IMG/VR virus record: IMGVR_UViG_3300035703_000072
Location: 5,881 to 69,880 of that record
Strand: one strand, 5' to 3'
Length of the DNA stretch: 64,000 nucleotides
Source: a virus
Shown: piece by piece, positions 1-64,000 of the stretch
How positions within the stretch are numbered: the first letter of the stretch is position 1
How the letters are laid out: each line of letters opens with the position of its first letter
Position numbers and translations under genes: made by a program
The notes under the pieces: generated by a model
Seen by the model: only the letters and a program-made list of their open reading frames with translations
The model's database searches: none
What the model was told of the DNA's origin: nothing

Positions 1-1669
1 AAATTCTTGAAAATGTAGCCTTTACAGATTTAATTACTGTTGTAAAATTTGATTTTCCATTCGGCTCGTCAAGACCTTGGGCTTCGGAATAGTTGCCTCC
101 TAATTCATAACCCATTTGTATAGCACTGGCATAATAATCAACAGCTTCACTTCTTTTGATATTTTTGACCTGATTAGGCAGCCTAATAGTCACATTGCTA
201 TTGAAAAAATAGCCATAAGGTTCAATTCTAAGCCTTTCTTTGTTGTTGATTTCCTCGATACCCATTCCAACATTATGAACAGCAATACAAGAAGTTATGG
301 CATCTTTAAGGCTTGTTGTTAATGGCTTGAACAGATTAGGGTCTGTTTCTGTTGATAAAGGATATTTATCAAAGTTTCTTATCCAAAATCCATGAGTATT
401 TGCAACGTGCGCTCCTGGTCCATTTTCGGCATAACCTAATTCTGTTCTGCCATAAAATTTTGAGTAAAAAGCATTCTTGCTGGAACTACATATTTCGACC
501 AACCTATCAAGAAGATCATGCGTGAAGATAAATTTTGATTTTGATGGCTCAAAGTGACTGTCCTCTTCAACAAATAAATCACCGTCGAAATCTGTCATTC
601 TTACATAAAATCTTGCTCTGCTTGAAGCATAGTTTTTTAAGTCGGCTTCAAGCAATATTTCCAAAGCAACACTATCACCTTGCTCTACTGTAATGTTTTT
701 TTCAAAATCGGGAATTGAAAGCAATTGATTATGAATATTCAAAACATTGCTATTGTAAACTAAAGCGCCTTCATTAGTTCCGGCTCCAATATGCAACAAT
801 GATATCCTTTCTTTTACGTCGAAATCAATGCTATTTTGATAAGTAGTAAGGTTTATTTTGAAGTAAGCCCAATTCCACTCTGTACTTCCGTTTATGGTAT
901 TGAGGCCGTCATAAATGAATGGCTTTAGCTTAATATTCCTTCCTTTTACGGTTAAATCTCTAGTCCTGTCAAAATCGGCTAAAATCATCATTCCCGCCGA
1001 ACCGCTTTGATCGTTACCATTTGAAAAGCCGGAAACAGACTTCGCTTGTTCATGGGATTGTGAAACTAAATTTAAAGGAAATCCGGTAGCCTTACTTCTT
1101 GTATTACCGTCGTCAGAATAAACACCAAGCGTAACTTCATTTAAATTGTCGTTATGCTCCCATTTTGACTTTAAAAATATTCTTCTACCGTCCAATGATA
1201 CTTCATTGATAAGTAACGGATCCATAGGTTTACCATCCATTGTATCTGGTCGGTCGATTTCAACGCTTTCAGATTCTCTAGCTTTAATAAGCTGTTCTAA
1301 TCCTCCTGAATTGAACTTTATTTGAACCTGTTCATTCTCAAAGTTCCAAGTTGACATATCTAAATAACCCCAATATGTTCTTACCCAACGGTCTGTTCTA
1401 GGGTGCTTTTCGTATTTGGTAAGCTTTAATGATGCGTTGATGCCCAAAACTTCCCGGGCAAAATTAATGTAATCGGCACCGTCCTCAATAAATTTTAAAT
1501 TGTTTGAGAATTTAGGAAATATGCCATGATACTCGGTGTTTCTAGCATATTCTTTTTCGTCATTATTCCATCCGATAGGCTCTGTTATAACCAAATCATC
1601 GAACCCATCTGATTGACAACTTAAAACATACTTTACCCTGTCATTAAAAGCCTGGTTTATATTACTCAT
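1..1669 (-). CDS. Tail protein downstream of tape measure (partial, runs off window)
   Basis: ATG at 1669 overlaps TMP stop (ATGA); reads MSNINQAFNDRVKYVLSCQSDGFDDLVITEPIGW...; N-terminal part and window end read in frame; position after TMP. Confidence 0.75.
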   Translation of the reverse strand, partial: MSNINQAFNDRVKYVLSCQSDGFDDLVITEPIGWNNDEKEYARNTEYHGIFPKFSNNLKFIEDGADYINFAREVLGINASLKLTKYEKHPRTDRWVRTYWGYLDMSTWNFENEQVQIKFNSGGLEQLIKARESESVEIDRPDTMDGKPMDPLLINEVSLDGRRIFLKSKWEHNDNLNEVTLGVYSDDGNTRSKATGFPLNLVSQSHEQAKSVSGFSNGNDQSGSAGMMILADFDRTRDLTVKGRNIKLKPFIYDGLNTINGSTEWNWAYFKINLTTYQNSIDFDVKERISLLHIGAGTNEGALVYNSNVLNIHNQLLSIPDFEKNITVEQGDSVALEILLEADLKNYASSRARFYVRMTDFDGDLFVEEDSHFEPSKSKFIFTHDLLDRLVEICSSSKNAFYSKFYGRTELGYAENGPGAHVANTHGFWIRNFDKYPLSTETDPNLFKPLTTSLKDAITSCIAVHNVGMGIEEINNKERLRIEPYGYFFNSNVTIRLPNQVKNIKRSEAVDYYASAIQMGYELGGNYSEAQGLDEPNGKSNFTTVIKSVKATFSRI

Positions 1670-4600
1670 GGTCTATTCCAATTTATATTTGACATTCTCC
1701 AAATCTGATATCCAAAATCAATTTTGTTATTGATGATAGGTTTGTTTTTTCTAACAGCATCTGTGTTTCGTTTTAGCTCCTCTAATAGTTCGGCGGAATA
1801 ACCCGAATCATTGTTCATTATGATGTAATCTTTAGTTTTTGAACTTTGATTTTCAAGACTTTCAATTATTGAAGCGTTTACATAATCTTCATAAGCGCCA
1901 ATGGAAGAGTGTACCTTTTGACCTTTGGCCAACTTTACAAGGGTTGGTTTGCTTGGAGTAACAATTGGATTTGAACCATCCGGATCAGATAGAACCTCTT
2001 TCTTATATCCGTCCCCAACAATCGCCCATTCTTCCGGACCATCTTTACGACCGGTTTTATATTTTGGCAAAGGAGTGGCAAGTAATGTTGCTAACTGAAC
2101 GGCTCCGATACCTGCATAAATAGCAGCAATTGCATTAGCAGAAATACCAAAGTCAAATTTTGGAACCTGAGCCAATGCAGAGATTACAGCTAATGAAGTA
2201 GCTCCAATAATTTGAGCTGCTTGGGTAGCTTTTTGGAAAACTGCAGCATCATATTCGGCCTTGCGTTTCTTTTTTTCCAATGCAACTCGCTTTCTTTCCC
2301 TTTCGTTTTCCAATAATGTTTTCAAAGCTTCATTGTTTCCAGCGGCTTCTATTTCACGATTGTAGTAATCATCATTGGCTTGAATTTCAGCGTCTATATT
2401 TGATATTTTAGCAGCAAACAAGGCATTGGCAAAATCAAGAAGCGCGTCTCTTAACTGCATCCCGATTTCTTTCATTTGCTCGTTAAACTGTTCTTGGGCA
2501 ATAGCTCTCTCGTCTAAATTTTCCTTAAAGTCATCGGTTTGTAAAGCATTAAGATCGGTTTGCGCCTTAGCGAGTTTGTTTTCGAGCTCTTTCCTTTTTT
2601 CTGTTGAAATCCTTGCGCTAGCTTCTTTTTCAGAATCTGCATTTAATAAACCTTGAAGTTCATTGATTTGAAGTTGGAGCGCTTCTTTTGCTGCGTTCTT
2701 TTTTATTTCAATCAATCTTCTCTGATGCTCTTCTTCCGCTTGTTGAATTAGTTTATTATTGCCATTGGCAGCTTCTAAGGCATTTCTATAAAGAATGTTT
2801 TCAGCATCGAGTGTTTTTTGCATTTTGGTATCTTCTGCCAACAACTGAGCATCAATACCTTTTTGAACTCTGGCCACTTCACTATCAATAATGGCTTGCT
2901 TATCGGTCGCTCCTTTTTCCTCCAATGCTTTTTTCTCAGCATAGTACTTTTCAAGGATAAGCTTTTCCTCGTTGGTAAGTTTCTCGTTAGCAACTTTACC
3001 GGAAATTATAGATTCAATTCTAGCCTGAGCATCCTTTTTATAAATTGCTAGCTTTTCCTTTGACAAATCCTCAAGACCATCTTTTTCAAGTGCATTTCTA
3101 AGTAAATCATACCGCAAGGTTTCCCCATTCTTAGACTCTTGAAGTTGCTGAATTTCAAGCAATGCATTAATTCGTTCTTCATTGGTAGCATTCTCTGAAT
3201 CAATAATTTTTTGATTGTTGTTGATTTCGTTTTGGTAACGGAATTGGCTCAACTGATAAATGGCATCGTTTACTTTCTTAGCGTTCTTCAATCCGTTGTC
3301 TTGCTTTTCTTTCTCAGCTCTAGCAGTAGAATAGATTTGTTCGCGTTCAGCTGTCAATGCAGCAATTTTAGCCTTAATAGCGCGACCTTCTTTTCCGCTT
3401 TTATCCGAAAGACCTTTTACAAGTTCCTCTTGTGCTTTGATTTCAGCGTCTATAACCTCGATTGTTCTTGGGAGATTGGCAACTTTATTATTAACTCTGG
3501 CATCTTCTGCTTTGGCAGTTTCTTTTTCAGCTTGGCTTAGGCCTTTCAAGTCAGCAAGTCTTCCTTTTGATAGGATTGCCTCAGTTTTGTAAACCGAAAG
3601 CTTTCTTTCTTCTTGAGCTATGAATGCAGTTGTAATACTACCTTCTCCTTCGTATTTTCTATAATTTTGAAGAGCTTTTGTTTGAAATTTAATCTGATCT
3701 GCCAACTCTTTTTGAAGCTTTATTTCATCATTGATAGCTTTCTTTTTGTCTATTTCAAGGACTTTTGCATTTTCTTTATTGTATTCTGCTAATAATTTTT
3801 CGTTTAGCTTTAAAGCTTCTCCGTATTTATTTACAGCTGTAACCGCTCCGGGAACTACTTTAGCCAACTCGCTAACAATCCTTTGCATTTCCTTTTGTTC
3901 TTCAGCTGTTAACTTGGTTTCTCCACCTAGTTTTTTAGCCTTTTCTTGAAGCTCACCATATCTATCAGTAAGTTGTTTAGTAGAAGCGGCTGTTTTGGTT
4001 AATTGCTCTCTGTTTTTTAAAAAGTTTTCGGAGCTTTCCTTTGTTCTGGCCGCTGTGACATCAACCGATTCATTGAATTTATCTAAAGCGTAAATAGCTG
4101 ATGCAAGAGCGGTTATAATCAACATAAGAGCATTTGCCTTTAAGGCTGTATTAAATCTTTGCCATGCGGTTGTTGCTCCAGTTGTAGCCACTGTATTAGC
4201 TGTTTGTGCTGCGGTTCCGGCTACTGTTGCTGTCGTATTTGCTGTTTGAGCTACGGTGGTTTCAACAGTGCCCAAGGCTAAAAGCTTTTGTTGTAGTGAT
4301 GCGACTACCAAAGCAGCTCTATAAGCTAACCATGCAGTAGTAATTATAGTGAGAACATCAATAATAGTTTTCAAATTCCCGGATAAAAATCTGATTCCGC
4401 CGGATAAAGCAGAACTTGCTCCACTGGCTTCGTTTGTATCGAGAATGTAATCTTCCCAAGCAGAAGAAAGGATTTTCAACTCTGAATCCAAAGACTTCAA
4501 TTGCTTATCGGTCAATGATTTTAAAGCACCTTCTGAATTCTCATAAGCCAAAGTACTTTCGTTGATTTTCTCAGTATTGTTGGCTAAAATCAAACCAATT

Positions 4601-5931
4601 TTACCGGCTTCCGCACCGAATAAGTTTGAAGCCAAGGCCAATACTTCCAACTGATCACTACCATCTTTTTGGGCTTTGTTGATTTTTCCTAAGGCATCTT
4701 CCAAAGTCAAACCTTGATTGGCCAAACGAGCAAATGCGGTTGATGTTAAACGCCCGGCACTTTCTGCCTTAATACCGTTATCGGCCAATGTACCAATAAT
4801 GGCTGCGGTTTTTTCAATTGGAATGCCTAAGGCACGTGCTGCCGGTGCAAGGTATGAGAATGAATCTCTTAAGCCTTGGAAATCTAAAGCGGAACGGTTG
4901 GCACTTTCTGCCAAGATATCGGTCACTCTTCCTGCTTCTTCGGCTCCTTCACCGTAGGCGTTCAAAATAGATTTAACCAGTGTCGCGCTATCCTCTGCCG
5001 TAGCCTGTAGGGCAACCGATAAATTGTTAACCGGTTCCAATAGCTTTTCGGCTTCATCTGTAGTGGAACCAAGTTTGATTAACTCGGTGGCCAACTTGGC
5101 TACATCGGTAGCACCATTGATGCTCGACTTGGCAACATCTCTAATTTTGGCTTCAAGCGGAGCGATTTCCGCTCTTGATTTTCCGGCAATGGCTCCAAGG
5201 TTAACCATTTCCTTTTCAAACTCACGAACGGTCACAAAAGCATCTTTCATTACAGATACAAACAACTGTATTCCGGTAACTACTCCAAATGCTTCTATCA
5301 GCTTTTTGATGCCTTCATAAGCCGCTTGGGGATAATTACCAACATTACGATTGAACTGTCCTACCGCAGCGTCTGCTGCTCTTACACGGCTATTTAATTT
5401 GTCAAACTCAGCTTGGGCTTTAGCAAGGCGTTTGTTATATTCTTCTTGGGATTCAGAAGCTAGTTTACCGGTAGCGATAATGTCTTTTACTTTGTTTCCG
5501 GCCAATGTAACCTGGGCGGATAATTTCTTGTATGAGCTTTCAAGTAATCCGTTGGCGATGGCTTGGCGCTTGATTTCAAGATTGGTTTCCGCAAGCAAAG
5601 CACGCTCTTTAATCAACGCCTGATTTGTTGATTCTGTCGCAAGCTGGTTTTTTCTTTTGGTGGAAATTAAATTCTGTTCTAATTGGTCTTGCTCTTTCCA
5701 TATCTTTAAAGCGCGTTGGCCTTGAGCATTGGCTTTAGCAGTAGCTTCTTCCAATTCCTTTTGGGTTTTGGCTAACTTCAAACCGTTATTGGCATCGTTC
5801 AAAGCAATAATAGCTTGAACAAACTCTTTGTTTTTCGATATTGCTCCTTCAAGATTGGCAACGTAATCTTTCCCCCAAGAAAGAGCGTCGTCTGAGATAA
5901 TATCTCTTCTGGTGATGGTTCCTTCTGCCAT
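1666..5931 (-). CDS. Tail tape measure protein A (TP901-type core)
   Basis: 1421 aa, Ala-rich coiled coil, RNVGNY motif, TP901-like core, hydrophobic segments, C-terminal PKYKTG..EWAIVGDG. Confidence 0.93.
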   Translation of the reverse strand: MAEGTITRRDIISDDALSWGKDYVANLEGAISKNKEFVQAIIALNDANNGLKLAKTQKELEEATAKANAQGQRALKIWKEQDQLEQNLISTKRKNQLATESTNQALIKERALLAETNLEIKRQAIANGLLESSYKKLSAQVTLAGNKVKDIIATGKLASESQEEYNKRLAKAQAEFDKLNSRVRAADAAVGQFNRNVGNYPQAAYEGIKKLIEAFGVVTGIQLFVSVMKDAFVTVREFEKEMVNLGAIAGKSRAEIAPLEAKIRDVAKSSINGATDVAKLATELIKLGSTTDEAEKLLEPVNNLSVALQATAEDSATLVKSILNAYGEGAEEAGRVTDILAESANRSALDFQGLRDSFSYLAPAARALGIPIEKTAAIIGTLADNGIKAESAGRLTSTAFARLANQGLTLEDALGKINKAQKDGSDQLEVLALASNLFGAEAGKIGLILANNTEKINESTLAYENSEGALKSLTDKQLKSLDSELKILSSAWEDYILDTNEASGASSALSGGIRFLSGNLKTIIDVLTIITTAWLAYRAALVVASLQQKLLALGTVETTVAQTANTTATVAGTAAQTANTVATTGATTAWQRFNTALKANALMLIITALASAIYALDKFNESVDVTAARTKESSENFLKNREQLTKTAASTKQLTDRYGELQEKAKKLGGETKLTAEEQKEMQRIVSELAKVVPGAVTAVNKYGEALKLNEKLLAEYNKENAKVLEIDKKKAINDEIKLQKELADQIKFQTKALQNYRKYEGEGSITTAFIAQEERKLSVYKTEAILSKGRLADLKGLSQAEKETAKAEDARVNNKVANLPRTIEVIDAEIKAQEELVKGLSDKSGKEGRAIKAKIAALTAEREQIYSTARAEKEKQDNGLKNAKKVNDAIYQLSQFRYQNEINNNQKIIDSENATNEERINALLEIQQLQESKNGETLRYDLLRNALEKDGLEDLSKEKLAIYKKDAQARIESIISGKVANEKLTNEEKLILEKYYAEKKALEEKGATDKQAIIDSEVARVQKGIDAQLLAEDTKMQKTLDAENILYRNALEAANGNNKLIQQAEEEHQRRLIEIKKNAAKEALQLQINELQGLLNADSEKEASARISTEKRKELENKLAKAQTDLNALQTDDFKENLDERAIAQEQFNEQMKEIGMQLRDALLDFANALFAAKISNIDAEIQANDDYYNREIEAAGNNEALKTLLENERERKRVALEKKKRKAEYDAAVFQKATQAAQIIGATSLAVISALAQVPKFDFGISANAIAAIYAGIGAVQLATLLATPLPKYKTGRKDGPEEWAIVGDGYKKEVLSDPDGSNPIVTPSKPTLVKLAKGQKVHSSIGAYEDYVNASIIESLENQSSKTKDYIIMNNDSGYSAELLEELKRNTDAVRKNKPIINNKIDFGYQIWRMSNINWNRP

Positions 5932-6521
5932 TATTTTTTCTTTTTAGTGTTTTGTTTTTCGATTGATGAAAGTTTATTTTTTACTTGGGTTTCAAGAGCG
6001 TGAAATTTTTCTACAGAAATAGTGTAGAAATCGAAATCATAGCCAAGTATCATGGAGTAAGCGCCCATTGTTTCAATAATTGAAAAATCGGAGTGCTCAG
6101 CCTCTTTTTTTGGTTTTGGTAGTTGATCTACAAATCGGTTTATTTTGATAACGATTGCTTCTGATTCTCTTTCAATGCGCTTTAAATCATCGTTGTAGAA
6201 TTCTTTTCTTAATCTGTAACCGTAACCTTGTAGTAGTTCTATTAATTCTTCATGAAAATCAAATGAAAGCGCATCTACAGCGCATTTTATTATGGTGTAT
6301 TTTTTTTCCAGATACTCAATTTCCTTGTACAGATTGAAAACCTTAGAGGTTTTTTGCTTGTTATACCTCTGGTTGAATTCTTCTTGAATAGAAATCCAAA
6401 TAGCTTGTAATTCCTCTATTGAGACTTCTTCATCTGCAGAACACAATAGATTCAAATCACCAGTTTCCATGATGTCTAATTGGATAACTTTAGGCAAGGT
6501 TCTTAGGTTCTTGTAAATCAT
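5931..6521 (-). CDS. Putative tail assembly chaperone
   Basis: 196 aa acidic helical protein immediately upstream of TMP; positional inference. Confidence 0.45.
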   Translation of the reverse strand: MIYKNLRTLPKVIQLDIMETGDLNLLCSADEEVSIEELQAIWISIQEEFNQRYNKQKTSKVFNLYKEIEYLEKKYTIIKCAVDALSFDFHEELIELLQGYGYRLRKEFYNDDLKRIERESEAIVIKINRFVDQLPKPKKEAEHSDFSIIETMGAYSMILGYDFDFYTISVEKFHALETQVKNKLSSIEKQNTKKKK

Positions 6522-6967
6522 AGTAAAAGTTGTTTTTTGTAGTAATCGATAATGAAAGGCTTAAATCTTGTTTCAATAACTTGGTTTAAGTTTTCCTCAG
6601 TAAGACCGAATAAATCAGCAGAAAGCCAATTGTCAGAGCTTAGGATATCATCCGTTTTTGGATCAGTTGAACCAAAAAAGAAAACATCATTATATACTGT
6701 CATGTAAAACTTATCGAGAAACGAGCCGGTGTCTTTTGCATTGAAAGGTTCTCCCGCTCCTTTGGCACCTCCTGTGATTATTTCGGTGGCTTTAGAATAG
6801 AATCCGATAGCTTTACCGTGTATATCCTGACTATCCTCGTTTAACTGTTTTTTGTTTAAACCAATAAGTTCCTCTCGCAATGTTTTGATGTAATCAAACA
6901 AAGCTTTCGACACCAATTCGGGGTCTATTTCTTTGGCTCTTTCTAGTTGTTTATCGAAGTTTGACAT
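6518..6967 (-). CDS. Hypothetical virion morphogenesis protein
   Basis: 149 aa, DTGSF motif reminiscent of tail-completion/neck proteins; tail operon. Confidence 0.4.
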   Translation of the reverse strand: MSNFDKQLERAKEIDPELVSKALFDYIKTLREELIGLNKKQLNEDSQDIHGKAIGFYSKATEIITGGAKGAGEPFNAKDTGSFLDKFYMTVYNDVFFFGSTDPKTDDILSSDNWLSADLFGLTEENLNQVIETRFKPFIIDYYKKQLLL

Positions 6968-7038
6968 GATATTTTTTAAGCAAAAAGAGGACTAAACACC
7001 TTTTGAGTGTCGTCCTCTTCTACAATAAATTTGAATTA

Positions 7039-7233
7039 CTATTGCTTCTGGTCTTTGGCTAGCTTTTTATTGTGATCAATTAATTCATTGAACACCTTTT
7101 TAAGCTCGGCCAACTTTGTTTTAGGCTCTAAAGCTTTGAAAACCCAAACGTTTTGAAACTCTGCTTTAAATTGCTCGAATGTACCGTTCCAATCTTCTGC
7201 GAAAGCGATACCCTTGTGTTTATACCTTGGCAT
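7039..7233 (-). CDS. Hypothetical protein
   Basis: 64 aa ORF after major tail gene. Confidence 0.5.
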   Translation of the reverse strand: MPRYKHKGIAFAEDWNGTFEQFKAEFQNVWVFKALEPKTKLAELKKVFNELIDHNKKLAKDQKQ

Positions 7234-7243
7234 GGCCTAAGTA

Positions 7244-8125
7244 TTAAACGATTCCGGCAATTGTTAAAGCTCCGGTACTTTCGTAGGTAGCTTCGGTTTG
7301 TTGCACAACACCGTTAAGGTTGATGTACATTCCGTTCTCGAATCCTGTGCCGGTTAACTCGTAAACACCGTTGGCATCAGCAGCCACAAATGTGTGAGTT
7401 TTTAAAGTTCCGTCTGCATTGTAAAGTTTTACGTTTGCATCTTCCAAAGCAGTTACAACATCATCACCAGCACAACCGGCAGAAGCAGTAAACTTGATAG
7501 ATGAAGACGTTGGAGTTCCTGATAATGCCAAAGTAACATCGAAAATACCTTGTAATTCGATGTGCGACCAAGTTGGACGCAATACTACCGGACCGTTCTC
7601 AAACTCTTTGTAGTCTTCGTAAGTAAGCGTTACCGGAGTGTATTGTGGTTTCTCGTCGGTAGCATCTACCATTTTACCTACTTCGATGGTTACCAATTGA
7701 CCGCGAACTTTAGTTCCGTCAACTGTACAAGCTTTGATTTCCTGAGCATCGGTGAACTCATAAACACGCATTTTCTTACCGTGGTAAGATGCCAAAGCTC
7801 TGTGAGAACAAACACCTAAATGGCACTCAAAAGTTCTTACCTTTTTACCATTTTTGGTTTTGTAACGTTTACGAGCTTCGTAATACGTGTCTTCGGTATC
7901 AGCAACTGCCAATTGCTCAATTTCGTACAAAGGAATGATTTCCTTTGCTGCTTCGGCTGTTCTCCAAGTGGCCAAAGTCTTAGCTGCAGTTGCAGTCGAA
8001 AACTCTTGGTCTGTTGGAGCTAAAGCGTGTCTAACTACCGGACCGTTTAAGCATTGCTCCTTGGCTCCGGTGTTTAATGTCGATGCGTTGTCTTGTGCGC
8101 ATTCTACGATTCCGTATTGTGACAT
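7244..8125 (-). CDS. Major tail (tube) protein A
   Basis: 293 aa, beta-rich with Ig-like C-terminus, position after head-tail genes. Confidence 0.65.
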   Translation of the reverse strand: MSQYGIVECAQDNASTLNTGAKEQCLNGPVVRHALAPTDQEFSTATAAKTLATWRTAEAAKEIIPLYEIEQLAVADTEDTYYEARKRYKTKNGKKVRTFECHLGVCSHRALASYHGKKMRVYEFTDAQEIKACTVDGTKVRGQLVTIEVGKMVDATDEKPQYTPVTLTYEDYKEFENGPVVLRPTWSHIELQGIFDVTLALSGTPTSSSIKFTASAGCAGDDVVTALEDANVKLYNADGTLKTHTFVAADANGVYELTGTGFENGMYINLNGVVQQTEATYESTGALTIAGIV

Positions 8126-8137
8126 AACTAATGTTTT

Positions 8138-8674
8138 TTAATGGTTACAATTAAATGTGTATTTTAAAATTCCGTTGATTGAAAAGGTGTGAAATGGCTG
8201 CATATCATTTTTGAGAATGTTGTCAAGGTTAAATCCTTTCAATACATTGGTCAATCCTTTTTCAATCCCGGTAACTTCGATAGTTTTTATTCTGTTCAAA
8301 AGCTTAATGCATTTTTCTTGAACTTCTGCATCAACTCTATTGGTGGCATTAGGATATAATACATCCAAATTAAGCATGAAAACAACCTTTATCTTGGCTT
8401 CAAACACAACGCCATCGTTGGTAAGATGCTTCTCGTCCTCTTCGATGAAAAAAACATTTCCGCCTTTAGCCTTTTGGTCGTTGTAATAAACTTCTTTTCG
8501 CTCGCTTTTGGAGATATGAACTTCCGGAAGGTAAGTTCTTTTGTCGCCAGACAAAACTCTTAAAGCCCTACCGTAAAAATCAACATTTTGAAAGCCCAAA
8601 TGTTCGCTCAAAACATTCTGAGTTAACAATATTTTTGCGTCGATTCCTTTGGATGGATATTGATTGTAATTCAT
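8138..8674 (-). CDS. Putative tail terminator/completion protein
   Basis: 178 aa directly upstream of major tail gene; positional. Confidence 0.45.
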   Translation of the reverse strand: MNYNQYPSKGIDAKILLTQNVLSEHLGFQNVDFYGRALRVLSGDKRTYLPEVHISKSERKEVYYNDQKAKGGNVFFIEEDEKHLTNDGVVFEAKIKVVFMLNLDVLYPNATNRVDAEVQEKCIKLLNRIKTIEVTGIEKGLTNVLKGFNLDNILKNDMQPFHTFSINGILKYTFNCNH

Positions 8675-9261
8675 TACCAGGCGTTTTGCGTATCAATAGT
8701 TGGTTTGACCGGAAATATTCTATAAGAAGCTGTTTTTACTGCTCTCTCGAACTTTTGCACAAGTCCTTTTGCTACTAATGCTCCTGAATCATTTCTGAAT
8801 CCCTCAAGTTCCAATTTTAGATTAGACATAGCAAACTTTGCGTTTCTCTCCAATAGATTGCTTCGGGATGAAGCCATGAACATTTCAAGAACCATCATTG
8901 CTACCTTATAACCTACTGCATCGTCAAATAAAACAATATTGCTTTCTATGACTGCATCGTAGCCTACTAATGGTTGATAGTCTTGGTTTTTATCCATTAT
9001 CAAAGGGAGAACCTCGCGAGCCGCATTTATTCTAATATCTTCAAGAACCTTATTGAAGTCTTCACCATCACTTGAACCGTAAATTTTATCGGTGGCAGCT
9101 AATATGTTTTCAACGGTAACCAATGCATGGAACGCGTTAAAAGTTCTGCCTGATTCACCAGTGGAGTTGCCTTCCACTATATCAATAGGGAAGGCTTCCT
9201 CTTTAGGTGTGCCGAATCCGATTCGATTGGCAAGTGATAATATGGTTTCTTCAGAATACAT
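8674..9261 (-). CDS. Putative head-tail adaptor
   Basis: 195 aa helical protein directly after capsid gene; positional. Confidence 0.5.
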   Translation of the reverse strand: MYSEETILSLANRIGFGTPKEEAFPIDIVEGNSTGESGRTFNAFHALVTVENILAATDKIYGSSDGEDFNKVLEDIRINAAREVLPLIMDKNQDYQPLVGYDAVIESNIVLFDDAVGYKVAMMVLEMFMASSRSNLLERNAKFAMSNLKLELEGFRNDSGALVAKGLVQKFERAVKTASYRIFPVKPTIDTQNAW

Positions 9262-9270
9262 TAAACCTTA

Positions 9271-10554
9271 TTAAGCTGATTCAACGATGTTAGCTTCGAA
9301 CACAAGGATTTGCTCTTCGTTCAACGCATCGATGTACTTAGCTAAAGCAGCATCTGTATTTGTTGATTTCGCAGTAGTTTTTCCAGTAGCTAAGTTGATA
9401 GCAGCGATAACTGATGCTTTGGTGTAGTCAGTGTCTTTGTAGCTGTAAGCACTATCACCTTCTGTTTGTGCGTCTAATGAAGCTGTAGCTTCCTCACAAT
9501 TCATCAAGTAAATTGAAGAAACGTTGTTGATCACCGGCAATGCTAATGCTTGAGAAGATGTGAATTCAGAGAATGGCTCTTCTGTACTCCATTTTTTCAA
9601 TAAGATGAAAGAACCAGATTTCTCATACATCACTTTTGGTGATTTACGAGTTTCCTCGGCCAAGATACCGTAAGCTAATTTTCCAACTTTTGGTGAAGTC
9701 AAGAAGATTACGTTATCAGTTGCCCATGGTGTATGAACAGTTCTTACGCCGTCTTTCTCAGTGGTAACAGTTCTATCAACAACAATGATTGTAAGCCCAA
9801 ATTTACGCTGCATCATAGCGTTCACTTGCTCCAAATCAGGAGTTGGAACATTAGACCCAACGAAGTTTTGAGAAAACGCATAATTCTCACGTGTTTGTTG
9901 ATTAGAAGCCAACTTATCAAAAGTAACATCAGACATCATTAAGATTTTGATACTATCTCCTTTTGCTTTGGCGGCTTTAACGATACGCTTAATGTCGTCG
10001 ATAGGCTTGGCGTTTGCATCAGACCATACAGTTGTTGCACCGTATTTGTTTGAAGCTAAATAACCATAGTCAACTCTTACACCTGTTCCAACGTTGTTTT
10101 CATCTTCAACCAATCCAACACCGGTAGATAAACCTTGCAAGAAAATGAACTCCATTTTCTCGTGGATACCCATAACGGCTTTCTTAGTATCGTCGAAAAT
10201 CTTCTCTACCAAAACAGAAGTTTCAACATTACGAGCTTTAAGCACGTCGATATCAGACATTTGTTTTTCCGTCAACTGTAATTTTAAACCGGTTTTTGGA
10301 ATATCACCAGAGGCGGTTCCAAAAGAGTCTCTTTTTTTCAATGGCAAAGACGAATCTAAAGCCACGATGTCAGCTGCAACAATATTTGAGTTTACGGTTA
10401 AACTCTTCCATTGTAAGTCAACTGAAAGTTCTTCGGTTAACATTTCCTTGTACAAGTAAGTTAACTGAGTTTTTTTACCATTTACTGTCTCTTCAATGGT
10501 TTTAGCAAGCGCACTGAAGTACGCAATGAACTGTACGAATAATGATTGATTCAT
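9271..10554 (-). CDS. Major capsid protein A (lambda gpE-like family)
   Basis: 427 aa, AADIVALDSSLPLKKR..SGDIPK, VDYG, SQALALPVI motifs; follows scaffold and decoration genes. Confidence 0.88.
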   Translation of the reverse strand: MNQSLFVQFIAYFSALAKTIEETVNGKKTQLTYLYKEMLTEELSVDLQWKSLTVNSNIVAADIVALDSSLPLKKRDSFGTASGDIPKTGLKLQLTEKQMSDIDVLKARNVETSVLVEKIFDDTKKAVMGIHEKMEFIFLQGLSTGVGLVEDENNVGTGVRVDYGYLASNKYGATTVWSDANAKPIDDIKRIVKAAKAKGDSIKILMMSDVTFDKLASNQQTRENYAFSQNFVGSNVPTPDLEQVNAMMQRKFGLTIIVVDRTVTTEKDGVRTVHTPWATDNVIFLTSPKVGKLAYGILAEETRKSPKVMYEKSGSFILLKKWSTEEPFSEFTSSQALALPVINNVSSIYLMNCEEATASLDAQTEGDSAYSYKDTDYTKASVIAAINLATGKTTAKSTNTDAALAKYIDALNEEQILVFEANIVESA

Positions 10555-10558
10555 GGCC

Positions 10559-10957
10559 TTAGTCTTGAGTGAAACGGATTAATGGTAATGCTGTTTTTAC
10601 AGCCGACAAAATGGAACTGATTCCATATTTAGAAGCGTTTTTGTTAACTGTTCCACGTACCAATACAGATACAAATGGTTTTGCAGTTAAAACACTCGAT
10701 ACAACAACACCTTTGTAGGTATGGTTAGATGGCAATGAGCCGTAGTTGGCTCCTGAAACCGGCATTGGTTTCAAAACTCCGGTAGCAGTCTCTTCGATAA
10801 CGAGGTGACCGGCAGGGATAACTGTTGGAGAAAACCCAGTAACGTCTAATGTTTTTCCGCCCGGAATTACTTCCAAGTTTGAAACAATAACGATACTATC
10901 GTTTGCTGTGTCAAAGCTATTTTCTGTGTTGTTTAAATTAGCGGTAGTTCCCGACAT
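10559..10957 (-). CDS. Head decoration protein
   Basis: 132 aa, GGKTLDVTG..VIPAGH motif, between scaffold and capsid. Confidence 0.7.
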   Translation of the reverse strand: MSGTTANLNNTENSFDTANDSIVIVSNLEVIPGGKTLDVTGFSPTVIPAGHLVIEETATGVLKPMPVSGANYGSLPSNHTYKGVVVSSVLTAKPFVSVLVRGTVNKNASKYGISSILSAVKTALPLIRFTQD

Positions 10958-10985
10958 AACTTTAAATTTTTAGATTAGACAATTT

Positions 10986-11657
10986 TTACAGATCACCAAC
11001 CATTTTAGCAACAACTGCATCGTCTGCTTTAATTTCGGCAGTTCCACCACCTCCAGCAGCCGGAGCATATTGATTATTATTGGCATTAGTTTGAGTTAAC
11101 TCGCCGTATTCAGTTTCCAAAGCTTTGATTTGGTCCTCAAAAGGAGTGTCTGAATTAACATCGATACGGTTTTCCCAATTCTTTCTGATGCTTTCCGGGA
11201 TGTTTTTCAACACCTCAGATTTACCAAAAAGCTCCGATGCAGTAGCGCGTTTTTGCTCAACAATTTTCCCAGTTTTTAAACTTTCGATTTCCGATGAAAG
11301 AGATTTGTTTTGTTTCAAAAGCGCTTTAGCCCAAGCCGGAGCATCTTTATCAACTTCAATTTCTTCGTCATCATCATCATCGTCGTCACCTTTACCGCCT
11401 TTTCCTTTTGCTTTTTCTGCGTCAGCTTTTGCTTTTGCATCGAGAGTACGAACTCTATCGTCCTCCTTAGCTACCGCCTCAAAGTCGATTACTTCGTTGT
11501 AATCGTTGATGATAGCATCAATAGCATCGTCGTCAGCATCGTCAGCTGGTTTTGGCGCAAGTTTAGCCGCATAAGCGTCTAGCCTTTTTGTGGATAAGTT
11601 AGCCTTAGGGTATAGAGCCTTAAGTCTTGCCTTGATTTTTTCTGGTGTAACAGCCAT
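10986..11657 (-). CDS. Capsid scaffolding protein
   Basis: Start taken at MAVTPEK (11657); acidic linker, PAWAKAL motif, coiled coil. Confidence 0.7.
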   Translation of the reverse strand: MAVTPEKIKARLKALYPKANLSTKRLDAYAAKLAPKPADDADDDAIDAIINDYNEVIDFEAVAKEDDRVRTLDAKAKADAEKAKGKGGKGDDDDDDDEEIEVDKDAPAWAKALLKQNKSLSSEIESLKTGKIVEQKRATASELFGKSEVLKNIPESIRKNWENRIDVNSDTPFEDQIKALETEYGELTQTNANNNQYAPAAGGGGTAEIKADDAVVAKMVGDL

Positions 11658-11690
11658 AATTAAAATGTTAGTTAGTAATATTTTAGATAA

Positions 11691-11734
11691 CAAATGTAAT
11701 AAAATTTATTTTTATTTAGTCTAAATAAAAATAA
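11691..11734 (-). promoter_or_regulatory. Head-operon promoter (TACATTTG -7 box) with 14-bp perfect inverted repeat
   Basis: caaatgta at 11691-11698; TTATTTTTATTTAG-T-CTAAATAAAAATAA at 11706-11734. Confidence 0.65.
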
Positions 11735-11747
11735 CTTAGTTTTTCAT

Positions 11748-11780
11748 AAAAAAACCACCTCAAAAAGAAGTGGTTTATTT
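11748..11780 (-). terminator. Rho-independent terminator after portal operon
   Basis: AAACCAC/GTGGTTT hairpin with A tract (U tract on minus). Confidence 0.6.
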
Positions 11781-11786
11781 AGCAAA

Positions 11787-12119
11787 TTACTTATAAGAAT
11801 ATTCGATACGCCGTTTGACATTTTCGTGGCAATCTCTAACCAATGGCTCGGACTGGATAACCTTGTCAATCTCCTTTTGGTTCTGATTGAAACTAAAATC
11901 GGTTGGCGGTTTGAGTATTTTAGCATCAATCATGTGATTTTTAAAAGTGTAAACCGTTTGCAATGAAATGTTGTGCTTCTCGGCCATTTCCTTTACCCAA
12001 CTAGACCTGAACTCTTTTAAATTGCTGATTTCATCACAAAGTATCTTTCTCTCGTAAGTGAATTCAATACTGTTGTGCTTGAAATAATTGATGATATTCT
12101 GTTTTAGTTGCTGATTCAT
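11787..12119 (-). CDS. HTH-like protein
   Basis: 110 aa, VKEMAEKHNISLQTVY helix-turn-helix pattern. Confidence 0.55.
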   Translation of the reverse strand: MNQQLKQNIINYFKHNSIEFTYERKILCDEISNLKEFRSSWVKEMAEKHNISLQTVYTFKNHMIDAKILKPPTDFSFNQNQKEIDKVIQSEPLVRDCHENVKRRIEYSYK

Positions 12120-12129
12120 GATATAAAAT

Positions 12130-12366
12130 TTACGTTGCCTTTATGTGACCTTTGGCCACTAGAAAATTTATCCTTTGAATAACTTCAACTCTTTGGCTTT
12201 TTGAAAGCGCACTTTCTTTCCTTTGAATTTTATAGTACTCTTCAATTAACGAGTCGTAGTTCTGCTCTACCTGCTCGATTTTTGCTTTTATTTTTGGCTG
12301 CCTTTTTTTGAAAGGTAGAATAAAAGGAAAAAACACCCATGTTAAAATTAGCTTTATTGATTTCAT
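12130..12366 (-). CDS. Hypothetical protein with N-terminal hydrophobic segment
   Basis: 78 aa, coupled to portal stop; similar to 24899..25090. Confidence 0.6.
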   Translation of the reverse strand: MKSIKLILTWVFFPFILPFKKRQPKIKAKIEQVEQNYDSLIEEYYKIQRKESALSKSQRVEVIQRINFLVAKGHIKAT

Positions 12367-13781
12367 TATACGCTAGCATTAGGTTGTGTTGATTCTGACT
12401 TGATTTTTTCAATTTCTTCTGTTGGATTTTCAACCATGTTAAGCATTTTGATTGAAGTTTCAGTCGATAACAATCCAGCTTCTTTAAGCCCCTTGATGAT
12501 GTTTGAAGCCGACTCCAAATCATCAGGAAGTATTGAATTGAAATTGATGTCGTAATACAAATCGGTAGCATCTTTTTTCAATCCGATGTTAGTTGTTGTA
12601 ATGCTTCCGGAAATCAATATATTTATGATTCTTTCAATCATCGTTCTGTTCTCTCCCTCGTTGCTCATAGCCTTGATAATGGCATCCAAGAACATCAACT
12701 TTAAAGCAACTCCCGATGTGTTACCCAATGACTTCAAATTGTCAAATGATAGGTCAGGTGTTTGAGAAATTGAGAATATCAACTTCCAAATAAGTTCGAG
12801 CTCGTTCTTATGGCTTTCATTTCCTCCCGATGATTCGATGAACTTTGCATCGCCATGAACATACTTACCGTCTTCGTCTTTCTTCATGGCCAAATTGATA
12901 ACCTTACCATCATCATCCTTATCAGGAAGCGCTGTTATCTCGCCATAAGTAGCTAAAATTGGGTGAGCTGTTCTATCGTTGGCTCCACCGCCTTTAGAAA
13001 TTGCCACCTCGAAACGATCTATCAACTCTTTAACATCAAACCATTCCGGCTCGTCTTGCGAAACGTAAACAATAGGAATTCTATCGAAGCCATGAGGAAG
13101 CGAACTAATCAGTTTTAATGTTCCATCGGCATCATTGATGATATAAGACTTGGAAGCATCCCATATCTGAACATTGTTAACGGTTTTCTCGTCCAACGTT
13201 TGAGTTTGATACTCCCACATAAACAATATCATATCGCCATTGGCATCGAAGTAAGGCGTCATTGTGCCTTTAGAGTTGTCTAAAACCTTTGTTTTGATTT
13301 CTTTTTTGGCATTCAATCCTAATTTAGCAAGGATTTTATTGAAAATGCCATCTTGCTTCATATCTGAAATATAAAAGTTCAAAGCGCCTTGGGTTTCGGT
13401 TTTCTTTAAGTAAACCAATTTTTGAATGGCAGCATCAATTCGGTTGTTTTTCCAAATCAATGAAATCAATTTGGTTAAATCGTTTTCAACTGATGGAATA
13501 AGAGTAACCGGCTTTCCTACTTCGAAAGAAGTAGAAGTAGTTGATATTTTTTTGGCAAAGTTGATAGGAATTCTAACAGCTCTAACAAGTTTTGATTTTT
13601 CACCGGTTCCAACGGTTTTATCCTTTTGGATATTTCCAACTTGTGTTTGCCTTTGGGTTCTGTCGAACTCCTTAAGCTCTTTTTTATAAGCGGTAATTTT
13701 TTGAGGGTCTTTTGTTTTTAATTTGATTTTCGCAATTGCCGATTTCGGATCGGACAATATAAGCTTCAACAGTTCTTCCAT
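12366..13781 (-). CDS. Portal protein A (SPP1 gp6-like)
   Basis: 471 aa, PHGFDRIPIV, TPDLSFD..GNTSGVALK motifs; follows terL. Confidence 0.92.
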   Translation of the reverse strand: MEELLKLILSDPKSAIAKIKLKTKDPQKITAYKKELKEFDRTQRQTQVGNIQKDKTVGTGEKSKLVRAVRIPINFAKKISTTSTSFEVGKPVTLIPSVENDLTKLISLIWKNNRIDAAIQKLVYLKKTETQGALNFYISDMKQDGIFNKILAKLGLNAKKEIKTKVLDNSKGTMTPYFDANGDMILFMWEYQTQTLDEKTVNNVQIWDASKSYIINDADGTLKLISSLPHGFDRIPIVYVSQDEPEWFDVKELIDRFEVAISKGGGANDRTAHPILATYGEITALPDKDDDGKVINLAMKKDEDGKYVHGDAKFIESSGGNESHKNELELIWKLIFSISQTPDLSFDNLKSLGNTSGVALKLMFLDAIIKAMSNEGENRTMIERIINILISGSITTTNIGLKKDATDLYYDINFNSILPDDLESASNIIKGLKEAGLLSTETSIKMLNMVENPTEEIEKIKSESTQPNASV

Positions 13782-13798
13782 GATTTCTGATTTATTTA

Positions 13799-15250
13799 TT
13801 AGTAATTTATTGATTTCAATACCTCTTCCGGTGTTTGTAAAACTTTAGACTCTGAATTAAAAGCGATGTGGCCATAACGCATATCATCCCATATATGATT
13901 GAAATTATCAATCGGTTGATTGATGGCAATTCCATTTATCTCTCGCATTCTATAATTCTGTTGCTCTTTTAAGGCTTGCTGATAAAGATGGTTTTTAACG
14001 ATATGAATCTTTTTAGTCTTCATAGAGTTAAGCCAGAACATTACCGACTTGGTTTTGCTAATTTTAAATGCATTAACGAAACCTTCTTTTCTAAGCCCTT
14101 TTACCATTTCAACGGTTCCTTTGTTCTCTCCGGTATATTTATCAGCAGAATCGCAAGGGATAATTGCTTCTTTATCAATTCCATTCGCATCAAGCACAGC
14201 GGCTAATTCTCCGGGCGTTTCGATTGGTTGATATGTCAATGGCTCGTACCAAATATTATATTCGTCCTCAGCGTATTTTCCGAGCACGTTCGGGTCTGTT
14301 GTAAATCCAAAGTCAATTGGGTAAATAGCTGCTTTATCTTTTGGAAACTCTTCAATCCACTCAACGTATGGAAATATGACGCCTTTCATAGCTCCACGCA
14401 ATCCAAGTCCATAAACCTTCCAATTGAATTCATCGGCGGTTCCGTTAGCAATATTGGTCGGATGTGGTGGCGGTTGGTTTGATTTAGTCACCGGCTCGAC
14501 CTTTCCAGTGCCTTTGTTATAGCACATAATTATCGAATCCTTAACGATGTAAGAACCGGGTTTCCACGGCTCCCAAGAAAGGATTTTGTTTTTCTCTTGT
14601 GGAGAAATGAATTTGTTATTTTGGTATGTAGTTCTTAAAAAAGCGACATCGGGACGACAAAGTACATTGTCAAAAAACCAGTGATCAGTAACCGAAGGGT
14701 TGTAATCAGCCCACCAAAATTTACGACAACGCAATTCCACCTGGTCAAATACTTCTTGTCGGATGAACATCATTTCATTGAAGAAAGCATAATCACAACC
14801 TCCACCATGCTTTCCATCCCCAAGGAAGTAAATTGTACTGCCGTTTATCTTGAAACTCTTAACCTCTTTAGCTCTATGGAATGGATTTGGAAGACCGTAA
14901 TCATCCAATCGACGTTTGAAATCATCGTACAAAGTAGTTTTGAATTCGTTGTAGGTTTCCCGGTAAATATTGATGGTGCAGTTCTTCTCTACATAAAGGC
15001 AAAGCCAAATGATGATATCAACACCGGACCAAGTTTTTCCGGAACGCGAAGAACCTTCCAAGGCACAACCTCTGTAACCACCAATAAGCTCGTCTCTTTC
15101 GTTGTACAGCTGCTCATTGATGGCTTTGTAAAGCAGCGCATAATTCGGGTTGGTTTCCTCGTCGATTATAGTAAGGCGCTTTCGTGAAATGTCAATATCC
15201 CTTTCTTTCAAAAGGGTTTCAAGTTCTAACATTTCGGCATCGGTGAGCAT
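13799..15250 (-). CDS. terL: Terminase large subunit A (PBSX-like)
   Basis: Walker A EGSSRSGKT, FFNE Walker B, DYNP, IDFG nuclease, NHIWDDMRY. Confidence 0.92.
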   Translation of the reverse strand: MLTDAEMLELETLLKERDIDISRKRLTIIDEETNPNYALLYKAINEQLYNERDELIGGYRGCALEGSSRSGKTWSGVDIIIWLCLYVEKNCTINIYRETYNEFKTTLYDDFKRRLDDYGLPNPFHRAKEVKSFKINGSTIYFLGDGKHGGGCDYAFFNEMMFIRQEVFDQVELRCRKFWWADYNPSVTDHWFFDNVLCRPDVAFLRTTYQNNKFISPQEKNKILSWEPWKPGSYIVKDSIIMCYNKGTGKVEPVTKSNQPPPHPTNIANGTADEFNWKVYGLGLRGAMKGVIFPYVEWIEEFPKDKAAIYPIDFGFTTDPNVLGKYAEDEYNIWYEPLTYQPIETPGELAAVLDANGIDKEAIIPCDSADKYTGENKGTVEMVKGLRKEGFVNAFKISKTKSVMFWLNSMKTKKIHIVKNHLYQQALKEQQNYRMREINGIAINQPIDNFNHIWDDMRYGHIAFNSESKVLQTPEEVLKSINY

Positions 15251-15969
15251 TAGATTATCGTTTGTCTGTCGCGGTTTTTGTAGTTGTAAACACGCTCGAT
15301 ATTATAGATGTAGTTCTTCAAATCGCCCTGCTTATCCATTCCGTTAGGGTTCTGTTTGATTTTGTCTTTTAGCACCTCAAAATCGCACTTACCGGCATTG
15401 AGAATGGCTTGAACGGCACCGATTAAATAGCGGTCTTTTGAGAAGCGATACTGACCGAATAATTCATCTGTCAAACGCAATAAGTCTTTGGTGCTTTCGA
15501 TGTGGTTTGCTTTGAATTCTCCGCTCTCAAATTCTTCTTTACACTTAACCTTTACGTTGTTCTTCATTAGCAAACCAGATATGGTCGAGATAGATATCTT
15601 AAACTCCCTAGATATCTCACCCAAAACAACATAATCTTGAATACCCAATCGGGAGTAACAGTTCAAAAAATCATTTATAGTCCATTTTTGCCCGCGAGAA
15701 TTTAGCCTGGCTATTTGTTGAAGAGTGAAATCGTTTTTGATTAAATAGTAAACTGGTTCCTCGCAAGCAACGCTTGTTTCAAATCTATGTTGGCCATCAA
15801 TAATTCTTAAAAGACCATCAATCTCTTTAACGATAATGGGGCAATAAGGCAGCATGTTAAAGCCGCTTTTGACATCATCAGTCAACTGCTCAACTTTTTT
15901 TCTGTTGATGTTTCTATTACCGTTTATTGTTGAGAATAAAGAGTAGTCTTTTGTTTGAAGGATTTTCAT
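15250..15969 (-). CDS. ParB/Srx N-terminal domain protein
   Basis: GNRNIN..PIIV..IIDGQHRF; translationally coupled to terL. Confidence 0.8.
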   Translation of the reverse strand: MKILQTKDYSLFSTINGNRNINRKKVEQLTDDVKSGFNMLPYCPIIVKEIDGLLRIIDGQHRFETSVACEEPVYYLIKNDFTLQQIARLNSRGQKWTINDFLNCYSRLGIQDYVVLGEISREFKISISTISGLLMKNNVKVKCKEEFESGEFKANHIESTKDLLRLTDELFGQYRFSKDRYLIGAVQAILNAGKCDFEVLKDKIKQNPNGMDKQGDLKNYIYNIERVYNYKNRDRQTII

Positions 15970-15979
15970 GATGATACAA

Positions 15980-16153
15980 TTAGTTATTTTCTACAAAAAC
16001 ATCACTTTCTTTGAGGGTTATTTTGAATTTATCGCCATCTGTACTCTCGGCAAAATCTAAAAGAGCATAGCCAATCAATACCGGATCAACTGTTTCTTTT
16101 CCGTCGATGAATATTCTGTTGTTTACAATTTCGATTTCTGAGTTTCCGGTCAT
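15980..16153 (-). CDS. Hypothetical 57-aa protein
   Basis: MTGNSEIEIVNNRIFIDGKETVDPVLIGYALLDFAE..., ATGA overlap with upstream gene. Confidence 0.55.
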   Translation of the reverse strand: MTGNSEIEIVNNRIFIDGKETVDPVLIGYALLDFAESTDGDKFKITLKESDVFVENN

Positions 16154-16431
16154 TGGTTAGCTTTTTTTAGGATTTGAAGAGGTTTATTTAAATTTAGAGC
16201 AATGATTTTTCGGTCTCTTCCTTTTGCTGCCTCTCTATCATTATCATAAAAACCACACTCATATCGAACGCCTTTAACAGTAATAGAAGAAACCCACTTT
16301 TGGGCTTGGATATTCCAAGTAACACCTGTGTACTTTGATACTCTTTTATGGGTTACGGCCTCTGATTGTTTACTGTATAGCATAAATTCAATTTTAAAAT
16401 ACTGCTGTCTTTCCATTAAGGCATTTGCCAA
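16150..16431 (-). CDS. AP2-domain DNA-binding protein
   Basis: SKYTGVTW..KWVSSI..GFYDNDREAA..RD pattern; true start may be a downstream ATG. Confidence 0.75.
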   Translation of the reverse strand: MANALMERQQYFKIEFMLYSKQSEAVTHKRVSKYTGVTWNIQAQKWVSSITVKGVRYECGFYDNDREAAKGRDRKIIALNLNKPLQILKKANQ

Positions 16432-16557
16432 GCTGTCAGTCTTTTGATAATTCAGCGTGGTTTGTCGCCGGCCGTTTCAAGAGCTTTGAAACAATCATTA
16501 TCAAGGCCTACGTTTCCGACAAGAAAAGATTTATGAAGAAACGGCTACTTAACTACG

Positions 16558-16664
16558 TGGAGAAGAGAGGACTCGAACCTCTGACGCATCTGATTAAGTT
16601 TAGATCTCCCCAAATAAAAACTACACTACAATCAAACCGCTCTAACCAACTGAGCTACTTCCCC
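16558..16664 (-). ncRNA. tRNA-like RNA with extended anticodon arm (copy 1)
   Basis: Acceptor GGGGAAG/CTTCTCC-A, D arm GCTC/GAGC, T arm AGAGG-TTCGAGT-CCTCT; 40 nt replace the 7-nt anticodon loop. Confidence 0.8.
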
Positions 16665-16817
16665 GATTTGCTCGTCTGTTCCGAACCGTCAAGCTACTTA
16701 GCTAATGATTTCACCCTATTCTGGAAATTGATTTCCCGCCATAAACCGTTAGGGCTTGGTGCGTGTCCTATCTGCTTACTCCACGCATTCACTATTGCAG
16801 ATGAATATTTCTTTTTG

Positions 16818-16890
16818 TAGCAAGAGCGGGATTCGAACCCGTGACCTTCGGATTATGAGTCCGACGAGCTGCCGACTGCTCTATCTTGCG
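16818..16890 (-). tRNA. tRNA-Met(CAT), initiator-like
   Basis: 73-nt cloverleaf, loop CTCATAA, C1xU72 mismatch, A11-U24; CCA not encoded. Confidence 0.9.
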
Positions 16891-16895
16891 ATGTT

Positions 16896-16974
16896 AGGCT
16901 TCTATATGTGGCTCGTCTTAAACACCGGATTATGCCACATTCTTATCCGATACGAGTCTGCACGAGTGAAGCCT
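16896..16974 (-). ncRNA. Putative pseudoknotted RNA 5' of tRNA-Met
   Basis: Complementary pairs AGGCTTC/GAAGCCT, CTCGT/ACGAG, CGGAT/ATCCG, ATGTGG/CCACAT. Confidence 0.5.
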
Positions 16975-16981
16975 TTTTATT

Positions 16982-17218
16982 TTAACCAAAAGCAACTTTT
17001 GAACGTCTTTTTCTTTTTACCATGTTGCTCTGACGAGTTGCAATATAAGTCCCATACTGCTTTGGAGTAACTCCATAATCTGGAGGAAACAAAGTTCTAG
17101 GAGCATCGCCCATTGACGCACTTTTTTTAAATTCAATTGCGGATTTATTCGCTGTTTGTGCTGCTGATCCTAAACCAAGCATCGCTGCTGCCATTTTTAG
17201 ATAAGTGTTTTTTCTCAT
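16982..17218 (-). CDS. Hypothetical basic protein
   Basis: 78 aa with own TATATTTG promoter (17243-17250). Confidence 0.6.
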   Translation of the reverse strand: MRKNTYLKMAAAMLGLGSAAQTANKSAIEFKKSASMGDAPRTLFPPDYGVTPKQYGTYIATRQSNMVKRKRRSKVAFG

Positions 17219-17242
17219 AATTTCTACTGTTTTAAATCATTC

Positions 17243-17283
17243 CAAATATAATATTTTATACAATTCATTTGTATTTTATACAA
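17243..17283 (-). promoter_or_regulatory. Promoter with TTGTAT-N3-ATACAA palindrome
   Basis: caaatata 17243-17250; TTGTATTTTATACAA 17269-17283; same layout at 19580-19620. Confidence 0.55.
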
Positions 17284-17301
17284 TTAAAATTTCAAATTTT
17301 T

Positions 17302-17784
17302 TTAAGGTTGCTTTGCTGATAAAGCCTTGGCAACGAGTTCATCAAGGCGTCTTTGCTTTTCAGGACCAAAACCATCTTCAAGGATAATCGGGTTTTCTTT
17401 ATCGCCTTGTACCTTGATTGTTCGGGATGGATAAAGCGCTTCAAGTTTACTGATTTCCTTTTTGATGTTGTTCACAACGGCCATTCCTTTCGGAGTGCCT
17501 TTGTATTCATCTTTCATGTTCCGGATGTCTTGCTTTAATTCAGCAATACGCATGATGCGCTTCTGCTCAATTGTTGAAGCTTCCTCGCGCTGCCAATAAA
17601 CGTATGCTTTATCAAGCAGGTTCTTGGCTTGGCGACGTCCTACCGGTATGCCGTTCTTGTCTTTGAATTGCTGAGTGATGTTTTTAAGTATCAAATAATC
17701 GGGCACGCCGTTGATTATCCACCCTTGAATGATGAATACACGTTTTTCAGTTTCGATTTTACTTGACCTTGCACCTCTTATCAT
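17302..17784 (-). CDS. Putative terminase small subunit A
   Basis: Clear paralogue of 58836..59255, which overlaps terL B; EKRVFIIQGWII..RRQA..MKDEYKGTP. Confidence 0.65.
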   Translation of the reverse strand: MIRGARSSKIETEKRVFIIQGWIINGVPDYLILKNITQQFKDKNGIPVGRRQAKNLLDKAYVYWQREEASTIEQKRIMRIAELKQDIRNMKDEYKGTPKGMAVVNNIKKEISKLEALYPSRTIKVQGDKENPIILEDGFGPEKQRRLDELVAKALSAKQP

Positions 17785-17790
17785 AGCTAT

Positions 17791-18030
17791 TTACGCTTGG
17801 GGAAACAATGATTTTATGATGCTAAGAATATCTCTTTGCTCTTGAACAATTGCTCGAATTTTTGCTGCTTCTTCCTCTCGCATCTTTTGAATGACCTCTG
17901 GCAAGCCATCCATTGAAGTATTTGTCAACGCTTGTAAAGCATCTAGTCGACCGTCAAGCCTTTCTTGTAAAAGGTCTTTTATTGAATTAACAGTTGCACT
18001 CATGATTTTAAGTTCTTTATCGTTATCCAT
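17791..18030 (-). CDS. Coiled-coil protein upstream of terS
   Basis: 79 aa; paralogue of 59252..59491 (KMREEEA motif). Confidence 0.75.
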   Translation of the reverse strand: MDNDKELKIMSATVNSIKDLLQERLDGRLDALQALTNTSMDGLPEVIQKMREEEAAKIRAIVQEQRDILSIIKSLFPQA

Positions 18031-18076
18031 GTCGGTAGAATTGTGATTTTACTACAAAACTACTGCAATTTTTTCA

Positions 18077-19543
18077 TTAATCTATTGCTTCAAGCTCTTC
18101 TCCGAGGTTCAATTCAGGATAGTTTTCTTTGATTTTCTTCGGGTCGCCTTTGTAAAACACCAATACATTTTGGTGCATCTTACCGACTTTGCGACCGCCA
18201 TTGAACTGTCGCTTAACTCTGATGGCTAAGCTTCCAACGGTATTAACCAATATGATTTCGTTGTACAGCTCCATTCCGGCATCCTTAAAGGCTTGAATAG
18301 TATCTGAAACAAAGTTGTAATAGAAGCCTTTTTTATCGCGAACATCACCCACAACAAAGCAAGCGAAACGGTCGTCTTTCAACTGAGCGACTGATTTCTT
18401 GATGATAGAGAAGTAAACCTCTTTAAAGTCTTTGTAGTCCATATTGGATAAGTCTTTCGGGTCGTCGCTGTACTTTTCAAGGTCGGCGTATGGTGGGCAG
18501 GAGTAAACGAAGTCAACACCTGTGTTGTCAAAAGTATCAAGTACTTCATTGCTATCGCCATCAAACCAAAATGCTTTATCAATGCTTAAAATAGAGGCTT
18601 GCTTTCTATTGGCTTCCACCTGGTCCAAACGCAAATCTATACCGGCATAATGATAACCAAGCACTCCGGCAACAATACCCCGAACAGAACCACCGGCGAA
18701 AGGGTCAAGGATTTTACCACCTTCAGGACAGAACCAACGGTATGATAACTCACAAAGCACTGGGTCGAAGATGCTCGCGCCCTCGTAAACGTGTAAGCCT
18801 TTCTTCTTGGCATAATCAATGATTTCATCCCAAGAAGGCTCGCGCTTTAATGACTCGCGCATCTTGTTTCGTAATTCGTAAATAGCGGTCGATTGTCCGC
18901 TTTTTGCAATCAGTTCAACATCTTCTCGGGTTTCCTGAGAATTGAACCCTAAAGACAACCATTTACGCTTTCTGTCTTGCCAAACACCCGAGCGAGTATC
19001 TAAGATTGAAAAAGGTGGAAAGATAAAACTATCTTTAAGCGATGCCGGAACAATCTTTTCAGAACTTCCACCAAGTTCACTTTCTTTAAGCATTCCCTCA
19101 AAAGCAATATTGTCAAATTCGGGTATGTTTAACATCGTTTGTAAATCGGGAAAATCAAGGTTAAAGTTCTGAACAAATTCAAGAAGTCCTTGCTGGGTAA
19201 TTTTAGCATAGGCAGAAGAATATACCAACACAAGCTCGGCGGCTTCTTGCATACTCTCGCAGTCAATGAAAGTGGCCGGAAGAAGCTCGGGAACATTGTA
19301 ACCCGATTTTGAAACCATATCCAAATCAAGAAAACGGTGGCGACCATCCAAGCAATACAAAATACCTTCACTCTCCCATACTTTGAACGGATCGGCGAAT
19401 TGGTATTTAAGCAGCGACTCAATGAGTTTTTTGTCGCCATTGCTTATCCATTCTTTGAAGTTTTCTTGCTGAATGAATTGAAGATTTCGCCATTGGATAG
19501 GCTCTGTTTTAATGATTCTTGATGTAATTGTCTGATTACTCAT
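18077..19543 (-). CDS. ParB-like domain fused to amino-DNA methyltransferase
   Basis: LDGRHRF (ParB), PPFSILD, motif I LDPFAGGS, motif IV SCPPY. Confidence 0.85.
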   Translation of the reverse strand: MSNQTITSRIIKTEPIQWRNLQFIQQENFKEWISNGDKKLIESLLKYQFADPFKVWESEGILYCLDGRHRFLDLDMVSKSGYNVPELLPATFIDCESMQEAAELVLVYSSAYAKITQQGLLEFVQNFNLDFPDLQTMLNIPEFDNIAFEGMLKESELGGSSEKIVPASLKDSFIFPPFSILDTRSGVWQDRKRKWLSLGFNSQETREDVELIAKSGQSTAIYELRNKMRESLKREPSWDEIIDYAKKKGLHVYEGASIFDPVLCELSYRWFCPEGGKILDPFAGGSVRGIVAGVLGYHYAGIDLRLDQVEANRKQASILSIDKAFWFDGDSNEVLDTFDNTGVDFVYSCPPYADLEKYSDDPKDLSNMDYKDFKEVYFSIIKKSVAQLKDDRFACFVVGDVRDKKGFYYNFVSDTIQAFKDAGMELYNEIILVNTVGSLAIRVKRQFNGGRKVGKMHQNVLVFYKGDPKKIKENYPELNLGEELEAID

Positions 19544-19579
19544 GGGTTGTAAAAATGTTTTTTTGGAAATATTCTACAA

Positions 19580-19620
19580 CAAATGTAGCAAAATATACGA
19601 TTGAATTGTATATTATACAA
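19580..19620 (-). promoter_or_regulatory. Promoter with TTGTATATTATACAA palindrome
   Basis: caaatgta 19580-19587; palindrome 19606-19620. Confidence 0.55.
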
Positions 19621-19623
19621 ATG

Positions 19624-19653
19624 AAAAAACCGCCCTTAATCGAGCGGTTATTT
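19624..19653 (-). terminator. Rho-independent terminator
   Basis: AACCGC/GCGGTT hairpin with A tract. Confidence 0.6.
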
Positions 19654-19680
19654 AGTAATTGTTTGATTTTTAACTATTTA

Positions 19681-21063
19681 CTATTTTTTATATTGATCAT
19701 GTAAAACAAATCCTTTGAGTTCTCCGTAGGCTTTGTTGAGTAAGAACCAAGAATCATTTTCTTTGAATTTGACGTGCATAGTTCCTTTTTTGAAGAATTT
19801 AACGTCAAAAAACCCCCATTCATACCAAGTATTAGGTTCAATTTGAAACAATTTCTCGTGTTTTGAGTTGTAATTGAACCTGTAAAGACTTCCTATTGTG
19901 TTATAATCTCTTCCGGTGATATTGCAAAGCACTTTTACCAAATCATCAATCTTTCTAAGTCCGTAGGTGTCATATTTCACATTGAAGCCCATGTATGACA
20001 TTGTTTCCATGATTCCCTCAACGATAAACTTTTTGTTGAGCATGTGCCCGGAGTTGGTTTTCCATCCTTCAACACCGAATCGGTTCTCGTGGGTGTATTT
20101 TGTAAAGTTGTCAATGGCTTCTTCGAGTGCTCTGTTGAAAGTTTCTTTTCGGGTTCCGACAATGATTTCAAGCATTCGATAAATGTTTCGCATGGTAAAA
20201 GGAACTTTTTCTTGCGTTTCGACAAACTTATTGATGTCTTTCATCACTCCGGAAGTAACGTACTTCTCCATGTTCATTTTTTGGAATATGTATTTCCAAG
20301 ATTGCTTTTGGAGAATTTTTGAAAACTGCTCCTTGCTTGTGATGTCCTTGTCGTGTCCGATTTGCAAGTTGATTGAAGACATGTTGATTTGGCCAATCAT
20401 TAAATTAACGGATTCGATTTCGGCTTTCATTCGGTCAAACATCTTCATGGTTCCAACATAACGGTTAACGAGTGCACGTACTTCATTGTATTGCATGATG
20501 CCTTCGCCTTGGATTTCCTCTTCATCCTCTCCCATAAAAAATCCTTCAAACTCGAAATCCTGACTTTTGATAGGCTTGTGCAATCTGATCAGTCCAACCT
20601 CTACACCGGTGGTTCTTTCGGCATCGGAGAAACAATCCCCGAGATTTTCAGTTTGGCCGTAATCTGAAATGATGCTTCTAAGTCTTGGATATGGTCTTTC
20701 AATTGTTGAATAATTGCAAAGCGAAACTATTTCGCATCCATCGGGCGCGACTTCCCAAGCGTGTATGATGTGCTTTTCGGCGTTTGAGAAAGGCGGGTTC
20801 ATGTAAATAGCATGAACGTGGCTGATTTGTTCCGGCTTGCATTCGAAGAAATTCTCGCCAATAAGCGTGGATTTTTGCTTTACGATTTGCTGTAGGTCTT
20901 TATTGATTTCCATGCTGAGTACTTCTTTAGCTCCATTGGAAAGGCAATAATCAACTATGTTGCCTTTTCCGGCGTGAGGTTCAAGTATTACTCTGTTTTT
21001 ACAATCCAAATTCATCATTTGGATTACTTCGGGTGGTGTCGGATAGAATTCTGAATGGAACAT
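19681..21063 (-). CDS. N6-adenine methyltransferase with DUF4942-like C-terminus
   Basis: FYPTP, ILEPHAGKG (motif I), MNPPF (motif IV), FFDVKFFKKGTMH C-terminal motif. Confidence 0.8.
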   Translation of the reverse strand: MFHSEFYPTPPEVIQMMNLDCKNRVILEPHAGKGNIVDYCLSNGAKEVLSMEINKDLQQIVKQKSTLIGENFFECKPEQISHVHAIYMNPPFSNAEKHIIHAWEVAPDGCEIVSLCNYSTIERPYPRLRSIISDYGQTENLGDCFSDAERTTGVEVGLIRLHKPIKSQDFEFEGFFMGEDEEEIQGEGIMQYNEVRALVNRYVGTMKMFDRMKAEIESVNLMIGQINMSSINLQIGHDKDITSKEQFSKILQKQSWKYIFQKMNMEKYVTSGVMKDINKFVETQEKVPFTMRNIYRMLEIIVGTRKETFNRALEEAIDNFTKYTHENRFGVEGWKTNSGHMLNKKFIVEGIMETMSYMGFNVKYDTYGLRKIDDLVKVLCNITGRDYNTIGSLYRFNYNSKHEKLFQIEPNTWYEWGFFDVKFFKKGTMHVKFKENDSWFLLNKAYGELKGFVLHDQYKK

Positions 21064-21066
21064 AAA

Positions 21067-21141
21067 TTAGTGTTTACAGATTGTACAAATACCGTTTTTG
21101 AATAACTGAACGGTAAAACAGCGTTTGCAGTACTTGAACAT
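21067..21141 (-). CDS. 24-aa CxxC-CxxC microprotein (copy 1)
   Basis: MFKYCKRCFTVQLFKNGICTICKH; fills the intergenic gap; paralogue at 22985..23059. Confidence 0.7.
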   Translation of the reverse strand: MFKYCKRCFTVQLFKNGICTICKH

Positions 21142-21143
21142 GG

Positions 21144-21356
21144 TTAATTGATTTCTAATTCAAATCGGCCGTTGATGTCATAGGCCAATGTGTTAGTTAT
21201 AATTTCTTCGAGCTCGTCAATCATTTCCTCTTGCTCTTCAAATTCGTATGCTCCGGTTCTGACGTTCCATTCTGCATGGAAAGGAGATTGGTCTAATCTG
21301 AATTGGAAAATGTTTGCGTCGATGGTTGTTGATGGTGTGAATAATAAAGTTGCCAT
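21144..21356 (-). CDS. Hypothetical acidic protein
   Basis: 70 aa in tightly packed operon. Confidence 0.6.
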   Translation of the reverse strand: MATLLFTPSTTIDANIFQFRLDQSPFHAEWNVRTGAYEFEEQEEMIDELEEIITNTLAYDINGRFELEIN

Positions 21357-21411
21357 AATATTGCTTTTTGTGTTAAACCTTGAGCAATATTGGGTTGACT
21401 CTTTGGAAGTA

Positions 21412-21639
21412 TCAAGGAATAATCGAGATTATTTTGTCTGAATTATTAAAGCATTTCGATATAAATTCAGCATGTAGTAAAGCTTCTGACTTCTCTTTGG
21501 TGTCGATTATTTCATTACCGGTAACGTTATAAGGAATCCTTGCGATTTTAAATTTACCGGCTAAATCTGTTCCTACAATATTCCATGACGATTTTGATTG
21601 GGAATGTACTACTTTGGTTTTGATGTTTGGATTTTGCAT
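21412..21639 (-). CDS. Hypothetical protein
   Basis: 75 aa in operon. Confidence 0.6.
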   Translation of the reverse strand: MQNPNIKTKVVHSQSKSSWNIVGTDLAGKFKIARIPYNVTGNEIIDTKEKSEALLHAEFISKCFNNSDKIISIIP

Positions 21640-21643
21640 GTTT

Positions 21644-21838
21644 TTAAAATAAGGTTAATTGTTGATTCTGTTTTTTTTGATAGTCATTTGTCTGCGCACA
21701 CATATTGGCGGAATACTTCGAGGGTTCTGAGCAACCACCAAACCACATTTTTTTACAACTGTAAGCATTACCCCAATCTTCATGTGGCTTAATAATCAAA
21801 TGAGCACATTTAAAGCATTTGATTTTTGATTTTTCCAT
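21644..21838 (-). CDS. Cys-rich small protein ending QLTLF
   Basis: 64 aa, CFKC plus further Cys. Confidence 0.6.
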   Translation of the reverse strand: MEKSKIKCFKCAHLIIKPHEDWGNAYSCKKMWFGGCSEPSKYSANMCAQTNDYQKKQNQQLTLF

Positions 21839-21839
21839 T

Positions 21840-22067
21840 TCAAAATAGTGTTAATTGAGGTTTTTCTTCTTTCACATTTTCCCACAGTTCCGGCCACATT
21901 TCCATGTATTTTTTCATGTACTCAAGCGGTTGCTTTTCGACCATCAATAAGTCCGGGAAATTCTGTTTGAATTTGATTAGCGGAACTTCTACAGCATCGG
22001 GAGTAACACCGTATAGGATATTACCTTTTCGGCTGTAGAAGTATAGGTTTTCAAGGTGTGGAATCAT
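21840..22067 (-). CDS. Small protein ending QLTLF
   Basis: 75 aa in operon. Confidence 0.6.
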   Translation of the reverse strand: MIPHLENLYFYSRKGNILYGVTPDAVEVPLIKFKQNFPDLLMVEKQPLEYMKKYMEMWPELWENVKEEKPQLTLF

Positions 22068-22077
22068 TGGCTAATTT

Positions 22078-22278
22078 TTATAACTCATCATCATTAATAT
22101 CTTCTCTTTCATGTAGAATTTGCAAAAGCCTTTCAGGTTTTAAAATATAACCTGCTAACGCTTCATCAGTTCCAAATTTTCCGCAGTCCGAATAAAAATC
22201 TATTATTATTTTTCCGTCTTCAATCTTTATTTCGGCAGATACTTTTTGCTCTTCTTTTGGTTTGTATAGCAATCCCAT
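22078..22278 (-). CDS. Hypothetical protein
   Basis: 66 aa in operon. Confidence 0.55.
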   Translation of the reverse strand: MGLLYKPKEEQKVSAEIKIEDGKIIIDFYSDCGKFGTDEALAGYILKPERLLQILHEREDINDDEL

Positions 22279-22281
22279 AAC

Positions 22282-22669
22282 TTAAAAGTTTTCCGGTTTT
22301 TCGATGCGTTCGAATTCGATTACCCACACCCACGGATTTTCGTTCCAGGATTGTTCACCGTTGATAGACTTCCATAGTGTCATGAAAGAAGAACGAGCAT
22401 CGGCACAACCAGAAGTATCGCCTTTATAATCTCGATACAGTAGTCTTGTTTGAAAGTTTTCTACCGGCAATTTAACATCTTTCAAAACTCCTTCACTTAT
22501 TGCATCTTCCTCTGAAATATCCTGAAGTCTTTCTACTCGGATATCTTTGATTTTAAGAAACAAACGGCAAGCTTCTTTTGGCATAAACAGAGAACTTCTT
22601 TTATACCAACCAAGAACTCTTTGACTATTTTTGAATATTGAAGACGGGGGATTATCATTGTATGCAATT
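22282..22669. repeat. Direct repeat shared with 63670..64000
   Basis: 22282-22365 = 63670-63753 (2 mismatches in 84 bp); 22543-22669 = 63874-64000 (127 bp identical). Confidence 0.95.
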
Positions 22670-22962
22670 GATGTATAGGCATTATCTGCTATAAATTTCC
22701 ATTTTTGCTTACCTGTTTTAGTTAATCCGTTTTTTCTCCAAAAACCATATTGATAGAAGCTTTCTCTCACCCAAAGCACATCGCCAACTTCACCGTATGG
22801 GCATATAAAAGTATCAGGCCTTGTTAAAACATCAGGAGGTAACATGCCGGTAGTAATCCACTCAAGCGCTTTACCTTTAACAACTCTCCTTGTCTGTAAT
22901 TTGGTTCCGTTTAAAATCGCCTGAACCATAGGCGTGCTGAATAAAATTGGTTTGAAATTCAT
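22282..22962 (-). CDS. ASCH-like conserved phage protein
   Basis: PILFSTPMVQAIL.G.K.QTRR, GDVLWVRE, VERLQDIS..DA..EG, NPWVWVIEF. Confidence 0.8.
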   Translation of the reverse strand: MNFKPILFSTPMVQAILNGTKLQTRRVVKGKALEWITTGMLPPDVLTRPDTFICPYGEVGDVLWVRESFYQYGFWRKNGLTKTGKQKWKFIADNAYTSIAYNDNPPSSIFKNSQRVLGWYKRSSLFMPKEACRLFLKIKDIRVERLQDISEEDAISEGVLKDVKLPVENFQTRLLYRDYKGDTSGCADARSSFMTLWKSINGEQSWNENPWVWVIEFERIEKPENF

Positions 22963-22984
22963 ATTGATTTGATTTATGGGTTAT

Positions 22985-23059
22985 TTATCTTTTACAAATT
23001 GTGCATTTGTCATCTCTGAACAATTGCATCGAGAAACAGTGCTTGCAATACTTCCACAT
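22985..23059 (-). CDS. 24-aa CxxC-CxxC microprotein (copy 2)
   Basis: MWKYCKHCFSMQLFRDDKCTICKR; TAATG coupling to PcfJ stop. Confidence 0.7.
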   Translation of the reverse strand: MWKYCKHCFSMQLFRDDKCTICKR

Positions 23060-24363
23060 TAGGCAGATTGTTTTTTAGGGTTACGTTTTTTCTTTGCTGA
23101 AGCTTTCCGAATTAATGGAACGCTTTTCTTCATCAGTTCGAGAATTCTATCGTGATAATCAGTATTCGAGTTAAATTTTCCTCTGCACTGGATAACCTCC
23201 CAACTTTGAATGCTAAACTCAACTGTTTCTGTTCTCACTCCATTTACTCGGGCGGAAAAAAGCAATGAGTGTGTTTTGGTATAGTAATCGTTTGTGAACA
23301 CGCAGTGCTTTAATTTCTTGCCCTCTTCCTTAAAATCATCAATATTCTGCAATGGTTTGATGGTTAATTCTCCATCGACAAACTCAAGATTCAAGAATCG
23401 TTTCATTCGCTCGATGTAAGCCATGTTCTTCTGTTTGATGTTGGCTTCTTTCTCCTGCTCTCTCTGTATTCTTCTCTTTTCAACTAAAGCATCATGAGCC
23501 GCATTCAAGTCCTCAGGACAAATGTATTTTGGATTGTGTAAGTCCTTCCCGAAATGGCTCAGCAAATTGAGGTAGTCATACCAAATACCAGGGTCTTTGA
23601 TTTCGTACTTATGGCGCAGTGTTATTTTTATCTGTGGCCAATATCTTGAATGATCTGAATCTTTGTATAAGGCATGTTGCAAAATTTCTTTTTGCTTCGA
23701 CTTGAGAAGCGTTTCAATCTTAGGAGACATCCTAACTTTTTCAATCAAACGTCTATAGTCGCAATCATGCTCAAAGCAGTCAAGGCTATACTTTTCAAAC
23801 TGAGGTAGGAACTGAGCACCAGGACAATTGTAATCTGAAGCAAATCGGTCGTAATCGTTTCCTCTCCAACTTCTCGTATTCACATATCGTACTTCATAAG
23901 TTCCTCTGAATCCATCGCCATAGAAACAAGGCAAAGCTCCAACAATTACTCTCTTATCTTTTTCATAATCTTTCCACTCTTCGAAAAGTCTATGGAACGA
24001 GTACTGAGGTTTCTTCTTCTTTGACATGTGCTTCCAACATGATAAGTAACGCATCACTTGGAATCGGCCAAATACTTCAGCTACGCCAAAAGTGATAATT
24101 CTTGTTGCCATGCCACCGTTCTCTGTAGCTACTTTTTTGAGCTGCCTTCCACATGAAGGACACTCTACTCCGGAAACTTCCTCTTGCCACATTTGCATTT
24201 CAGGTTTCCATTGGTGGTTACATTCTAAACAGATGAAGTTCTTGTAATGGGTAGTAAAGTAAAACTCATGCTTTGATATGATGTAAGGCTCATGCTCTTT
24301 AGTTGGAAGAAGTCTTTGGTGCAAATCCCAAACCTCTATCTGTAACTTGGTTTTCGGTTTCAT
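23059..24363 (-). CDS. PcfJ-domain protein
   Basis: Zn ribbons CLEC/CPSC, WYDYL..L..FGKD, EGKKLKHCV, QCRG; adjacent to PcfK-like gene. Confidence 0.85.
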   Translation of the reverse strand: MKPKTKLQIEVWDLHQRLLPTKEHEPYIISKHEFYFTTHYKNFICLECNHQWKPEMQMWQEEVSGVECPSCGRQLKKVATENGGMATRIITFGVAEVFGRFQVMRYLSCWKHMSKKKKPQYSFHRLFEEWKDYEKDKRVIVGALPCFYGDGFRGTYEVRYVNTRSWRGNDYDRFASDYNCPGAQFLPQFEKYSLDCFEHDCDYRRLIEKVRMSPKIETLLKSKQKEILQHALYKDSDHSRYWPQIKITLRHKYEIKDPGIWYDYLNLLSHFGKDLHNPKYICPEDLNAAHDALVEKRRIQREQEKEANIKQKNMAYIERMKRFLNLEFVDGELTIKPLQNIDDFKEEGKKLKHCVFTNDYYTKTHSLLFSARVNGVRTETVEFSIQSWEVIQCRGKFNSNTDYHDRILELMKKSVPLIRKASAKKKRNPKKQSA

Positions 24364-24881
24364 TATCCAAATAGTGTTGGTTGAACTTCTTCTTTCTGCT
24401 CCGGCTTAGCTTCAGTCTTTTTAGACTTTGCCGTCATCTTCTCGAGCGCTTGTGTAACAGCCAGCTCTTTGGCTTTTTGTTTAGCCTCTTCGATTTCTTC
24501 AGGAGAAAGAGTGATTTCATTCTTGAGTTGCTCTTTGATCTCCGGAATGTATTTTGACTTCTCAGTTTCAAACAAAACCTTTTTGGCTTTCTCTTTTTCT
24601 TCTTCAGATAGTTCTACACCTCGGTTGATAATTACATTGGCGCTGATAGCTGCAACGTCTTTGATGTTGTCCTCGTCGTAGTAGTGTACAGCCCATCCAA
24701 ATACTTCTTCATCTGAGTATCCGGCACAGCCTCCATCCTTGGCGCACTTCAAAACATAGTTGCAGCATTCCTCAAGGCTCTTGTGTGGTTTTTGATAGTT
24801 GGCAGCGAACAGTTCATCTTCAGCTGCACGTTTGTCAAGGTAGTTTTTGATTGTTTCTTTGAAATGTTGTGATGATTTCAT
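24363..24881 (-). CDS. PcfK-like protein (AcrIIA9 family)
   Basis: HFKETIKNYLDKRA..DELFA..Y, DEEVF..AVHYYDED. Confidence 0.85.
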   Translation of the reverse strand: MKSSQHFKETIKNYLDKRAAEDELFAANYQKPHKSLEECCNYVLKCAKDGGCAGYSDEEVFGWAVHYYDEDNIKDVAAISANVIINRGVELSEEEKEKAKKVLFETEKSKYIPEIKEQLKNEITLSPEEIEEAKQKAKELAVTQALEKMTAKSKKTEAKPEQKEEVQPTLFG

Positions 24882-24898
24882 CTTGCTCGGTTTTAAGG

Positions 24899-25090
24899 TT
24901 ATTGTACTTGATTAAATTGTTTTTGTTTTTCCTGAAGAAGCTCGACCGGAATCCTCTTTGCTTTTACGAGTTGGCCGACTTTGTATTCGATTTGGTCTCT
25001 CTGCTTCCGAGAGAGCTTGCTTTGCTTGTTGATGATGAGGATGTACTCGTCAATCATTTCTGTTCTTGTCATGTTCTTAGTTGGTTTCAA
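24899..25090 (-). CDS. Hypothetical protein
   Basis: 63 aa; motif shared with 12130..12366. Confidence 0.6.
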   Translation of the reverse strand: MKPTKNMTRTEMIDEYILIINKQSKLSRKQRDQIEYKVGQLVKAKRIPVELLQEKQKQFNQVQ

Positions 25091-25502
25091 ATTGTATTTT
25101 AGTTTGATAGTCTCCGTTGTAACCTCGCTTTACGCATTCTTTTACAAATGCTTCAGGAGTTTCAATATTGTATTTTAAATCCTCGTGAATCAAGTATCCA
25201 ATGTCTCGGTAGTAGAAGACCTGAAATCTTCTCCGGTTGCATCCGTAGTTTTCAATCTGTTCAATGTATTCATCATTCGATAATTCTCTTTCGCAGATTA
25301 TTTCCCAATTGTTTTCAGCTCCACTCTTGCGAGAACCATTCATGCTATCGATGATAAATGCTATCTGACAACCCGATTTTGATTCCCTTTTATAAAATCC
25401 ATACTTGATTATGAATTGATGTTTAGAAACCTTGCTCTTGATGAACTTAATCTCATCTTTGGTAAATGGTTCTCTTTTTTCAGCAAGTTTCATTAAGTCC
25501 AT
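25077..25502 (-). CDS. Hypothetical protein
   Basis: 141 aa in operon. Confidence 0.6.
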   Translation of the reverse strand: MDLMKLAEKREPFTKDEIKFIKSKVSKHQFIIKYGFYKRESKSGCQIAFIIDSMNGSRKSGAENNWEIICERELSNDEYIEQIENYGCNRRRFQVFYYRDIGYLIHEDLKYNIETPEAFVKECVKRGYNGDYQTKIQFETN

Positions 25503-25518
25503 TTGGTAATTTATTATA

Positions 25519-25974
25519 TTACAAGTTACGTAAAAAAAGCTCTATATCCTGAGCCAAATCGGAATAATTCAAGGCGGTATATCGTAATACTTTCCAACCT
25601 TGTGCAGTGGCCAAATTGTACTTTGAGCAGTCTTTCGAGTATCCGGCGATGGTAGTATGACCTGACTTGTCTGACATCAATCCCTCATACTCGATGGCCA
25701 ACTTCAATTCCGGGACCGCATAATCAAATCGAAACTTACGTTGCAGATCAAACTGATGCTCTTTGACATACTCCGGAATCAATCCTTGCTGTTGGAATGC
25801 CTTGAGGATAAACTCGATGGTGTTCTTCTCGATGCTTACCTTTTCAATTTTTATTGGAGCTGGTTTTTTAAGTTGAGACATTACTGCATCGGTGTTTTTT
25901 TTAATCTGTTCCTCAACTGTCATTCCTCGTTCCTGAACTGCCTTCAGGTCTTTGTCTGTCCAACGTTTTGCCAT
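25519..25974 (-). CDS. PD-(D/E)XK endonuclease (DUF559/Vsr-like; possible resolvase)
   Basis: EHQF..RKFRFDYA..LAIEYEG..H..D..KYN..GWKVLRYT. Confidence 0.75.
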   Translation of the reverse strand: MAKRWTDKDLKAVQERGMTVEEQIKKNTDAVMSQLKKPAPIKIEKVSIEKNTIEFILKAFQQQGLIPEYVKEHQFDLQRKFRFDYAVPELKLAIEYEGLMSDKSGHTTIAGYSKDCSKYNLATAQGWKVLRYTALNYSDLAQDIELFLRNL

Positions 25975-25975
25975 G

Positions 25976-26332
25976 TTAAGTATTTTGAATATTTATTTGA
26001 TTAAAACTCTCCCAATCTTTCTCAGTCCATTGCTTAACTGACTTGCCCCATAAGTAGTGCCTTGGTGACTTTCTCAGCACATCGAGAACCTGATATAAAT
26101 TGCACGTCTTTTTAAACTTTCCGGCGGTCTCTTGCTCTTTGGCTTTTTCCTTTTCCTTTTCGATTCGCTGGAGTTCTCTCCACTCTTTATTCATAGCTCT
26201 GACCTTTTCCTTGTTTTTCTCGTACCATTCTTTTTTCTTCTTGGAAACCTTTTCTTTGTTTTTATGGTACCACGCTCTTTGAACTTCAAGGGTGTGTTCT
26301 AATTGATTTTTTTCGCTCGGTATTAGATTCAT
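25976..26332 (-). CDS. Lys-rich hypothetical protein
   Basis: Repeated WY.KNKEKV motif. Confidence 0.6.
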   Translation of the reverse strand: MNLIPSEKNQLEHTLEVQRAWYHKNKEKVSKKKKEWYEKNKEKVRAMNKEWRELQRIEKEKEKAKEQETAGKFKKTCNLYQVLDVLRKSPRHYLWGKSVKQWTEKDWESFNQINIQNT

Positions 26333-27177
26333 AATATTGCTTCTTTGAATTTTTGAAAATCTGATTTAAACTGCTTCAGGTAGTTGCTTACCATAATCGA
26401 TTTACATCTGTTGATTACAACTCCAAGATGCTTTCCTTTCGATACATTCTCCTTGGCAGCATCCAAAGTGTCTTTGAAACTTCTCCTTCCCTCATTCTTG
26501 GCAACATCTTGTTTCAGCTCGGTAATGTAAATGTGCTCTTGCTGTTTGTAAAGGTTCTTCTTTTGTTGGTCGTCTTGAGGAAGCTTTGCTTTGACATCAT
26601 CGTACAAAAGCCAAGCATCATTTGAATGGTCAAGTTCGGCTATATCATCGAATACTGATTTTAAAAAGTCCTCTCTGATTTTTGCCTTTTCCTCTTCTGT
26701 TGGACCTTCAACCGGAGTATATGAAAGCAGTTTGGTTTTTGCTTCGTTGTATTCCGGATTCTGTTTCTTGTAAGCCATATACTGATTCAAGACTTCAGAT
26801 GTTGTGTTGATGCTCAGCTCCGGTAAAAGATTGAAGTCGGTTCCGTCCGATCGCTTCAACTCTCTTGACATTGCAAGTCTGAAAGCCTCATAAACTTCCG
26901 TTGGTCTTATGTTTTTGAACTTTGGAGTAGTGGTCAAGAATAGTAACCAGTCTTTGGCCATCTCGCTATTCTTTTCACGAACCTGAAGAAGTCTGATGAT
27001 ATCGTTGGTTAGTTTGGTTTTTGTATCAACAGAGCTTTCAACGATAGACGCCTGGGATATTTCCATTTTCAACATCTTCGGTAAGTTCTCGTACAAGCTC
27101 TCCGGGATCAATTTCGGCAGGTTTGTAACCTGGATTTGGATTTGGTTTTCGCTCGTTGTTAGTTGTTGGGTTTGCAT
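26329..27177 (-). CDS. Putative replication accessory/helicase-loader protein
   Basis: 282 aa overlapping the initiator 3' end; positional. Confidence 0.5.
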   Translation of the reverse strand: MQTQQLTTSENQIQIQVTNLPKLIPESLYENLPKMLKMEISQASIVESSVDTKTKLTNDIIRLLQVREKNSEMAKDWLLFLTTTPKFKNIRPTEVYEAFRLAMSRELKRSDGTDFNLLPELSINTTSEVLNQYMAYKKQNPEYNEAKTKLLSYTPVEGPTEEEKAKIREDFLKSVFDDIAELDHSNDAWLLYDDVKAKLPQDDQQKKNLYKQQEHIYITELKQDVAKNEGRRSFKDTLDAAKENVSKGKHLGVVINRCKSIMVSNYLKQFKSDFQKFKEAIL

Positions 27178-27901
27178 GAATATTATTTTTTAGCCAGTTA
27201 TTAAAATGGGTTAAAAAGTCTTTTTTGTTAGGGTGTAGCTTTTCGATGTTACCGAGATAAAGCACAAACTCATCTAATTTTTTTGGAATTATCTCGGGAG
27301 TAACTTTGAATTGCATTGCTGTTGTTTCAATCCAAGAAGGCGATTCGGTTTTTTGAATAAAAGCGTGCTGAACATTTTTTGAATTATCGAACTCTTTTTT
27401 TAAAATATCCTCTTCTTTTCTTTTCTCTTCTTTACTCTTCTCTTCTTTACGGATAACTTCCGCCATTCCGGCGCGGATTGGTGGGTTTCCGGCGCGGATT
27501 GAATCGTTTTCAGTACTAAAAGCTTCCAATACGGCGGAATATTGAGGAATTTCTGTTTTCCTTTTTCGGTATGCATCCGCTACACTATCAACAAATTTTT
27601 GGCTCCAAATCACATCGTAATTCTCATAAAGGAACTTATCAATTGCTCCCAACTTTGACAGATCATTCAGTATGTCTCTGAGCTTATTTTCATCAACTCT
27701 ACAGACAGATGATAGGTACATTAGGACTGAATCATCTTCGATGTGAATGAAATGGTTTTTAGCCTTCCCAAGTTGCTCCAAGAGCTTGAACCAAGTAGCG
27801 TAACCATCGTTACCATACTTTTGCTCTATGATGTGCATTTTACGACCGTGGGTGCAGTCGTGTGGAAAGTAGTCCACATCCTTACGCTGTTCTCTTGCCA
27901 T
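27038..27901 (-). CDS. Replication initiator (DUF4373/Lin1244-like N-terminus)
   Basis: VDYFPHD..YG..GYA.WFKLLE, KEEKSKEEKRKEE linker, HFNNWL C-terminus. Confidence 0.75.
   Translation of the reverse strand: MAREQRKDVDYFPHDCTHGRKMHIIEQKYGNDGYATWFKLLEQLGKAKNHFIHIEDDSVLMYLSSVCRVDENKLRDILNDLSKLGAIDKFLYENYDVIWSQKFVDSVADAYRKRKTEIPQYSAVLEAFSTENDSIRAGNPPIRAGMAEVIRKEEKSKEEKRKEEDILKKEFDNSKNVQHAFIQKTESPSWIETTAMQFKVTPEIIPKKLDEFVLYLGNIEKLHPNKKDFLTHFNNWLKNNIHANPTTNNERKPNPNPGYKPAEIDPGELVRELTEDVENGNIPGVYR
27466..27501. repeat. Iteron-like direct repeat (putative origin)
   Basis: TTCCGGCGCGGATTG twice, 21-bp period, inside the initiator linker. Confidence 0.5.
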
Positions 27902-28232
27902 GAGCCGGAAATAAATTATAGGTTAAACAAGGTTCACACATCCCTTTATCGTTGCTTATAATGCCTTCAGCGATTTGTAAAAGGCGGTTGTACTTATCTC
28001 TGAAGATTGCATCATAAAGCATTAGGTCTCTGAATTTCTTTTGATAGTAGATTACATGGTCATGATGCACTCCAAATACATTCCCTATCTTTTGAAAGGT
28101 GTAGTACTTTCTGCTTCTCAGAATAACCGATACAGCTATTCTTGCATCAACATTCTTTCTGTTTCTCTTTCTTTCAAAACAGTTACCTTCAAATATCTCA
28201 TTTGCCTTGTGGCATAGTTCAATGTGATTCAT
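27882..28232 (-). CDS. DnaA C-terminal-like HTH protein
   Basis: R.R..VDAR..Y.TFQKIG..F..HH..VIY. Confidence 0.65.
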   Translation of the reverse strand: MNHIELCHKANEIFEGNCFERKRNRKNVDARIAVSVILRSRKYYTFQKIGNVFGVHHDHVIYYQKKFRDLMLYDAIFRDKYNRLLQIAEGIISNDKGMCEPCLTYNLFPAHGKRTA

Positions 28233-29896
28233 TACTTGAATAGGTTTACTACGTTATCAATAAAGCTCATATCCATTTCATCGGTGGCTCCGGTAATGGT
28301 GTTACCGATATGGCGTTTCTCCTGAATCATTTGGTACATTTCCTCATCAATGGTGTTCTGACCAAGGAAGTAGGTACACATGACATTATTCTTTTGGCCA
28401 ATACGGTGCGCTCTGTCCTCGCACTGGGCACAATCCGCATACGTCCATGGGTACTCGATAAATGCTACACGACTTGAAGCGGTAAGCGTGATACCTACAC
28501 CGGCAGCTTTAATGTTACAAACAATGAGCTGCACCTTCGGATCAGTTTGGAAACTGTCAATTGCCTTTTGCTTTTCTTCAGAAGTCATTCTGCCATTAAC
28601 TGAAACCGCATTCGGGAACAATCTTCTTACCTCGTCACCAATCTCATGTAGGTTGTGGAATAAAATCAGCTTCTCTCCGGCTTCCAATACCTCTTGAACG
28701 AACTCTTTAACCTCGTTCATCTTTCCTTTGGCGGAGATTTGTTTTAATGCTCCCATACGCACCATGATTTCGCCTCGAAGCTTGCGAGCGATTTCCTCAT
28801 CGTTACAACCTTTTTCCTCAAGCCACTGTACAAAATCATTCTTGGCTTTGTTATACTCGGCCCGGTTCGTGATATCACAAAGGATAGTTTGGCGTTGTTT
28901 ATCCGGAAGGTCTTTGGCCACGTCTTTTTTCTCTCGTCTGAAGAAACAATGAACGTTAAGCATGTAGTTCAGCTCTCTGAGGTTAGAAGCGCCGGAACCA
29001 CCTTCACAGTATCTTTCTCGGAATGATTTCTCATTGGCCAATTTTCCAATGATGGCCAGCTGAGGTAATGCATCGATAGGTTTGTTGACAATCATAGTAC
29101 CGGTTAAACCAACTCGGTAGAGTTTACCTATTGCGATTTGCAAGGCGATTTTGGTTTGTTGGGTGTTACGGTCTTTGCATCTGTGAATCTCGTCTATAAT
29201 GACAGAATTGAATAGTTTAACTCGGGGATTCATAACGATGTCGGACGACTTGTATGGTTTCTTGTCCGGCATCTTATCCACGAAGTACTTCTTCATCGAT
29301 TCGTAGTTGACAATGAATACATCAATACCGGCTACCTCATGGTAACGATGCCAGGTGTCTTTGATTTTGTCCTCAAGGATGATGGCTTTCTTTCCGGTCC
29401 ACATTTCCCATTCACGTTTCCAATTGATTTTGGTTGATGCCGGACAAATTACCAGGCATGGGAAAGTAATCTCGTTGTTGTATTTCTGTGCTGAATAGAT
29501 TGTTGCGATGGACTGCATTGTTTTACCAAGACCTTGCTCGTCGCCATTGATAAAACGTTTTAATTGTAGGCCACGTGCAACTCCTTGAAGTTGGTATGGT
29601 CTTGGCTTGAATCCATTTTCTCGGTTGTAAATGTCAATCTCAAAGGCTAAATCGGGCATAGGTGGTATTTCTCCGATTTCTTCAGGAACACGTGTCTGAG
29701 CGACAATCCACTCAGCACGTGTTTTTTTCTGAATTTCTTCGAGCGCATCACGTTGAGAAAATGGAACAGTCCAAGATTTGCGAGCCATTACAAACTTGGC
29801 TCCGGGTATCATCTTGATAAGATTGGTATTGTGAACCCGAAACCGTGTGTATGGTATTTTTACGTGAAATTCTGTTGGATGTTCAATAATTTGCAT
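28232..29896 (-). CDS. SNF2-family helicase
   Basis: DEQGLGKT, DEIH, LTGT, GVGITL, QCEDRAHRIGQ. Confidence 0.93.
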   Translation of the reverse strand: MQIIEHPTEFHVKIPYTRFRVHNTNLIKMIPGAKFVMARKSWTVPFSQRDALEEIQKKTRAEWIVAQTRVPEEIGEIPPMPDLAFEIDIYNRENGFKPRPYQLQGVARGLQLKRFINGDEQGLGKTMQSIATIYSAQKYNNEITFPCLVICPASTKINWKREWEMWTGKKAIILEDKIKDTWHRYHEVAGIDVFIVNYESMKKYFVDKMPDKKPYKSSDIVMNPRVKLFNSVIIDEIHRCKDRNTQQTKIALQIAIGKLYRVGLTGTMIVNKPIDALPQLAIIGKLANEKSFRERYCEGGSGASNLRELNYMLNVHCFFRREKKDVAKDLPDKQRQTILCDITNRAEYNKAKNDFVQWLEEKGCNDEEIARKLRGEIMVRMGALKQISAKGKMNEVKEFVQEVLEAGEKLILFHNLHEIGDEVRRLFPNAVSVNGRMTSEEKQKAIDSFQTDPKVQLIVCNIKAAGVGITLTASSRVAFIEYPWTYADCAQCEDRAHRIGQKNNVMCTYFLGQNTIDEEMYQMIQEKRHIGNTITGATDEMDMSFIDNVVNLFK

Positions 29897-29913
29897 TGCT
29901 CGGCGTGTTAAGA

Positions 29914-30516
29914 TTAATCAGCGAAAGCTGAGTTGTTCTTTTTGGCTTTTGGTCCTTTAGCTTTTGGTTCAGGAGTTTCTTGTTCTTCTTCCTCTTCTTC
30001 TTCGTTAAACATTTGAAGTTGTGCTCTCTCGGCGTGTTTGCCTTCCATGTAGGCAAGTACTTCACGTTTTAAGTGGTCGATGTCCTCAATAAATTGAGAA
30101 ATGAATTTGTACTTAGTGCCTTCCATGTCAACTGATGGAGCAGTAAGTGAAAGAGGGTCGCCTGACTCAAGCAATCTGTTTCCGGAAAGTGTAACGTAGT
30201 TGAGTCCTTTCTTTTCCATGATGTCAACTGAGCCAACATAGAACTTGAAGAACTCTTCAGTAACGGAATGCTCTCTATCTTCGAGATAGCTTTCAGGTCT
30301 TTCGAGAGCTGATTGTACTAAGGCTTCATCGGTTACTTGTTCGCATAGGAAAGCGAAGTGCGGAATGAGTTTACGGAAGCACGCTCTGAGGTCGTCGTGG
30401 ATTGGGGCATCTGAAGATACTTTGTTCAGATTGTTTTGGTCGATGTCCTTTTGTTCGAATTCGTAGTTTAGGAACAACGAGCTTCTGATGGACGCTTTTC
30501 TGATAATGATGTTCAT
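29914..30516 (-). CDS. Hypothetical protein
   Basis: 200 aa with acidic tail and QLQMF. Confidence 0.65.
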   Translation of the reverse strand: MNIIIRKASIRSSLFLNYEFEQKDIDQNNLNKVSSDAPIHDDLRACFRKLIPHFAFLCEQVTDEALVQSALERPESYLEDREHSVTEEFFKFYVGSVDIMEKKGLNYVTLSGNRLLESGDPLSLTAPSVDMEGTKYKFISQFIEDIDHLKREVLAYMEGKHAERAQLQMFNEEEEEEEQETPEPKAKGPKAKKNNSAFAD

Positions 30517-30761
30517 TAGGATAAAGTGATTTTGGTTAATAATTTATTTGATTCTTCTCTTTCTTCGATTTGCATCTTGTAGTTTTCAATGTCTTTTGTG
30601 ATAGAGTCTATCTCAACATTATTAAGTTCGTGAAGCCTTATACATACCACTTCGATAACTTTGCTTCTGTCTTTTGGTGATAGGTGATGAGTTAGAATTT
30701 TCAAAATCTCGTTCGAAATTTCTTCTCTTGGGTCTGTTTTTGCTGGTTGATTAAAGTCCAT
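30516..30761 (-). CDS. Hypothetical protein
   Basis: 81 aa coupled ORF. Confidence 0.55.
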   Translation of the reverse strand: MDFNQPAKTDPREEISNEILKILTHHLSPKDRSKVIEVVCIRLHELNNVEIDSITKDIENYKMQIEEREESNKLLTKITLS

Positions 30762-30764
30762 GTG

Positions 30765-31061
30765 TTAGTTATTTAGGATTAAAAAATACTCTTTGAATCG
30801 GTTGTCGGTTAGCTCCGATTGAACCGGAACACCGTAATCATCTTTCAGGTCTTTTACTCGCCGTCTGAGGTCTCCAATACCGTAGCGAACCAATGCTGAG
30901 GTAGTGGTCAGCCTTTCGCCTCTGAGCATAGCCTCGTAAACTATTCGGCATTGATTTGAAAAGCGCTCTTTGTTCTTCTCAAATATGGTTTGGCTTTCGA
31001 GATTGTTCTCACGATGAACCGGTGGGGCGGTGAAGTCGATTGAAAGTTGATTAGTGTTCAT
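30765..31061 (-). CDS. Winged HTH protein
   Basis: GERLTT..AL..YGI..LRRRV.DLK. Confidence 0.7.
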   Translation of the reverse strand: MNTNQLSIDFTAPPVHRENNLESQTIFEKNKERFSNQCRIVYEAMLRGERLTTTSALVRYGIGDLRRRVKDLKDDYGVPVQSELTDNRFKEYFLILNN

Positions 31062-31063
31062 AG

Positions 31064-31453
31064 TTATGATGGGCTATAAGTCATTTCTGCTTTTGCTTTG
31101 CTGATAAGTGTTCTGCACCAATCGAGCTGATGGGTACATGCTCTGTTTACTCTCTCACACCAATTGACCATGTAGTTCTCATCTTCACAAAGAGCATCAG
31201 CAAACTTGTTGGCGGTGGTTGCCGGAAGTGCTGACAGCTTTTTCATCTGTGCGATGATTTGGCCATTGAGTTTTCGGTCTCGGTGGATTTTTGCATCGGC
31301 AAGTAGTTTGCCGGTACGAGCCATTTGAGCAGCGCAGTAGTTACCTCTTTCGACTGCTTCCTGAACATCTTCGGACATTTCGGTCTCGATGGTGCTTTGG
31401 ATGGCTTTCAGCTCCTTGCTGATTTCTTCTAATGTGGCGATGTGGTTTAACAT
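31064..31453 (-). CDS. Hypothetical helical protein
   Basis: 129 aa in early operon. Confidence 0.65.
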   Translation of the reverse strand: MLNHIATLEEISKELKAIQSTIETEMSEDVQEAVERGNYCAAQMARTGKLLADAKIHRDRKLNGQIIAQMKKLSALPATTANKFADALCEDENYMVNWCERVNRACTHQLDWCRTLISKAKAEMTYSPS

Positions 31454-31469
31454 ATCTACTTAGTTTTAG

Positions 31470-31556
31470 TGGAGAAGAGAGGACTCGAACCTATGACACC
31501 ATCGCTACCACTTTTACAGATAGCCAATGCGCTCTAACCAACTGAGCTACTTCTCC
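31470..31556 (-). ncRNA. tRNA-like RNA with extended anticodon arm (copy 2)
   Basis: Acceptor GGAGAAG/CTTCTCC-A, same D arm and T loop as copy 1; 20 nt replace the anticodon loop. Confidence 0.8.
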
Positions 31557-31634
31557 TTTTTACACCCGGATGTGCGGTTCCAATTTTAGTATGCTTGTTA
31601 GCTTTTACTTTTGCAGTCCGGGTGTGGTTTATTG

Positions 31635-32615
31635 TTATACTTCGTCCGGATCAGTATCGAACCCTTTTATCCATTTTGGTTTGTATAGCTTTCTAACCTC
31701 ATTATTGTGGTCAAAGAAGTTGTACGACTCATCAAATCTATTTTGCTCAATACATTGATTGAGTTTTGAAATAGCGTACTTGTATTCCCTTTTTCCATAT
31801 TCCAAGAATGATCTGTCAATCTCAATGATTGAGTAGTTTTTCTTTTGGTCACAAGCAATTACAAAGTATCTACATAGAAATTCTTCTTCAGTGTCAGCAT
31901 CATCATAGATACCACCTTGCATGTAATACTTATCATTTGTAATGGTTCGCTCTACTTTTGTAGGTTCTGCATCTGAAATGAACTTCAAGTCTATTTTGAT
32001 GCCTTTTCCTTTGCCGTCGATAAAACCAATGATATCCCAGCCATCGTAAGTAAACCTTACCTTAACCTCTGTTTCGGTAATATGGTTAAGGATAGCAGCT
32101 ATTTTCGGTTGGCTTTTTAGGTAGTCGGTAAGTTCTTTAGCATTGTCGTACATTTCTTGACTAACACACTTCTTACCGCTGTTAACTGCTTCGATATATG
32201 GTAAAAGCTCGTTGTATGTTTTTTCAAAATTTCCGCTTTTGTAGTTGTTTGAAAACGCCTCTTTTGGTTCTATTCCACTAAGTACATCTTCGCAGAAAGC
32301 AACTTGATTTTCTGTAGATGGAGTTTTGTTGATAATGGTAAATACTTCAGCTACTTTTTCACTCTCAAGCATCATCATGTGGCATAACTCGCCTCTCAAC
32401 ATATCTTCAGTTTGTTTCCAAACTTTTAACTTATAATCAATTGCATGTCTTGGGGATTTCAAAAACTCTTTCAAAAGCGAAAACGAAAGTGTTACGTCTC
32501 TGTTTTTGAATCTTTCAATCATAAGAACACTTTTGTCTTTCGGTTCTTCAATAGGTGGCATCTGTGTTTCGATTACTTCAATCTCTGAATAACCGAGTGC
32601 TAAATCTTTGCTCAT
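31635..32615 (-). CDS. RecE-like PD-(D/E)XK exonuclease (DUF3799-like)
   Basis: LSFSLLK..SP, G.L.H, GFID..IDLK, YYMQGGIY. Confidence 0.8.
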   Translation of the reverse strand: MSKDLALGYSEIEVIETQMPPIEEPKDKSVLMIERFKNRDVTLSFSLLKEFLKSPRHAIDYKLKVWKQTEDMLRGELCHMMMLESEKVAEVFTIINKTPSTENQVAFCEDVLSGIEPKEAFSNNYKSGNFEKTYNELLPYIEAVNSGKKCVSQEMYDNAKELTDYLKSQPKIAAILNHITETEVKVRFTYDGWDIIGFIDGKGKGIKIDLKFISDAEPTKVERTITNDKYYMQGGIYDDADTEEEFLCRYFVIACDQKKNYSIIEIDRSFLEYGKREYKYAISKLNQCIEQNRFDESYNFFDHNNEVRKLYKPKWIKGFDTDPDEV

Positions 32616-32617
32616 AA

Positions 32618-33475
32618 TTATGCTGGTTTAAGTTCTTGAAGTTTGTTTTGAAGTTGTAAAACTTGTTCTGCTGAAGCATTAAGTTTTTTTTCAGAGATAG
32701 CTTTTAAACAAGCCTCAATCTTTTCTGAACCTAAAGCAATTGTTCTGTTTAAATCTCTATCGTTCAATTCAGGAATTACAATGGTTGGCTCTTCTCCATT
32801 TTCACACCATTGCAATAACATTTTTCCAGTTTCTTCACTTGGAACAAACTCAGGTTTACCCATAAACAAACCTGTTCTGTCTTTAGAAGAAGTTGCATTG
32901 TGTCTGATATCAATTTCAAGATTAACTGTTAGTTCGTACTCAAATCCCTCTCTTGTCATTTCTTTTAGACCAGCTTTCTCAACCTTTATTTTTCCATCTC
33001 CTCCTTTTGTCATTTCGTAGTCTTGCTTACGTCTAACAGTAGTAATGATGTGACAATTTGAAGATAGAATTGTGTCAATGAAATTCTGATGTCTTGGAGT
33101 AACTTTTGCCCAATCTTGGTATTTTCCTCCTAAAGAATCTACTATGGCTAAACAGCCTCCTTTTCCATCCCATTCATGAGTAATACTGTCTATGATTATA
33201 ACTTCCATTCCAGCTGACTCACATTCTTTTATTGCGTTTATGTAACGCTCAGGAGTATAAGGTGCTTCTAATGTTAAAACATTATAGTCACCAAGATTTG
33301 CATACAGATCTGCACTACCGTTTTCTGTATCAATAATTGCTACTTTGGATAAATCTCCTTTGGCAAGTCCTTTTGCTATAAGTATAGCTGAATAAGTTTT
33401 GCCTCCGCCACTAACAGCGGACAGACCAAGTCTGATTTTTGCTTTTTGGCGTGTTGCCTTTCTTAATGTGCTCAT
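32618..33475 (-). CDS. Sak4-like AAA recombinase
   Basis: Walker A SGGGKT, IDTE, IIDSITHEW, FEYELT. Confidence 0.85.
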   Translation of the reverse strand: MSTLRKATRQKAKIRLGLSAVSGGGKTYSAILIAKGLAKGDLSKVAIIDTENGSADLYANLGDYNVLTLEAPYTPERYINAIKECESAGMEVIIIDSITHEWDGKGGCLAIVDSLGGKYQDWAKVTPRHQNFIDTILSSNCHIITTVRRKQDYEMTKGGDGKIKVEKAGLKEMTREGFEYELTVNLEIDIRHNATSSKDRTGLFMGKPEFVPSEETGKMLLQWCENGEEPTIVIPELNDRDLNRTIALGSEKIEACLKAISEKKLNASAEQVLQLQNKLQELKPA

Positions 33476-33492
33476 TTGTTCTATTAATTTGA

Positions 33493-33675
33493 TTATTTAT
33501 TACCGGCCTCGTGCCAGTGCTCGTACTTATTACATTCTCGTTCTTCCTCAGCATCGGTTGGTGAACATTGTTTCTCAAGAAGGTGTATCCACCACCACAT
33601 GAATATCACCGTAAACATTCCTATCAAAACCGCTATGCCTATGCACACAACTATTATTTCGATTACGTCTCTCAT
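33493..33675 (-). CDS. Small membrane protein
   Basis: 60 aa with one TM segment. Confidence 0.55.
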   Translation of the reverse strand: MRDVIEIIVVCIGIAVLIGMFTVIFMWWWIHLLEKQCSPTDAEEERECNKYEHWHEAGNK

Positions 33676-33678
33676 GGA

Positions 33679-33810
33679 TTAGCTGATGTAAAGTTGATAT
33701 CCGTAATACATTGCTCCGATTAGAGCGACAATGGCTACCACCATTAGGAACTGAAGAAATCTGTCTCTTAGGAAGATTTTGTAAAAGGTTTCGTCGTCGT
33801 AGTTTCTCAT
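33679..33810 (-). CDS. Small membrane protein (43 aa)
   Basis: MRNYDDETFYKIFLRDRFLQFLMVVAIVALIGAMYYGYQLYIS. Confidence 0.5.
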   Translation of the reverse strand: MRNYDDETFYKIFLRDRFLQFLMVVAIVALIGAMYYGYQLYIS

Positions 33811-33934
33811 GATAAATAGATGTCGGTTTTAATGGTTGTGTTTGATAGTTTCAAGTGAAGTTCTGCATACACCAAGGTTGTGAACTCAATGCCATTTTTG
33901 TTTTGAGAAATGGCGGTCTTTGCAGTTTTGACAA

Positions 33935-34267
33935 TTAGCTGTGACATAGTGTTGGGGATGTTAGGTTGAACAAATCGGTTTTGGTTAACACCGGAACATT
34001 CCAAAAGGTTGCTCCGTTGAATTCGATGTTGAGTTTGAAAACTCTGTCTTTGTAATCAGTGAAGAATACTGTTGTGAATTTCTGAGCGAAGTTTTCAATT
34101 GAGTTATCAATTGACATTGGGCTCGGATTTCCGCCGATGTTGTATCGGGTTGGTTTACCTTTTGCGATTACTAAATTTTCAATTTCTTGAAAGCTCATTT
34201 GCTCACGCTTTCCATCAACAACTACTGTGATGTTTTTTTTACTGAAATCATTTACTATCTTTGTCAT
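33935..34267 (-). CDS. Hypothetical protein
   Basis: 110 aa early gene. Confidence 0.6.
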   Translation of the reverse strand: MTKIVNDFSKKNITVVVDGKREQMSFQEIENLVIAKGKPTRYNIGGNPSPMSIDNSIENFAQKFTTVFFTDYKDRVFKLNIEFNGATFWNVPVLTKTDLFNLTSPTLCHS

Positions 34268-34311
34268 GTTCTATTTGATTATGCCTTGCTCGGCGTTAAT
34301 TAGATTTGATT

Positions 34312-34341
34312 AAACCACTTCTTGCTCGGGGTGGTTTTTTT
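34312..34341 (-). terminator. Hairpin in early operon carrying the CCGAGCAAG motif
   Basis: AAACCAC..GTGGTTT stem with flanking T/A tract. Confidence 0.5.
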
Positions 34342-34342
34342 A

Positions 34343-34558
34343 TTAGAAGAAACTTTCTAATGTTCCTAAAGCATCATCAATACTTTCCTTTGCTGACTCC
34401 AATACTTTTAAGTCATTGTAAAGACCAATCTTTTCCTCTGAATCAGTTTCGTTGTCAACGGCAGTTTTAACTATTTTGATTTGCTCATTGATTATTGCTT
34501 CTGAAAACTTTAGGTTTTCTATTGCTTGTTGGATTTGTGTTGCGGATAATGTGCTCAT
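34343..34558 (-). CDS. Hypothetical coiled-coil protein
   Basis: 71 aa. Confidence 0.6.
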   Translation of the reverse strand: MSTLSATQIQQAIENLKFSEAIINEQIKIVKTAVDNETDSEEKIGLYNDLKVLESAKESIDDALGTLESFF

Positions 34559-34563
34559 GTGTT

Positions 34564-34761
34564 CTATTTTTTAATTCGATTTTTACTTCTGTTGGCGATG
34601 GTTCTAACGGCTTGCTCTCCGTTTATCTTCCCCTTTCGGGTGGAGTTGCCGGACACCACTCTCGACAACTCCTTCTTCAGCATTGAAGCTTCTTCTAACA
34701 TCATCCCGGCAATACTCTCCAACCGGTCGATTCTTCGTAATATTTTGGCATCTGAACTCAT
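34564..34761 (-). CDS. Hypothetical protein
   Basis: 65 aa coupled to cro. Confidence 0.6.
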   Translation of the reverse strand: MSSDAKILRRIDRLESIAGMMLEEASMLKKELSRVVSGNSTRKGKINGEQAVRTIANRSKNRIKK

Positions 34762-34967
34762 TACGCTGTAACTGTTTCAAATATTTGCTCATCAGTCAAA
34801 CCATGTTCGCGATAAACTTTAACCGCTGCCATTTTCGTTAAGTTATCGCTGTTACGCTGAGCCAATTGCTGAACGTTTCTCTCAGAAACTCCAAGAGCCA
34901 AAGCTGTACTTAATCGAAATTTCTTGTCGTTTAACAGTTTTTCTATGATTAATTGTGTCACTTTCAT
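34761..34967 (-). CDS. Cro-like HTH regulator
   Basis: 68 aa from MKVTQ (34967); TALALGVSERNV; divergent from CI. Confidence 0.75.
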   Translation of the reverse strand: MKVTQLIIEKLLNDKKFRLSTALALGVSERNVQQLAQRNSDNLTKMAAVKVYREHGLTDEQIFETVTA

Positions 34968-35076
34968 GGTATTTTGTGTATTTTTGTTCGTATATATATG
35001 CAAATATACACACATTGTGCATACCTGCAAACTTTTTGCACACTTTTTTACACTTTGTGCGTAAATTTTTTTCAAC
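34968..35076. promoter_or_regulatory. Lysis/lysogeny switch region
   Basis: TATATTTG at 35001-35008 (minus); related boxes TACACACATTGTGCATA and TACACTTTGTGCGTA. Confidence 0.6.
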
Positions 35077-35778
35077 ATGGCAGAAACACTGACACCGGAA
35101 GAGATTAAGAGGGCTCGTGTATCACTAAACATGACACAATCGCAGTTCGGAGAGATGCTTGGCGCTAAGCTCCGAACAGTACAATCATGGGAAGATGGCA
35201 GCCGAAATATGAAAGAGGCCACGGTTATGTTACTTGAGCAAAAACTCAATACGCACAATACCACACAAAGTGTAAATGATGCTGCTGAAGCCTACAATAT
35301 TGAAGTTTCTCATATCGATGGCTTGCGCTCAAGTGTAATGCACGTGCCACTGGTTAACCAGTACGCCTATGCCGGTTACCTATCGGGATTTGCCGACAAT
35401 GAATATGTAGACAACTTGCCGAAAATACCATTCATACTTGATAAGGAGTATAGGGGAGAGTATCTCTGCTTTGAAGTCAAAGGAGATAGTATGGAGTGTG
35501 ATTCTGAAGAAAGCATTCCGGAAGGTTCTATACTATTGTGCCGGAATGTGCGTAAGGAATATTGGAGAAACAAGCTGCACATACACAAGTGGGATTTTGT
35601 GATAGTTCACAACACTGATGGCATATTGGTAAAGCGTATCATCAAGCATGATGTTGAGAACGGCATTATAACAATTCACTCCCTAAACGAGTTTTATCAG
35701 GATAGAGAATTACATTTGAAGGATATTCAACAAATATTCAACATAGTAGAAATACAAACTAAAAGGAAAAGACGATGA
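35077..35778 (+). CDS. CI-like repressor (XRE HTH plus S24 peptidase)
   Basis: MTQSQFGEMLG..TVQSWE; FEVKGDSM (catalytic Ser); LVKR (catalytic Lys). Confidence 0.92.
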   Translation: MAETLTPEEIKRARVSLNMTQSQFGEMLGAKLRTVQSWEDGSRNMKEATVMLLEQKLNTHNTTQSVNDAAEAYNIEVSHIDGLRSSVMHVPLVNQYAYAGYLSGFADNEYVDNLPKIPFILDKEYRGEYLCFEVKGDSMECDSEESIPEGSILLCRNVRKEYWRNKLHIHKWDFVIVHNTDGILVKRIIKHDVENGIITIHSLNEFYQDRELHLKDIQQIFNIVEIQTKRKRR

Positions 35779-36287
35779 GAAAAATTATTGCATTGCTATT
35801 GATCTGCAGCAGTTCATTAGCTCAAGAAAAGTTTGAATACAGCGAAACAGCATTTACTGATTACGTTGTTACTGAAGTAAACGGTGATGTAAAAACCATT
35901 TACTCAAAAGCCTTGAACTGGATAAAAGAAAATTATGTAAATCCGGATGAGGTAATCAAGATGACAATGGATAATGAAAAAATCAGATTTCAGGGTTATA
36001 AAGCCAACTTTCTTTGTATGGGTTCAGTTTGCTCAAATGCTTCCTATACAATAGAGATTAGCTTCAAAGATGGTAAGTACAAGTTTGACCCAATGCAATT
36101 GAAGTTAATGAATAATGCCGGGAGTTATGAAGTGCCTCTTTCTGATCTTAGAATTTACTATGACAAAAAAGGTAAAGTAAAAAAAGGTTCTGAAGAAGCG
36201 TTACAGAGCTTGTCTGACTTATTCAACGGTCTTAATTTAAGTCTGAAGGATTACATCAACGGTAACACCAAAAAAGCGGACTGGTAA
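35775..36287 (+). CDS. Secreted DUF4468-like protein
   Basis: Signal peptide; IY..ALNWI..Y.NPD.VI; ISFKDGKYK. Confidence 0.7.
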   Translation: MRKIIALLLICSSSLAQEKFEYSETAFTDYVVTEVNGDVKTIYSKALNWIKENYVNPDEVIKMTMDNEKIRFQGYKANFLCMGSVCSNASYTIEISFKDGKYKFDPMQLKLMNNAGSYEVPLSDLRIYYDKKGKVKKGSEEALQSLSDLFNGLNLSLKDYINGNTKKADW

Positions 36288-36532
36288 TGTTAGAGGTTAA
36301 CGAAAAGGTTTTCAATTTTATTCAGGCTCTCAAGTCAAGCGGTCGAATTGAGTTCGACAACGACTTCTGTGAGGCAATTGGTCTGAAGAAACAAAACCTA
36401 AATAACATCAAGAACGGAAAGAACTTCTTTGCAACAAAGCATATAAACCAAATATGTAAGGTTTTCGGAGCTAATGCAAACTACTTCTTTGGCACAGAGG
36501 ACAACATGTTCCGCCGTTTAAAGAGTAAATAA
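36287..36532 (+). CDS. XRE-family HTH protein
   Basis: FCEAIGLKKQNLNNIKNG..GANANYFF. Confidence 0.75.
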   Translation: MLEVNEKVFNFIQALKSSGRIEFDNDFCEAIGLKKQNLNNIKNGKNFFATKHINQICKVFGANANYFFGTEDNMFRRLKSK

Positions 36533-36637
36533 TATCGTCAATAATAAAATTCAAATTCAATAATTCATAGTATCATTCCAAGATAATTGTAGCTTACAAA
36601 TCAGCGGTTTAAGATATCATTCCCGATAGCACATTCT

Positions 36638-36679
36638 CTGTTAATCAGAGGGTCCTTGGTTCGAGCCCAAGAGGGGGAG
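36638..36679 (+). other. att core: 3' half of tRNA-Asn(GTT)
   Basis: CTGTTAA TCAGA GGGTC CTTGG TTCGAGC CCAAG AGGGGGA G; no D arm or 5' acceptor upstream. Confidence 0.88.
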
Positions 36680-36680
36680 C

Positions 36681-36722
36681 AAAAGCCGGAAGTTACACCA
36701 CCAAAGACTTCCGGCTTTTTTT
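36681..36722 (+). terminator. Rho-independent terminator after tRNA fragment
   Basis: AAAAGCCGGAAGT/ACTTCCGGCTTTT. Confidence 0.8.
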
Positions 36723-36785
36723 ATCAAAACCACTTCAGCATTGTAGCACAGTTATCGTCAATAATAACGTCAATAATTAAGCTAC

Positions 36786-38039
36786 ATGAAATCAGAAAGA
36801 ATCTTACTGCCCAATGGCTGCAGCTGTAGCCGTCCATCTGTATTTCCCAAAAATTGGAAAACGTGTGATAAGTCAGCATTGAAACTGTATTGGCGCATTC
36901 AGTACTATTTCTATGACCCGAACTTTCCCAAGCCAACAACTCCAATCGTTGTAAAGGGAATGAATGAATACAAATCATTGGCCGATCGGAGAGCAGTTAC
37001 TCAAATGCTTATCGATGATGAACTTGATGCACTCATCAACAAAGGTTTCAATCCTTACCTGAAGAAATACACAGCGCTTGAACCTGAGAAGCCAAAAGCA
37101 GAACTCAATCCGGATTTGCCATTCGTGGAAGCCTTTCGTTTGGCATCCAAAAAGGTGAAAGGTTCAAAAGAACACCTGGACCAAATTCGTTTTGCAATCA
37201 ACCGGTTTGAAAAGTCAGCAGCTCAACTTCGTATAACCGATGTAACCATTGGCCAACTTAAAAGAAGTCAATTCAAAGAGGTATTGGATAACCTCGATTT
37301 AACGGATAATTATTTCAATAAGTTCAAAAGCTACTTCTCGAGCTTGTTCTCCGTTCTTATCGAATGGGAGTGCTGCGAAAACAACATTACTCGTGATATT
37401 AAGAAGCGTGTTGTGGTCAAAAACCAAAGAGAAGTACTCAGTATCGAATGTGTGGCCAAGATACTTGAGAAGCTAAAGCCAAATCTTTACGAGTTTTACC
37501 GATATGGAAAGATATTCCTTTACTCCGGTTCTCGAAGCCGTGAACTTTTTTCAGTTCAAGCCAAGCACGTGAGACTTGAGAAGCAAGAATACGATGTACT
37601 GATCAAGAAAGGCAGTCAGTATGTTTGGGAGACAAAGGTTATAATCAAAAATGCAATTCCTTTTTGGAGAGAAATAGTATCGTTGGCCAAGTCACCTGAA
37701 GATTATTTGTTTTCTGAAGGATTGATTCCAGGACTGAAGAGTATAAGCTCCCGACAAATTACAATCAGATGGCGTAAGCATGTAAAGGCAAAGCTTGTAT
37801 TCTACAAAGATGAGGTTCGGGAAAAGGCTGAGCTTGACAAATTTGGTATTAAAGATTACGAATTGATCTCCGCTGACTTCTATTCGATGAAACATACCTT
37901 TTTGGATTTGCTTGATGAGGTTCATGCTGAGAATACTGCTCAGGAAATGGCAGCGCATCGTTCGGGCAAGATAACCAAGGTTTACGCTGTTGGAAGTGTT
38001 AAGCGGAAGAATGAGCGATTGAAGCAGATATCAGTATAA
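36786..38039 (+). CDS. int: Tyrosine integrase
   Basis: SGSRSREL, FYSMKHT, AHRS..T..Y; next to att. Confidence 0.9.
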   Translation: MKSERILLPNGCSCSRPSVFPKNWKTCDKSALKLYWRIQYYFYDPNFPKPTTPIVVKGMNEYKSLADRRAVTQMLIDDELDALINKGFNPYLKKYTALEPEKPKAELNPDLPFVEAFRLASKKVKGSKEHLDQIRFAINRFEKSAAQLRITDVTIGQLKRSQFKEVLDNLDLTDNYFNKFKSYFSSLFSVLIEWECCENNITRDIKKRVVVKNQREVLSIECVAKILEKLKPNLYEFYRYGKIFLYSGSRSRELFSVQAKHVRLEKQEYDVLIKKGSQYVWETKVIIKNAIPFWREIVSLAKSPEDYLFSEGLIPGLKSISSRQITIRWRKHVKAKLVFYKDEVREKAELDKFGIKDYELISADFYSMKHTFLDLLDEVHAENTAQEMAAHRSGKITKVYAVGSVKRKNERLKQISV

Positions 38040-38108
38040 AAAGAAAGGCACACCTTGTGAGTGTGCCCTTCCGCCCCAAATCTACAATATGAACATGCCA
38101 ATTGTATG

Positions 38109-38663
38109 CTACGCTTTTTTAATCCTGCTCAGTATTCCTAAAACCGGATTTGTAAATGCAGTAATGCCCTCTATAAGTTTAGGAGCAAAATATATGATAG
38201 CAATAAGATAAAGCCACCATGGTATTTGACTGATTTTTTTTGATAAGTACTCATCTGTTTTCTGCTCAAAGGACTTCTCGGTTTTTTCCTTTTCTTTTAC
38301 TTTCTCTTTTGTATTTGAAGTTTCGCCAATAGTAGCTCTGAACTGAAGCTCTCGTTTGATTAAGTCATAGTAAAGTTCATAACCATTATCACCGGAACTT
38401 TTTTGATGGTTTAAACTTGCCAATATACGGTCGACAGCTCGATTAACTTCAGCATCAAAATCACGATTCCCGGTATCACTTTTTTGTACCGGAATTACAG
38501 ACTTATCATTGATGGCTTTGTTCTTTTCAGTAATATGGCTACTGTCTTTTGATTTTTCTGAAAGATTAGTTTCTTTGGTGCTTTTGTTTTTTTCTGAATT
38601 TGTTTTCATGGTACCGCATCCTATAAATGAAAATGCGATAATTAATGCTAAGTACTTTTTCAT
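38109..38663 (-). CDS. Putative unimolecular spanin
   Basis: N-terminal lipobox FIGC and C-terminal TM IPWWLYLIAIIYF; follows endolysin. Confidence 0.6.
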   Translation of the reverse strand: MKKYLALIIAFSFIGCGTMKTNSEKNKSTKETNLSEKSKDSSHITEKNKAINDKSVIPVQKSDTGNRDFDAEVNRAVDRILASLNHQKSSGDNGYELYYDLIKRELQFRATIGETSNTKEKVKEKEKTEKSFEQKTDEYLSKKISQIPWWLYLIAIIYFAPKLIEGITAFTNPVLGILSRIKKA

Positions 38664-39205
38664 AATAAATCTTCGTAACGTTTTATGATTTTGGCCATTT
38701 CTACAGCCAACTTTTCTTTGTTTGATTTGTATCTTCTAACATCATCAGAATTGGAAATGAAACATAGCTCCAATAAGCAAATGATACCATCTTCACGCAT
38801 CAATGCCAATCTCCCTCTATGGCTATCTGATTCTGTTTTTACCCCTCTGTTTTTAATTCCGAGAATTGATGCGGTCAAATCTGAAAGCTCTTTCGCAAAG
38901 GCACGGTCTAATCTATCAGATTCAGCTTCAATCAAAGCAGTAGTTCCAGTGGCCGATTTGTTTTCGGCGGCATCAAAATGAAACTCTATTATAACAGAGC
39001 CATTTCCGGTTTTTATTCTCTGAAGAACAGTTCCGAGTCTTTCATCATCATTGTCCTTGATAACTTTTAAGCCAATTTTTTCACATTGCTTAATTACCAA
39101 GTCACGAAATTCAACTGTTAGATTGGCTTCGTGATATCCGTTTCCGATTGCTCCCGGATCCGGTTTTAATCCGTTTGGGTTATGACCCGCTAATAAGAAT
39201 ACCAT
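38660..39205 (-). CDS. Endolysin, N-acetylmuramoyl-L-alanine amidase (Amidase_3)
   Basis: LLAGH..DPGA..E; FHFDA; LLELCFISN. Confidence 0.92.
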   Translation of the reverse strand: MVFLLAGHNPNGLKPDPGAIGNGYHEANLTVEFRDLVIKQCEKIGLKVIKDNDDERLGTVLQRIKTGNGSVIIEFHFDAAENKSATGTTALIEAESDRLDRAFAKELSDLTASILGIKNRGVKTESDSHRGRLALMREDGIICLLELCFISNSDDVRRYKSNKEKLAVEMAKIIKRYEDLL

Positions 39206-39208
39206 AAT

Positions 39209-39766
39209 TTAATTTTCGTTTGCTGTTTCGCCTTTAATTGAGCGCCAAGCACTCCAAATCTTGTTAGACATAAGTTTTATCCTTTCAAATAAGTTAAACC
39301 CGCATTTAGGTAGATTCTCGTGTACAATTGAGAAACCTTCATTCAAACAGAATAGTAAAAGAATGAATGTAGGGAGTGTTATTTCGGCATCGGAAATGCT
39401 TTCATATCGTAGGTTTTTAATAAAAAACACCTTTTGAAATTTGTACAGTATCAGCGGGAATCCCATATACACCATTCCCTTGACAAACATCTTTTTGAAC
39501 TTGTCGGAACTGAAGCCTTCGCCTTTACCGAAGAACCATTTGTCTTTTCGGTCGGCTTTTTTTTTCCACTCGAAATAGGAACCTAAAACACCGGTTACCA
39601 AGTCGGCCAAGAATAGCCAAAAAAGAATCCAGGCAACGCCTTTGAAATCAACTACCGGTGAAACAACTACTGCCGGAGCGATTGTAAAAAATACAGCTGT
39701 TGGCTTTTTAATGATGAATGAAAAAAGAGTGAAGTTTGGTAGGGCTACCGCTAAAAAGTTTCTCAT
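39209..39766 (-). CDS. Holin
   Basis: Multiple TMs, DLVTG, SS.K, E..SI.EN motif; precedes endolysin. Confidence 0.8.
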   Translation of the reverse strand: MRNFLAVALPNFTLFSFIIKKPTAVFFTIAPAVVVSPVVDFKGVAWILFWLFLADLVTGVLGSYFEWKKKADRKDKWFFGKGEGFSSDKFKKMFVKGMVYMGFPLILYKFQKVFFIKNLRYESISDAEITLPTFILLLFCLNEGFSIVHENLPKCGFNLFERIKLMSNKIWSAWRSIKGETANEN

Positions 39767-40683
39767 GACTTGATTTGTATTGTGGAAATATTTCCGGTTC
39801 TAATTTCGATTACTTCTAAAATTCGCTTTTGATTGTTTTGATATGGTCGCCATCGACCGGCAAGCGTGCAGTTGTATTGACCAACGCAAGCAGTGGCAAT
39901 GAATTCGTAAATAGGGCTTTCGAACATTGGACGGTGTTCGTTGGATAGGTAGTAGGCAGCCAAGGTGCTTTCGGGAGTTTCGTAACCATGCGCAACCGAT
40001 TCACCAAAGAATAACGCACCGGAAGCTTCATAGCGCTCGAAAAAACCTGAATGCGACAAACTATCGCTTTCTTGCAATTGGAGTGCTTTGTCCTTAGCTA
40101 AGTGATACAAATCCAAGCTGGTTTTGTAAGGAGAAAGTCCGAGTTCTTTTCGGTGCTCATTGTTTAGCTGAATGATTTTCGATTCTTTTTCACTCATATA
40201 GTCTGCCGGGATTTCTCTTTGTGGAAATGGCACGAATACTATTTCCTTTTCGCATGAAGTTAGGAGAAACAGTACCATCAAAGACAAGCCAATCAAAAGC
40301 AACTTTATAGGAGTAGGCACTTCCTTTTTTTGAATTCGCAATTTAACGGCGATGGTTACCCAATAGATAGCGTAAACTACTATTGAGCCATCAAAAAGAA
40401 ACTCCGATTTGTACTGTGGAAAAAAAACAGCGGTTCCGGATCCGGATAAAAATCCTATAAGCGTCCAAAGGATATCCCATTTGTCGAAATTGGACTTTTC
40501 AATTTGGGCTTGCATCCATTCGTGGCCACCACCGGCTAAACCCCCAAATACAAATGAAGCAAAAGCAATTCCAATAAATACTCCGGCATTATGTGGATAA
40601 GAAGAAAATCCGGTAATGTGGCTGATATAATTCCAAACAAATAAGCCAAGAATGCCATGGGCAATGTTAAAGATAGTTTTCAT
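39763..40683 (-). CDS. Multi-TM protein fused to CAP/SCP domain
   Basis: 4-5 TMs, LLTSC, NEHR..GL, LSH, GESVA.G, S..HR. Confidence 0.7.
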   Translation of the reverse strand: MKTIFNIAHGILGLFVWNYISHITGFSSYPHNAGVFIGIAFASFVFGGLAGGGHEWMQAQIEKSNFDKWDILWTLIGFLSGSGTAVFFPQYKSEFLFDGSIVVYAIYWVTIAVKLRIQKKEVPTPIKLLLIGLSLMVLFLLTSCEKEIVFVPFPQREIPADYMSEKESKIIQLNNEHRKELGLSPYKTSLDLYHLAKDKALQLQESDSLSHSGFFERYEASGALFFGESVAHGYETPESTLAAYYLSNEHRPMFESPIYEFIATACVGQYNCTLAGRWRPYQNNQKRILEVIEIRTGNISTIQIKS

Positions 40684-41099
40684 AGTTTGTATAGTCTAAT
40701 GTGAACAATGTTGTTGTAAGTGCCTTTCAGCATGTGGCGCCATACGTTGATAAATGTAAATCGAGTGAAGAACCAACGCTGAATGATTAATTCAATCGGG
40801 TAGTTAAGCGCAATCATAACCGAGAAAAACTCGTTATCGATTTGATATCCAACGTTGCCGTTGCTATTTCTCCAATCGTGAATGAAGCTCGCGAGCTCCC
40901 AACGAGATTTGAATCGGGAACGAACGAAAGTCGGACCGTCATAACTGAACTTTCCGGCTTTAAAATCTTCCCAAGCAAAAGTGAAAAGCTCGCGAATTGG
41001 ATGTTTAAAATCCAATCCGTTCATTTCGGCGTGCATCGACTCATAGGCTTGCTTGAGTTCCTCCGGCAAAAAGTCTTTATACCACTTGTTTTTTCTCAT
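40680..41099 (-). CDS. DUF1353-like protein
   Basis: FSYDG....ASFIHDW..D..F pattern. Confidence 0.55.
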   Translation of the reverse strand: MRKNKWYKDFLPEELKQAYESMHAEMNGLDFKHPIRELFTFAWEDFKAGKFSYDGPTFVRSRFKSRWELASFIHDWRNSNGNVGYQIDNEFFSVMIALNYPIELIIQRWFFTRFTFINVWRHMLKGTYNNIVHIRLYKL

Positions 41100-41101
41100 T
41101 G

Positions 41102-41545
41102 CTACAGCTTTCCGGCATTTATGAATAAATCATCTAAGGCTTCTTCATTCAGTCCAAGTTGGAGAGCCAACTGATTTAAAAGAGCATCCTTTCTCTCAAA
41201 AACGACAGCATCATTCCAAGCGATTTTAGCATACGTCTTATTCGGTTCAGGGAGTCCGTTTATAGTAAGGTCAATTTGTGACAAGTCGAATTCTGCAAAT
41301 GCCAAGGCAAGGCGCAACTGTCTGCGTGAAACCGCTTCAGGAACGCTTGCTTTTTTGGCTACAGCTAATTGTTCAGCTGTAGCACCTTCATAGAAGAATC
41401 TCTCAGCACGGTTAAACTTTCTGACCAAATAGTTATCAATAGGCAATAAGTCAGTTGAGTTTTCAGGTTGTTCACCAGGTGTGAAATAGTTTGAACCTAT
41501 TACAGTTTCATCTTCAGCATATATTTGGTATAGTCTCTTTTCCAT
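41102..41545 (-). CDS. Tail-fibre-associated protein
   Basis: VP.AVSRRQLRLAL..W..A..FER..LDDLF..A. Confidence 0.6.
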   Translation of the reverse strand: MEKRLYQIYAEDETVIGSNYFTPGEQPENSTDLLPIDNYLVRKFNRAERFFYEGATAEQLAVAKKASVPEAVSRRQLRLALAFAEFDLSQIDLTINGLPEPNKTYAKIAWNDAVVFERKDALLNQLALQLGLNEEALDDLFINAGKL

Positions 41546-42483
41546 TATAAAAGGGTATTATAAGATGAGGTATTAGGTCCTAATGCCACACAAGTGAACA
41601 CTGAATTTTTTCGAGTTTTTGCACCTGCAGGAGAAGATGATATTTGTATTGCAGGAATTAATGATCCTGATTGATTACATTCTAAAACTCCAAATCCTAA
41701 AATACGTCCAAAAGGTGCTGCTGAATTACTTGTAGTGACTGTTCCTCCATAGTTAACAACCCTTGCCATTGATATAGCTGCTAATCCTGTTTCATTGGTT
41801 ATAACTCCAAAAACATGTATTGACATATGTGCCACTGTTGATGTGCCTAAAAATCCTAATGATAGGTTTTTAGAGACTGCAGAAAATTCAATGAAGTTGC
41901 AATTGAAGTAAACTAAATATCTTGTTCCGGCTACTATTTGAATAGCTCCATCACTATCAGCACCTCCTGAAAATATCCTTTGTTGAGCAGTAGTGTTTAA
42001 AAGAGAAAAATCATCTACTTGAGCCAAGTACAAAGGATTGTTTTGTTTCTTGTTCAATAGGGCTATTAAATCAGTCTGAGAGCTAATTGAACCGGCTATA
42101 CTTCCCCAATTTGCTGAAGTCAAATATCCATTTGGATTGGAGGAACGTGGATAATAGTTTAAAGCCAAAAGGTCAATTAAATCCGTTTGGTCTAATACAT
42201 CTCCCTCGATGTCTCCCCAGTTCGTCGTTCCTGAAATCATTCCCAAACTCGCACGTGTGTACAATACCGGGAGCAATGCAGTTACCAAATTAGACATAGT
42301 TGTATGAACAACTCCGTTAACTGTAAACTGAGATACTTCCTCGTAGTCACACAATTTCAGTTTGCTGTCGTAAGCGTTTACAACGGCCATCTTATCGCCA
42401 ATAACATGTGGCATGAAATTCTTGAACGATGGAATCCCATTGAAAGAAAAAGTTTGAGTGTCTATGTTTACAATTACATTCAT
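41545..42483 (-). CDS. Tail fibre / receptor-binding protein
   Basis: Repeated WG.I.G....QTDL motifs, SNPNGYLT, beta-rich C-terminus. Confidence 0.65.
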   Translation of the reverse strand: MNVIVNIDTQTFSFNGIPSFKNFMPHVIGDKMAVVNAYDSKLKLCDYEEVSQFTVNGVVHTTMSNLVTALLPVLYTRASLGMISGTTNWGDIEGDVLDQTDLIDLLALNYYPRSSNPNGYLTSANWGSIAGSISSQTDLIALLNKKQNNPLYLAQVDDFSLLNTTAQQRIFSGGADSDGAIQIVAGTRYLVYFNCNFIEFSAVSKNLSLGFLGTSTVAHMSIHVFGVITNETGLAAISMARVVNYGGTVTTSNSAAPFGRILGFGVLECNQSGSLIPAIQISSSPAGAKTRKNSVFTCVALGPNTSSYNTLL

Positions 42484-43004
42484 TGCAATAATGTGGTTTT
42501 AAATCCGGAACTTCTACCGGTTGATGAACAAGAGTTACTACACTTCCAACTTGAATAAGTATCAAGGTTTCTCTCAATGAAAAGAACCACGTCTTTCATT
42601 AAGGTATTTGCTTCCTCTTTCTTTTTGTAATAGGTGTTTCTTCTATCTTCCAATGGTACCGGTTGAGAATGTGGATTCAATTTGGTCACAACTCCGTGGC
42701 TTGTTGAAACCATTGGAGCTTCGATAATCATTCGAGCATAAGCAAAGAATGATATCACAGCATCAAATCCTGAGAACTCAATTAATCGCTCATTGTAAGT
42801 GTAGGTTCCGCCTTCAATTAATTTTTTCCAGGCTGGGTCTTCTTTCTTTTCGAGCAGATCAAAATAAAAGTCCTCGCAAACCAATGGCTTGAAGTCAAAC
42901 TTTTGAGCGGCATCGATATAATTGTTGAACTGTTCCTCATCCAAACCAATTGCAATTTGAAGAAGTGATGAAGCTTTTGCTTTATTAGTTAGTCGTGTTG
43001 CCAT
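42480..43004 (-). CDS. Putative head-tail adaptor (DUF6712-like)
   Basis: Start taken at MATRLT (43004); follows portal; F..P.....Y, GG.Y, FAYAR. Confidence 0.55.
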   Translation of the reverse strand: MATRLTNKAKASSLLQIAIGLDEEQFNNYIDAAQKFDFKPLVCEDFYFDLLEKKEDPAWKKLIEGGTYTYNERLIEFSGFDAVISFFAYARMIIEAPMVSTSHGVVTKLNPHSQPVPLEDRRNTYYKKKEEANTLMKDVVLFIERNLDTYSSWKCSNSCSSTGRSSGFKTTLLQ

Positions 43005-44421
43005 CTGGATTTGGATTTTGAGGTTCAACGATTTTAGGTTCTCCGAGCATTGCCTTAGCAACTTCATTGGAGTATCCGAAGATGTTTTCCAACATGGCCA
43101 CACCGGCATCGTAAGAAGTGATTTGTTCTGAAACAGATTTCTGTATCTCAAGGATTGCAGTAACACCTCCAACAGAACCACGTAACTGAGCTTGTGCAAC
43201 TCTAATCTCTTTGGCTGCCAATTGTTCTTCAGATTGTGGCTCAGGAGCTCCGGCAGTCTTTGTGATATCAACTCCTTGCTGATAGTTAACTGTACCATCA
43301 TCAAGCAGGCTGTACTGTTTGATAGTCCAATTTCCTGAAGGGTTGATTTCTGACTTGTAGCCACGGAATAACTCAGCGAAAAAAGTTTCAATCTTTTCTT
43401 GGTCACGAGAAATGATAGCGTTGTAAACCGATTGGGCTTTGATTAAATCCTCACCTGAAGTATTTCCGAGCTTTCCGGCAACATAGTCTACCAACTGTGG
43501 AGGAATGTTCTTGAATGCTTTACGGATGAAGTTAGCGGATGAGCTTTCAAAGTGAGCGTACTTGTCAGCACGGATCTCATTTTTGATTGTATCAAACTTG
43601 AAGTTTCCGGATTTCTCTCTTTCGTCATCCCATTCATCCTCAACAACAATTTTAGAAGAAGAACCCTCAAATCCTGAAGCTTTTTCAAGATTACTGAAGA
43701 AGTCTTTTTTGTCTTGTTCTTTTGGAAAAGCTCTGTGTCTTATGAAAGTCAAATCCTCAAATCCTCTTTTGGCCGTTCCGTTGTAGTATAGTCCGAGTTG
43801 GTGCTCGGTATCTGCAAACAAATAAGCTCCCTCAATCAATGAAGTTGGATAATCATACTTATCATTCAGTTTCAAGAAAGCGATTTGACCTTTGTAGTTT
43901 TCCCAACCACCGGCAGCTTCTACTTGAGCAGCGATAACATCAGGTCTTGGATTGTAAGAGTCGAAAACATCGACTTCCTCTTTTTTCAAATCCTTGCCCC
44001 ATCCGTTTGGAGACACCAATATTTTTCCGATGTACTCTTTACTGTCTTTTTTACCAAGACGGCATAGAGAATAGGGAATGATTTTGAAATGGTCTTTGTC
44101 ATAGTTGGCGTTGTAGCCTACCAAAACGAAAACGCCCTGGTGTCTTGACAAAGGTTCGCAAGCATCAAAAAGTAGATTGTTCGGGTTGTATGGAAATACT
44201 CCTTCAGAAAGATTGACTTTGGATAAATCAACTTGAAAACCGGCACCGCCCAAGAATCGTTCGTATAGCCACGCACACTGAAAAGCAGTAGGAGAGCTGT
44301 CGATTAGATTTTCGACAACAAGAGGCTTGAGGTTATCTTCGCCATTGAAAATAACCCCAAATCGTTTATTGTAAACCGATTTTCTCTCTTGTTTGTATCT
44401 TTCGATTACTTTGGACTTCAT
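42985..44421 (-). CDS. Portal protein B
   Basis: 478 aa; GEDNL.P..SPTA..C, IP.S.CR, IPP.L..G.LG. Confidence 0.75.
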   Translation of the reverse strand: MKSKVIERYKQERKSVYNKRFGVIFNGEDNLKPLVVENLIDSSPTAFQCAWLYERFLGGAGFQVDLSKVNLSEGVFPYNPNNLLFDACEPLSRHQGVFVLVGYNANYDKDHFKIIPYSLCRLGKKDSKEYIGKILVSPNGWGKDLKKEEVDVFDSYNPRPDVIAAQVEAAGGWENYKGQIAFLKLNDKYDYPTSLIEGAYLFADTEHQLGLYYNGTAKRGFEDLTFIRHRAFPKEQDKKDFFSNLEKASGFEGSSSKIVVEDEWDDEREKSGNFKFDTIKNEIRADKYAHFESSSANFIRKAFKNIPPQLVDYVAGKLGNTSGEDLIKAQSVYNAIISRDQEKIETFFAELFRGYKSEINPSGNWTIKQYSLLDDGTVNYQQGVDITKTAGAPEPQSEEQLAAKEIRVAQAQLRGSVGGVTAILEIQKSVSEQITSYDAGVAMLENIFGYSNEVAKAMLGEPKIVEPQNPNPDGNTTN

Positions 44422-44425
44422 AGTC

Positions 44426-45286
44426 TTATGCTAAGGCTTCTAATTCGTTTTTGAATTTTTCAACTACTGCTTGAGCGTTGGCGATTGCCTCAGCATTGTC
44501 AGGCTCATTGGTTGACAAATCTTCCAAGTCTTGCTCTGCTTTGGCCAAATCGAATTCGATATCCTCTTTGGTTCTTTCAGCAGCATCCTCAGAAGTTTCT
44601 TCAGCTGAAGTAGTTTCATCGCAAGCAGGTACTTCGTCTTTTATCTCTTTAGCCAAACCATACAACTCTGCTCTTTCATCATCGCTTAGATTTTTATAGA
44701 ACTTAGTCAAGCCTTCGATGGTAGTTGCCTTAGTGGTTTTGTTGATTTTAGTCAACAAAGAAGTGGCTTGCTCAACCGTCAAAACTTTGTCGCCAACTAC
44801 GACACCAATTGCTTTGGTTTCGGTTTCTTTGGCCGGTTCTAACAATGATTTTTTGTAAGCCTCGATTTGCGCATCAACATCCTCAGGAAGTTTGGCGAAA
44901 AGAATTTTACGATTTGGATTTGCTGCTAACAATTCGATAGCGATTTCATCCGTTAAGTTTGCGTTTGAGTACGCAATGCTTGTCCCTCTTACCGGAATGG
45001 TTGTCATTTCGTTTAAGCGGAAAGCTCCTAATGTGATAACTTTTTTTGACATGATTTTCTTTGGATTAAGGTTTTTGATATTCTTAATGTAACCAGCGTA
45101 CTTACTCGTACAGTGACTACAAGTTTCTCCGAAAAGCTTGAAGTGAAGCTCAAATAGATATTTTAAATAAGGGACACCGTTATCCTTACCGCTCACGATG
45201 GTTTGATAATCAGCATCCCATAATTTTTTTAGCTTTTCGTTTTCTTCCGAATTAAGGTGCTGGAGCAACATAAGTGTTGGTATCAA
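44426..45286 (-). CDS. Hypothetical structural protein
   Basis: CSHC motif, NANLTDE.A..LL..NP, acidic tail. Confidence 0.6.
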   Translation of the reverse strand: MIPTLMLLQHLNSEENEKLKKLWDADYQTIVSGKDNGVPYLKYLFELHFKLFGETCSHCTSKYAGYIKNIKNLNPKKIMSKKVITLGAFRLNEMTTIPVRGTSIAYSNANLTDEIAIELLAANPNRKILFAKLPEDVDAQIEAYKKSLLEPAKETETKAIGVVVGDKVLTVEQATSLLTKINKTTKATTIEGLTKFYKNLSDDERAELYGLAKEIKDEVPACDETTSAEETSEDAAERTKEDIEFDLAKAEQDLEDLSTNEPDNAEAIANAQAVVEKFKNELEALA

Positions 45287-45845
45287 TCCACGTTTGAGTG
45301 GCTTCTACACCTCCGGCCAACAAAAAGATTTTTAAACGAGTAGCTTCTTCCTCGCCTTCTTTGGTAGCACAAATGATTGTTGATGTACCTGAGTTAGCAG
45401 ATGAATCAAAATCATCATTTGTGATAAGCATTCCGGATTCGAAACCGGCAATCTTATAAGTTGTTTCTCCGGCAACTCCGGTATCAACCATTTTATTGAT
45501 GGTAAATACACGAGCTCCTTCAGCTAATTCTTGGATTCTCTCTTGCTCATTGTCTCCAATGTACAAAGGCACAAACTCATCAGTATGAGTATAACCGTTT
45601 CCGTAATCACCAACTGCTAAAGCGTGTTTAGCTTTGTGTGATTTATCGTTACCGGCTGCTTTGAAAAGCTTTTTACCTGATTTAAGAACAAGAGTAGTAA
45701 TCTTTGTATTTCGGTTTGCTAAAATGGTGGCTTCACGGTCGATGTCCGCCCAGTTTCCATACCATTTTTCGGCAACACCTTGTTTTGGTTTGAACCCACA
45801 AGCTCTTGTGAATTCTCCGGCTAAGTCAGTATTACATTCTGCCAT
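45252..45845 (-). CDS. Putative major tail protein B
   Basis: 197 aa beta-rich with N-terminal Cys pair; follows capsid. Confidence 0.55.
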   Translation of the reverse strand: MAECNTDLAGEFTRACGFKPKQGVAEKWYGNWADIDREATILANRNTKITTLVLKSGKKLFKAAGNDKSHKAKHALAVGDYGNGYTHTDEFVPLYIGDNEQERIQELAEGARVFTINKMVDTGVAGETTYKIAGFESGMLITNDDFDSSANSGTSTIICATKEGEEEATRLKIFLLAGGVEATQTWIDTNTYVAPAP

Positions 45846-45857
45846 GACATATAATTT

Positions 45858-45890
45858 TTAAAAGGGAGCTTTTACACTCCCTTTGATTTT
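45858..45890 (-). terminator. Terminator after capsid gene
   Basis: AAAGGGAG/CTCCCTTT hairpin. Confidence 0.6.
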
Positions 45891-45897
45891 ACAATGA

Positions 45898-46959
45898 TTA
45901 CAACGCTGCTTTTAAAGCGTAAGGGTTCGTCATTTTGAAGTCTAACATGTAGTTAGCTTTGATCCAAAACTCTTCTTTGTCACCGCCGATGTATTCCATC
46001 ACGATATTGGTTAAAGAAGCCTCATCATCAACACCTACTTGTAAGTACTCTTTACGAGTCAACAAGGCAAAGTGAGGTAAGTGGATTGTTGGAGTAGTTC
46101 CGGTAACGAAATCTTTCTTTTTCCAACGGTCGTAGTGTACAACCGGTACCAAGCTCTCTCCATCAACGGAAAGGTTTCCAACACCTCTTTGAGTAAGGTC
46201 AACGTTTGACTGTAAGCCATAACCGTTAGCACGTTTTACCCACTTCTCGTAGTTTTTGAACAATCTGTTTGATGTCATCAACATATCCGGGTCGAAGTCA
46301 TAAACATCTTCTGTCAATGCCTCGTAAGTGTCAAGAGCATAAGTTGCTCCTAAGTCTAACTGAGTTGTCATTGCACCGGTATTTTTGGTCAATGTCACGA
46401 AGTTGTCTGCGAACTCAGGCAAAGTTTTCAAATACGCCAACGTAGGAATCAATCCTTTGTCAATTGTATTATAGAACGGTACCATTGTAGCCTCATCGGT
46501 CAAGATGTTTTGAGCAGCGATATCTTTATCGGCCATCAAAACGATACGTTGTAAGTCCAAAGCCATAGCTTTAGATACCAAGTCTTGAATGAACAATCCA
46601 AGAGCAGTTCCGTCAAGGTCTTTTCTTGAATATCCATTATTCAATCCCCATTGGATGAAAGAAGATTCGAAGTCTGAGTAACAGTACTTGATTTTTACTT
46701 CTTGCAAAGTAGGATTCCAAAATTGTGAGAAAGCTGGGAACTCAGGAGAGATACCGGCACCACCACAACCTGCTGATTTTTTTGTCACATACTCGAAACC
46801 TTTCATAGCAGCGACTTGTTGTCCGCCTTTGATGCCTGGTACGATTTGGAACATGTTTTCTGTTGGCTGATAGAAGGTATCATTCATTACTACTTCACGT
46901 AGGTCTTGAATGTATCTTTTGTCATCTGCCAAGTCTTTGAAATTGTCGATTAATTCCAT
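45898..46959 (-). CDS. Major capsid protein B
   Basis: 353 aa after protease/scaffold gene, followed by terminator; HK97-like size and layout. Confidence 0.75.
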   Translation of the reverse strand: MELIDNFKDLADDKRYIQDLREVVMNDTFYQPTENMFQIVPGIKGGQQVAAMKGFEYVTKKSAGCGGAGISPEFPAFSQFWNPTLQEVKIKYCYSDFESSFIQWGLNNGYSRKDLDGTALGLFIQDLVSKAMALDLQRIVLMADKDIAAQNILTDEATMVPFYNTIDKGLIPTLAYLKTLPEFADNFVTLTKNTGAMTTQLDLGATYALDTYEALTEDVYDFDPDMLMTSNRLFKNYEKWVKRANGYGLQSNVDLTQRGVGNLSVDGESLVPVVHYDRWKKKDFVTGTTPTIHLPHFALLTRKEYLQVGVDDEASLTNIVMEYIGGDKEEFWIKANYMLDFKMTNPYALKAAL

Positions 46960-46988
46960 AACAGTCGTAGATTATTAATTAGTTAGTT

Positions 46989-48224
46989 TTACTTTTTTTC
47001 TCTGAATTCTTTGGCTTTCTCAGGGTCGTAACCTTTGGCTCCGCCTTTACCGCCTTCCGGTTTTTCTCCCGGTGGTACTTCGTAAGAAGATTTGATTGTC
47101 TCAAATTTCTTTTTGGTTTCTGTTTGAAAATTCGCTTGATTCTCAGCTACAATTTTCAATGACTCATCAGTTTCGGCTAATGATTTCTCAATTTTTTTGG
47201 AGAAAGTCGCGAACTGAGAACCCAAACTTTGAATTGACTGCATAACCTCTTGCATGGTAGGTTCTGCTGGTGGGTCAGCCGGTGGAGTTGCTTCGTTGAT
47301 TTCGGTAATTTTACCGTCAACTGTTACAATGCTTCCACCATCAGGGAGTAAATGAGTGTCATCATCAACCGAATTACCGGCATCATCGACAACTTCGTCT
47401 CCCACTTGTGGCTGTTCGGCATCGGTTTTTACAGTTACGATTTTTCCATCAGCTAAAGTGATATCGATATCGAATTTTTTACCGGAATTGTCGCCAAACA
47501 GTTTCTTGAAAAAATTTGTTTTTGACATATTAAAAGTGTTTAAAGATTTACGTTGATTGTAGTTGAAATATCTCTCGAAGAAGTCTTGAATGATATTTGG
47601 ATTTTTGTCGATGGACTCGAATATCTCAGGGTTTTTATCGAGGAAGTCGGTAACGATTACACCAAGGTCATTTGGATTTGAGGAAAAAAGAGCATCGGTC
47701 GCTGCCGGATCGTCAACTAAGTCTGAAGAAACAAAGCTTTTCAATATTAAAGACTCAACCATTTCTTTTTTGCCTTCTTCATTCTCCAACTGAATCATTT
47801 CCCAATCGCACATTACGACAATAGAATTTCCGAACATATCCGGATTTGATGCCGCCATCTTAACGATGTAGTCATACATTGAGATTCCTTTTCCTTCAAC
47901 TTGCACATCTTTCGTGATGGAATCGAGATAAAGGTTTGCATATACCTTTTGGTCTCTTAACTCAAATTCTTTGAATCTACCGATGAAAGTTCCCAAGGAA
48001 GTAGCACACATGTTCGGGTGGCCGAATCGGGATTTGATACCATTTTTGGAAGCGTTACCTTCAGCAACAAGGTCGTTAAGGAATTGCTCACTGAAGTAAG
48101 AATCATTTTTGTTCTTACCAAACTTTGCTATTTCTACGTTTTTTAAGATGCCATTGTCGGCATCAACGTTTACATTTTGCTGTACTGAGAAGTTTGGTAA
48201 AGAATTGAATTGTTTCTTTGACAT
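46989..48224 (-). CDS. Prohead protease/scaffold fusion
   Basis: KSRFGHP, G.SI, DLVDDPAA..LF; C-terminal coiled coil. Confidence 0.75.
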   Translation of the reverse strand: MSKKQFNSLPNFSVQQNVNVDADNGILKNVEIAKFGKNKNDSYFSEQFLNDLVAEGNASKNGIKSRFGHPNMCATSLGTFIGRFKEFELRDQKVYANLYLDSITKDVQVEGKGISMYDYIVKMAASNPDMFGNSIVVMCDWEMIQLENEEGKKEMVESLILKSFVSSDLVDDPAATDALFSSNPNDLGVIVTDFLDKNPEIFESIDKNPNIIQDFFERYFNYNQRKSLNTFNMSKTNFFKKLFGDNSGKKFDIDITLADGKIVTVKTDAEQPQVGDEVVDDAGNSVDDDTHLLPDGGSIVTVDGKITEINEATPPADPPAEPTMQEVMQSIQSLGSQFATFSKKIEKSLAETDESLKIVAENQANFQTETKKKFETIKSSYEVPPGEKPEGGKGGAKGYDPEKAKEFREKK

Positions 48225-48228
48225 CGTA

Positions 48229-48255
48229 GTAATGTATTATATTACAGCAAATGTA
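48229..48255 (-). promoter_or_regulatory. Head-operon promoter with GTAAT-N7-ATTAC box
   Basis: caaatgta 48248-48255; GTAATGTATTATATTAC 48229-48245. Confidence 0.6.
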
Positions 48256-48315
48256 GAATAATGTTCAAAGCGAAGTGGTTACTGAAGATTGACTATCATT
48301 TTGTACCTTTACAAC

Positions 48316-48606
48316 ATGATAATCGTTTACACAGCACTCATTCTCGTTGGTATCGTAGCTTGTTGGCTATGGTACAAAGCTGTGTTCGCTTTCTTCGGAT
48401 GGCTAAACAAAACCATCAACAAAAATAAAATCGCCGAACAAAACAATCCATACATCGCAGCTCACAAAGCCAAAATGCTGAACGATAAAAACTATGAAGA
48501 GTATTTGGATTGGATGGCCAAACACGGCCACGGAGTTCCGGTACCAAAAGCAATGACCAGAGAGGATTGGGAAGCCTCTGAAAAAATCAAGAGATTAACT
48601 TCGTAA
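48316..48606 (+). CDS. Oppositely oriented small membrane protein (moron)
   Basis: MIIVYTALILVGIVACWLW..., only plus-strand gene in the late region. Confidence 0.65.
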   Translation: MIIVYTALILVGIVACWLWYKAVFAFFGWLNKTINKNKIAEQNNPYIAAHKAKMLNDKNYEEYLDWMAKHGHGVPVPKAMTREDWEASEKIKRLTS

Positions 48607-48808
48607 CTATCTTTTTGATGCTCGAAGCCGATAGCTTCTGTTCTTCAGCTATCAATTCGTAACACTCATACACCGCAACACCATCGGAGCGCATCAGCTC
48701 AAACCTTTCCACTATCTTAATGTTTCGTGACCAAGACGGGTCAACCACCCCAAGCTTCTCGAGTTCCTTGATTTCTTTTTCCAAGTGTTTGAGCTTCGTG
48801 TACAACAT
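48587..48808 (-). CDS. Small HTH regulator (Mor-like C-terminus)
   Basis: 73 aa from MLYTK; ELIAEEQKLSASSIKKIV; own promoter and operator at 48813-48837. Confidence 0.6.
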   Translation of the reverse strand: MLYTKLKHLEKEIKELEKLGVVDPSWSRNIKIVERFELMRSDGVAVYECYELIAEEQKLSASSIKKIVTKLIS

Positions 48809-48833
48809 ATTACAAATATAGTAATATAAAATA

Positions 48834-49100
48834 TTACCAACGTCCTTTCGGGCATTGATGTTCTTTGCTCCGAACCGCCGGAGACAAAGGACAACCACAA
48901 CCGCCTTCCTCTTTGGAACAGTACAATCCCTGAATTTCACTCAAGGTAAAATCGGGGAGTAGTGCTGTATGAAGCCCATACTTTGAAGCCGGACACGTCG
49001 CACATATCTCAGCACGACGTTTGGCTTCTTCTTTTGTGGTTTGATCTCCGCCGGTGAAGTAGTTACCCCAACCGTTCAATATGTCTTTTGCATTAGCCAT
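48834..49100 (-). CDS. Cys-rich small protein
   Basis: RAEICATCP..C..CGCP..CPKGRW. Confidence 0.7.
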   Translation of the reverse strand: MANAKDILNGWGNYFTGGDQTTKEEAKRRAEICATCPASKYGLHTALLPDFTLSEIQGLYCSKEEGGCGCPLSPAVRSKEHQCPKGRW

Positions 49101-51912
49101 GACTTGCGCCGTTTACTGTGTCAATGTATTTCTGATTCTCGCTGTGAAAGTAATCCAATCCCAAAGATGGTGGAGGTAACTGTTTGTTAGCTTCAGCAAT
49201 CTTTCCGGCCAACATGTCATAGTCAAATAACATACCACTTGATGAGGTAGAACCTAATGAGCTTGAAATACCAAATGATGTTGGAATACCACCACCGGCA
49301 AACTTCTTACCTCCGCCTAATTGGTTTATCCAACTGAGTAAAGGTCTGAACATCGTTGTTGACTTCTTGTTGATGATAGCCTCTCCACCTTCAGCCTCAA
49401 AGCCTGGTACTCCATTCACAGTGAAAGGTATTCCACCATTGCTATGACTCGGACCTTCAAGAACATCTCCTTTGGCGAACTTCACTCCTGAAACTTTCAT
49501 AACGTTTGCCAATCCAAATGCACCGGCTTTGATAGCAGCAAATTGCGCTCTAACAACTGAAGTAGGGTCACCCGGAATCAATTGTGAAAGATACGCTTTT
49601 TGAATTGCTAAGAACATATCGACTGAAGCCAATGCAGTAGATAGCTGTTTGTTCTCTCCGAAGAAAGCGCTTGTCAACTGACCTATTTCTCCAATGGCTT
49701 GGCGGGCATTATCTATCTGTGCGATTCGTCCATCCCTTTCTAACTTATCTTTAGCACCTTGATACTTCTTATTGATTTTATCAATGTCTGCTCCGGTCTT
49801 TTCTGCTGCTGCTACTTCTTGAAGTCTGTCTTGCTCAAGTCTTCCTAATTGAATAGCTAAGTTATCTTGAAAAACCAAATCCTCATAGGCTCTTTGGTTC
49901 TCCAAATCAATAGCTTGCTTTTCCTTTTCGGCTTCAGCTCTTGCCGTGTTGTTCTCGTCTTGTCTTAATTGGTAATCATCACGGATAGCTTTAATCGCAT
50001 CCTGATATTGAGTTTCAGAAATGATGCCTTGCTCAAATCGGATTCTTTCAAAGTTGAGTTGTTGCTCAAGAATACCATCAAGTCGACGTTGTTCCTCTTG
50101 CAATACAATATCACTGAAGAACTTCTGACTATCAATTTTGCTTTGGTTAGCATCGATGTAAGCCTGAAGCTCACGGTTAGCATTATCAACTACCAACTGA
50201 GCTTGTTTATCAAGGAATTCATTTTTAGCGTTGTTCTGATCTGTCAGTAACTTGAGTTCATCGGCTTTGCTTTTCGCTGAAGCATTGAATTCGGCTTGAG
50301 CGATTTTCAATTTCTTGTCGCGAACTTGTTCGGCCAACTTCACTTCTTCAGCTAAAGTTTTGGCTCTTACTCCTTGCTGAGAAAGGAACAAATCAAGCTC
50401 AGCCTTAGCCAATGCTGAAGCATCGGACAAAGCCTTTTTACGAGCTTCCTCTGCTTTCTTTCTGCGTTCCTCTGCTGCGGCTTCAGCTTTCTCAATCAAT
50501 GCGTTTTGGCGATTAATGATTTTCTCTTGCTGAGCTGTAGACTGGTTGTATATTTCAATCTTAGCCTCTTCAGCTTTGGTAATCAAATCAACTTCTTCCT
50601 GAGTGATTTTACCAAGGTTCAAAAGTTGGTAAGCATACTCAACACCACGCTTTTGAAGTTGAGCAATTTCTTCCTCATTCAAAGCACCTTTCAATCGAGC
50701 TGACTCAACCGCTTGTCGGTATTCCTCATCAGCAAGTGCAGCATTCTTTTTGAACAAATCCTCATTAAGCTTTTCGGCTTTGGCCAACAATGCAATACGC
50801 TCTTGCTCCGACTTGGTTCTGTCTTTTGATTGCAATATCAATCGGGCAATCTCTCCCTCTTGCTTTTTGTTGTTGACTGATTGGATAGCTTGCTGATCTG
50901 CCAAGTCTTGTTGAGCTTCTTTAAGTGCTGCGGCATCCCTGGCAGCGTTCTGCATTTCTTTCCCTAACTCCTTGAGTGAGCCTATCGGGTCGGAGAAGAA
51001 CTTCCCAAGTTTGGTAAATAGATCTCCTACTGATTTCAGATTTGATATGAATGCAACGATGGTTTGTTGAACCACTCTGATAACTGCTCCAAACGCTGCA
51101 AAGCCTTGTTCGATTTTATCAACCAAAGGGTCAAAGGTTCTGAAGTAACCAATAAGCAAAGCGATGGCAATTACTATCAATCCGATTCCGGTTGCTGCTA
51201 CTGCCAAAGCAAAGATTCTCATTGCACCGGTTCCGATGTTGGTAGCTCCAGCCAAACCTTTTTGAGCTTGTGCAGCTCCCTCGGTTGCAGTTGCTGAATT
51301 CCTCATTGATTTCCAATTCTCTGAAATGGCATCAGTAAAAGGAGAGATTACACTCGTTCCGGTTTGGTAAACACGTTGAAGGCCTGAAAGCTCAGCACTG
51401 TAAAAGCCAGTTTCCTGAATAGCTTCCATAACACCTTCTTTGTATCGGCCAATGTTGAGAATGCGCTTATCTTCTTCAGAACCGGTCTTTCTCAAGAAGT
51501 TGGTATTCTCATCGATTTTACGGTTGAGTTTATCCATCAGCTCGGCTTCTTCTTTCACATTGACGTTGAGCTGGTCTTTGATTTTGTTCAACTCGGTTAT
51601 GGCTGACTTAGCTTTTGCCCTGGTGTTGATTTCCTCATTGAGAAGCACGTTTACTTTTTCCGCTACCGGAATAGCTTTTCCGTTGGCCGTAACAAGAGCC
51701 TGAAGTACTTTTTGATTGCTTGTGTACTCGCTGCTTAACTTCTTCAGGGAAGCCTCTAACTTGATAGCAGATTCACTGTTTCCCTCGCCTGACTTTTTGA
51801 GCTTGTCAAGTTCCTCACGTGCTTGGGTAATTTCCTTTTTCAATTCTGCTGACTTGGCTACAACTGCATCTGTACCTAAGTCCAATTCGAATAATTTTAT
51901 TTTATCAGCCAT
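49093..51912 (-). CDS. Tail tape measure protein B
   Basis: 939 aa coiled coil, NIGRY, TM segment, GPSHSNGG..EAEGGE. Confidence 0.88.
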   Translation of the reverse strand: MADKIKLFELDLGTDAVVAKSAELKKEITQAREELDKLKKSGEGNSESAIKLEASLKKLSSEYTSNQKVLQALVTANGKAIPVAEKVNVLLNEEINTRAKAKSAITELNKIKDQLNVNVKEEAELMDKLNRKIDENTNFLRKTGSEEDKRILNIGRYKEGVMEAIQETGFYSAELSGLQRVYQTGTSVISPFTDAISENWKSMRNSATATEGAAQAQKGLAGATNIGTGAMRIFALAVAATGIGLIVIAIALLIGYFRTFDPLVDKIEQGFAAFGAVIRVVQQTIVAFISNLKSVGDLFTKLGKFFSDPIGSLKELGKEMQNAARDAAALKEAQQDLADQQAIQSVNNKKQEGEIARLILQSKDRTKSEQERIALLAKAEKLNEDLFKKNAALADEEYRQAVESARLKGALNEEEIAQLQKRGVEYAYQLLNLGKITQEEVDLITKAEEAKIEIYNQSTAQQEKIINRQNALIEKAEAAAEERRKKAEEARKKALSDASALAKAELDLFLSQQGVRAKTLAEEVKLAEQVRDKKLKIAQAEFNASAKSKADELKLLTDQNNAKNEFLDKQAQLVVDNANRELQAYIDANQSKIDSQKFFSDIVLQEEQRRLDGILEQQLNFERIRFEQGIISETQYQDAIKAIRDDYQLRQDENNTARAEAEKEKQAIDLENQRAYEDLVFQDNLAIQLGRLEQDRLQEVAAAEKTGADIDKINKKYQGAKDKLERDGRIAQIDNARQAIGEIGQLTSAFFGENKQLSTALASVDMFLAIQKAYLSQLIPGDPTSVVRAQFAAIKAGAFGLANVMKVSGVKFAKGDVLEGPSHSNGGIPFTVNGVPGFEAEGGEAIINKKSTTMFRPLLSWINQLGGGKKFAGGGIPTSFGISSSLGSTSSSGMLFDYDMLAGKIAEANKQLPPPSLGLDYFHSENQKYIDTVNGASHG

Positions 51913-52187
51913 TATATTACTGTTAATTTGATGATGTTGCTTAGTATGTTCACTTTGCCGTCAAGACTTAAAATACGGCATTGAATGTTTAGTACTCCGG
52001 TTGAAACCGGTGTAAGTTCAAATCCGTAAATCGGTTTGTCAGTTCCGGCATAACGTAGTTTATAATTGTCACCGTTATAAATCTCGCCTTGCCATATTCT
52101 GATGGTTTCTCCGAGATTGATAGTTTCCTCGACCTTGCCAAGTCCAAAGGATATCATTGGCCGTTTATTTCTGTAATTTAAAATCAT
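51912..52187 (-). CDS. Hypothetical tail-region protein
   Basis: 91 aa beta-rich. Confidence 0.55.
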   Translation of the reverse strand: MILNYRNKRPMISFGLGKVEETINLGETIRIWQGEIYNGDNYKLRYAGTDKPIYGFELTPVSTGVLNIQCRILSLDGKVNILSNIIKLTVI

Positions 52188-54751
52188 AGTGTATATTCTG
52201 CTGAGGTTACTGCCATTATTGAAATCCTAACTTTCGTAATATTCCACGCTGAGAATGTCTGAAGTAAGTCAGTAGGACTTCCCTCTGTCTTGATGAACTC
52301 TCCAACTTGAAACCATGTACCACCAAAACCGCCAAAGCCTTCTATCTTCAACAAGTAGTTAGTTCCTGAAGGAATCCCGGTATGAGCATAAGCCACTTGA
52401 TAAATGAAAGTATTAGGTAAGAAAGCATTCGGATCAGGACCAACAACCGAAACGCTACTTATTGAAAGCGTGGCCGGATAAGTAGGCGCTACATAACAAG
52501 AACCATCCAACACTATTGAAGGAGACAAGCTATTCTCAAAAGTCAAGTATGAACTTCCGGAGATTATTGTAATTCCAAACTTGTAGCCAAGTGCGTTGTA
52601 TGGAAGCATCGATATCGGGAATGATACCACACCACCAACTAAGAATGCAGTTATTGGAGTGGCCATTGGTATCTGAGTAAACACTAATGTTGATGTAACA
52701 GACAGCTCTCCACGATATACGTTTACAATCACTTGTACCGGTTGGTCATAATCAGTCGTTACCGGAAGTGAAACAATACAAGCGCTCACTGTTGGTGTTC
52801 CAATCTCAACTGTGTAATCAGGGTTGGTTGGATTGGCCACATCAGTAGGAGTGAAGTAATCAACCTCAATCAATTCAACTCGTGTCGGTTTTGATTTGGT
52901 GAAGCCGTTAACCTTGTTCAAAAGGAAGTAACCGCCAAGCTGTCTGATGTACTTCAGTTTGCTAAAATCAACATTGGCCACATCGATAGCATTGAGCCAT
53001 AAATCAACCGGAATCAATTTGGCTTTGTTGAATATTGAAGTGATAGGAGCGTACCAATCAAAAAGAATTTCATTGAAGCTCATTCTGAAATAGCTTTCAC
53101 GGTAGTAGGTGTTTACACTCACGGTGCCGCCGAGAATATTACTTCCGAGAATGATGGTTTGATTTTTCTTCTCAGCTCTCAGCAAATAGAATCGGCCGTC
53201 CAAATCCTTATACTCGACCGTTTCGTCGTCTTTGATTTGCTTCTCCCAAATCTTGTAGGTGTTAGAACCTCCGAGAAAAGTGCTTTGCAATCTTTCCGGA
53301 GAATAGAATATTGATGTCAAAAGAGTAGTATCTTCAGGAAGCGTTTCATTATCGATACCGAGATAACCATCATTGTGCTTCATCTCATCATCATTGTACT
53401 TGTATCTGAAGTAATTCCTTTTTGCGTAGTTGCCAAACTTTGGTTTTTCATTGACTTTGGCCACGAACTTATCGCTCCAATCATCAAGATTGGGATTCTG
53501 AAGAAGCTCGTACAACGTTAAGAACTTAATGTGATTGCGGTACTTATCCTTGAAAGGTGTAAGGCCATAACGAACCATGATGTCTTTGACAAAATCGGTA
53601 ACCTTCATATCAATGAAAGCCTGGTCAAATCCAAGAGTAAAACCGGTAATCAAGTTGATAGTGTTTTCTCCTCCGGAAATTGACATGGTAGTTGTTGAGT
53701 AAGGTGTACTTTGTGCTGTTGGAGCTGTGATCAATATTTTATCTCCTACGTTCAAATTCAAATCAATGTAGTTGCCATTGGTTATATCCAATGTAGTTGA
53801 ACTAACAAACTGATTCGTATTCGTGTTGAATACTTGAATTGTAATAACACCGGTTGTATTGTTGCCCGTTACACTGTTGTAAGTAATGGTTTGAGCTTCG
53901 AAGTTTAATCGGAATAAACCTTGAACTAAAGAACCGGTTGAGGCATTATAGTAAGTGTTATCGAAAGCATTCACGTTGGGAAAGAAAGCCACATTTGATA
54001 TTGAGCCATAAAACACGCCACCAATACCATCACCATACGGATACTGAACTTGATTAGTTATAACAGCAGTTTCCTGAGTTGTGATTGGAACAAGGATAGG
54101 CTCTTCCAAGCTAACCGGTTTTGGATAGCTAAGCCAATCGTTCTGAAACTTCTCATGTTGGAAAACAGTTCCCTCAAAAGTCCAACCGATATAATCAAAG
54201 ACTTTTTGCCATAAGTACGGAATGCTCGCCGATGGTACCTGAAAATCAATGTTCACATTAAATCCGGCGGCATTGTTTCCGTTATAGTCGGCCAAGATGT
54301 AACGATAAGGCAGTGACAAGTTGGTCCAGGTCTCAACGATGTTGGCTAAGTTCTTCACGTGATTAAGTTCAGACAATCCAAGCTCTGTCATCTTCCTATT
54401 CTCAATTGAACGGTAGAAGTCAACCACGCCTTCGTAAAAAGTAAATACATAGTCTTTCTCGTTTGAATCAATCAAAACCGCTGTGCCTTGGTAAATGATA
54501 TGCTCTCCGGTATCTGTGTCTATCACATCACAAGAAAGTAGTCTGTATGGCAGCATAGATTGATTACCAACCAACGAAACAGATTCAATGATCCTAACGT
54601 TGTTGGCCGTCTTTTTAATTTTGACTTGAGGCATGAAGTTAGAATTACGAGTTGTCAAGTTCGCAATGTCATTGACTTGCTTCACTTCAGCAAAACTTGT
54701 CTCCGGATAGGTTTCTACCTGGTCGCCATTTAAAAAAACTAAGTAACTCAT
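52184..54751 (-). CDS. Tail tip/baseplate hub protein
   Basis: 855 aa beta-rich, tail cluster. Confidence 0.65.
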   Translation of the reverse strand: MSYLVFLNGDQVETYPETSFAEVKQVNDIANLTTRNSNFMPQVKIKKTANNVRIIESVSLVGNQSMLPYRLLSCDVIDTDTGEHIIYQGTAVLIDSNEKDYVFTFYEGVVDFYRSIENRKMTELGLSELNHVKNLANIVETWTNLSLPYRYILADYNGNNAAGFNVNIDFQVPSASIPYLWQKVFDYIGWTFEGTVFQHEKFQNDWLSYPKPVSLEEPILVPITTQETAVITNQVQYPYGDGIGGVFYGSISNVAFFPNVNAFDNTYYNASTGSLVQGLFRLNFEAQTITYNSVTGNNTTGVITIQVFNTNTNQFVSSTTLDITNGNYIDLNLNVGDKILITAPTAQSTPYSTTTMSISGGENTINLITGFTLGFDQAFIDMKVTDFVKDIMVRYGLTPFKDKYRNHIKFLTLYELLQNPNLDDWSDKFVAKVNEKPKFGNYAKRNYFRYKYNDDEMKHNDGYLGIDNETLPEDTTLLTSIFYSPERLQSTFLGGSNTYKIWEKQIKDDETVEYKDLDGRFYLLRAEKKNQTIILGSNILGGTVSVNTYYRESYFRMSFNEILFDWYAPITSIFNKAKLIPVDLWLNAIDVANVDFSKLKYIRQLGGYFLLNKVNGFTKSKPTRVELIEVDYFTPTDVANPTNPDYTVEIGTPTVSACIVSLPVTTDYDQPVQVIVNVYRGELSVTSTLVFTQIPMATPITAFLVGGVVSFPISMLPYNALGYKFGITIISGSSYLTFENSLSPSIVLDGSCYVAPTYPATLSISSVSVVGPDPNAFLPNTFIYQVAYAHTGIPSGTNYLLKIEGFGGFGGTWFQVGEFIKTEGSPTDLLQTFSAWNITKVRISIMAVTSAEYTL

Positions 54752-55902
54752 AGTTTCAATCCGTTTCTTGTTGGAAGCTCGAATTCAACTTCCATGTTAT
54801 AGATTTCTGTTTTCGGTTTGGTCAGTGGGAAAGAAGTTGATTTGAGCGTTACCTCAATCCAGTCTGAAGGTTCTGATTTGGTATAGCGTTCTCCGGTAAA
54901 CATCAAAATCTTGATGCTCTCGGTAATGCCTTCCAAAACCAACTTTTCTTCAGCATTCAATCTTTCATAAATGCACTTGATTGTATCAGTGGTAGTCTTT
55001 CCGGTTTGTAGTGTTGGCGATACGGTATCTTCAATGTTACTGAAGTCGTTGGCCAACTCTGATTCATATCGGGAGTTTCTATTTCTGAAATGGTCTTTCT
55101 TGAAAAGCCAATAGTTCCATCGGCCGTACTTGTTCAGGAACTTGATGTAAATACCGCAATCTGATTCTTCTTTGTCCAAGTAGATAATCGGGTCCTGAAG
55201 AACATCGTCATTTGATATTCTCAAAACGTTGTTACCGGTCACAAGCGGAAGAAAGTTTTCGATTGTTTCATCTGTTCGTCCATCGCAGAGGTAAAGCGAT
55301 GTGATACGCCCTTTTCCTTCGAATGTATAATGAAGTCCATTGGTAGTATTGGTAAGTGTGAACTCAGCCGTTGGGTAATTAGTGTAGAATGAAATCTCAA
55401 AAGGGTAGCCTTCCCAATACTTCAAATATGTTTTGTTGTTGCTTCGGTCTTTCACCGGAGACAGAACAATGTAATTTGCATCGGCAATCAGTATTTCGTT
55501 CTTCTTCCAAGTCTCAAGGTTTTCGACTCCGGCCAAGAATTTCAAGTTACGTGTAGCTGTAACCGAAACACTTTCCTCAAGGTTTATTTTCAGGATAAGT
55601 GTGTCGTTTAGGTAGTGGCCATTGGTCACATCGTAGGTGAAAGTTGAAGAATCTGCACCATTGAGGTCAGGCACAACCGTTTCCGCAAAGTTGTTCGTGT
55701 TGATAGCCTTTTTGATGTACTCCAATAGGTTGAAGTAGAAGAAGCCGTTTGGAGCCGGATAGATAACGGCATTGATTCCAAGTCCGGTTATTTCACAGTT
55801 AATCGGCGCTTGCAGTTCTGAAGCGTTGAAGATTAGAATATGATTGTTGTAAGCCATCAACAACTTGGTTGTTGAAATGTCTTTTTGGAATACTATAGCC
55901 AT
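54748..55902 (-). CDS. Distal tail-like protein
   Basis: Start taken at MAIVFQ (55902); KFLNKYG.W.YW.F motif. Confidence 0.6.
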   Translation of the reverse strand: MAIVFQKDISTTKLLMAYNNHILIFNASELQAPINCEITGLGINAVIYPAPNGFFYFNLLEYIKKAINTNNFAETVVPDLNGADSSTFTYDVTNGHYLNDTLILKINLEESVSVTATRNLKFLAGVENLETWKKNEILIADANYIVLSPVKDRSNNKTYLKYWEGYPFEISFYTNYPTAEFTLTNTTNGLHYTFEGKGRITSLYLCDGRTDETIENFLPLVTGNNVLRISNDDVLQDPIIYLDKEESDCGIYIKFLNKYGRWNYWLFKKDHFRNRNSRYESELANDFSNIEDTVSPTLQTGKTTTDTIKCIYERLNAEEKLVLEGITESIKILMFTGERYTKSEPSDWIEVTLKSTSFPLTKPKTEIYNMEVEFELPTRNGLKL

Positions 55903-56081
55903 TTGATAAAAGTGATAAGTCCATAAATCATAAAGAACACTACCCAAGTGAATAGGAACTTGAGTACTTGTCTGTGAATGGTGTTGTGTCTATTTTTTTT
56001 GATTCTGCTTTTCATATCAGTTTTTTTGAGGTCTGTATTTTTTGCTCTTTGCTCTTTGCTGTCTGTTTGGTTCTTTTTCCA

Positions 56082-56552
56082 TTATGCTGCCATTAAAATT
56101 GATACTACGTCTGATTGTATTCTCTTGAAATAAATATCTCCGAACTCGTCGAACATCTCCTGAAGGTCATTCGCTAAGAAGTCATTCACAACACTCGAAA
56201 CAACCTCGCCCTGGTTATACTCATTCGGAACTTTGATTCCCTCTTTTGCAATCTTTCGGGCAATCAAGAAAGCAAACTGACTTTTCTTTTCTCTGAACTC
56301 CGCCGGAAGCGAACTCTTTGTGTCAATCCAATCCTCAATGGCTTTTCTCGGTGGGAACTTACCAGGCTCTCTGCCATGCTCCATAAACTGAGAATGAAAC
56401 GCTCCAAGCATTATCATCTTATCGCCATCGACAACCGGCTCCAATTCTTGCTCATAATCTCCGGAAGCTCTCAAACCTAACTCAATGTACTTAGCAATGA
56501 GCTTCAGCCTTAGCCTCTCCAAATACTTGAGATAGATTGCTTCCTTTTCCAT
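56082..56552 (-). CDS. Putative tail completion protein (HK97 gp10-like)
   Basis: ASG, E.GR.PG..PP..I..W, IARKI..EG. Confidence 0.6.
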   Translation of the reverse strand: MEKEAIYLKYLERLRLKLIAKYIELGLRASGDYEQELEPVVDGDKMIMLGAFHSQFMEHGREPGKFPPRKAIEDWIDTKSSLPAEFREKKSQFAFLIARKIAKEGIKVPNEYNQGEVVSSVVNDFLANDLQEMFDEFGDIYFKRIQSDVVSILMAA

Positions 56553-57013
56553 TATGCCGGGATGTTGATTGAAAACTGAACTTTGAGACCGTCAAGATTT
56601 TCGTCGTATATGTTTTCTACTTCAATCATCTTCCATCGTGTCACCTGATAGTTGTCACAGTCGGTTATCATATTCACAAACTGCATGGCCAACTCTTTCA
56701 ACTTCTTGATGTGGGTATCATACTTGTACTCATAGCTTGGGTCGCTTAGTTTTGATGATGCCAATATCAACAGCTCTCCATCGCATTTGATTGATTCAGC
56801 AGCACTGAATGAATTGAAGCGAGGGTCATCATCAACCCATAGCAATTTGAAGTACTTGTTTCTTTCCTCAAACGGTTTATTTTCATCCTTAGAATGATCT
56901 GCCAAGTTCTGCCAATGGTCTTTACCATAAGCATAATGAAACAATGGTTCTGCCGGTGCCGGAGGATTCAGCTCGTTAACGAGGTTTTGAATTTTTTCTT
57001 GCAATGATGCCAT
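56552..57013 (-). CDS. Putative tail terminator
   Basis: 153 aa; positional. Confidence 0.4.
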   Translation of the reverse strand: MASLQEKIQNLVNELNPPAPAEPLFHYAYGKDHWQNLADHSKDENKPFEERNKYFKLLWVDDDPRFNSFSAAESIKCDGELLILASSKLSDPSYEYKYDTHIKKLKELAMQFVNMITDCDNYQVTRWKMIEVENIYDENLDGLKVQFSINIPA

Positions 57014-57590
57014 CGTAATTCTTTTTTATGTCATTAATCTTTTTAGTGTGTGCCATGTCTCTGAAAACAATCGAGTAGGGCAGTTTCAATATTTCATTGT
57101 GCTTGAGCAAATCCGGCTCCATCGCTTTGAGGGAGTTGTAATAATCGTACTCTTGCAGTTCTTCAGCTCCGGCTTCTATTTCTTCAGGCGTTAATTCTGA
57201 ATGAAGTCTTTCTTCTTCAGCAGCTCTAAGAACTTCCAACTGATCTGTGATGAATTTCAGCGCTGAGAAAACATTGAATATCTCAAGAAGCATAAAATCC
57301 TTTTCGCTAATTCCGTAAACCACTTTAAAGGTTTCATACATGTTCTCCTTCTTGAATGAATTCCGAATCATCAGTATCTCTTCCCACGTGAACTTCCAAA
57401 AGTTCTCTTGCTTAGGCTTGATTATTTTGGTTCTGAAGTACTTGTACCTCCTGAGCATTGGATTTGCCTTGACATAGTTCTTAACCATGTGCTCAACGAT
57501 TTCCTTTTCTTCATTGCTGAACCTTTCAAACTCGAACATTCTCGGTCTTGAGAAGATTAGCTTATCTAAGCTGTTCGCGAACTTCCCCAT
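56976..57590 (-). CDS. Putative tail assembly chaperone
   Basis: 204 aa, EI.AG...L and ILKLPY..VF pattern; positional. Confidence 0.4.
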   Translation of the reverse strand: MGKFANSLDKLIFSRPRMFEFERFSNEEKEIVEHMVKNYVKANPMLRRYKYFRTKIIKPKQENFWKFTWEEILMIRNSFKKENMYETFKVVYGISEKDFMLLEIFNVFSALKFITDQLEVLRAAEEERLHSELTPEEIEAGAEELQEYDYYNSLKAMEPDLLKHNEILKLPYSIVFRDMAHTKKINDIKKNYDGIIARKNSKPR

Positions 57591-58858
57591 GTTTGACTTC
57601 CTCCTTTCTGGTCATAGTAAACAAAGTAGCCTCCGGCTTCTGTGATGTGGTCAAAGCCACTTGTTTTGTCAGGTTCTCCATTTTTGTACACTTGATTCTC
57701 TAAAGCTTCAGTATAATTCGAGCATCTGTCCGTATTGACGTAATATAATATATTACCATTGGAATCCAAAAAAGCAAGATTAACAGCATTAACCCGGTCT
57801 TTTACAAATGGATTCTTAGATAACTTACGAACAACAAAGCCAGCGCCTTTCAGTAAGTCTATATCGGATTTTCCGGCAGCGTTACGGTTACCACCTGAAG
57901 CATCGGGATAAACAATGATTTTGAAGTTCGGAAACTTCTGTTTGATGAGCTCGATTATCTCGGCAGTATCGTAAGCGTTGACTATCTCATCAACTGCTGA
58001 TTTGATTCTGACCTTTTTCTTGATGGCTGGTAAGCCATTGGCTTGCTTCCAATCAATCTCTTTCTCATCTACCACATGAACTACAGCGTTCATTTTGGTA
58101 ACGTTGAAATCCAATCCAATATGAAGAACGTCGTTTGCTTGAATGGTTCTGTTGGTGTGATTTTGCGTTCGCTTAAATCGGTGATAAACAGAGCCACTTG
58201 TCAAATTTACGAATTCTCCATTAAGATACGCCTCAAGTTGCTGAGGGGTGTATGAGTCAGCAAGCATATCAATGTAATCATCGGGTAAATATGGGTTGTC
58301 CGCCGTTTTTGCCTTTATGATAATACGATTTGCCTTTTTCTCTTTTACAAAATAATTGTAAGCAAATTTGAAACCTTCAGGAGTTCCAACAACGTCAACC
58401 TGATTTGTCTCTCCTTTTGGCAACGGCTTACGATTACGAGCGATAATCTTCTTGAAAGCATTGGTCATGTTCTCCATTGGAAGTAAGTCGGTCTCATCAA
58501 CAAGAGAATAGCCAACCTCATAACCAACAATCCGGTCCGGATTCATCAATGAGCGCATGATGATTTTACCGTAAGGTGTATCGTAGTAGTATTTTGATTT
58601 GTTCAGGTGGAATGTAATGCCAAATGTTTTGAAGATATCCTCAAACCTTTCGAAAGCAACATCTTCAATCAGTCCGTAGGTAGGCATATAGTATGCAACC
58701 GGTACACCTGGGTATCTCATCTTCTTGAGAACTACTTTCAGGATGCCGCCTTGTGTTTTGCCGGAACCATATCCACCGATTAAAGCGGTATGCTTGGCTT
58801 CACTTTCGATAAACTTTGCCTGATGAACGAGTACATCAATCTCTATCTCCTTTGCCAT
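57566..58858 (-). CDS. terL: Terminase large subunit B
   Basis: GGYGSGKT, VDE, TPEG, DNPYL, GLDFN, DASG, DH..A.GY. Confidence 0.93.
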   Translation of the reverse strand: MAKEIEIDVLVHQAKFIESEAKHTALIGGYGSGKTQGGILKVVLKKMRYPGVPVAYYMPTYGLIEDVAFERFEDIFKTFGITFHLNKSKYYYDTPYGKIIMRSLMNPDRIVGYEVGYSLVDETDLLPMENMTNAFKKIIARNRKPLPKGETNQVDVVGTPEGFKFAYNYFVKEKKANRIIIKAKTADNPYLPDDYIDMLADSYTPQQLEAYLNGEFVNLTSGSVYHRFKRTQNHTNRTIQANDVLHIGLDFNVTKMNAVVHVVDEKEIDWKQANGLPAIKKKVRIKSAVDEIVNAYDTAEIIELIKQKFPNFKIIVYPDASGGNRNAAGKSDIDLLKGAGFVVRKLSKNPFVKDRVNAVNLAFLDSNGNILYYVNTDRCSNYTEALENQVYKNGEPDKTSGFDHITEAGGYFVYYDQKGGSQTWGSSRTA

Positions 58859-59255
58859 ACACTACTTTGAATTTTACTGCTTCTACTTGAGGCATCTCAA
58901 GGTTAATAGTTTTGGCCGGTTCTAAACCTTCGAGTTTGATAATTTCTTTTTCAACTGCCATGATGGCTGAAATGCCTGCCGGAGTTCCTTTGTATTCCTC
59001 TTTCATGGTTCGAATCATTTGCTGAAGCTTTGCAATTTTCATTTCACGCTTCATGTCAATGTTGACACCTTCAATCTTCTTCCACTTCTCGTAGGCTTCT
59101 CTCACATAGCGCTGCGCTTGACGTATATCAAGTCCCCAACGCTCGACAATATTCTTAGCAATTATGTTGTCTTGAATCCCCTCAATAATCCAACCCTGGA
59201 CTATGAAGAGGCGTTTCTCTTTTTCGATTTTGGTTGCTCGGTCTTGTTTGCTCAT
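58836..59255 (-). CDS. Putative terminase small subunit B
   Basis: Overlaps terL start; HTH-like WGLDIRQAQRY. Confidence 0.7.
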   Translation of the reverse strand: MSKQDRATKIEKEKRLFIVQGWIIEGIQDNIIAKNIVERWGLDIRQAQRYVREAYEKWKKIEGVNIDMKREMKIAKLQQMIRTMKEEYKGTPAGISAIMAVEKEIIKLEGLEPAKTINLEMPQVEAVKFKVVYGKGDRD

Positions 59256-59491
59256 ATCTCAGGGTATAAAGCATTGACGATTTCGATTAAGTCTTTTTGC
59301 TCTTGCATTACTGCTCGAACTCTTGAGGCTTCTTCTTCACGCATCTTTTTAACCGATTCAGGCGTGCTGTCCGATATGTTTTCCTGAAGCGTATTGAGAA
59401 GCTCCACTTTGTTGGCCAATCTTTTTAGAAGAAGCTCTTTAAATTTTGCTGCTGTTTCTTGCATGACTTGTATTCTCTGTTTGTCGTCCAT
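59252..59491 (-). CDS. Coiled-coil protein upstream of terS
   Basis: Paralogue of 17791..18030. Confidence 0.75.
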   Translation of the reverse strand: MDDKQRIQVMQETAAKFKELLLKRLANKVELLNTLQENISDSTPESVKKMREEEASRVRAVMQEQKDLIEIVNALYPEI

Positions 59492-59518
59492 AACCTTGAT
59501 GTTTTGAGAACATCAAAA

Positions 59519-60196
59519 TTATGACTCTTTGTTTAACAATCCTTCTTTTTTCTCGATTTGAATCATTTCCTTAGACTTCCAAGACTGAGTGAACTTTTTG
59601 TCCGCAAACAGTTTCGAGAAGCCGGTAATGTGTTTAAGTTTCAAAAGCTCTTCCGGTTCCATGCCGAGCTCGTTACAGATGTCATGATCTGCCCAACCAT
59701 TCTTCAGCATTTCATAAACCATGTTACTCATACCGCTGATGGAGTGCTCACCTCTTGCTCTGTTGTGTCGAACCGTTGAGGCCATTCGGTCGTTGATGTC
59801 TTTGTTGATTACAACGATTGGCAGCATACCATGGTTACGGTCTTGGATGTCTTGCTTGGTTTTGCAAGTGAAGTAACGGTGGAACCCATCAACGATGATA
59901 TACTTGTCGATGGTTTCATCGTAAATGGTAACTACCGGCTGAGTATAGCCATCGTGAAGGATTGAGGTGTATAACAATCCCATTTCTTTACCGGCTACGC
60001 TGTTGGGGTTGTAATCGTTGGCTTGCACTTTGTCGATTGGTACCCAACGCACCAAGTTGATAGGTTGATTAGCTAAAGGCGAACTATGGTGTAATGCTTC
60101 TTTGATTGATTCAATAGCCTGAAGCCTTTCACTTTGAATTGTGAACGATGATAAGTACTGTTGAATACTGTCGATGATTTGGTCTAATTTATCCAT
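59519..60196 (-). CDS. IbrB-like ParB/Srx protein
   Basis: Start taken at MDKLD (60196); ANDYNPN, GYTQP, VDGFHR, ASTVRHNRARG. Confidence 0.88.
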   Translation of the reverse strand: MDKLDQIIDSIQQYLSSFTIQSERLQAIESIKEALHHSSPLANQPINLVRWVPIDKVQANDYNPNSVAGKEMGLLYTSILHDGYTQPVVTIYDETIDKYIIVDGFHRYFTCKTKQDIQDRNHGMLPIVVINKDINDRMASTVRHNRARGEHSISGMSNMVYEMLKNGWADHDICNELGMEPEELLKLKHITGFSKLFADKKFTQSWKSKEMIQIEKKEGLLNKES

Positions 60197-61334
60197 GGAT
60201 GAATTTGTTTTTCTTTTGTGGTAATACTCCTTTGTTGTTCCAATGGCGCCATGCATTCAGCTCCGGGTTACGCTCCCAATTGTTCAACTTGGTAAAGTGA
60301 TAGTCATTCACTACAACAGTAGTAACCATCATCTTGTACATGTTGTCCTTATGGTGCTTCAGATTTGCATACTTCTTCTCCAATGAGTTGAACTTCTTAC
60401 GGTACTCCTTGCGCTTGGCCTCATCAGTAACCAAGTTCTCAAGCAAATAGTAAGCATACTCGCTCCAACTCTCAAACGCTTCAGGCAGATCATTGATAGC
60501 TGAGATTGCTTCAGACTTCAAATGCTTGATTGTGTTGATTCCGGTAAGCCTTCTCGAAAGCTTCTCCCATGTTTCCGGTTCTACTTCCTGAAGATACAGA
60601 AGCGATTTTAGCGCTGTTTCATGGTGTAGGTTCGAAACCCTCATGTTTTGGATTTTGATGCCGTGACGGTATTGGAAGTTATAAATCTCATTGTATGGCC
60701 AACCATTGTCGTGAATCGCTTTCCACACATCAACATAAATCCAATCATAAATCGGGTAGAAGGTGTAGTGCTGCATCTTGCGGTTGAGGATTTTGCCCCA
60801 AGTAACGTGCTTGTATGTTTGAGCGGTAGTCAATGCCACATATCGAGTTGGGCTTTCCTCACATCTTACTCCGGCAAGGTAGCAGGCTTTCTGATTCGGG
60901 AAGTAATGCTCAAGCACTTTGTTGAACATATCAGTGAACCGGTCAGTTCCGAAAACATTCTCCTTGATTGAAATCGGGTCTTTCTCTCTCATCCACTCTT
61001 TGCCCGGTTCCCAACAATGCAACCAATCCTCTGTGTGACTTGTGGCATTGAATATCTTGAAATGTATCTGAAGCCACATTGGATTGACTTCGGGCATGTA
61101 CATTATCTCTTTCACATAGTCTGAGGTGTGTTGGAACTCTGCTTCCTGGTCCAACCAAAGAACGTTGAGAGGTAATCGGTTTCTCTTTTTGGCTTCAGCC
61201 AAAGCGAGGTTGAAAACAATGGTGCTGTCTTTTCCTCCGGAGATACCAACGACAACATTCTCGAACTCATCGAACAGATAGGACACTCTTTGCTGAGCTG
61301 CCTCAAAGACGTTTAGCTTTTGATATATCTTCAT
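60189..61334 (-). CDS. IbrA-like PAPS-reductase family (PP-loop) protein
   Basis: SGGKDS, D.EAE, GVR.EES..R, PIYDW...DVW, MRVS. Confidence 0.9.
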   Translation of the reverse strand: MKIYQKLNVFEAAQQRVSYLFDEFENVVVGISGGKDSTIVFNLALAEAKKRNRLPLNVLWLDQEAEFQHTSDYVKEIMYMPEVNPMWLQIHFKIFNATSHTEDWLHCWEPGKEWMREKDPISIKENVFGTDRFTDMFNKVLEHYFPNQKACYLAGVRCEESPTRYVALTTAQTYKHVTWGKILNRKMQHYTFYPIYDWIYVDVWKAIHDNGWPYNEIYNFQYRHGIKIQNMRVSNLHHETALKSLLYLQEVEPETWEKLSRRLTGINTIKHLKSEAISAINDLPEAFESWSEYAYYLLENLVTDEAKRKEYRKKFNSLEKKYANLKHHKDNMYKMMVTTVVVNDYHFTKLNNWERNPELNAWRHWNNKGVLPQKKNKFIHG

Positions 61335-62146
61335 GATTGAACGATGTAATAGTTATTGAATTCCGTAACGTTTAAACCTTCGAATACTTCCTCAAGGTCT
61401 TGCTTAGTCCACTTTGAATACTCAGCATTGATGCCAAGCTTCTCATGTGTCACCGGTGTGTAGTCTTCTTTGTAGAACATCAAGAACAGTTTGCCGGTTT
61501 TGTTCCATAGTCTCATAAAGACTTCAGGGAAGAAGATGTATGATGCACTGAACAACGCTATCACGTTGTCATAGGTTCTGAGTGTCTTGGCATAATCTTC
61601 AACTCGGCAGATCATAACCTGGTGCTTTCTGTTTGGAAACTTCTCGATGAGTTTGTTTATCATCAATGGGGATGCATCAATCCCCTTGTAATCTTCTATG
61701 TCTTTGATGTGAAGAAGCAATCCGGTACCACAACCCACATCGAGAACTGAACCTTCCAATTGGCCAATCATTTCACAAATGGCGATATCCTCTTCCACAC
61801 AAGTGTCATTTTCAAATAGAGCATCGTAGCTGTCAATGTTCACATAGTCGGTAATGTCGGATATCTGTTCTCGGTTTATGATGGTGTGCTTCAATCTTCC
61901 GGCGGTAGTGCTTACCCAGTAGTAGTGATTGTCGATGACAACTACTTGGGTTGCCTTGTCGTTGATGCGCATCATTACGCCGTTCTGTTTGATGTAGGAA
62001 ACGAACAAGTCAAATCTCAAATGATGTGCAGCGTTCTTGTCGATGACTGAGCAATGTGTTCTGTTGCTGCAGTACGACCAAGTGTTCTCTGATATGAATT
62101 GCTGATGATTCATGTTATGAGTTTTTGATATGAAATTCACATCCAC
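61331..62146 (-). CDS. Unknown N-terminal domain fused to class I SAM methyltransferase
   Basis: VLDVGCGTG, GID.S..M; N-terminal F..YI...G..ID..YYW..IINR. Confidence 0.8.
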   Translation of the reverse strand: MDVNFISKTHNMNHQQFISENTWSYCSNRTHCSVIDKNAAHHLRFDLFVSYIKQNGVMMRINDKATQVVVIDNHYYWVSTTAGRLKHTIINREQISDITDYVNIDSYDALFENDTCVEEDIAICEMIGQLEGSVLDVGCGTGLLLHIKDIEDYKGIDASPLMINKLIEKFPNRKHQVMICRVEDYAKTLRTYDNVIALFSASYIFFPEVFMRLWNKTGKLFLMFYKEDYTPVTHEKLGINAEYSKWTKQDLEEVFEGLNVTEFNNYYIVQS

Positions 62147-62639
62147 ACTCCGGACAAATCACATCGAGTGTGTCGGCTACACCGTTACCTACTCCGATTC
62201 TTCCACTTGCCTTTTCCATATCTTCTTCAGTAACCGCATTTGTGTCAATGAATGGGGATAGGTTAGGGTTGTAGTCCGTCTGAGGAATGTCAATACAGAA
62301 CTCTTTCAGGTCCTCAAGAATCCACTCTTTCATCAATTCTGCATAATCCCATTCTCCATAAGAAGCATTGTCTTTGATTATAAATTCTCTTTGTTGTTTC
62401 TCAGTCCAATCAACTTTGATGCATGGAACGGTTATCCAACCGGCTTCTTGCATTGCTTTAAGTCGCATGTTGCCACCCAAGACTTTATTTTCAAGATTGA
62501 TAATTAGCGGTCTTGCATTGGCCATCTCCGGAAAGTCCTGAAGTGACTTAACAAGCTTCAGAAAGTTCGTGTCTTTGATGTAGCGTGGGTTTTCTTCATT
62601 TGGGAAAACTTCTTCGATTTTGAGGTATTTGACTGTCAT
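62115..62639 (-). CDS. ParB-like protein with C-terminal CPEC
   Basis: NPR.I..L..SL, RPL, GGNMR..A, DN...GEWD. Confidence 0.85.
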   Translation of the reverse strand: MTVKYLKIEEVFPNEENPRYIKDTNFLKLVKSLQDFPEMANARPLIINLENKVLGGNMRLKAMQEAGWITVPCIKVDWTEKQQREFIIKDNASYGEWDYAELMKEWILEDLKEFCIDIPQTDYNPNLSPFIDTNAVTEEDMEKASGRIGVGNGVADTLDVICPECGCEFHIKNS

Positions 62640-62713
62640 AGCGCAAAAGTGATAACGGATTTATAAACAGTAGAAACAAGAATGTTGATATTGGTAAACG
62701 TCATTCATTGACA

Positions 62714-62735
62714 CAAATGTAATATAAAATATTAC
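62714..62735 (-). promoter_or_regulatory. Promoter with GTAATATAAAATATTAC operator
   Basis: caaatgta 62714-62721 overlapped by palindrome 62719-62735, identical to 48821-48837. Confidence 0.65.
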
Positions 62736-62740
62736 ACAAT

Positions 62741-62771
62741 AAAAAAAGCTACTCGAATTGAATAGCTTTTT
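62741..62771. terminator. Bidirectional terminator
   Basis: AAAAAGCTA/TAGCTTTTT hairpin. Confidence 0.6.
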
Positions 62772-62792
62772 GAATATGATCTGTGATGTTTT

Positions 62793-63176
62793 TTATGACA
62801 GCTCCCTTGCTATGGGTATACCGGTCTTTCGTAACTGGTTCCGTAAATCGGGAATGTAATCGGATTGCATCTTTTCTTTGTAAGGTGTCGTAATGAATTG
62901 ATGCATTGAAAGGTTCCAACCTACATCGTCGATGATGGCTAACTGTTCGACGATTCTTTCTTTGATTACGTAGCTGAAACCAGCGTTGTGTTGGATTGAT
63001 GTAGTTTCAATAGAGATGAAAGGTACATCGGTTTGTACGTTTGCAACGATTACGGCGAAAGGCTCAAGGCTTTTGTGAATCGTTGTTTTTTGTTTCTGCT
63101 CCAGCTGAGGTGTACTTGCCATTGCTGTGAAGCTAATCATCCCGATTGGCAACATTAAGAGCGTTCTGAATTTCAT
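62793..63176 (-). CDS. Secreted hypothetical protein
   Basis: Start taken at MKFRTLL (63176); signal peptide ending AMA; own promoter 63209-63216. Confidence 0.6.
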   Translation of the reverse strand: MKFRTLLMLPIGMISFTAMASTPQLEQKQKTTIHKSLEPFAVIVANVQTDVPFISIETTSIQHNAGFSYVIKERIVEQLAIIDDVGWNLSMHQFITTPYKEKMQSDYIPDLRNQLRKTGIPIARELS

Positions 63177-63669
63177 TTTGTTTATTAAGATGAAAACAAA
63201 GTTGAAATCAAATATAGTAATATTTCGTATTACTTGATAAGAAAAAACCATTGAAAGTAACGAGAGCGAAAATGACGGCTCTTTTGTTGAAAAAAAACTT
63301 TTTGATATCGGGAGAGTATAAGTATCTTTGAAGAAGTACAAAAAATAAAAAAGCCGAGCTAGTGACTCGGCAATTTCGAAACAATGTTCTTTTCTTTTCT
63401 AAAGAGAATTAAGCACTTGGAAATTTCTATTTTCAAGATTACCTTTAAGCGGTAACTTAATTCTTGGGAGATTGTTTATCGGGAGATAAACGCTCCACCG
63501 GTTTTAAAAGCCCCTTGTTCCCGCAAGGGATTTTTTATTACATGACAAATATAGTAATTAAAATAATACCTCGAGCATGTGTTAATAAAATTTCTCGAGA
63601 GCATTGCGGACGTTTTGTCCGTTTGTTGTTTACCTCAAGCAAATTCTTTGATTTTCGGATGGGTAACGT

Positions 63670-64000
63670 TTAAAAGTTTTCCGGTTTTTCAATGCGTTCA
63701 AATTCGATTACCCACACCCACGGATTTTCGTTCCAGGATTGTTCACCGTTGATTTTGCACCATAGTTCTTCGAACCAAATAGTTGGAAAAGTTTCTTTGG
63801 CAATGTTCGGGAAAGGACATCCCTCTGCCATTGCATCGCCTCGAGAAATATCCTGCAAGCGTTCCACTCTGACATCTTTGATTTTAAGAAACAAACGGCA
63901 AGCTTCTTTTGGCATAAACAGAGAACTTCTTTTATACCAACCAAGAACTCTTTGACTATTTTTGAATATTGAAGACGGGGGATTATCATTGTATGCAATT
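63670..64000 (-). CDS. ASCH-like conserved phage protein (3' part; second allele)
   Basis: Largely identical to the 3' part of 22282..22962; start lies beyond the window. Confidence 0.85.
   Translation of the reverse strand, partial: IAYNDNPPSSIFKNSQRVLGWYKRSSLFMPKEACRLFLKIKDVRVERLQDISRGDAMAEGCPFPNIAKETFPTIWFEELWCKINGEQSWNENPWVWVIEFERIEKPENF

What the first reader, a model, noticed from the sequence alone, without database searches (positions are those of the whole stretch)
16558..16664. tRNA-shaped RNA whose anticodon loop is replaced by a long hairpin, with an alanine acceptor
Seen: intact acceptor, D and T arms and anticodon stem GTTTG/CAGAT. The loop is 40 nt and folds further (ATT/AAT, AGTTT/AAACT, ATTT/AGAT). 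The acceptor has G3.U70 and A73. Known: G3.U70 is the AlaRS determinant, and AlaRS ignores the anticodon. Inference: a chargeable but non-decoding tRNA mimic, such as a decoy for anticodon nucleases or tRNA-sensing defences, a non-ribosomal Ala donor, or an RNase P/Z processing scaffold. A second copy with a different extended arm argues against simple decay.
Basis: partly seen in the sequence, partly recalled or inferred. Interest (0 to 1): 0.85.

Follow-up and report, generated by a model that had tools for sequence, protein, structure and literature searches.

The report
Anticodon-less alanine tRNA mimic in phage
A temperate phage of Bacteroidota carries a gene shaped like an alanine tRNA whose anticodon loop is replaced by a long hairpin; it belongs to a recurrent family of non-decoding tRNA look-alikes in related phages, and its job is still unknown.

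Summary
On the minus strand, 16558-16664 is a 107-nt tRNA-shaped gene (Rfam tRNA 47 bits, full model). It has intact acceptor, D and T arms, G3.U70 and A73. A 40-nt insert continues the anticodon stem as one hairpin. A second copy lies at 31470-31556(-) with a different 20-nt insert, but it has A3-U70 and a T-stem mismatch.

The gene is not a one-off. Of 59 relatives with the region upstream of the terminase gene present, 20 carry the same tRNA-Ala-like body. Prophages of Flavobacterium, Sphingobacterium and Kaistella carry it too. In these, the anticodon arm is replaced by unrelated segments of 8-67 nt, and some have structured D-loop insertions. The T stem covaries while the alanine acceptor stays constant.

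Arms of 8-12 nt, and a different pseudo-anticodon in each member, rule out a decoder or an intron-bearing tRNA.

Best reading: an accessory, non-decoding tRNA-Ala-derived small RNA that host enzymes mature like a tRNA. Copy 1 probably accepts alanine. It would act as a tRNA decoy or as a scaffold for variable hairpins. No expression data, partner protein or published description was found.

The parts
16558..16664 (-). tRNA-Ala-like gene, copy 1 (107 nt): whole RNA from G1 (16664) to A73 (16558); no CCA encoded (next bases CGT)
   Evidence: Rfam tRNA 47.0 bits, model 1-71; family model R1 83.3 bits; sequence read
16658..16664 (-). acceptor stem 5' strand GGGGAAG (G3 at 16662)
   Evidence: sequence; pairs with 16559-16565 in the fold
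16639..16655 (-). D arm GCTC-AGTTGGTTA-GAGC with G18 G19
   Evidence: G18, G19 and A14 invariant in 32 of 32 aligned members
16588..16637 (-). extended arm (50 nt): anticodon stem GTTTG/CAGAT plus a 40-nt insert that continues it as a hairpin of about 22 bp with apical loop AUUUGG; contains UGUAG twice
   Evidence: MFE fold; arm alone z -2.54; 9 consecutive closing pairs; base of stem changed to Watson-Crick pairs in 3 metagenome relatives
16583..16587 (-). variable loop GCGTC (family consensus AGGTC)
16566..16582 (-). T arm AGAGG-TTCGAGT-CCTCT
   Evidence: T stem covaries in the family, 4 of 5 pairs with double changes
16558..16565 (-). acceptor stem 3' strand CTTCTCC (U70 at 16561) and discriminator A73 (16558)
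   Evidence: sequence
31470..31556 (-). tRNA-like gene, copy 2 (87 nt): same body but A3-U70 and a U50/C64 mismatch; 20-nt insert forming a 10-bp arm with a 9-nt loop UGUAAAAGU; ends 16 nt before the start codon of ORF 31064-31453
   Evidence: Rfam tRNA 47.2 bits; R1 70.8 bits
16817..16890 (-). ordinary tRNA-Met(CAT), 152 nt upstream of copy 1 on the same strand: the two form a small tRNA cluster
   Evidence: ARAGORN; Rfam 60.2 bits

Best explanation
Copy 1 is a functional but non-decoding small RNA derived from a Bacteroidota tRNA-Ala. It belongs to an accessory family found in the tRNA cluster just upstream of the terminase genes of related temperate phages.

Shown:
- The tRNA 'upper half' is kept: acceptor, T arm, D arm, the G18 G19/T-loop elbow and the variable loop.
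- The anticodon arm is replaced by a hairpin that cannot present an anticodon at the right distance.

Inferred:
- The transcript is cut by host RNase P and RNase Z and receives CCA like its tRNA-Met neighbour.
- Copy 1, with A73, G2-C71, G3.U70 and G4-C69, is a substrate of host AlaRS, which does not read the anticodon.
- The mature RNA then works through its tRNA body. Either it is a mimic that occupies or diverts a host or defence factor that recognises tRNA(Ala) or tRNA shape, or it is a stable, correctly processed scaffold that displays fast-evolving hairpin modules. I cannot separate these two sub-readings.
- Copy 2 (A3-U70, T-stem mismatch) is probably not alanylated. It may be a decaying paralogue or a member of a separate uncharged lineage.
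For: 1. tRNA shape. Rfam tRNA matches the full model at 47.0 and 47.2 bits, and the MFE of copy 1 is the cloverleaf with an extended arm.

2. It is a family.
- A model built from 32 members (R1) finds 25 matches of 58.9 bits or more in the window plus 80 terminase-linked loci. The next best match, 45.7 bits, is L097, another extended tRNA-like gene with a different acceptor. The ordinary tRNAs score 45.5 bits or less.
- 20 of the 59 loci that hold at least 2.5 kb upstream of the terminase gene have a member, 620-2054 nt upstream of it.
- 6 further members lie in Flavobacterium (2), Sphingobacterium (2), a Kaistella MAG and a Bacteroidetes MAG.

3. The body is under selection.
- 98.0% of body cells are paired, against 91.5% in shuffles (0 of 500 shuffles reach it).
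- 4 of 5 T-stem pairs show double changes, while the acceptor is G3.U70 in 30 of 32.
- U8, A14, G18, G19 and the T loop are invariant.

4. It is not a decoder.
- Arms range from 8 to 67 nt and are unrelated in sequence. Six members have only 8-12 nt in place of the anticodon arm (L084, L239, L099, L116, L169) or 14 unpaired nt (L100).
- ARAGORN with introns allowed gives 11 members with the Ala body ten different 'isotypes' (Pro, Val, Thr twice, Pyl, Leu, Arg, Asp, Ser, His, Ala).

5. The inserts are structured, not junk.
- L092 and L164 differ in the arm only by U:A to A:U at one pair.
- D-loop mini-hairpins GGA-GAAA-TCC, GAA-GAAA-TTC, GGA-GUAA-TCC and GC-GAAA-GC keep pairing.
- Five D-loop insertions of different sequence share one three-tier fold.

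6. Close relatives of copy 1 itself. It is identical in one metagenome contig. In three others (4 runs, 4 studies) the hairpin is kept and G28.U77 and U30.G75 become G-C and U-A. The acceptor is unchanged (the mapping to the RNA is mine).

7. The body resembles host tRNA-Ala(TGC) of Flavobacterium and Sphingobacterium: GGGG.../...CTCCA, AGGTC and a similar T arm.

8. The alanine identity set lies in the acceptor only (PMC9976931, passages).
Against: - No expression, processing or charging data exist.
- The family is dispensable. 39 of 59 relatives lack it, including one record rated 100% complete (G001).
- Acceptor invariance is partly by construction, because members were collected with patterns that contain the acceptor. 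One relative with the same D and T arms has another acceptor (L097, AGGTTGT, C73). L092 has two acceptor mismatches and L124 has U73.
- Copy 2, L081 and L082 carry A3-U70, so charging cannot be essential to all members.
- Only 14 of 32 arms keep a closing stem of 4 or more pairs, and 7 of 32 beat shuffles at p <= 0.05.
- The fold of copy 1 is only modestly better than shuffles (10 of 200).
- No neighbouring protein family goes with the RNA: the best uncorrected p is 0.014 among 25 clusters.
- The phage genome holds no antisense target longer than 11 nt.
Confidence: 0.55

Rival explanations
1. RNA punctuation element. The tRNA-shaped body serves only in cis as an RNase P / RNase Z cleavage signal. 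It would separate or stabilise the mRNAs of a long phage transcript, and the released RNA has no function of its own.
For: - Only the parts needed by RNase P and RNase Z are conserved: the acceptor-T minihelix, the elbow and the D arm.
- Copy 2 sits 78 nt after the exonuclease gene and 16 nt before the next start codon.
- In at least 14 of 21 relatives the gene starts 3-8 nt after a terminator-like hairpin plus T run, at the boundary between early genes and the packaging genes.
- The anticodon arm is free to vary.
Against: - A pure cleavage signal needs structure, not a fixed acceptor sequence. Yet the acceptor keeps the alanine determinants while the T stem covaries (with the ascertainment caveat).
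- The inserts include conserved, covarying modules and GNRA hairpins. A cleavage signal would not need them.
- Ordinary tRNAs (Met, Tyr) in the same clusters could already serve as punctuation.
Confidence: 0.15
2. Decaying tRNA pseudogenes. Former phage tRNA-Ala genes were hit by insertions in the anticodon loop and are now neutral remnants.
For: - Copy 2 has lost G3.U70, has a T-stem mismatch and does not fold best as a cloverleaf.
- L092 has acceptor mismatches.
- The family is absent from 39 of 59 relatives.
- A truncated HNH/AP2 homing-endonuclease remnant lies next to copy 1, a sign of local turnover.
Against: - Neutral decay would erode body and arm alike. Instead the body is 98% paired with compensatory T-stem changes, across phages whose terminases are 53-96% identical.
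- None of the 25 matches of 58.9 bits or more to model R1 has a normal 7-nt anticodon loop, so no intact parent sits in these loci.
- Inserts carry compensatory changes.
Confidence: 0.12
3. Intron-bearing tRNA. The insert is removed after transcription, by an unknown bacterial or phage splicing route, to give a decoding tRNA.
For: - The insert lies in the anticodon loop, where tRNA introns lie.
- ARAGORN with introns allowed can force models: 'Asn(gtt)' with a 31-nt intron for copy 1 and 'Thr(ggt)' with a 13-nt intron for copy 2.
Against: - There is no group I intron match at Rfam gathering score in the window, or at E <= 1 around the gene. The insert is 35-40 nt.
- The fold is a continuous helix with 1-nt bulges, not a bulge-helix-bulge.
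- No NGC anticodon is available near the loop, so any spliced product with G3.U70 would put alanine at the wrong codons.
- Relatives have 8-12 nt in place of the whole arm, D-loop insertions and ten different forced 'isotypes'.
- DNA contigs of relatives keep the insert.
Confidence: 0.07
4. Miniature tmRNA-like rescuer or blocker. The alanine-charged RNA would enter stalled ribosomes with SmpB, with the hairpin taking the place of tmRNA helix 2.
For: - It shares G3.U70, A73, a T arm and the lack of an anticodon with the tRNA-like domain of tmRNA. That domain is processed by RNase P, is alanylated and binds EF-Tu (PMC3985003, abstract seen in the listing).
Against: - ARAGORN's tmRNA search finds none. 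No tmRNA family reaches Rfam's gathering score. For L205 the best tmRNA match is tmRNA_permuted at 15.5 against 47 bits.
- A canonical D stem is present, whereas tmRNA lacks one (recalled).
- I did not look for a tag reading frame systematically. Copy 1's insert holds TAG twice, plus TGA and TAA.
Confidence: 0.03
5. DNA-level element. The tRNA-like DNA would be an attachment (att) site or a recombination target rather than an RNA gene.
For: - The phage is temperate-like, with a CI-like repressor at 35077-35778(+) and an integrase-like gene at 36786-38039(+).
- The two copies are direct repeats 15 kb apart.
Against: - Both halves of the tRNA are kept, not only the 3' part.
- Copy 1 is 20 kb from the integrase gene.
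- Body pairs covary as RNA helices.
- The segment between the copies holds core replication genes.
Confidence: 0.02

Closest known systems
tRNA-like domain of tmRNA (SsrA)
   Same: It has an alanine acceptor with G3.U70 and A73, a T arm and no anticodon. It is a tRNA-shaped end attached to a long non-tRNA helix. tmRNA is processed by RNase P, charged by AlaRS and bound by EF-Tu (PMC3985003, abstract in the listing).
   Different: The RNA here keeps a canonical D stem. It is 68-165 nt across the family. It has no pseudoknots and no recognised tag frame, and neither ARAGORN nor the Rfam tmRNA models call it.
Phage T4 RNAC / RNAD (species 1 and 2 stable RNAs in the T4 tRNA cluster)
   Same: These are small stable phage RNAs of unknown function encoded next to phage tRNA genes. 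PMC9697503 (passages) calls them 'RNAs of yet unknown functions', expressed late. Their tRNA-like ends are recalled, not checked.
   Different: No sequence relation was tested. The T4 RNAs are not known to carry a full tRNA-Ala body.
Engineered 'tRNA scaffold' for recombinant RNA
   Same: The architecture is the same: a tRNA whose anticodon arm is replaced by a cargo hairpin, so that the cell processes and stabilises it like a tRNA. PMC3753655 and PMC3401473 were seen as search listings and abstracts only. The design details are recalled.
   Different: The scaffold is man-made, whereas the arrangement here is natural, recurrent and diversifying.
Aminoacylatable tRNA-like structures at the 3' ends of plant RNA viruses
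   Same: These are viral RNAs that mimic tRNA well enough to be processed and charged without decoding (recalled).
   Different: They are cis elements of RNA genomes in eukaryotic hosts, built with pseudoknotted acceptors, and accept valine, histidine or tyrosine.
Multi-intron and otherwise disrupted tRNA genes of Archaea
   Same: They have insertions in the anticodon loop and also in the D loop (PMC4033280, abstract in the listing).
   Different: Those inserts have bulge-helix-bulge boundaries and are spliced to give decoders. Here there is no such motif and no anticodon remains in several members.
Bacillus cereus tRNA-Other (pseudo-tRNA with a regulatory role)
   Same: It is a tRNA-shaped RNA that does not work in translation but has a cellular effect (PMC3399842, abstract in the listing).
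   Different: It is chromosomal, has normal tRNA size and has no replaced arm.

Membership tests
Canonical decoding tRNA (Rfam RF00005) | Cloverleaf with acceptor, D and T arms | tested here: met
   47.0 bits, model 1-71; the MFE fold is the cloverleaf
Canonical decoding tRNA (Rfam RF00005) | 5-bp anticodon stem closed by a 7-nt loop with U33 and an anticodon at 34-36 | tested here: not met
   40-nt loop that pairs on itself; ARAGORN default does not call copy 1
Substrate of bacterial AlaRS (alanine identity set) | G3.U70 wobble pair | tested here: met
   Copy 1: G at 16662, U at 16561. Copy 2: NOT met (A3-U70). Identity set from PMC9976931.
Substrate of bacterial AlaRS (alanine identity set) | A73, G2-C71, G4-C69 | tested here: met
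   Read from the sequence; also present in copy 2
Substrate of bacterial AlaRS (alanine identity set) | G20 (minor determinant) | tested here: not met
   The D loop is AGUUGGUUA, so position 20 is U. Host tRNA-Ala of Flavobacterium and Sphingobacterium also lacks G there.
Substrate of bacterial AlaRS (alanine identity set) | Actual alanylation | not testable with these tools
   Needs an in vitro charging assay or acid-gel analysis
tmRNA | tRNA-like domain without a D stem, pseudoknots, and a tag reading frame with resume and stop codons | tested here: not met
   ARAGORN finds no tmRNA; no tmRNA family reaches the gathering score; a D stem is present
tRNA with group I intron | Catalytic core of a group I intron (more than about 200 nt) in the anticodon loop | tested here: not met
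   No Intron_gpI match at gathering score in the window, or at E <= 1 in 16400-17000; the insert is 35-40 nt
tRNA with archaeal/eukaryal-type intron | Bulge-helix-bulge at the exon-intron borders, and a functional anticodon loop after removal | tested here: not met
   Continuous helix with 1-nt bulges; no alanine anticodon available; relatives with 8-12 nt arms
Phage tRNA-Ala-like, anticodon-less RNA family defined here (model R1) | Conserved tRNA-Ala body (GGGGAAG acceptor, G18 G19, AGGTC-like variable loop, T arm) with the anticodon arm replaced | tested here: met
   R1 scores 83.3 bits (copy 1) and 70.8 bits (copy 2). The family scores 58.9 bits or more and ordinary tRNAs 45.5 or less. Both copies were in the seed alignment, so their scores are not independent.
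Phage tRNA-Ala-like, anticodon-less RNA family defined here (model R1) | Position in a tRNA cluster upstream of the small and large terminase genes, on the same strand | tested here: met
   Copy 1 lies 1308 nt upstream of the terminase start (15250), and relatives lie 620-2054 nt upstream. Copy 2 does not: it lies in the replication/recombination module.

The most novel reading that the evidence does not exclude
Phages of Flavobacteriia and Sphingobacteriia carry a fast-evolving class of alanine-chargeable tRNAs with no anticodon. The invariant AlaRS/RNase P/EF-Tu-competent body would be a delivery handle. The swappable hairpin modules in the anticodon position and the D loop would be decoys or binding sites aimed at host tRNA-directed immunity, such as nucleases or modifying enzymes that read tRNA loops.

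The 4.5-fold excess of UGUA (the U33-G34-U35-A36 core of the tRNA-Tyr loop) in the modules hints at this. So does the frequent company of a phage tRNA-Tyr gene.
Probability: 0.15. Interest if true: 0.9.

Novelty: new variant of a known kind. Interest (0 to 1): 0.7.

Why it matters
tRNA mimics that are processed and charged but do not decode are known from tmRNA and from plant RNA viruses. A natural, diversifying family of them in DNA phages would be a new way for phages to use the host tRNA machinery.

It also bears on annotation. Default tRNA finders either miss these genes or give them arbitrary isotypes, so they inflate or distort phage tRNA counts.

The family gives a ready experimental system. 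Cultured Flavobacterium and Sphingobacterium strains carry members in prophages.

It is also nature's version of the engineered tRNA scaffold. It could show which insert positions (anticodon arm, D loop position 16/17) a tRNA body tolerates in vivo.

Tried and rejected
- **Intron reading.** Rejected; see the rivals.
- **Known RNA families.** Rfam at gathering score on the window, at E <= 1 on 16400-17000 and at E <= 5 on the 165-nt member L205 gave only tRNA above threshold.
- **Antisense target.** blastn-short of both arms against the 69,880-nt genome found nothing longer than 11 nt (E >= 0.56) apart from the arms themselves and the other copy's body.
- **Partner protein.** I clustered ORFs of 45 aa or more in the 4 kb upstream of the terminase gene in 59 loci. 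No cluster tracked the RNA: the best uncorrected Fisher p was 0.014 among 25 clusters, with phylogeny not controlled. Pfam and PHROGs gave nothing tRNA-related for the flanking ORFs. The structural half of the genome was not scanned.
- **ORFs on the + strand over the gene** (16425-16820 and 16756-17070). No PHROG match; taken as spurious.
- **Relatives of the copy-2 site.** The search for related loci with the exonuclease 31635-32615 found no relative, so I could not test whether copy 2 is conserved in place.
- **Isolated phages.** There was no near-identical DNA. The closest terminase is Cellulophaga phage Nekkels_1 at 59%, and its annotation shows no tRNA there. I did not scan that locus with the RNA model.
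- **RNAalifold on three small subfamilies**. The alignments were too poor to use. I relied on pairwise comparisons instead.
- **Expression.** No RNA holder was listed among the public runs, and only DNA contigs were laid. This says nothing about expression.
- **Literature.** Seven full-text searches found no description of an anticodon-less tRNA-Ala-like family in phages. PMC10690425 (passages) reports tRNA-like candidate RNAs in IMG/VR.
- **The search of earlier findings.** It was closed.
- **UGUA enrichment**. It is real against shuffles and against flanking DNA. But it is partly explained by GUAA tetraloops and by shared modules, and 10 of 28 members lack the motif. I use it only as a lead.
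Full report
**What is there.**

The window is part of a 69,880-nt virus record. Nearly all genes around the finding run on the minus strand:
- portal, 12366-13781
- large terminase, 13799-15250
- a ParB-like protein in the small-terminase position, 15250-15969
- two DNA methyltransferases, 18077-21063
- a helicase, 28232-29896
- an exonuclease, 31635-32615

A CI-like repressor (35077-35778, +) and an integrase-like gene (36786-38039, +) mark the phage as temperate. The closest isolated phage by terminase is Cellulophaga phage Nekkels_1, at 59% identity.

The finding lies on the minus strand at exactly the stated coordinates. Rfam's tRNA model matches 16558-16664 over its full length at 47.0 bits (gathering score 29; E 6.5e-07 for the window). 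It places a 35-nt insertion in the anticodon loop.

Read directly, the RNA has these parts:
- acceptor GGGGAAG/CTTCTCC, with G3.U70, then A73
- a standard D arm with G18 G19
- stem GUUUG/CAGAU enclosing 40 nt
- variable loop GCGUC
- T arm AGAGG-UUCGAGU-CCUCU

No CCA is encoded. An ordinary tRNA-Met(CAT) lies 152 nt upstream on the same strand.

**Is the hairpin real?**

The minimum-free-energy fold of the 107-nt RNA is the cloverleaf. The anticodon stem runs on as one helix of about 22 bp with two 1-nt bulges, one 1x1 internal loop and a 6-nt apical loop (-30.7 kcal/mol).

Stability is moderately above chance:
- Whole RNA: z -1.93, with 10 of 200 dinucleotide shuffles as good.
- Arm alone: z -2.54 against 200 mononucleotide shuffles.
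- Nine consecutive closing pairs are reached by 0.8% of shuffles.

**The second copy.**

31470-31556(-) is an 87-nt paralogue at 47.2 bits. Its 5' 27 nt and 3' 28 nt each differ from copy 1 by one base. Both differences matter. G3 is A, giving A3-U70. G50 is U, giving a U/C mismatch in the T stem.

Its insert is an unrelated 20 nt that forms a 10-bp arm with one bulge and a 9-nt loop. Its cloverleaf (-22.4) is 6.5 kcal/mol worse than a non-tRNA fold. Two other viral contigs (L081, L082) carry the same A3-U70 acceptor and the same T arm with yet other middles. This may therefore be a lineage rather than a fresh lesion.

**It is a family.**

The large terminase recovered 80 related loci in IMG/VR at 53-96% identity. 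ARAGORN with introns allowed found 'intron-bearing' tRNAs just upstream of the terminase gene in many of them. Eleven distinct ones share the body GGGGAAG-UAGCUCAG...GGUUAGAGC...AGGUC-T arm-CUUCUCC-A. ARAGORN gave these ten different isotypes (Pro, Val, Thr twice, Pyl, Leu, Arg, Asp, Ser, His, Ala), which means no anticodon is conserved.

I aligned 32 members (A1) and built a covariance model of the body only (R1). On the window plus the 80 loci it gives 25 matches of 58.9 bits or more. The next best, 45.7 bits, is L097, an extended tRNA-like gene with a different acceptor. Ordinary tRNAs score 45.5 bits or less.

Distribution:
- Of the 59 loci that hold at least 2.5 kb upstream of the terminase gene, 20 have a member, 620-2054 nt upstream of it.
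- Of five relatives searched whole, three have one member. Two have none, including one rated 100% complete.
- A scan of one genome per prokaryote species found six more, all in Bacteroidota: Flavobacterium (2), Sphingobacterium (2), a Kaistella MAG and a Bacteroidetes MAG.

The RNA is therefore an accessory gene of temperate phages of Flavobacteriia and Sphingobacteriia.

**What is conserved and what is not.**

In A1, 98.0% of the body's base-pair cells are standard pairs, against 91.5% in shuffles (0 of 500 reach it). Sliding the partners drops this to 43-62%. Four of five T-stem pairs show changes on both sides (for example AGAGG/CCUCU, AGCGG/CCGUU, GAUGG/CCAUC, GCCGG/CCGGC). The acceptor is almost invariant and is G3.U70 in 30 of 32. 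U8, A14, G18, G19 and the T loop never vary.

One caveat applies. Members outside the terminase loci were collected with patterns that include the acceptor, so the invariance of the acceptor is partly by construction. Exceptions exist: L097 has the same D and T arms but acceptor AGGUUGU and C73, L092 has two mismatches, and L124 has U73.

The body closely resembles the hosts' own tRNA-Ala(TGC), which reads GGGGGAU.../...AUUCUCC-A with AGGUC and a similar T arm.

The region between the D stem and the variable loop behaves quite differently. It ranges from 8 to 67 nt and is unrelated between subfamilies. Even the relative whose terminase is 92% identical to ours (L084) has a different design: almost no anticodon arm and a 38-nt insertion in the D loop.

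Members L084, L239, L099, L116, L169 and L100 have only 8-14 nt where the 17-nt anticodon arm should be. They cannot decode, spliced or not.

**The inserts look selected, at least in part.**

- L092 and L164 differ in the arm by exactly two bases, which turn one U:A pair into A:U.
- D-loop insertions all sit between positions 15 and 18. Some are mini-hairpins with GNRA loops whose stems covary (GGA/UCC, GAA/UUC, GC/GC). Others are 38-43-nt domains which, in five lineages of different sequence, fold into the same three-tier hairpin with a 3'-side internal loop.
- Subsets share insert modules (L113/L160/L205, and L091/L143/L181/L195).
- Against this, only 14 of 32 arms keep a closing stem of 4 or more pairs, and only 7 of 32 beat shuffles at p <= 0.05.

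**Close relatives of copy 1 itself.**

I laid contigs of four public metagenome runs from four studies on 15900-17400. The runs were recorded as lake water, microbial mat and freshwater, and the possible source run was left out. All four hold the locus.

One contig carries an identical gene. Three carry a variant with changes clustered at + strand 16582-16590, and one of these also differs at 16624.

Mapped to the RNA (my mapping), the distal hairpin and the acceptor are unchanged. At the base of the arm, G28.U77 and U30.G75 become G-C and U-A, and A49-U65 becomes G.U. These changes preserve or strengthen the helix. Overall divergence is only about 2%, so the unchanged hairpin is weak evidence on its own.

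**What it is not.**

- Not a known Rfam family other than tRNA.
- Not a tmRNA by ARAGORN or Rfam.
- Not a group I intron: no match, and far too short.
- Not a bulge-helix-bulge intron.
- No alanine anticodon is available around the loop. A spliced product with G3.U70 would therefore mistranslate.
- The arms have no antisense target longer than 11 nt in the phage genome.
- No neighbouring protein family tracks the RNA.
- The + strand ORFs across the gene have no relatives.

**How it most likely works.**

Shown: a tRNA-Ala body under purifying selection, with the decoding end replaced.

From established knowledge:
- RNase P, RNase Z and the CCA-adding enzyme recognise the acceptor-T minihelix and the elbow (recalled).
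- Bacterial AlaRS reads A73, G2-C71, G3.U70 and G4-C69 and no anticodon base. A3-U70 abolishes alanylation in the systems tested (PMC9976931, passages).
- A tRNA whose anticodon arm is lengthened by about 17 bp cannot span the distance between decoding centre and peptidyl-transferase centre (recalled).

Inferred: copy 1 is transcribed with tRNA-Met, matured like a tRNA and probably alanylated, but never decodes. It then acts through its tRNA body. It may be a mimic that ties up a factor which recognises tRNA(Ala) or tRNA shape. Or it may be a natural 'tRNA scaffold' that gives fast-changing hairpins precise ends and stability.

I put 0.55 on this reading as a whole. I put much less on any one target.

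Two leads are worth recording:
- In the same loci, the other tRNA-like genes with disrupted anticodon arms have tRNA-Leu-like D arms and A73 (L107, L117, L113 second gene). LeuRS, like AlaRS, ignores the anticodon (recalled). L097 and L094's second gene do not fit this pattern.
- UGUA is 4.5 times commoner in the variable parts than in the flanking phage DNA: 24 in 1404 nt, present in 18 of 28 members, and the top 4-mer against shuffles. Copy 1 has UGUAG twice, and copy 2 shows UGUAAAA in its loop. Part of the excess comes from GUAA tetraloops.

**Context that may matter.**

In at least 14 of 21 relatives the gene starts 3-8 nt after a terminator-like hairpin and T run, at the border between early genes and packaging genes. 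The 3' trailer is CAA(A) in most members. This fits expression by read-through into the late operon, and it keeps the cis 'punctuation' rival alive.

**Novelty and verdict.**

Seven literature searches found no description of such a family. A 2023 survey of candidate structured RNAs in IMG/VR mentions tRNA-like candidates, but I could not see its supplementary tables.

The closest analogues are the tRNA-like domain of tmRNA, the T4 RNAC/RNAD stable RNAs of unknown function, plant-virus tRNA-like structures and the engineered tRNA scaffold.

I rate it a new variant of a known kind (tRNA mimics), with interest 0.7. The anatomy and the family are solid. Expression, charging and function remain untested.

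Noticed in passing
L001, L005-L013 and more than 60 of the 80 loci (e.g. L001:814-904): There is an abundant 109-nt tRNA-shaped family in viral contigs of one large sample. It has acceptor ACCCAAG/CTTGGGT, normal D and T arms, and a 7-bp stem AGACCAA/TTGGTCT closing a 22-nt loop. A CCAG...CTGG pairing changes to CCAT...ATGG in a 106-nt variant. It is a different thing from the finding.
   Followed up: no
L107:5025-5171, L117:1723-1837, L113:5115-5233, L094:5000-5142: Relatives of this phage also carry tRNA-like genes of 115-148 nt with interrupted anticodon arms and A73. Three of them have a tRNA-Leu-like D arm. LeuRS, like AlaRS, does not read the anticodon (recalled).
   Followed up: partly
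L090:4587-4654, L111:4603-4670, L124:4316-4383, nested in L119:5178-5307: These are compact 68-nt tRNA-Ala(GGC)-like genes with G3.U70, a short anticodon stem and a 3-4-nt variable loop. In L119 one is embedded in a longer 130-nt tRNA-like match.
   Followed up: no
L084:550-590, L133:5112-5152, L099:5206-5250, L239:9417-9461(-), L205:3727-3775: D-loop insertion domains of 38-43 nt have different sequences but the same three-tier hairpin architecture. Shorter GNRA mini-hairpins occupy the same D-loop position in L168, L129, L111, L295 and L097.
   Followed up: partly
window 16150-16431 (-): A small ORF holds only an AP2 DNA-binding domain, and its best PHROG matches are HNH endonucleases. It looks like a remnant of a homing endonuclease, directly downstream of the tRNA-like gene.
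   Followed up: partly
window 16817-16890 (-): The neighbouring tRNA-Met(CAT) has an unpaired first acceptor position (C1/U72). It may be an initiator-like or tRNA-Ile2-like species rather than an elongator Met.
   Followed up: no
window about 16906-16940 (-); also upstream of L133:5098: A conserved hairpin (ATGTGG...CCACAT around AUAAUCCGGUGUUUAAGA) lies just upstream of the tRNA cluster, both here and in a distant relative.
   Followed up: no
window 16444 (+ coordinate): All four laid metagenome relatives have 17 extra bases after this position, so this record carries a 17-nt deletion between the tRNA-like gene and the AP2 ORF. Two of the relatives also replace about 220 nt at 16983-17208 (the 78-aa ORF) with unrelated sequence of the same length.
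   Followed up: no
L238:3983-4095(-), L082:9533-9655, L191:5299-5419, L186:8908-9026(-): tRNA-like genes from other viral lineages have inserts of about 50 nt in the anticodon loop. The inserts share a layout: a hairpin, then an A-rich stretch with AAC(A/U)GCAA-like words. Most have G3-C70 acceptors. L082 sits in the tRNA array of a 142-kb contig.
   Followed up: no
window 35077-38039 (+): A lysogeny module lies in the middle of the record, transcribed opposite to almost everything else: a CI-like repressor (HTH plus S24 peptidase), a DUF4468-like ORF and an integrase-like gene.
   Followed up: partly
window 23059-24881 (-): PcfJ-like and PcfK-like proteins, families first named from conjugative plasmids, are encoded side by side in the phage's early region.
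   Followed up: no
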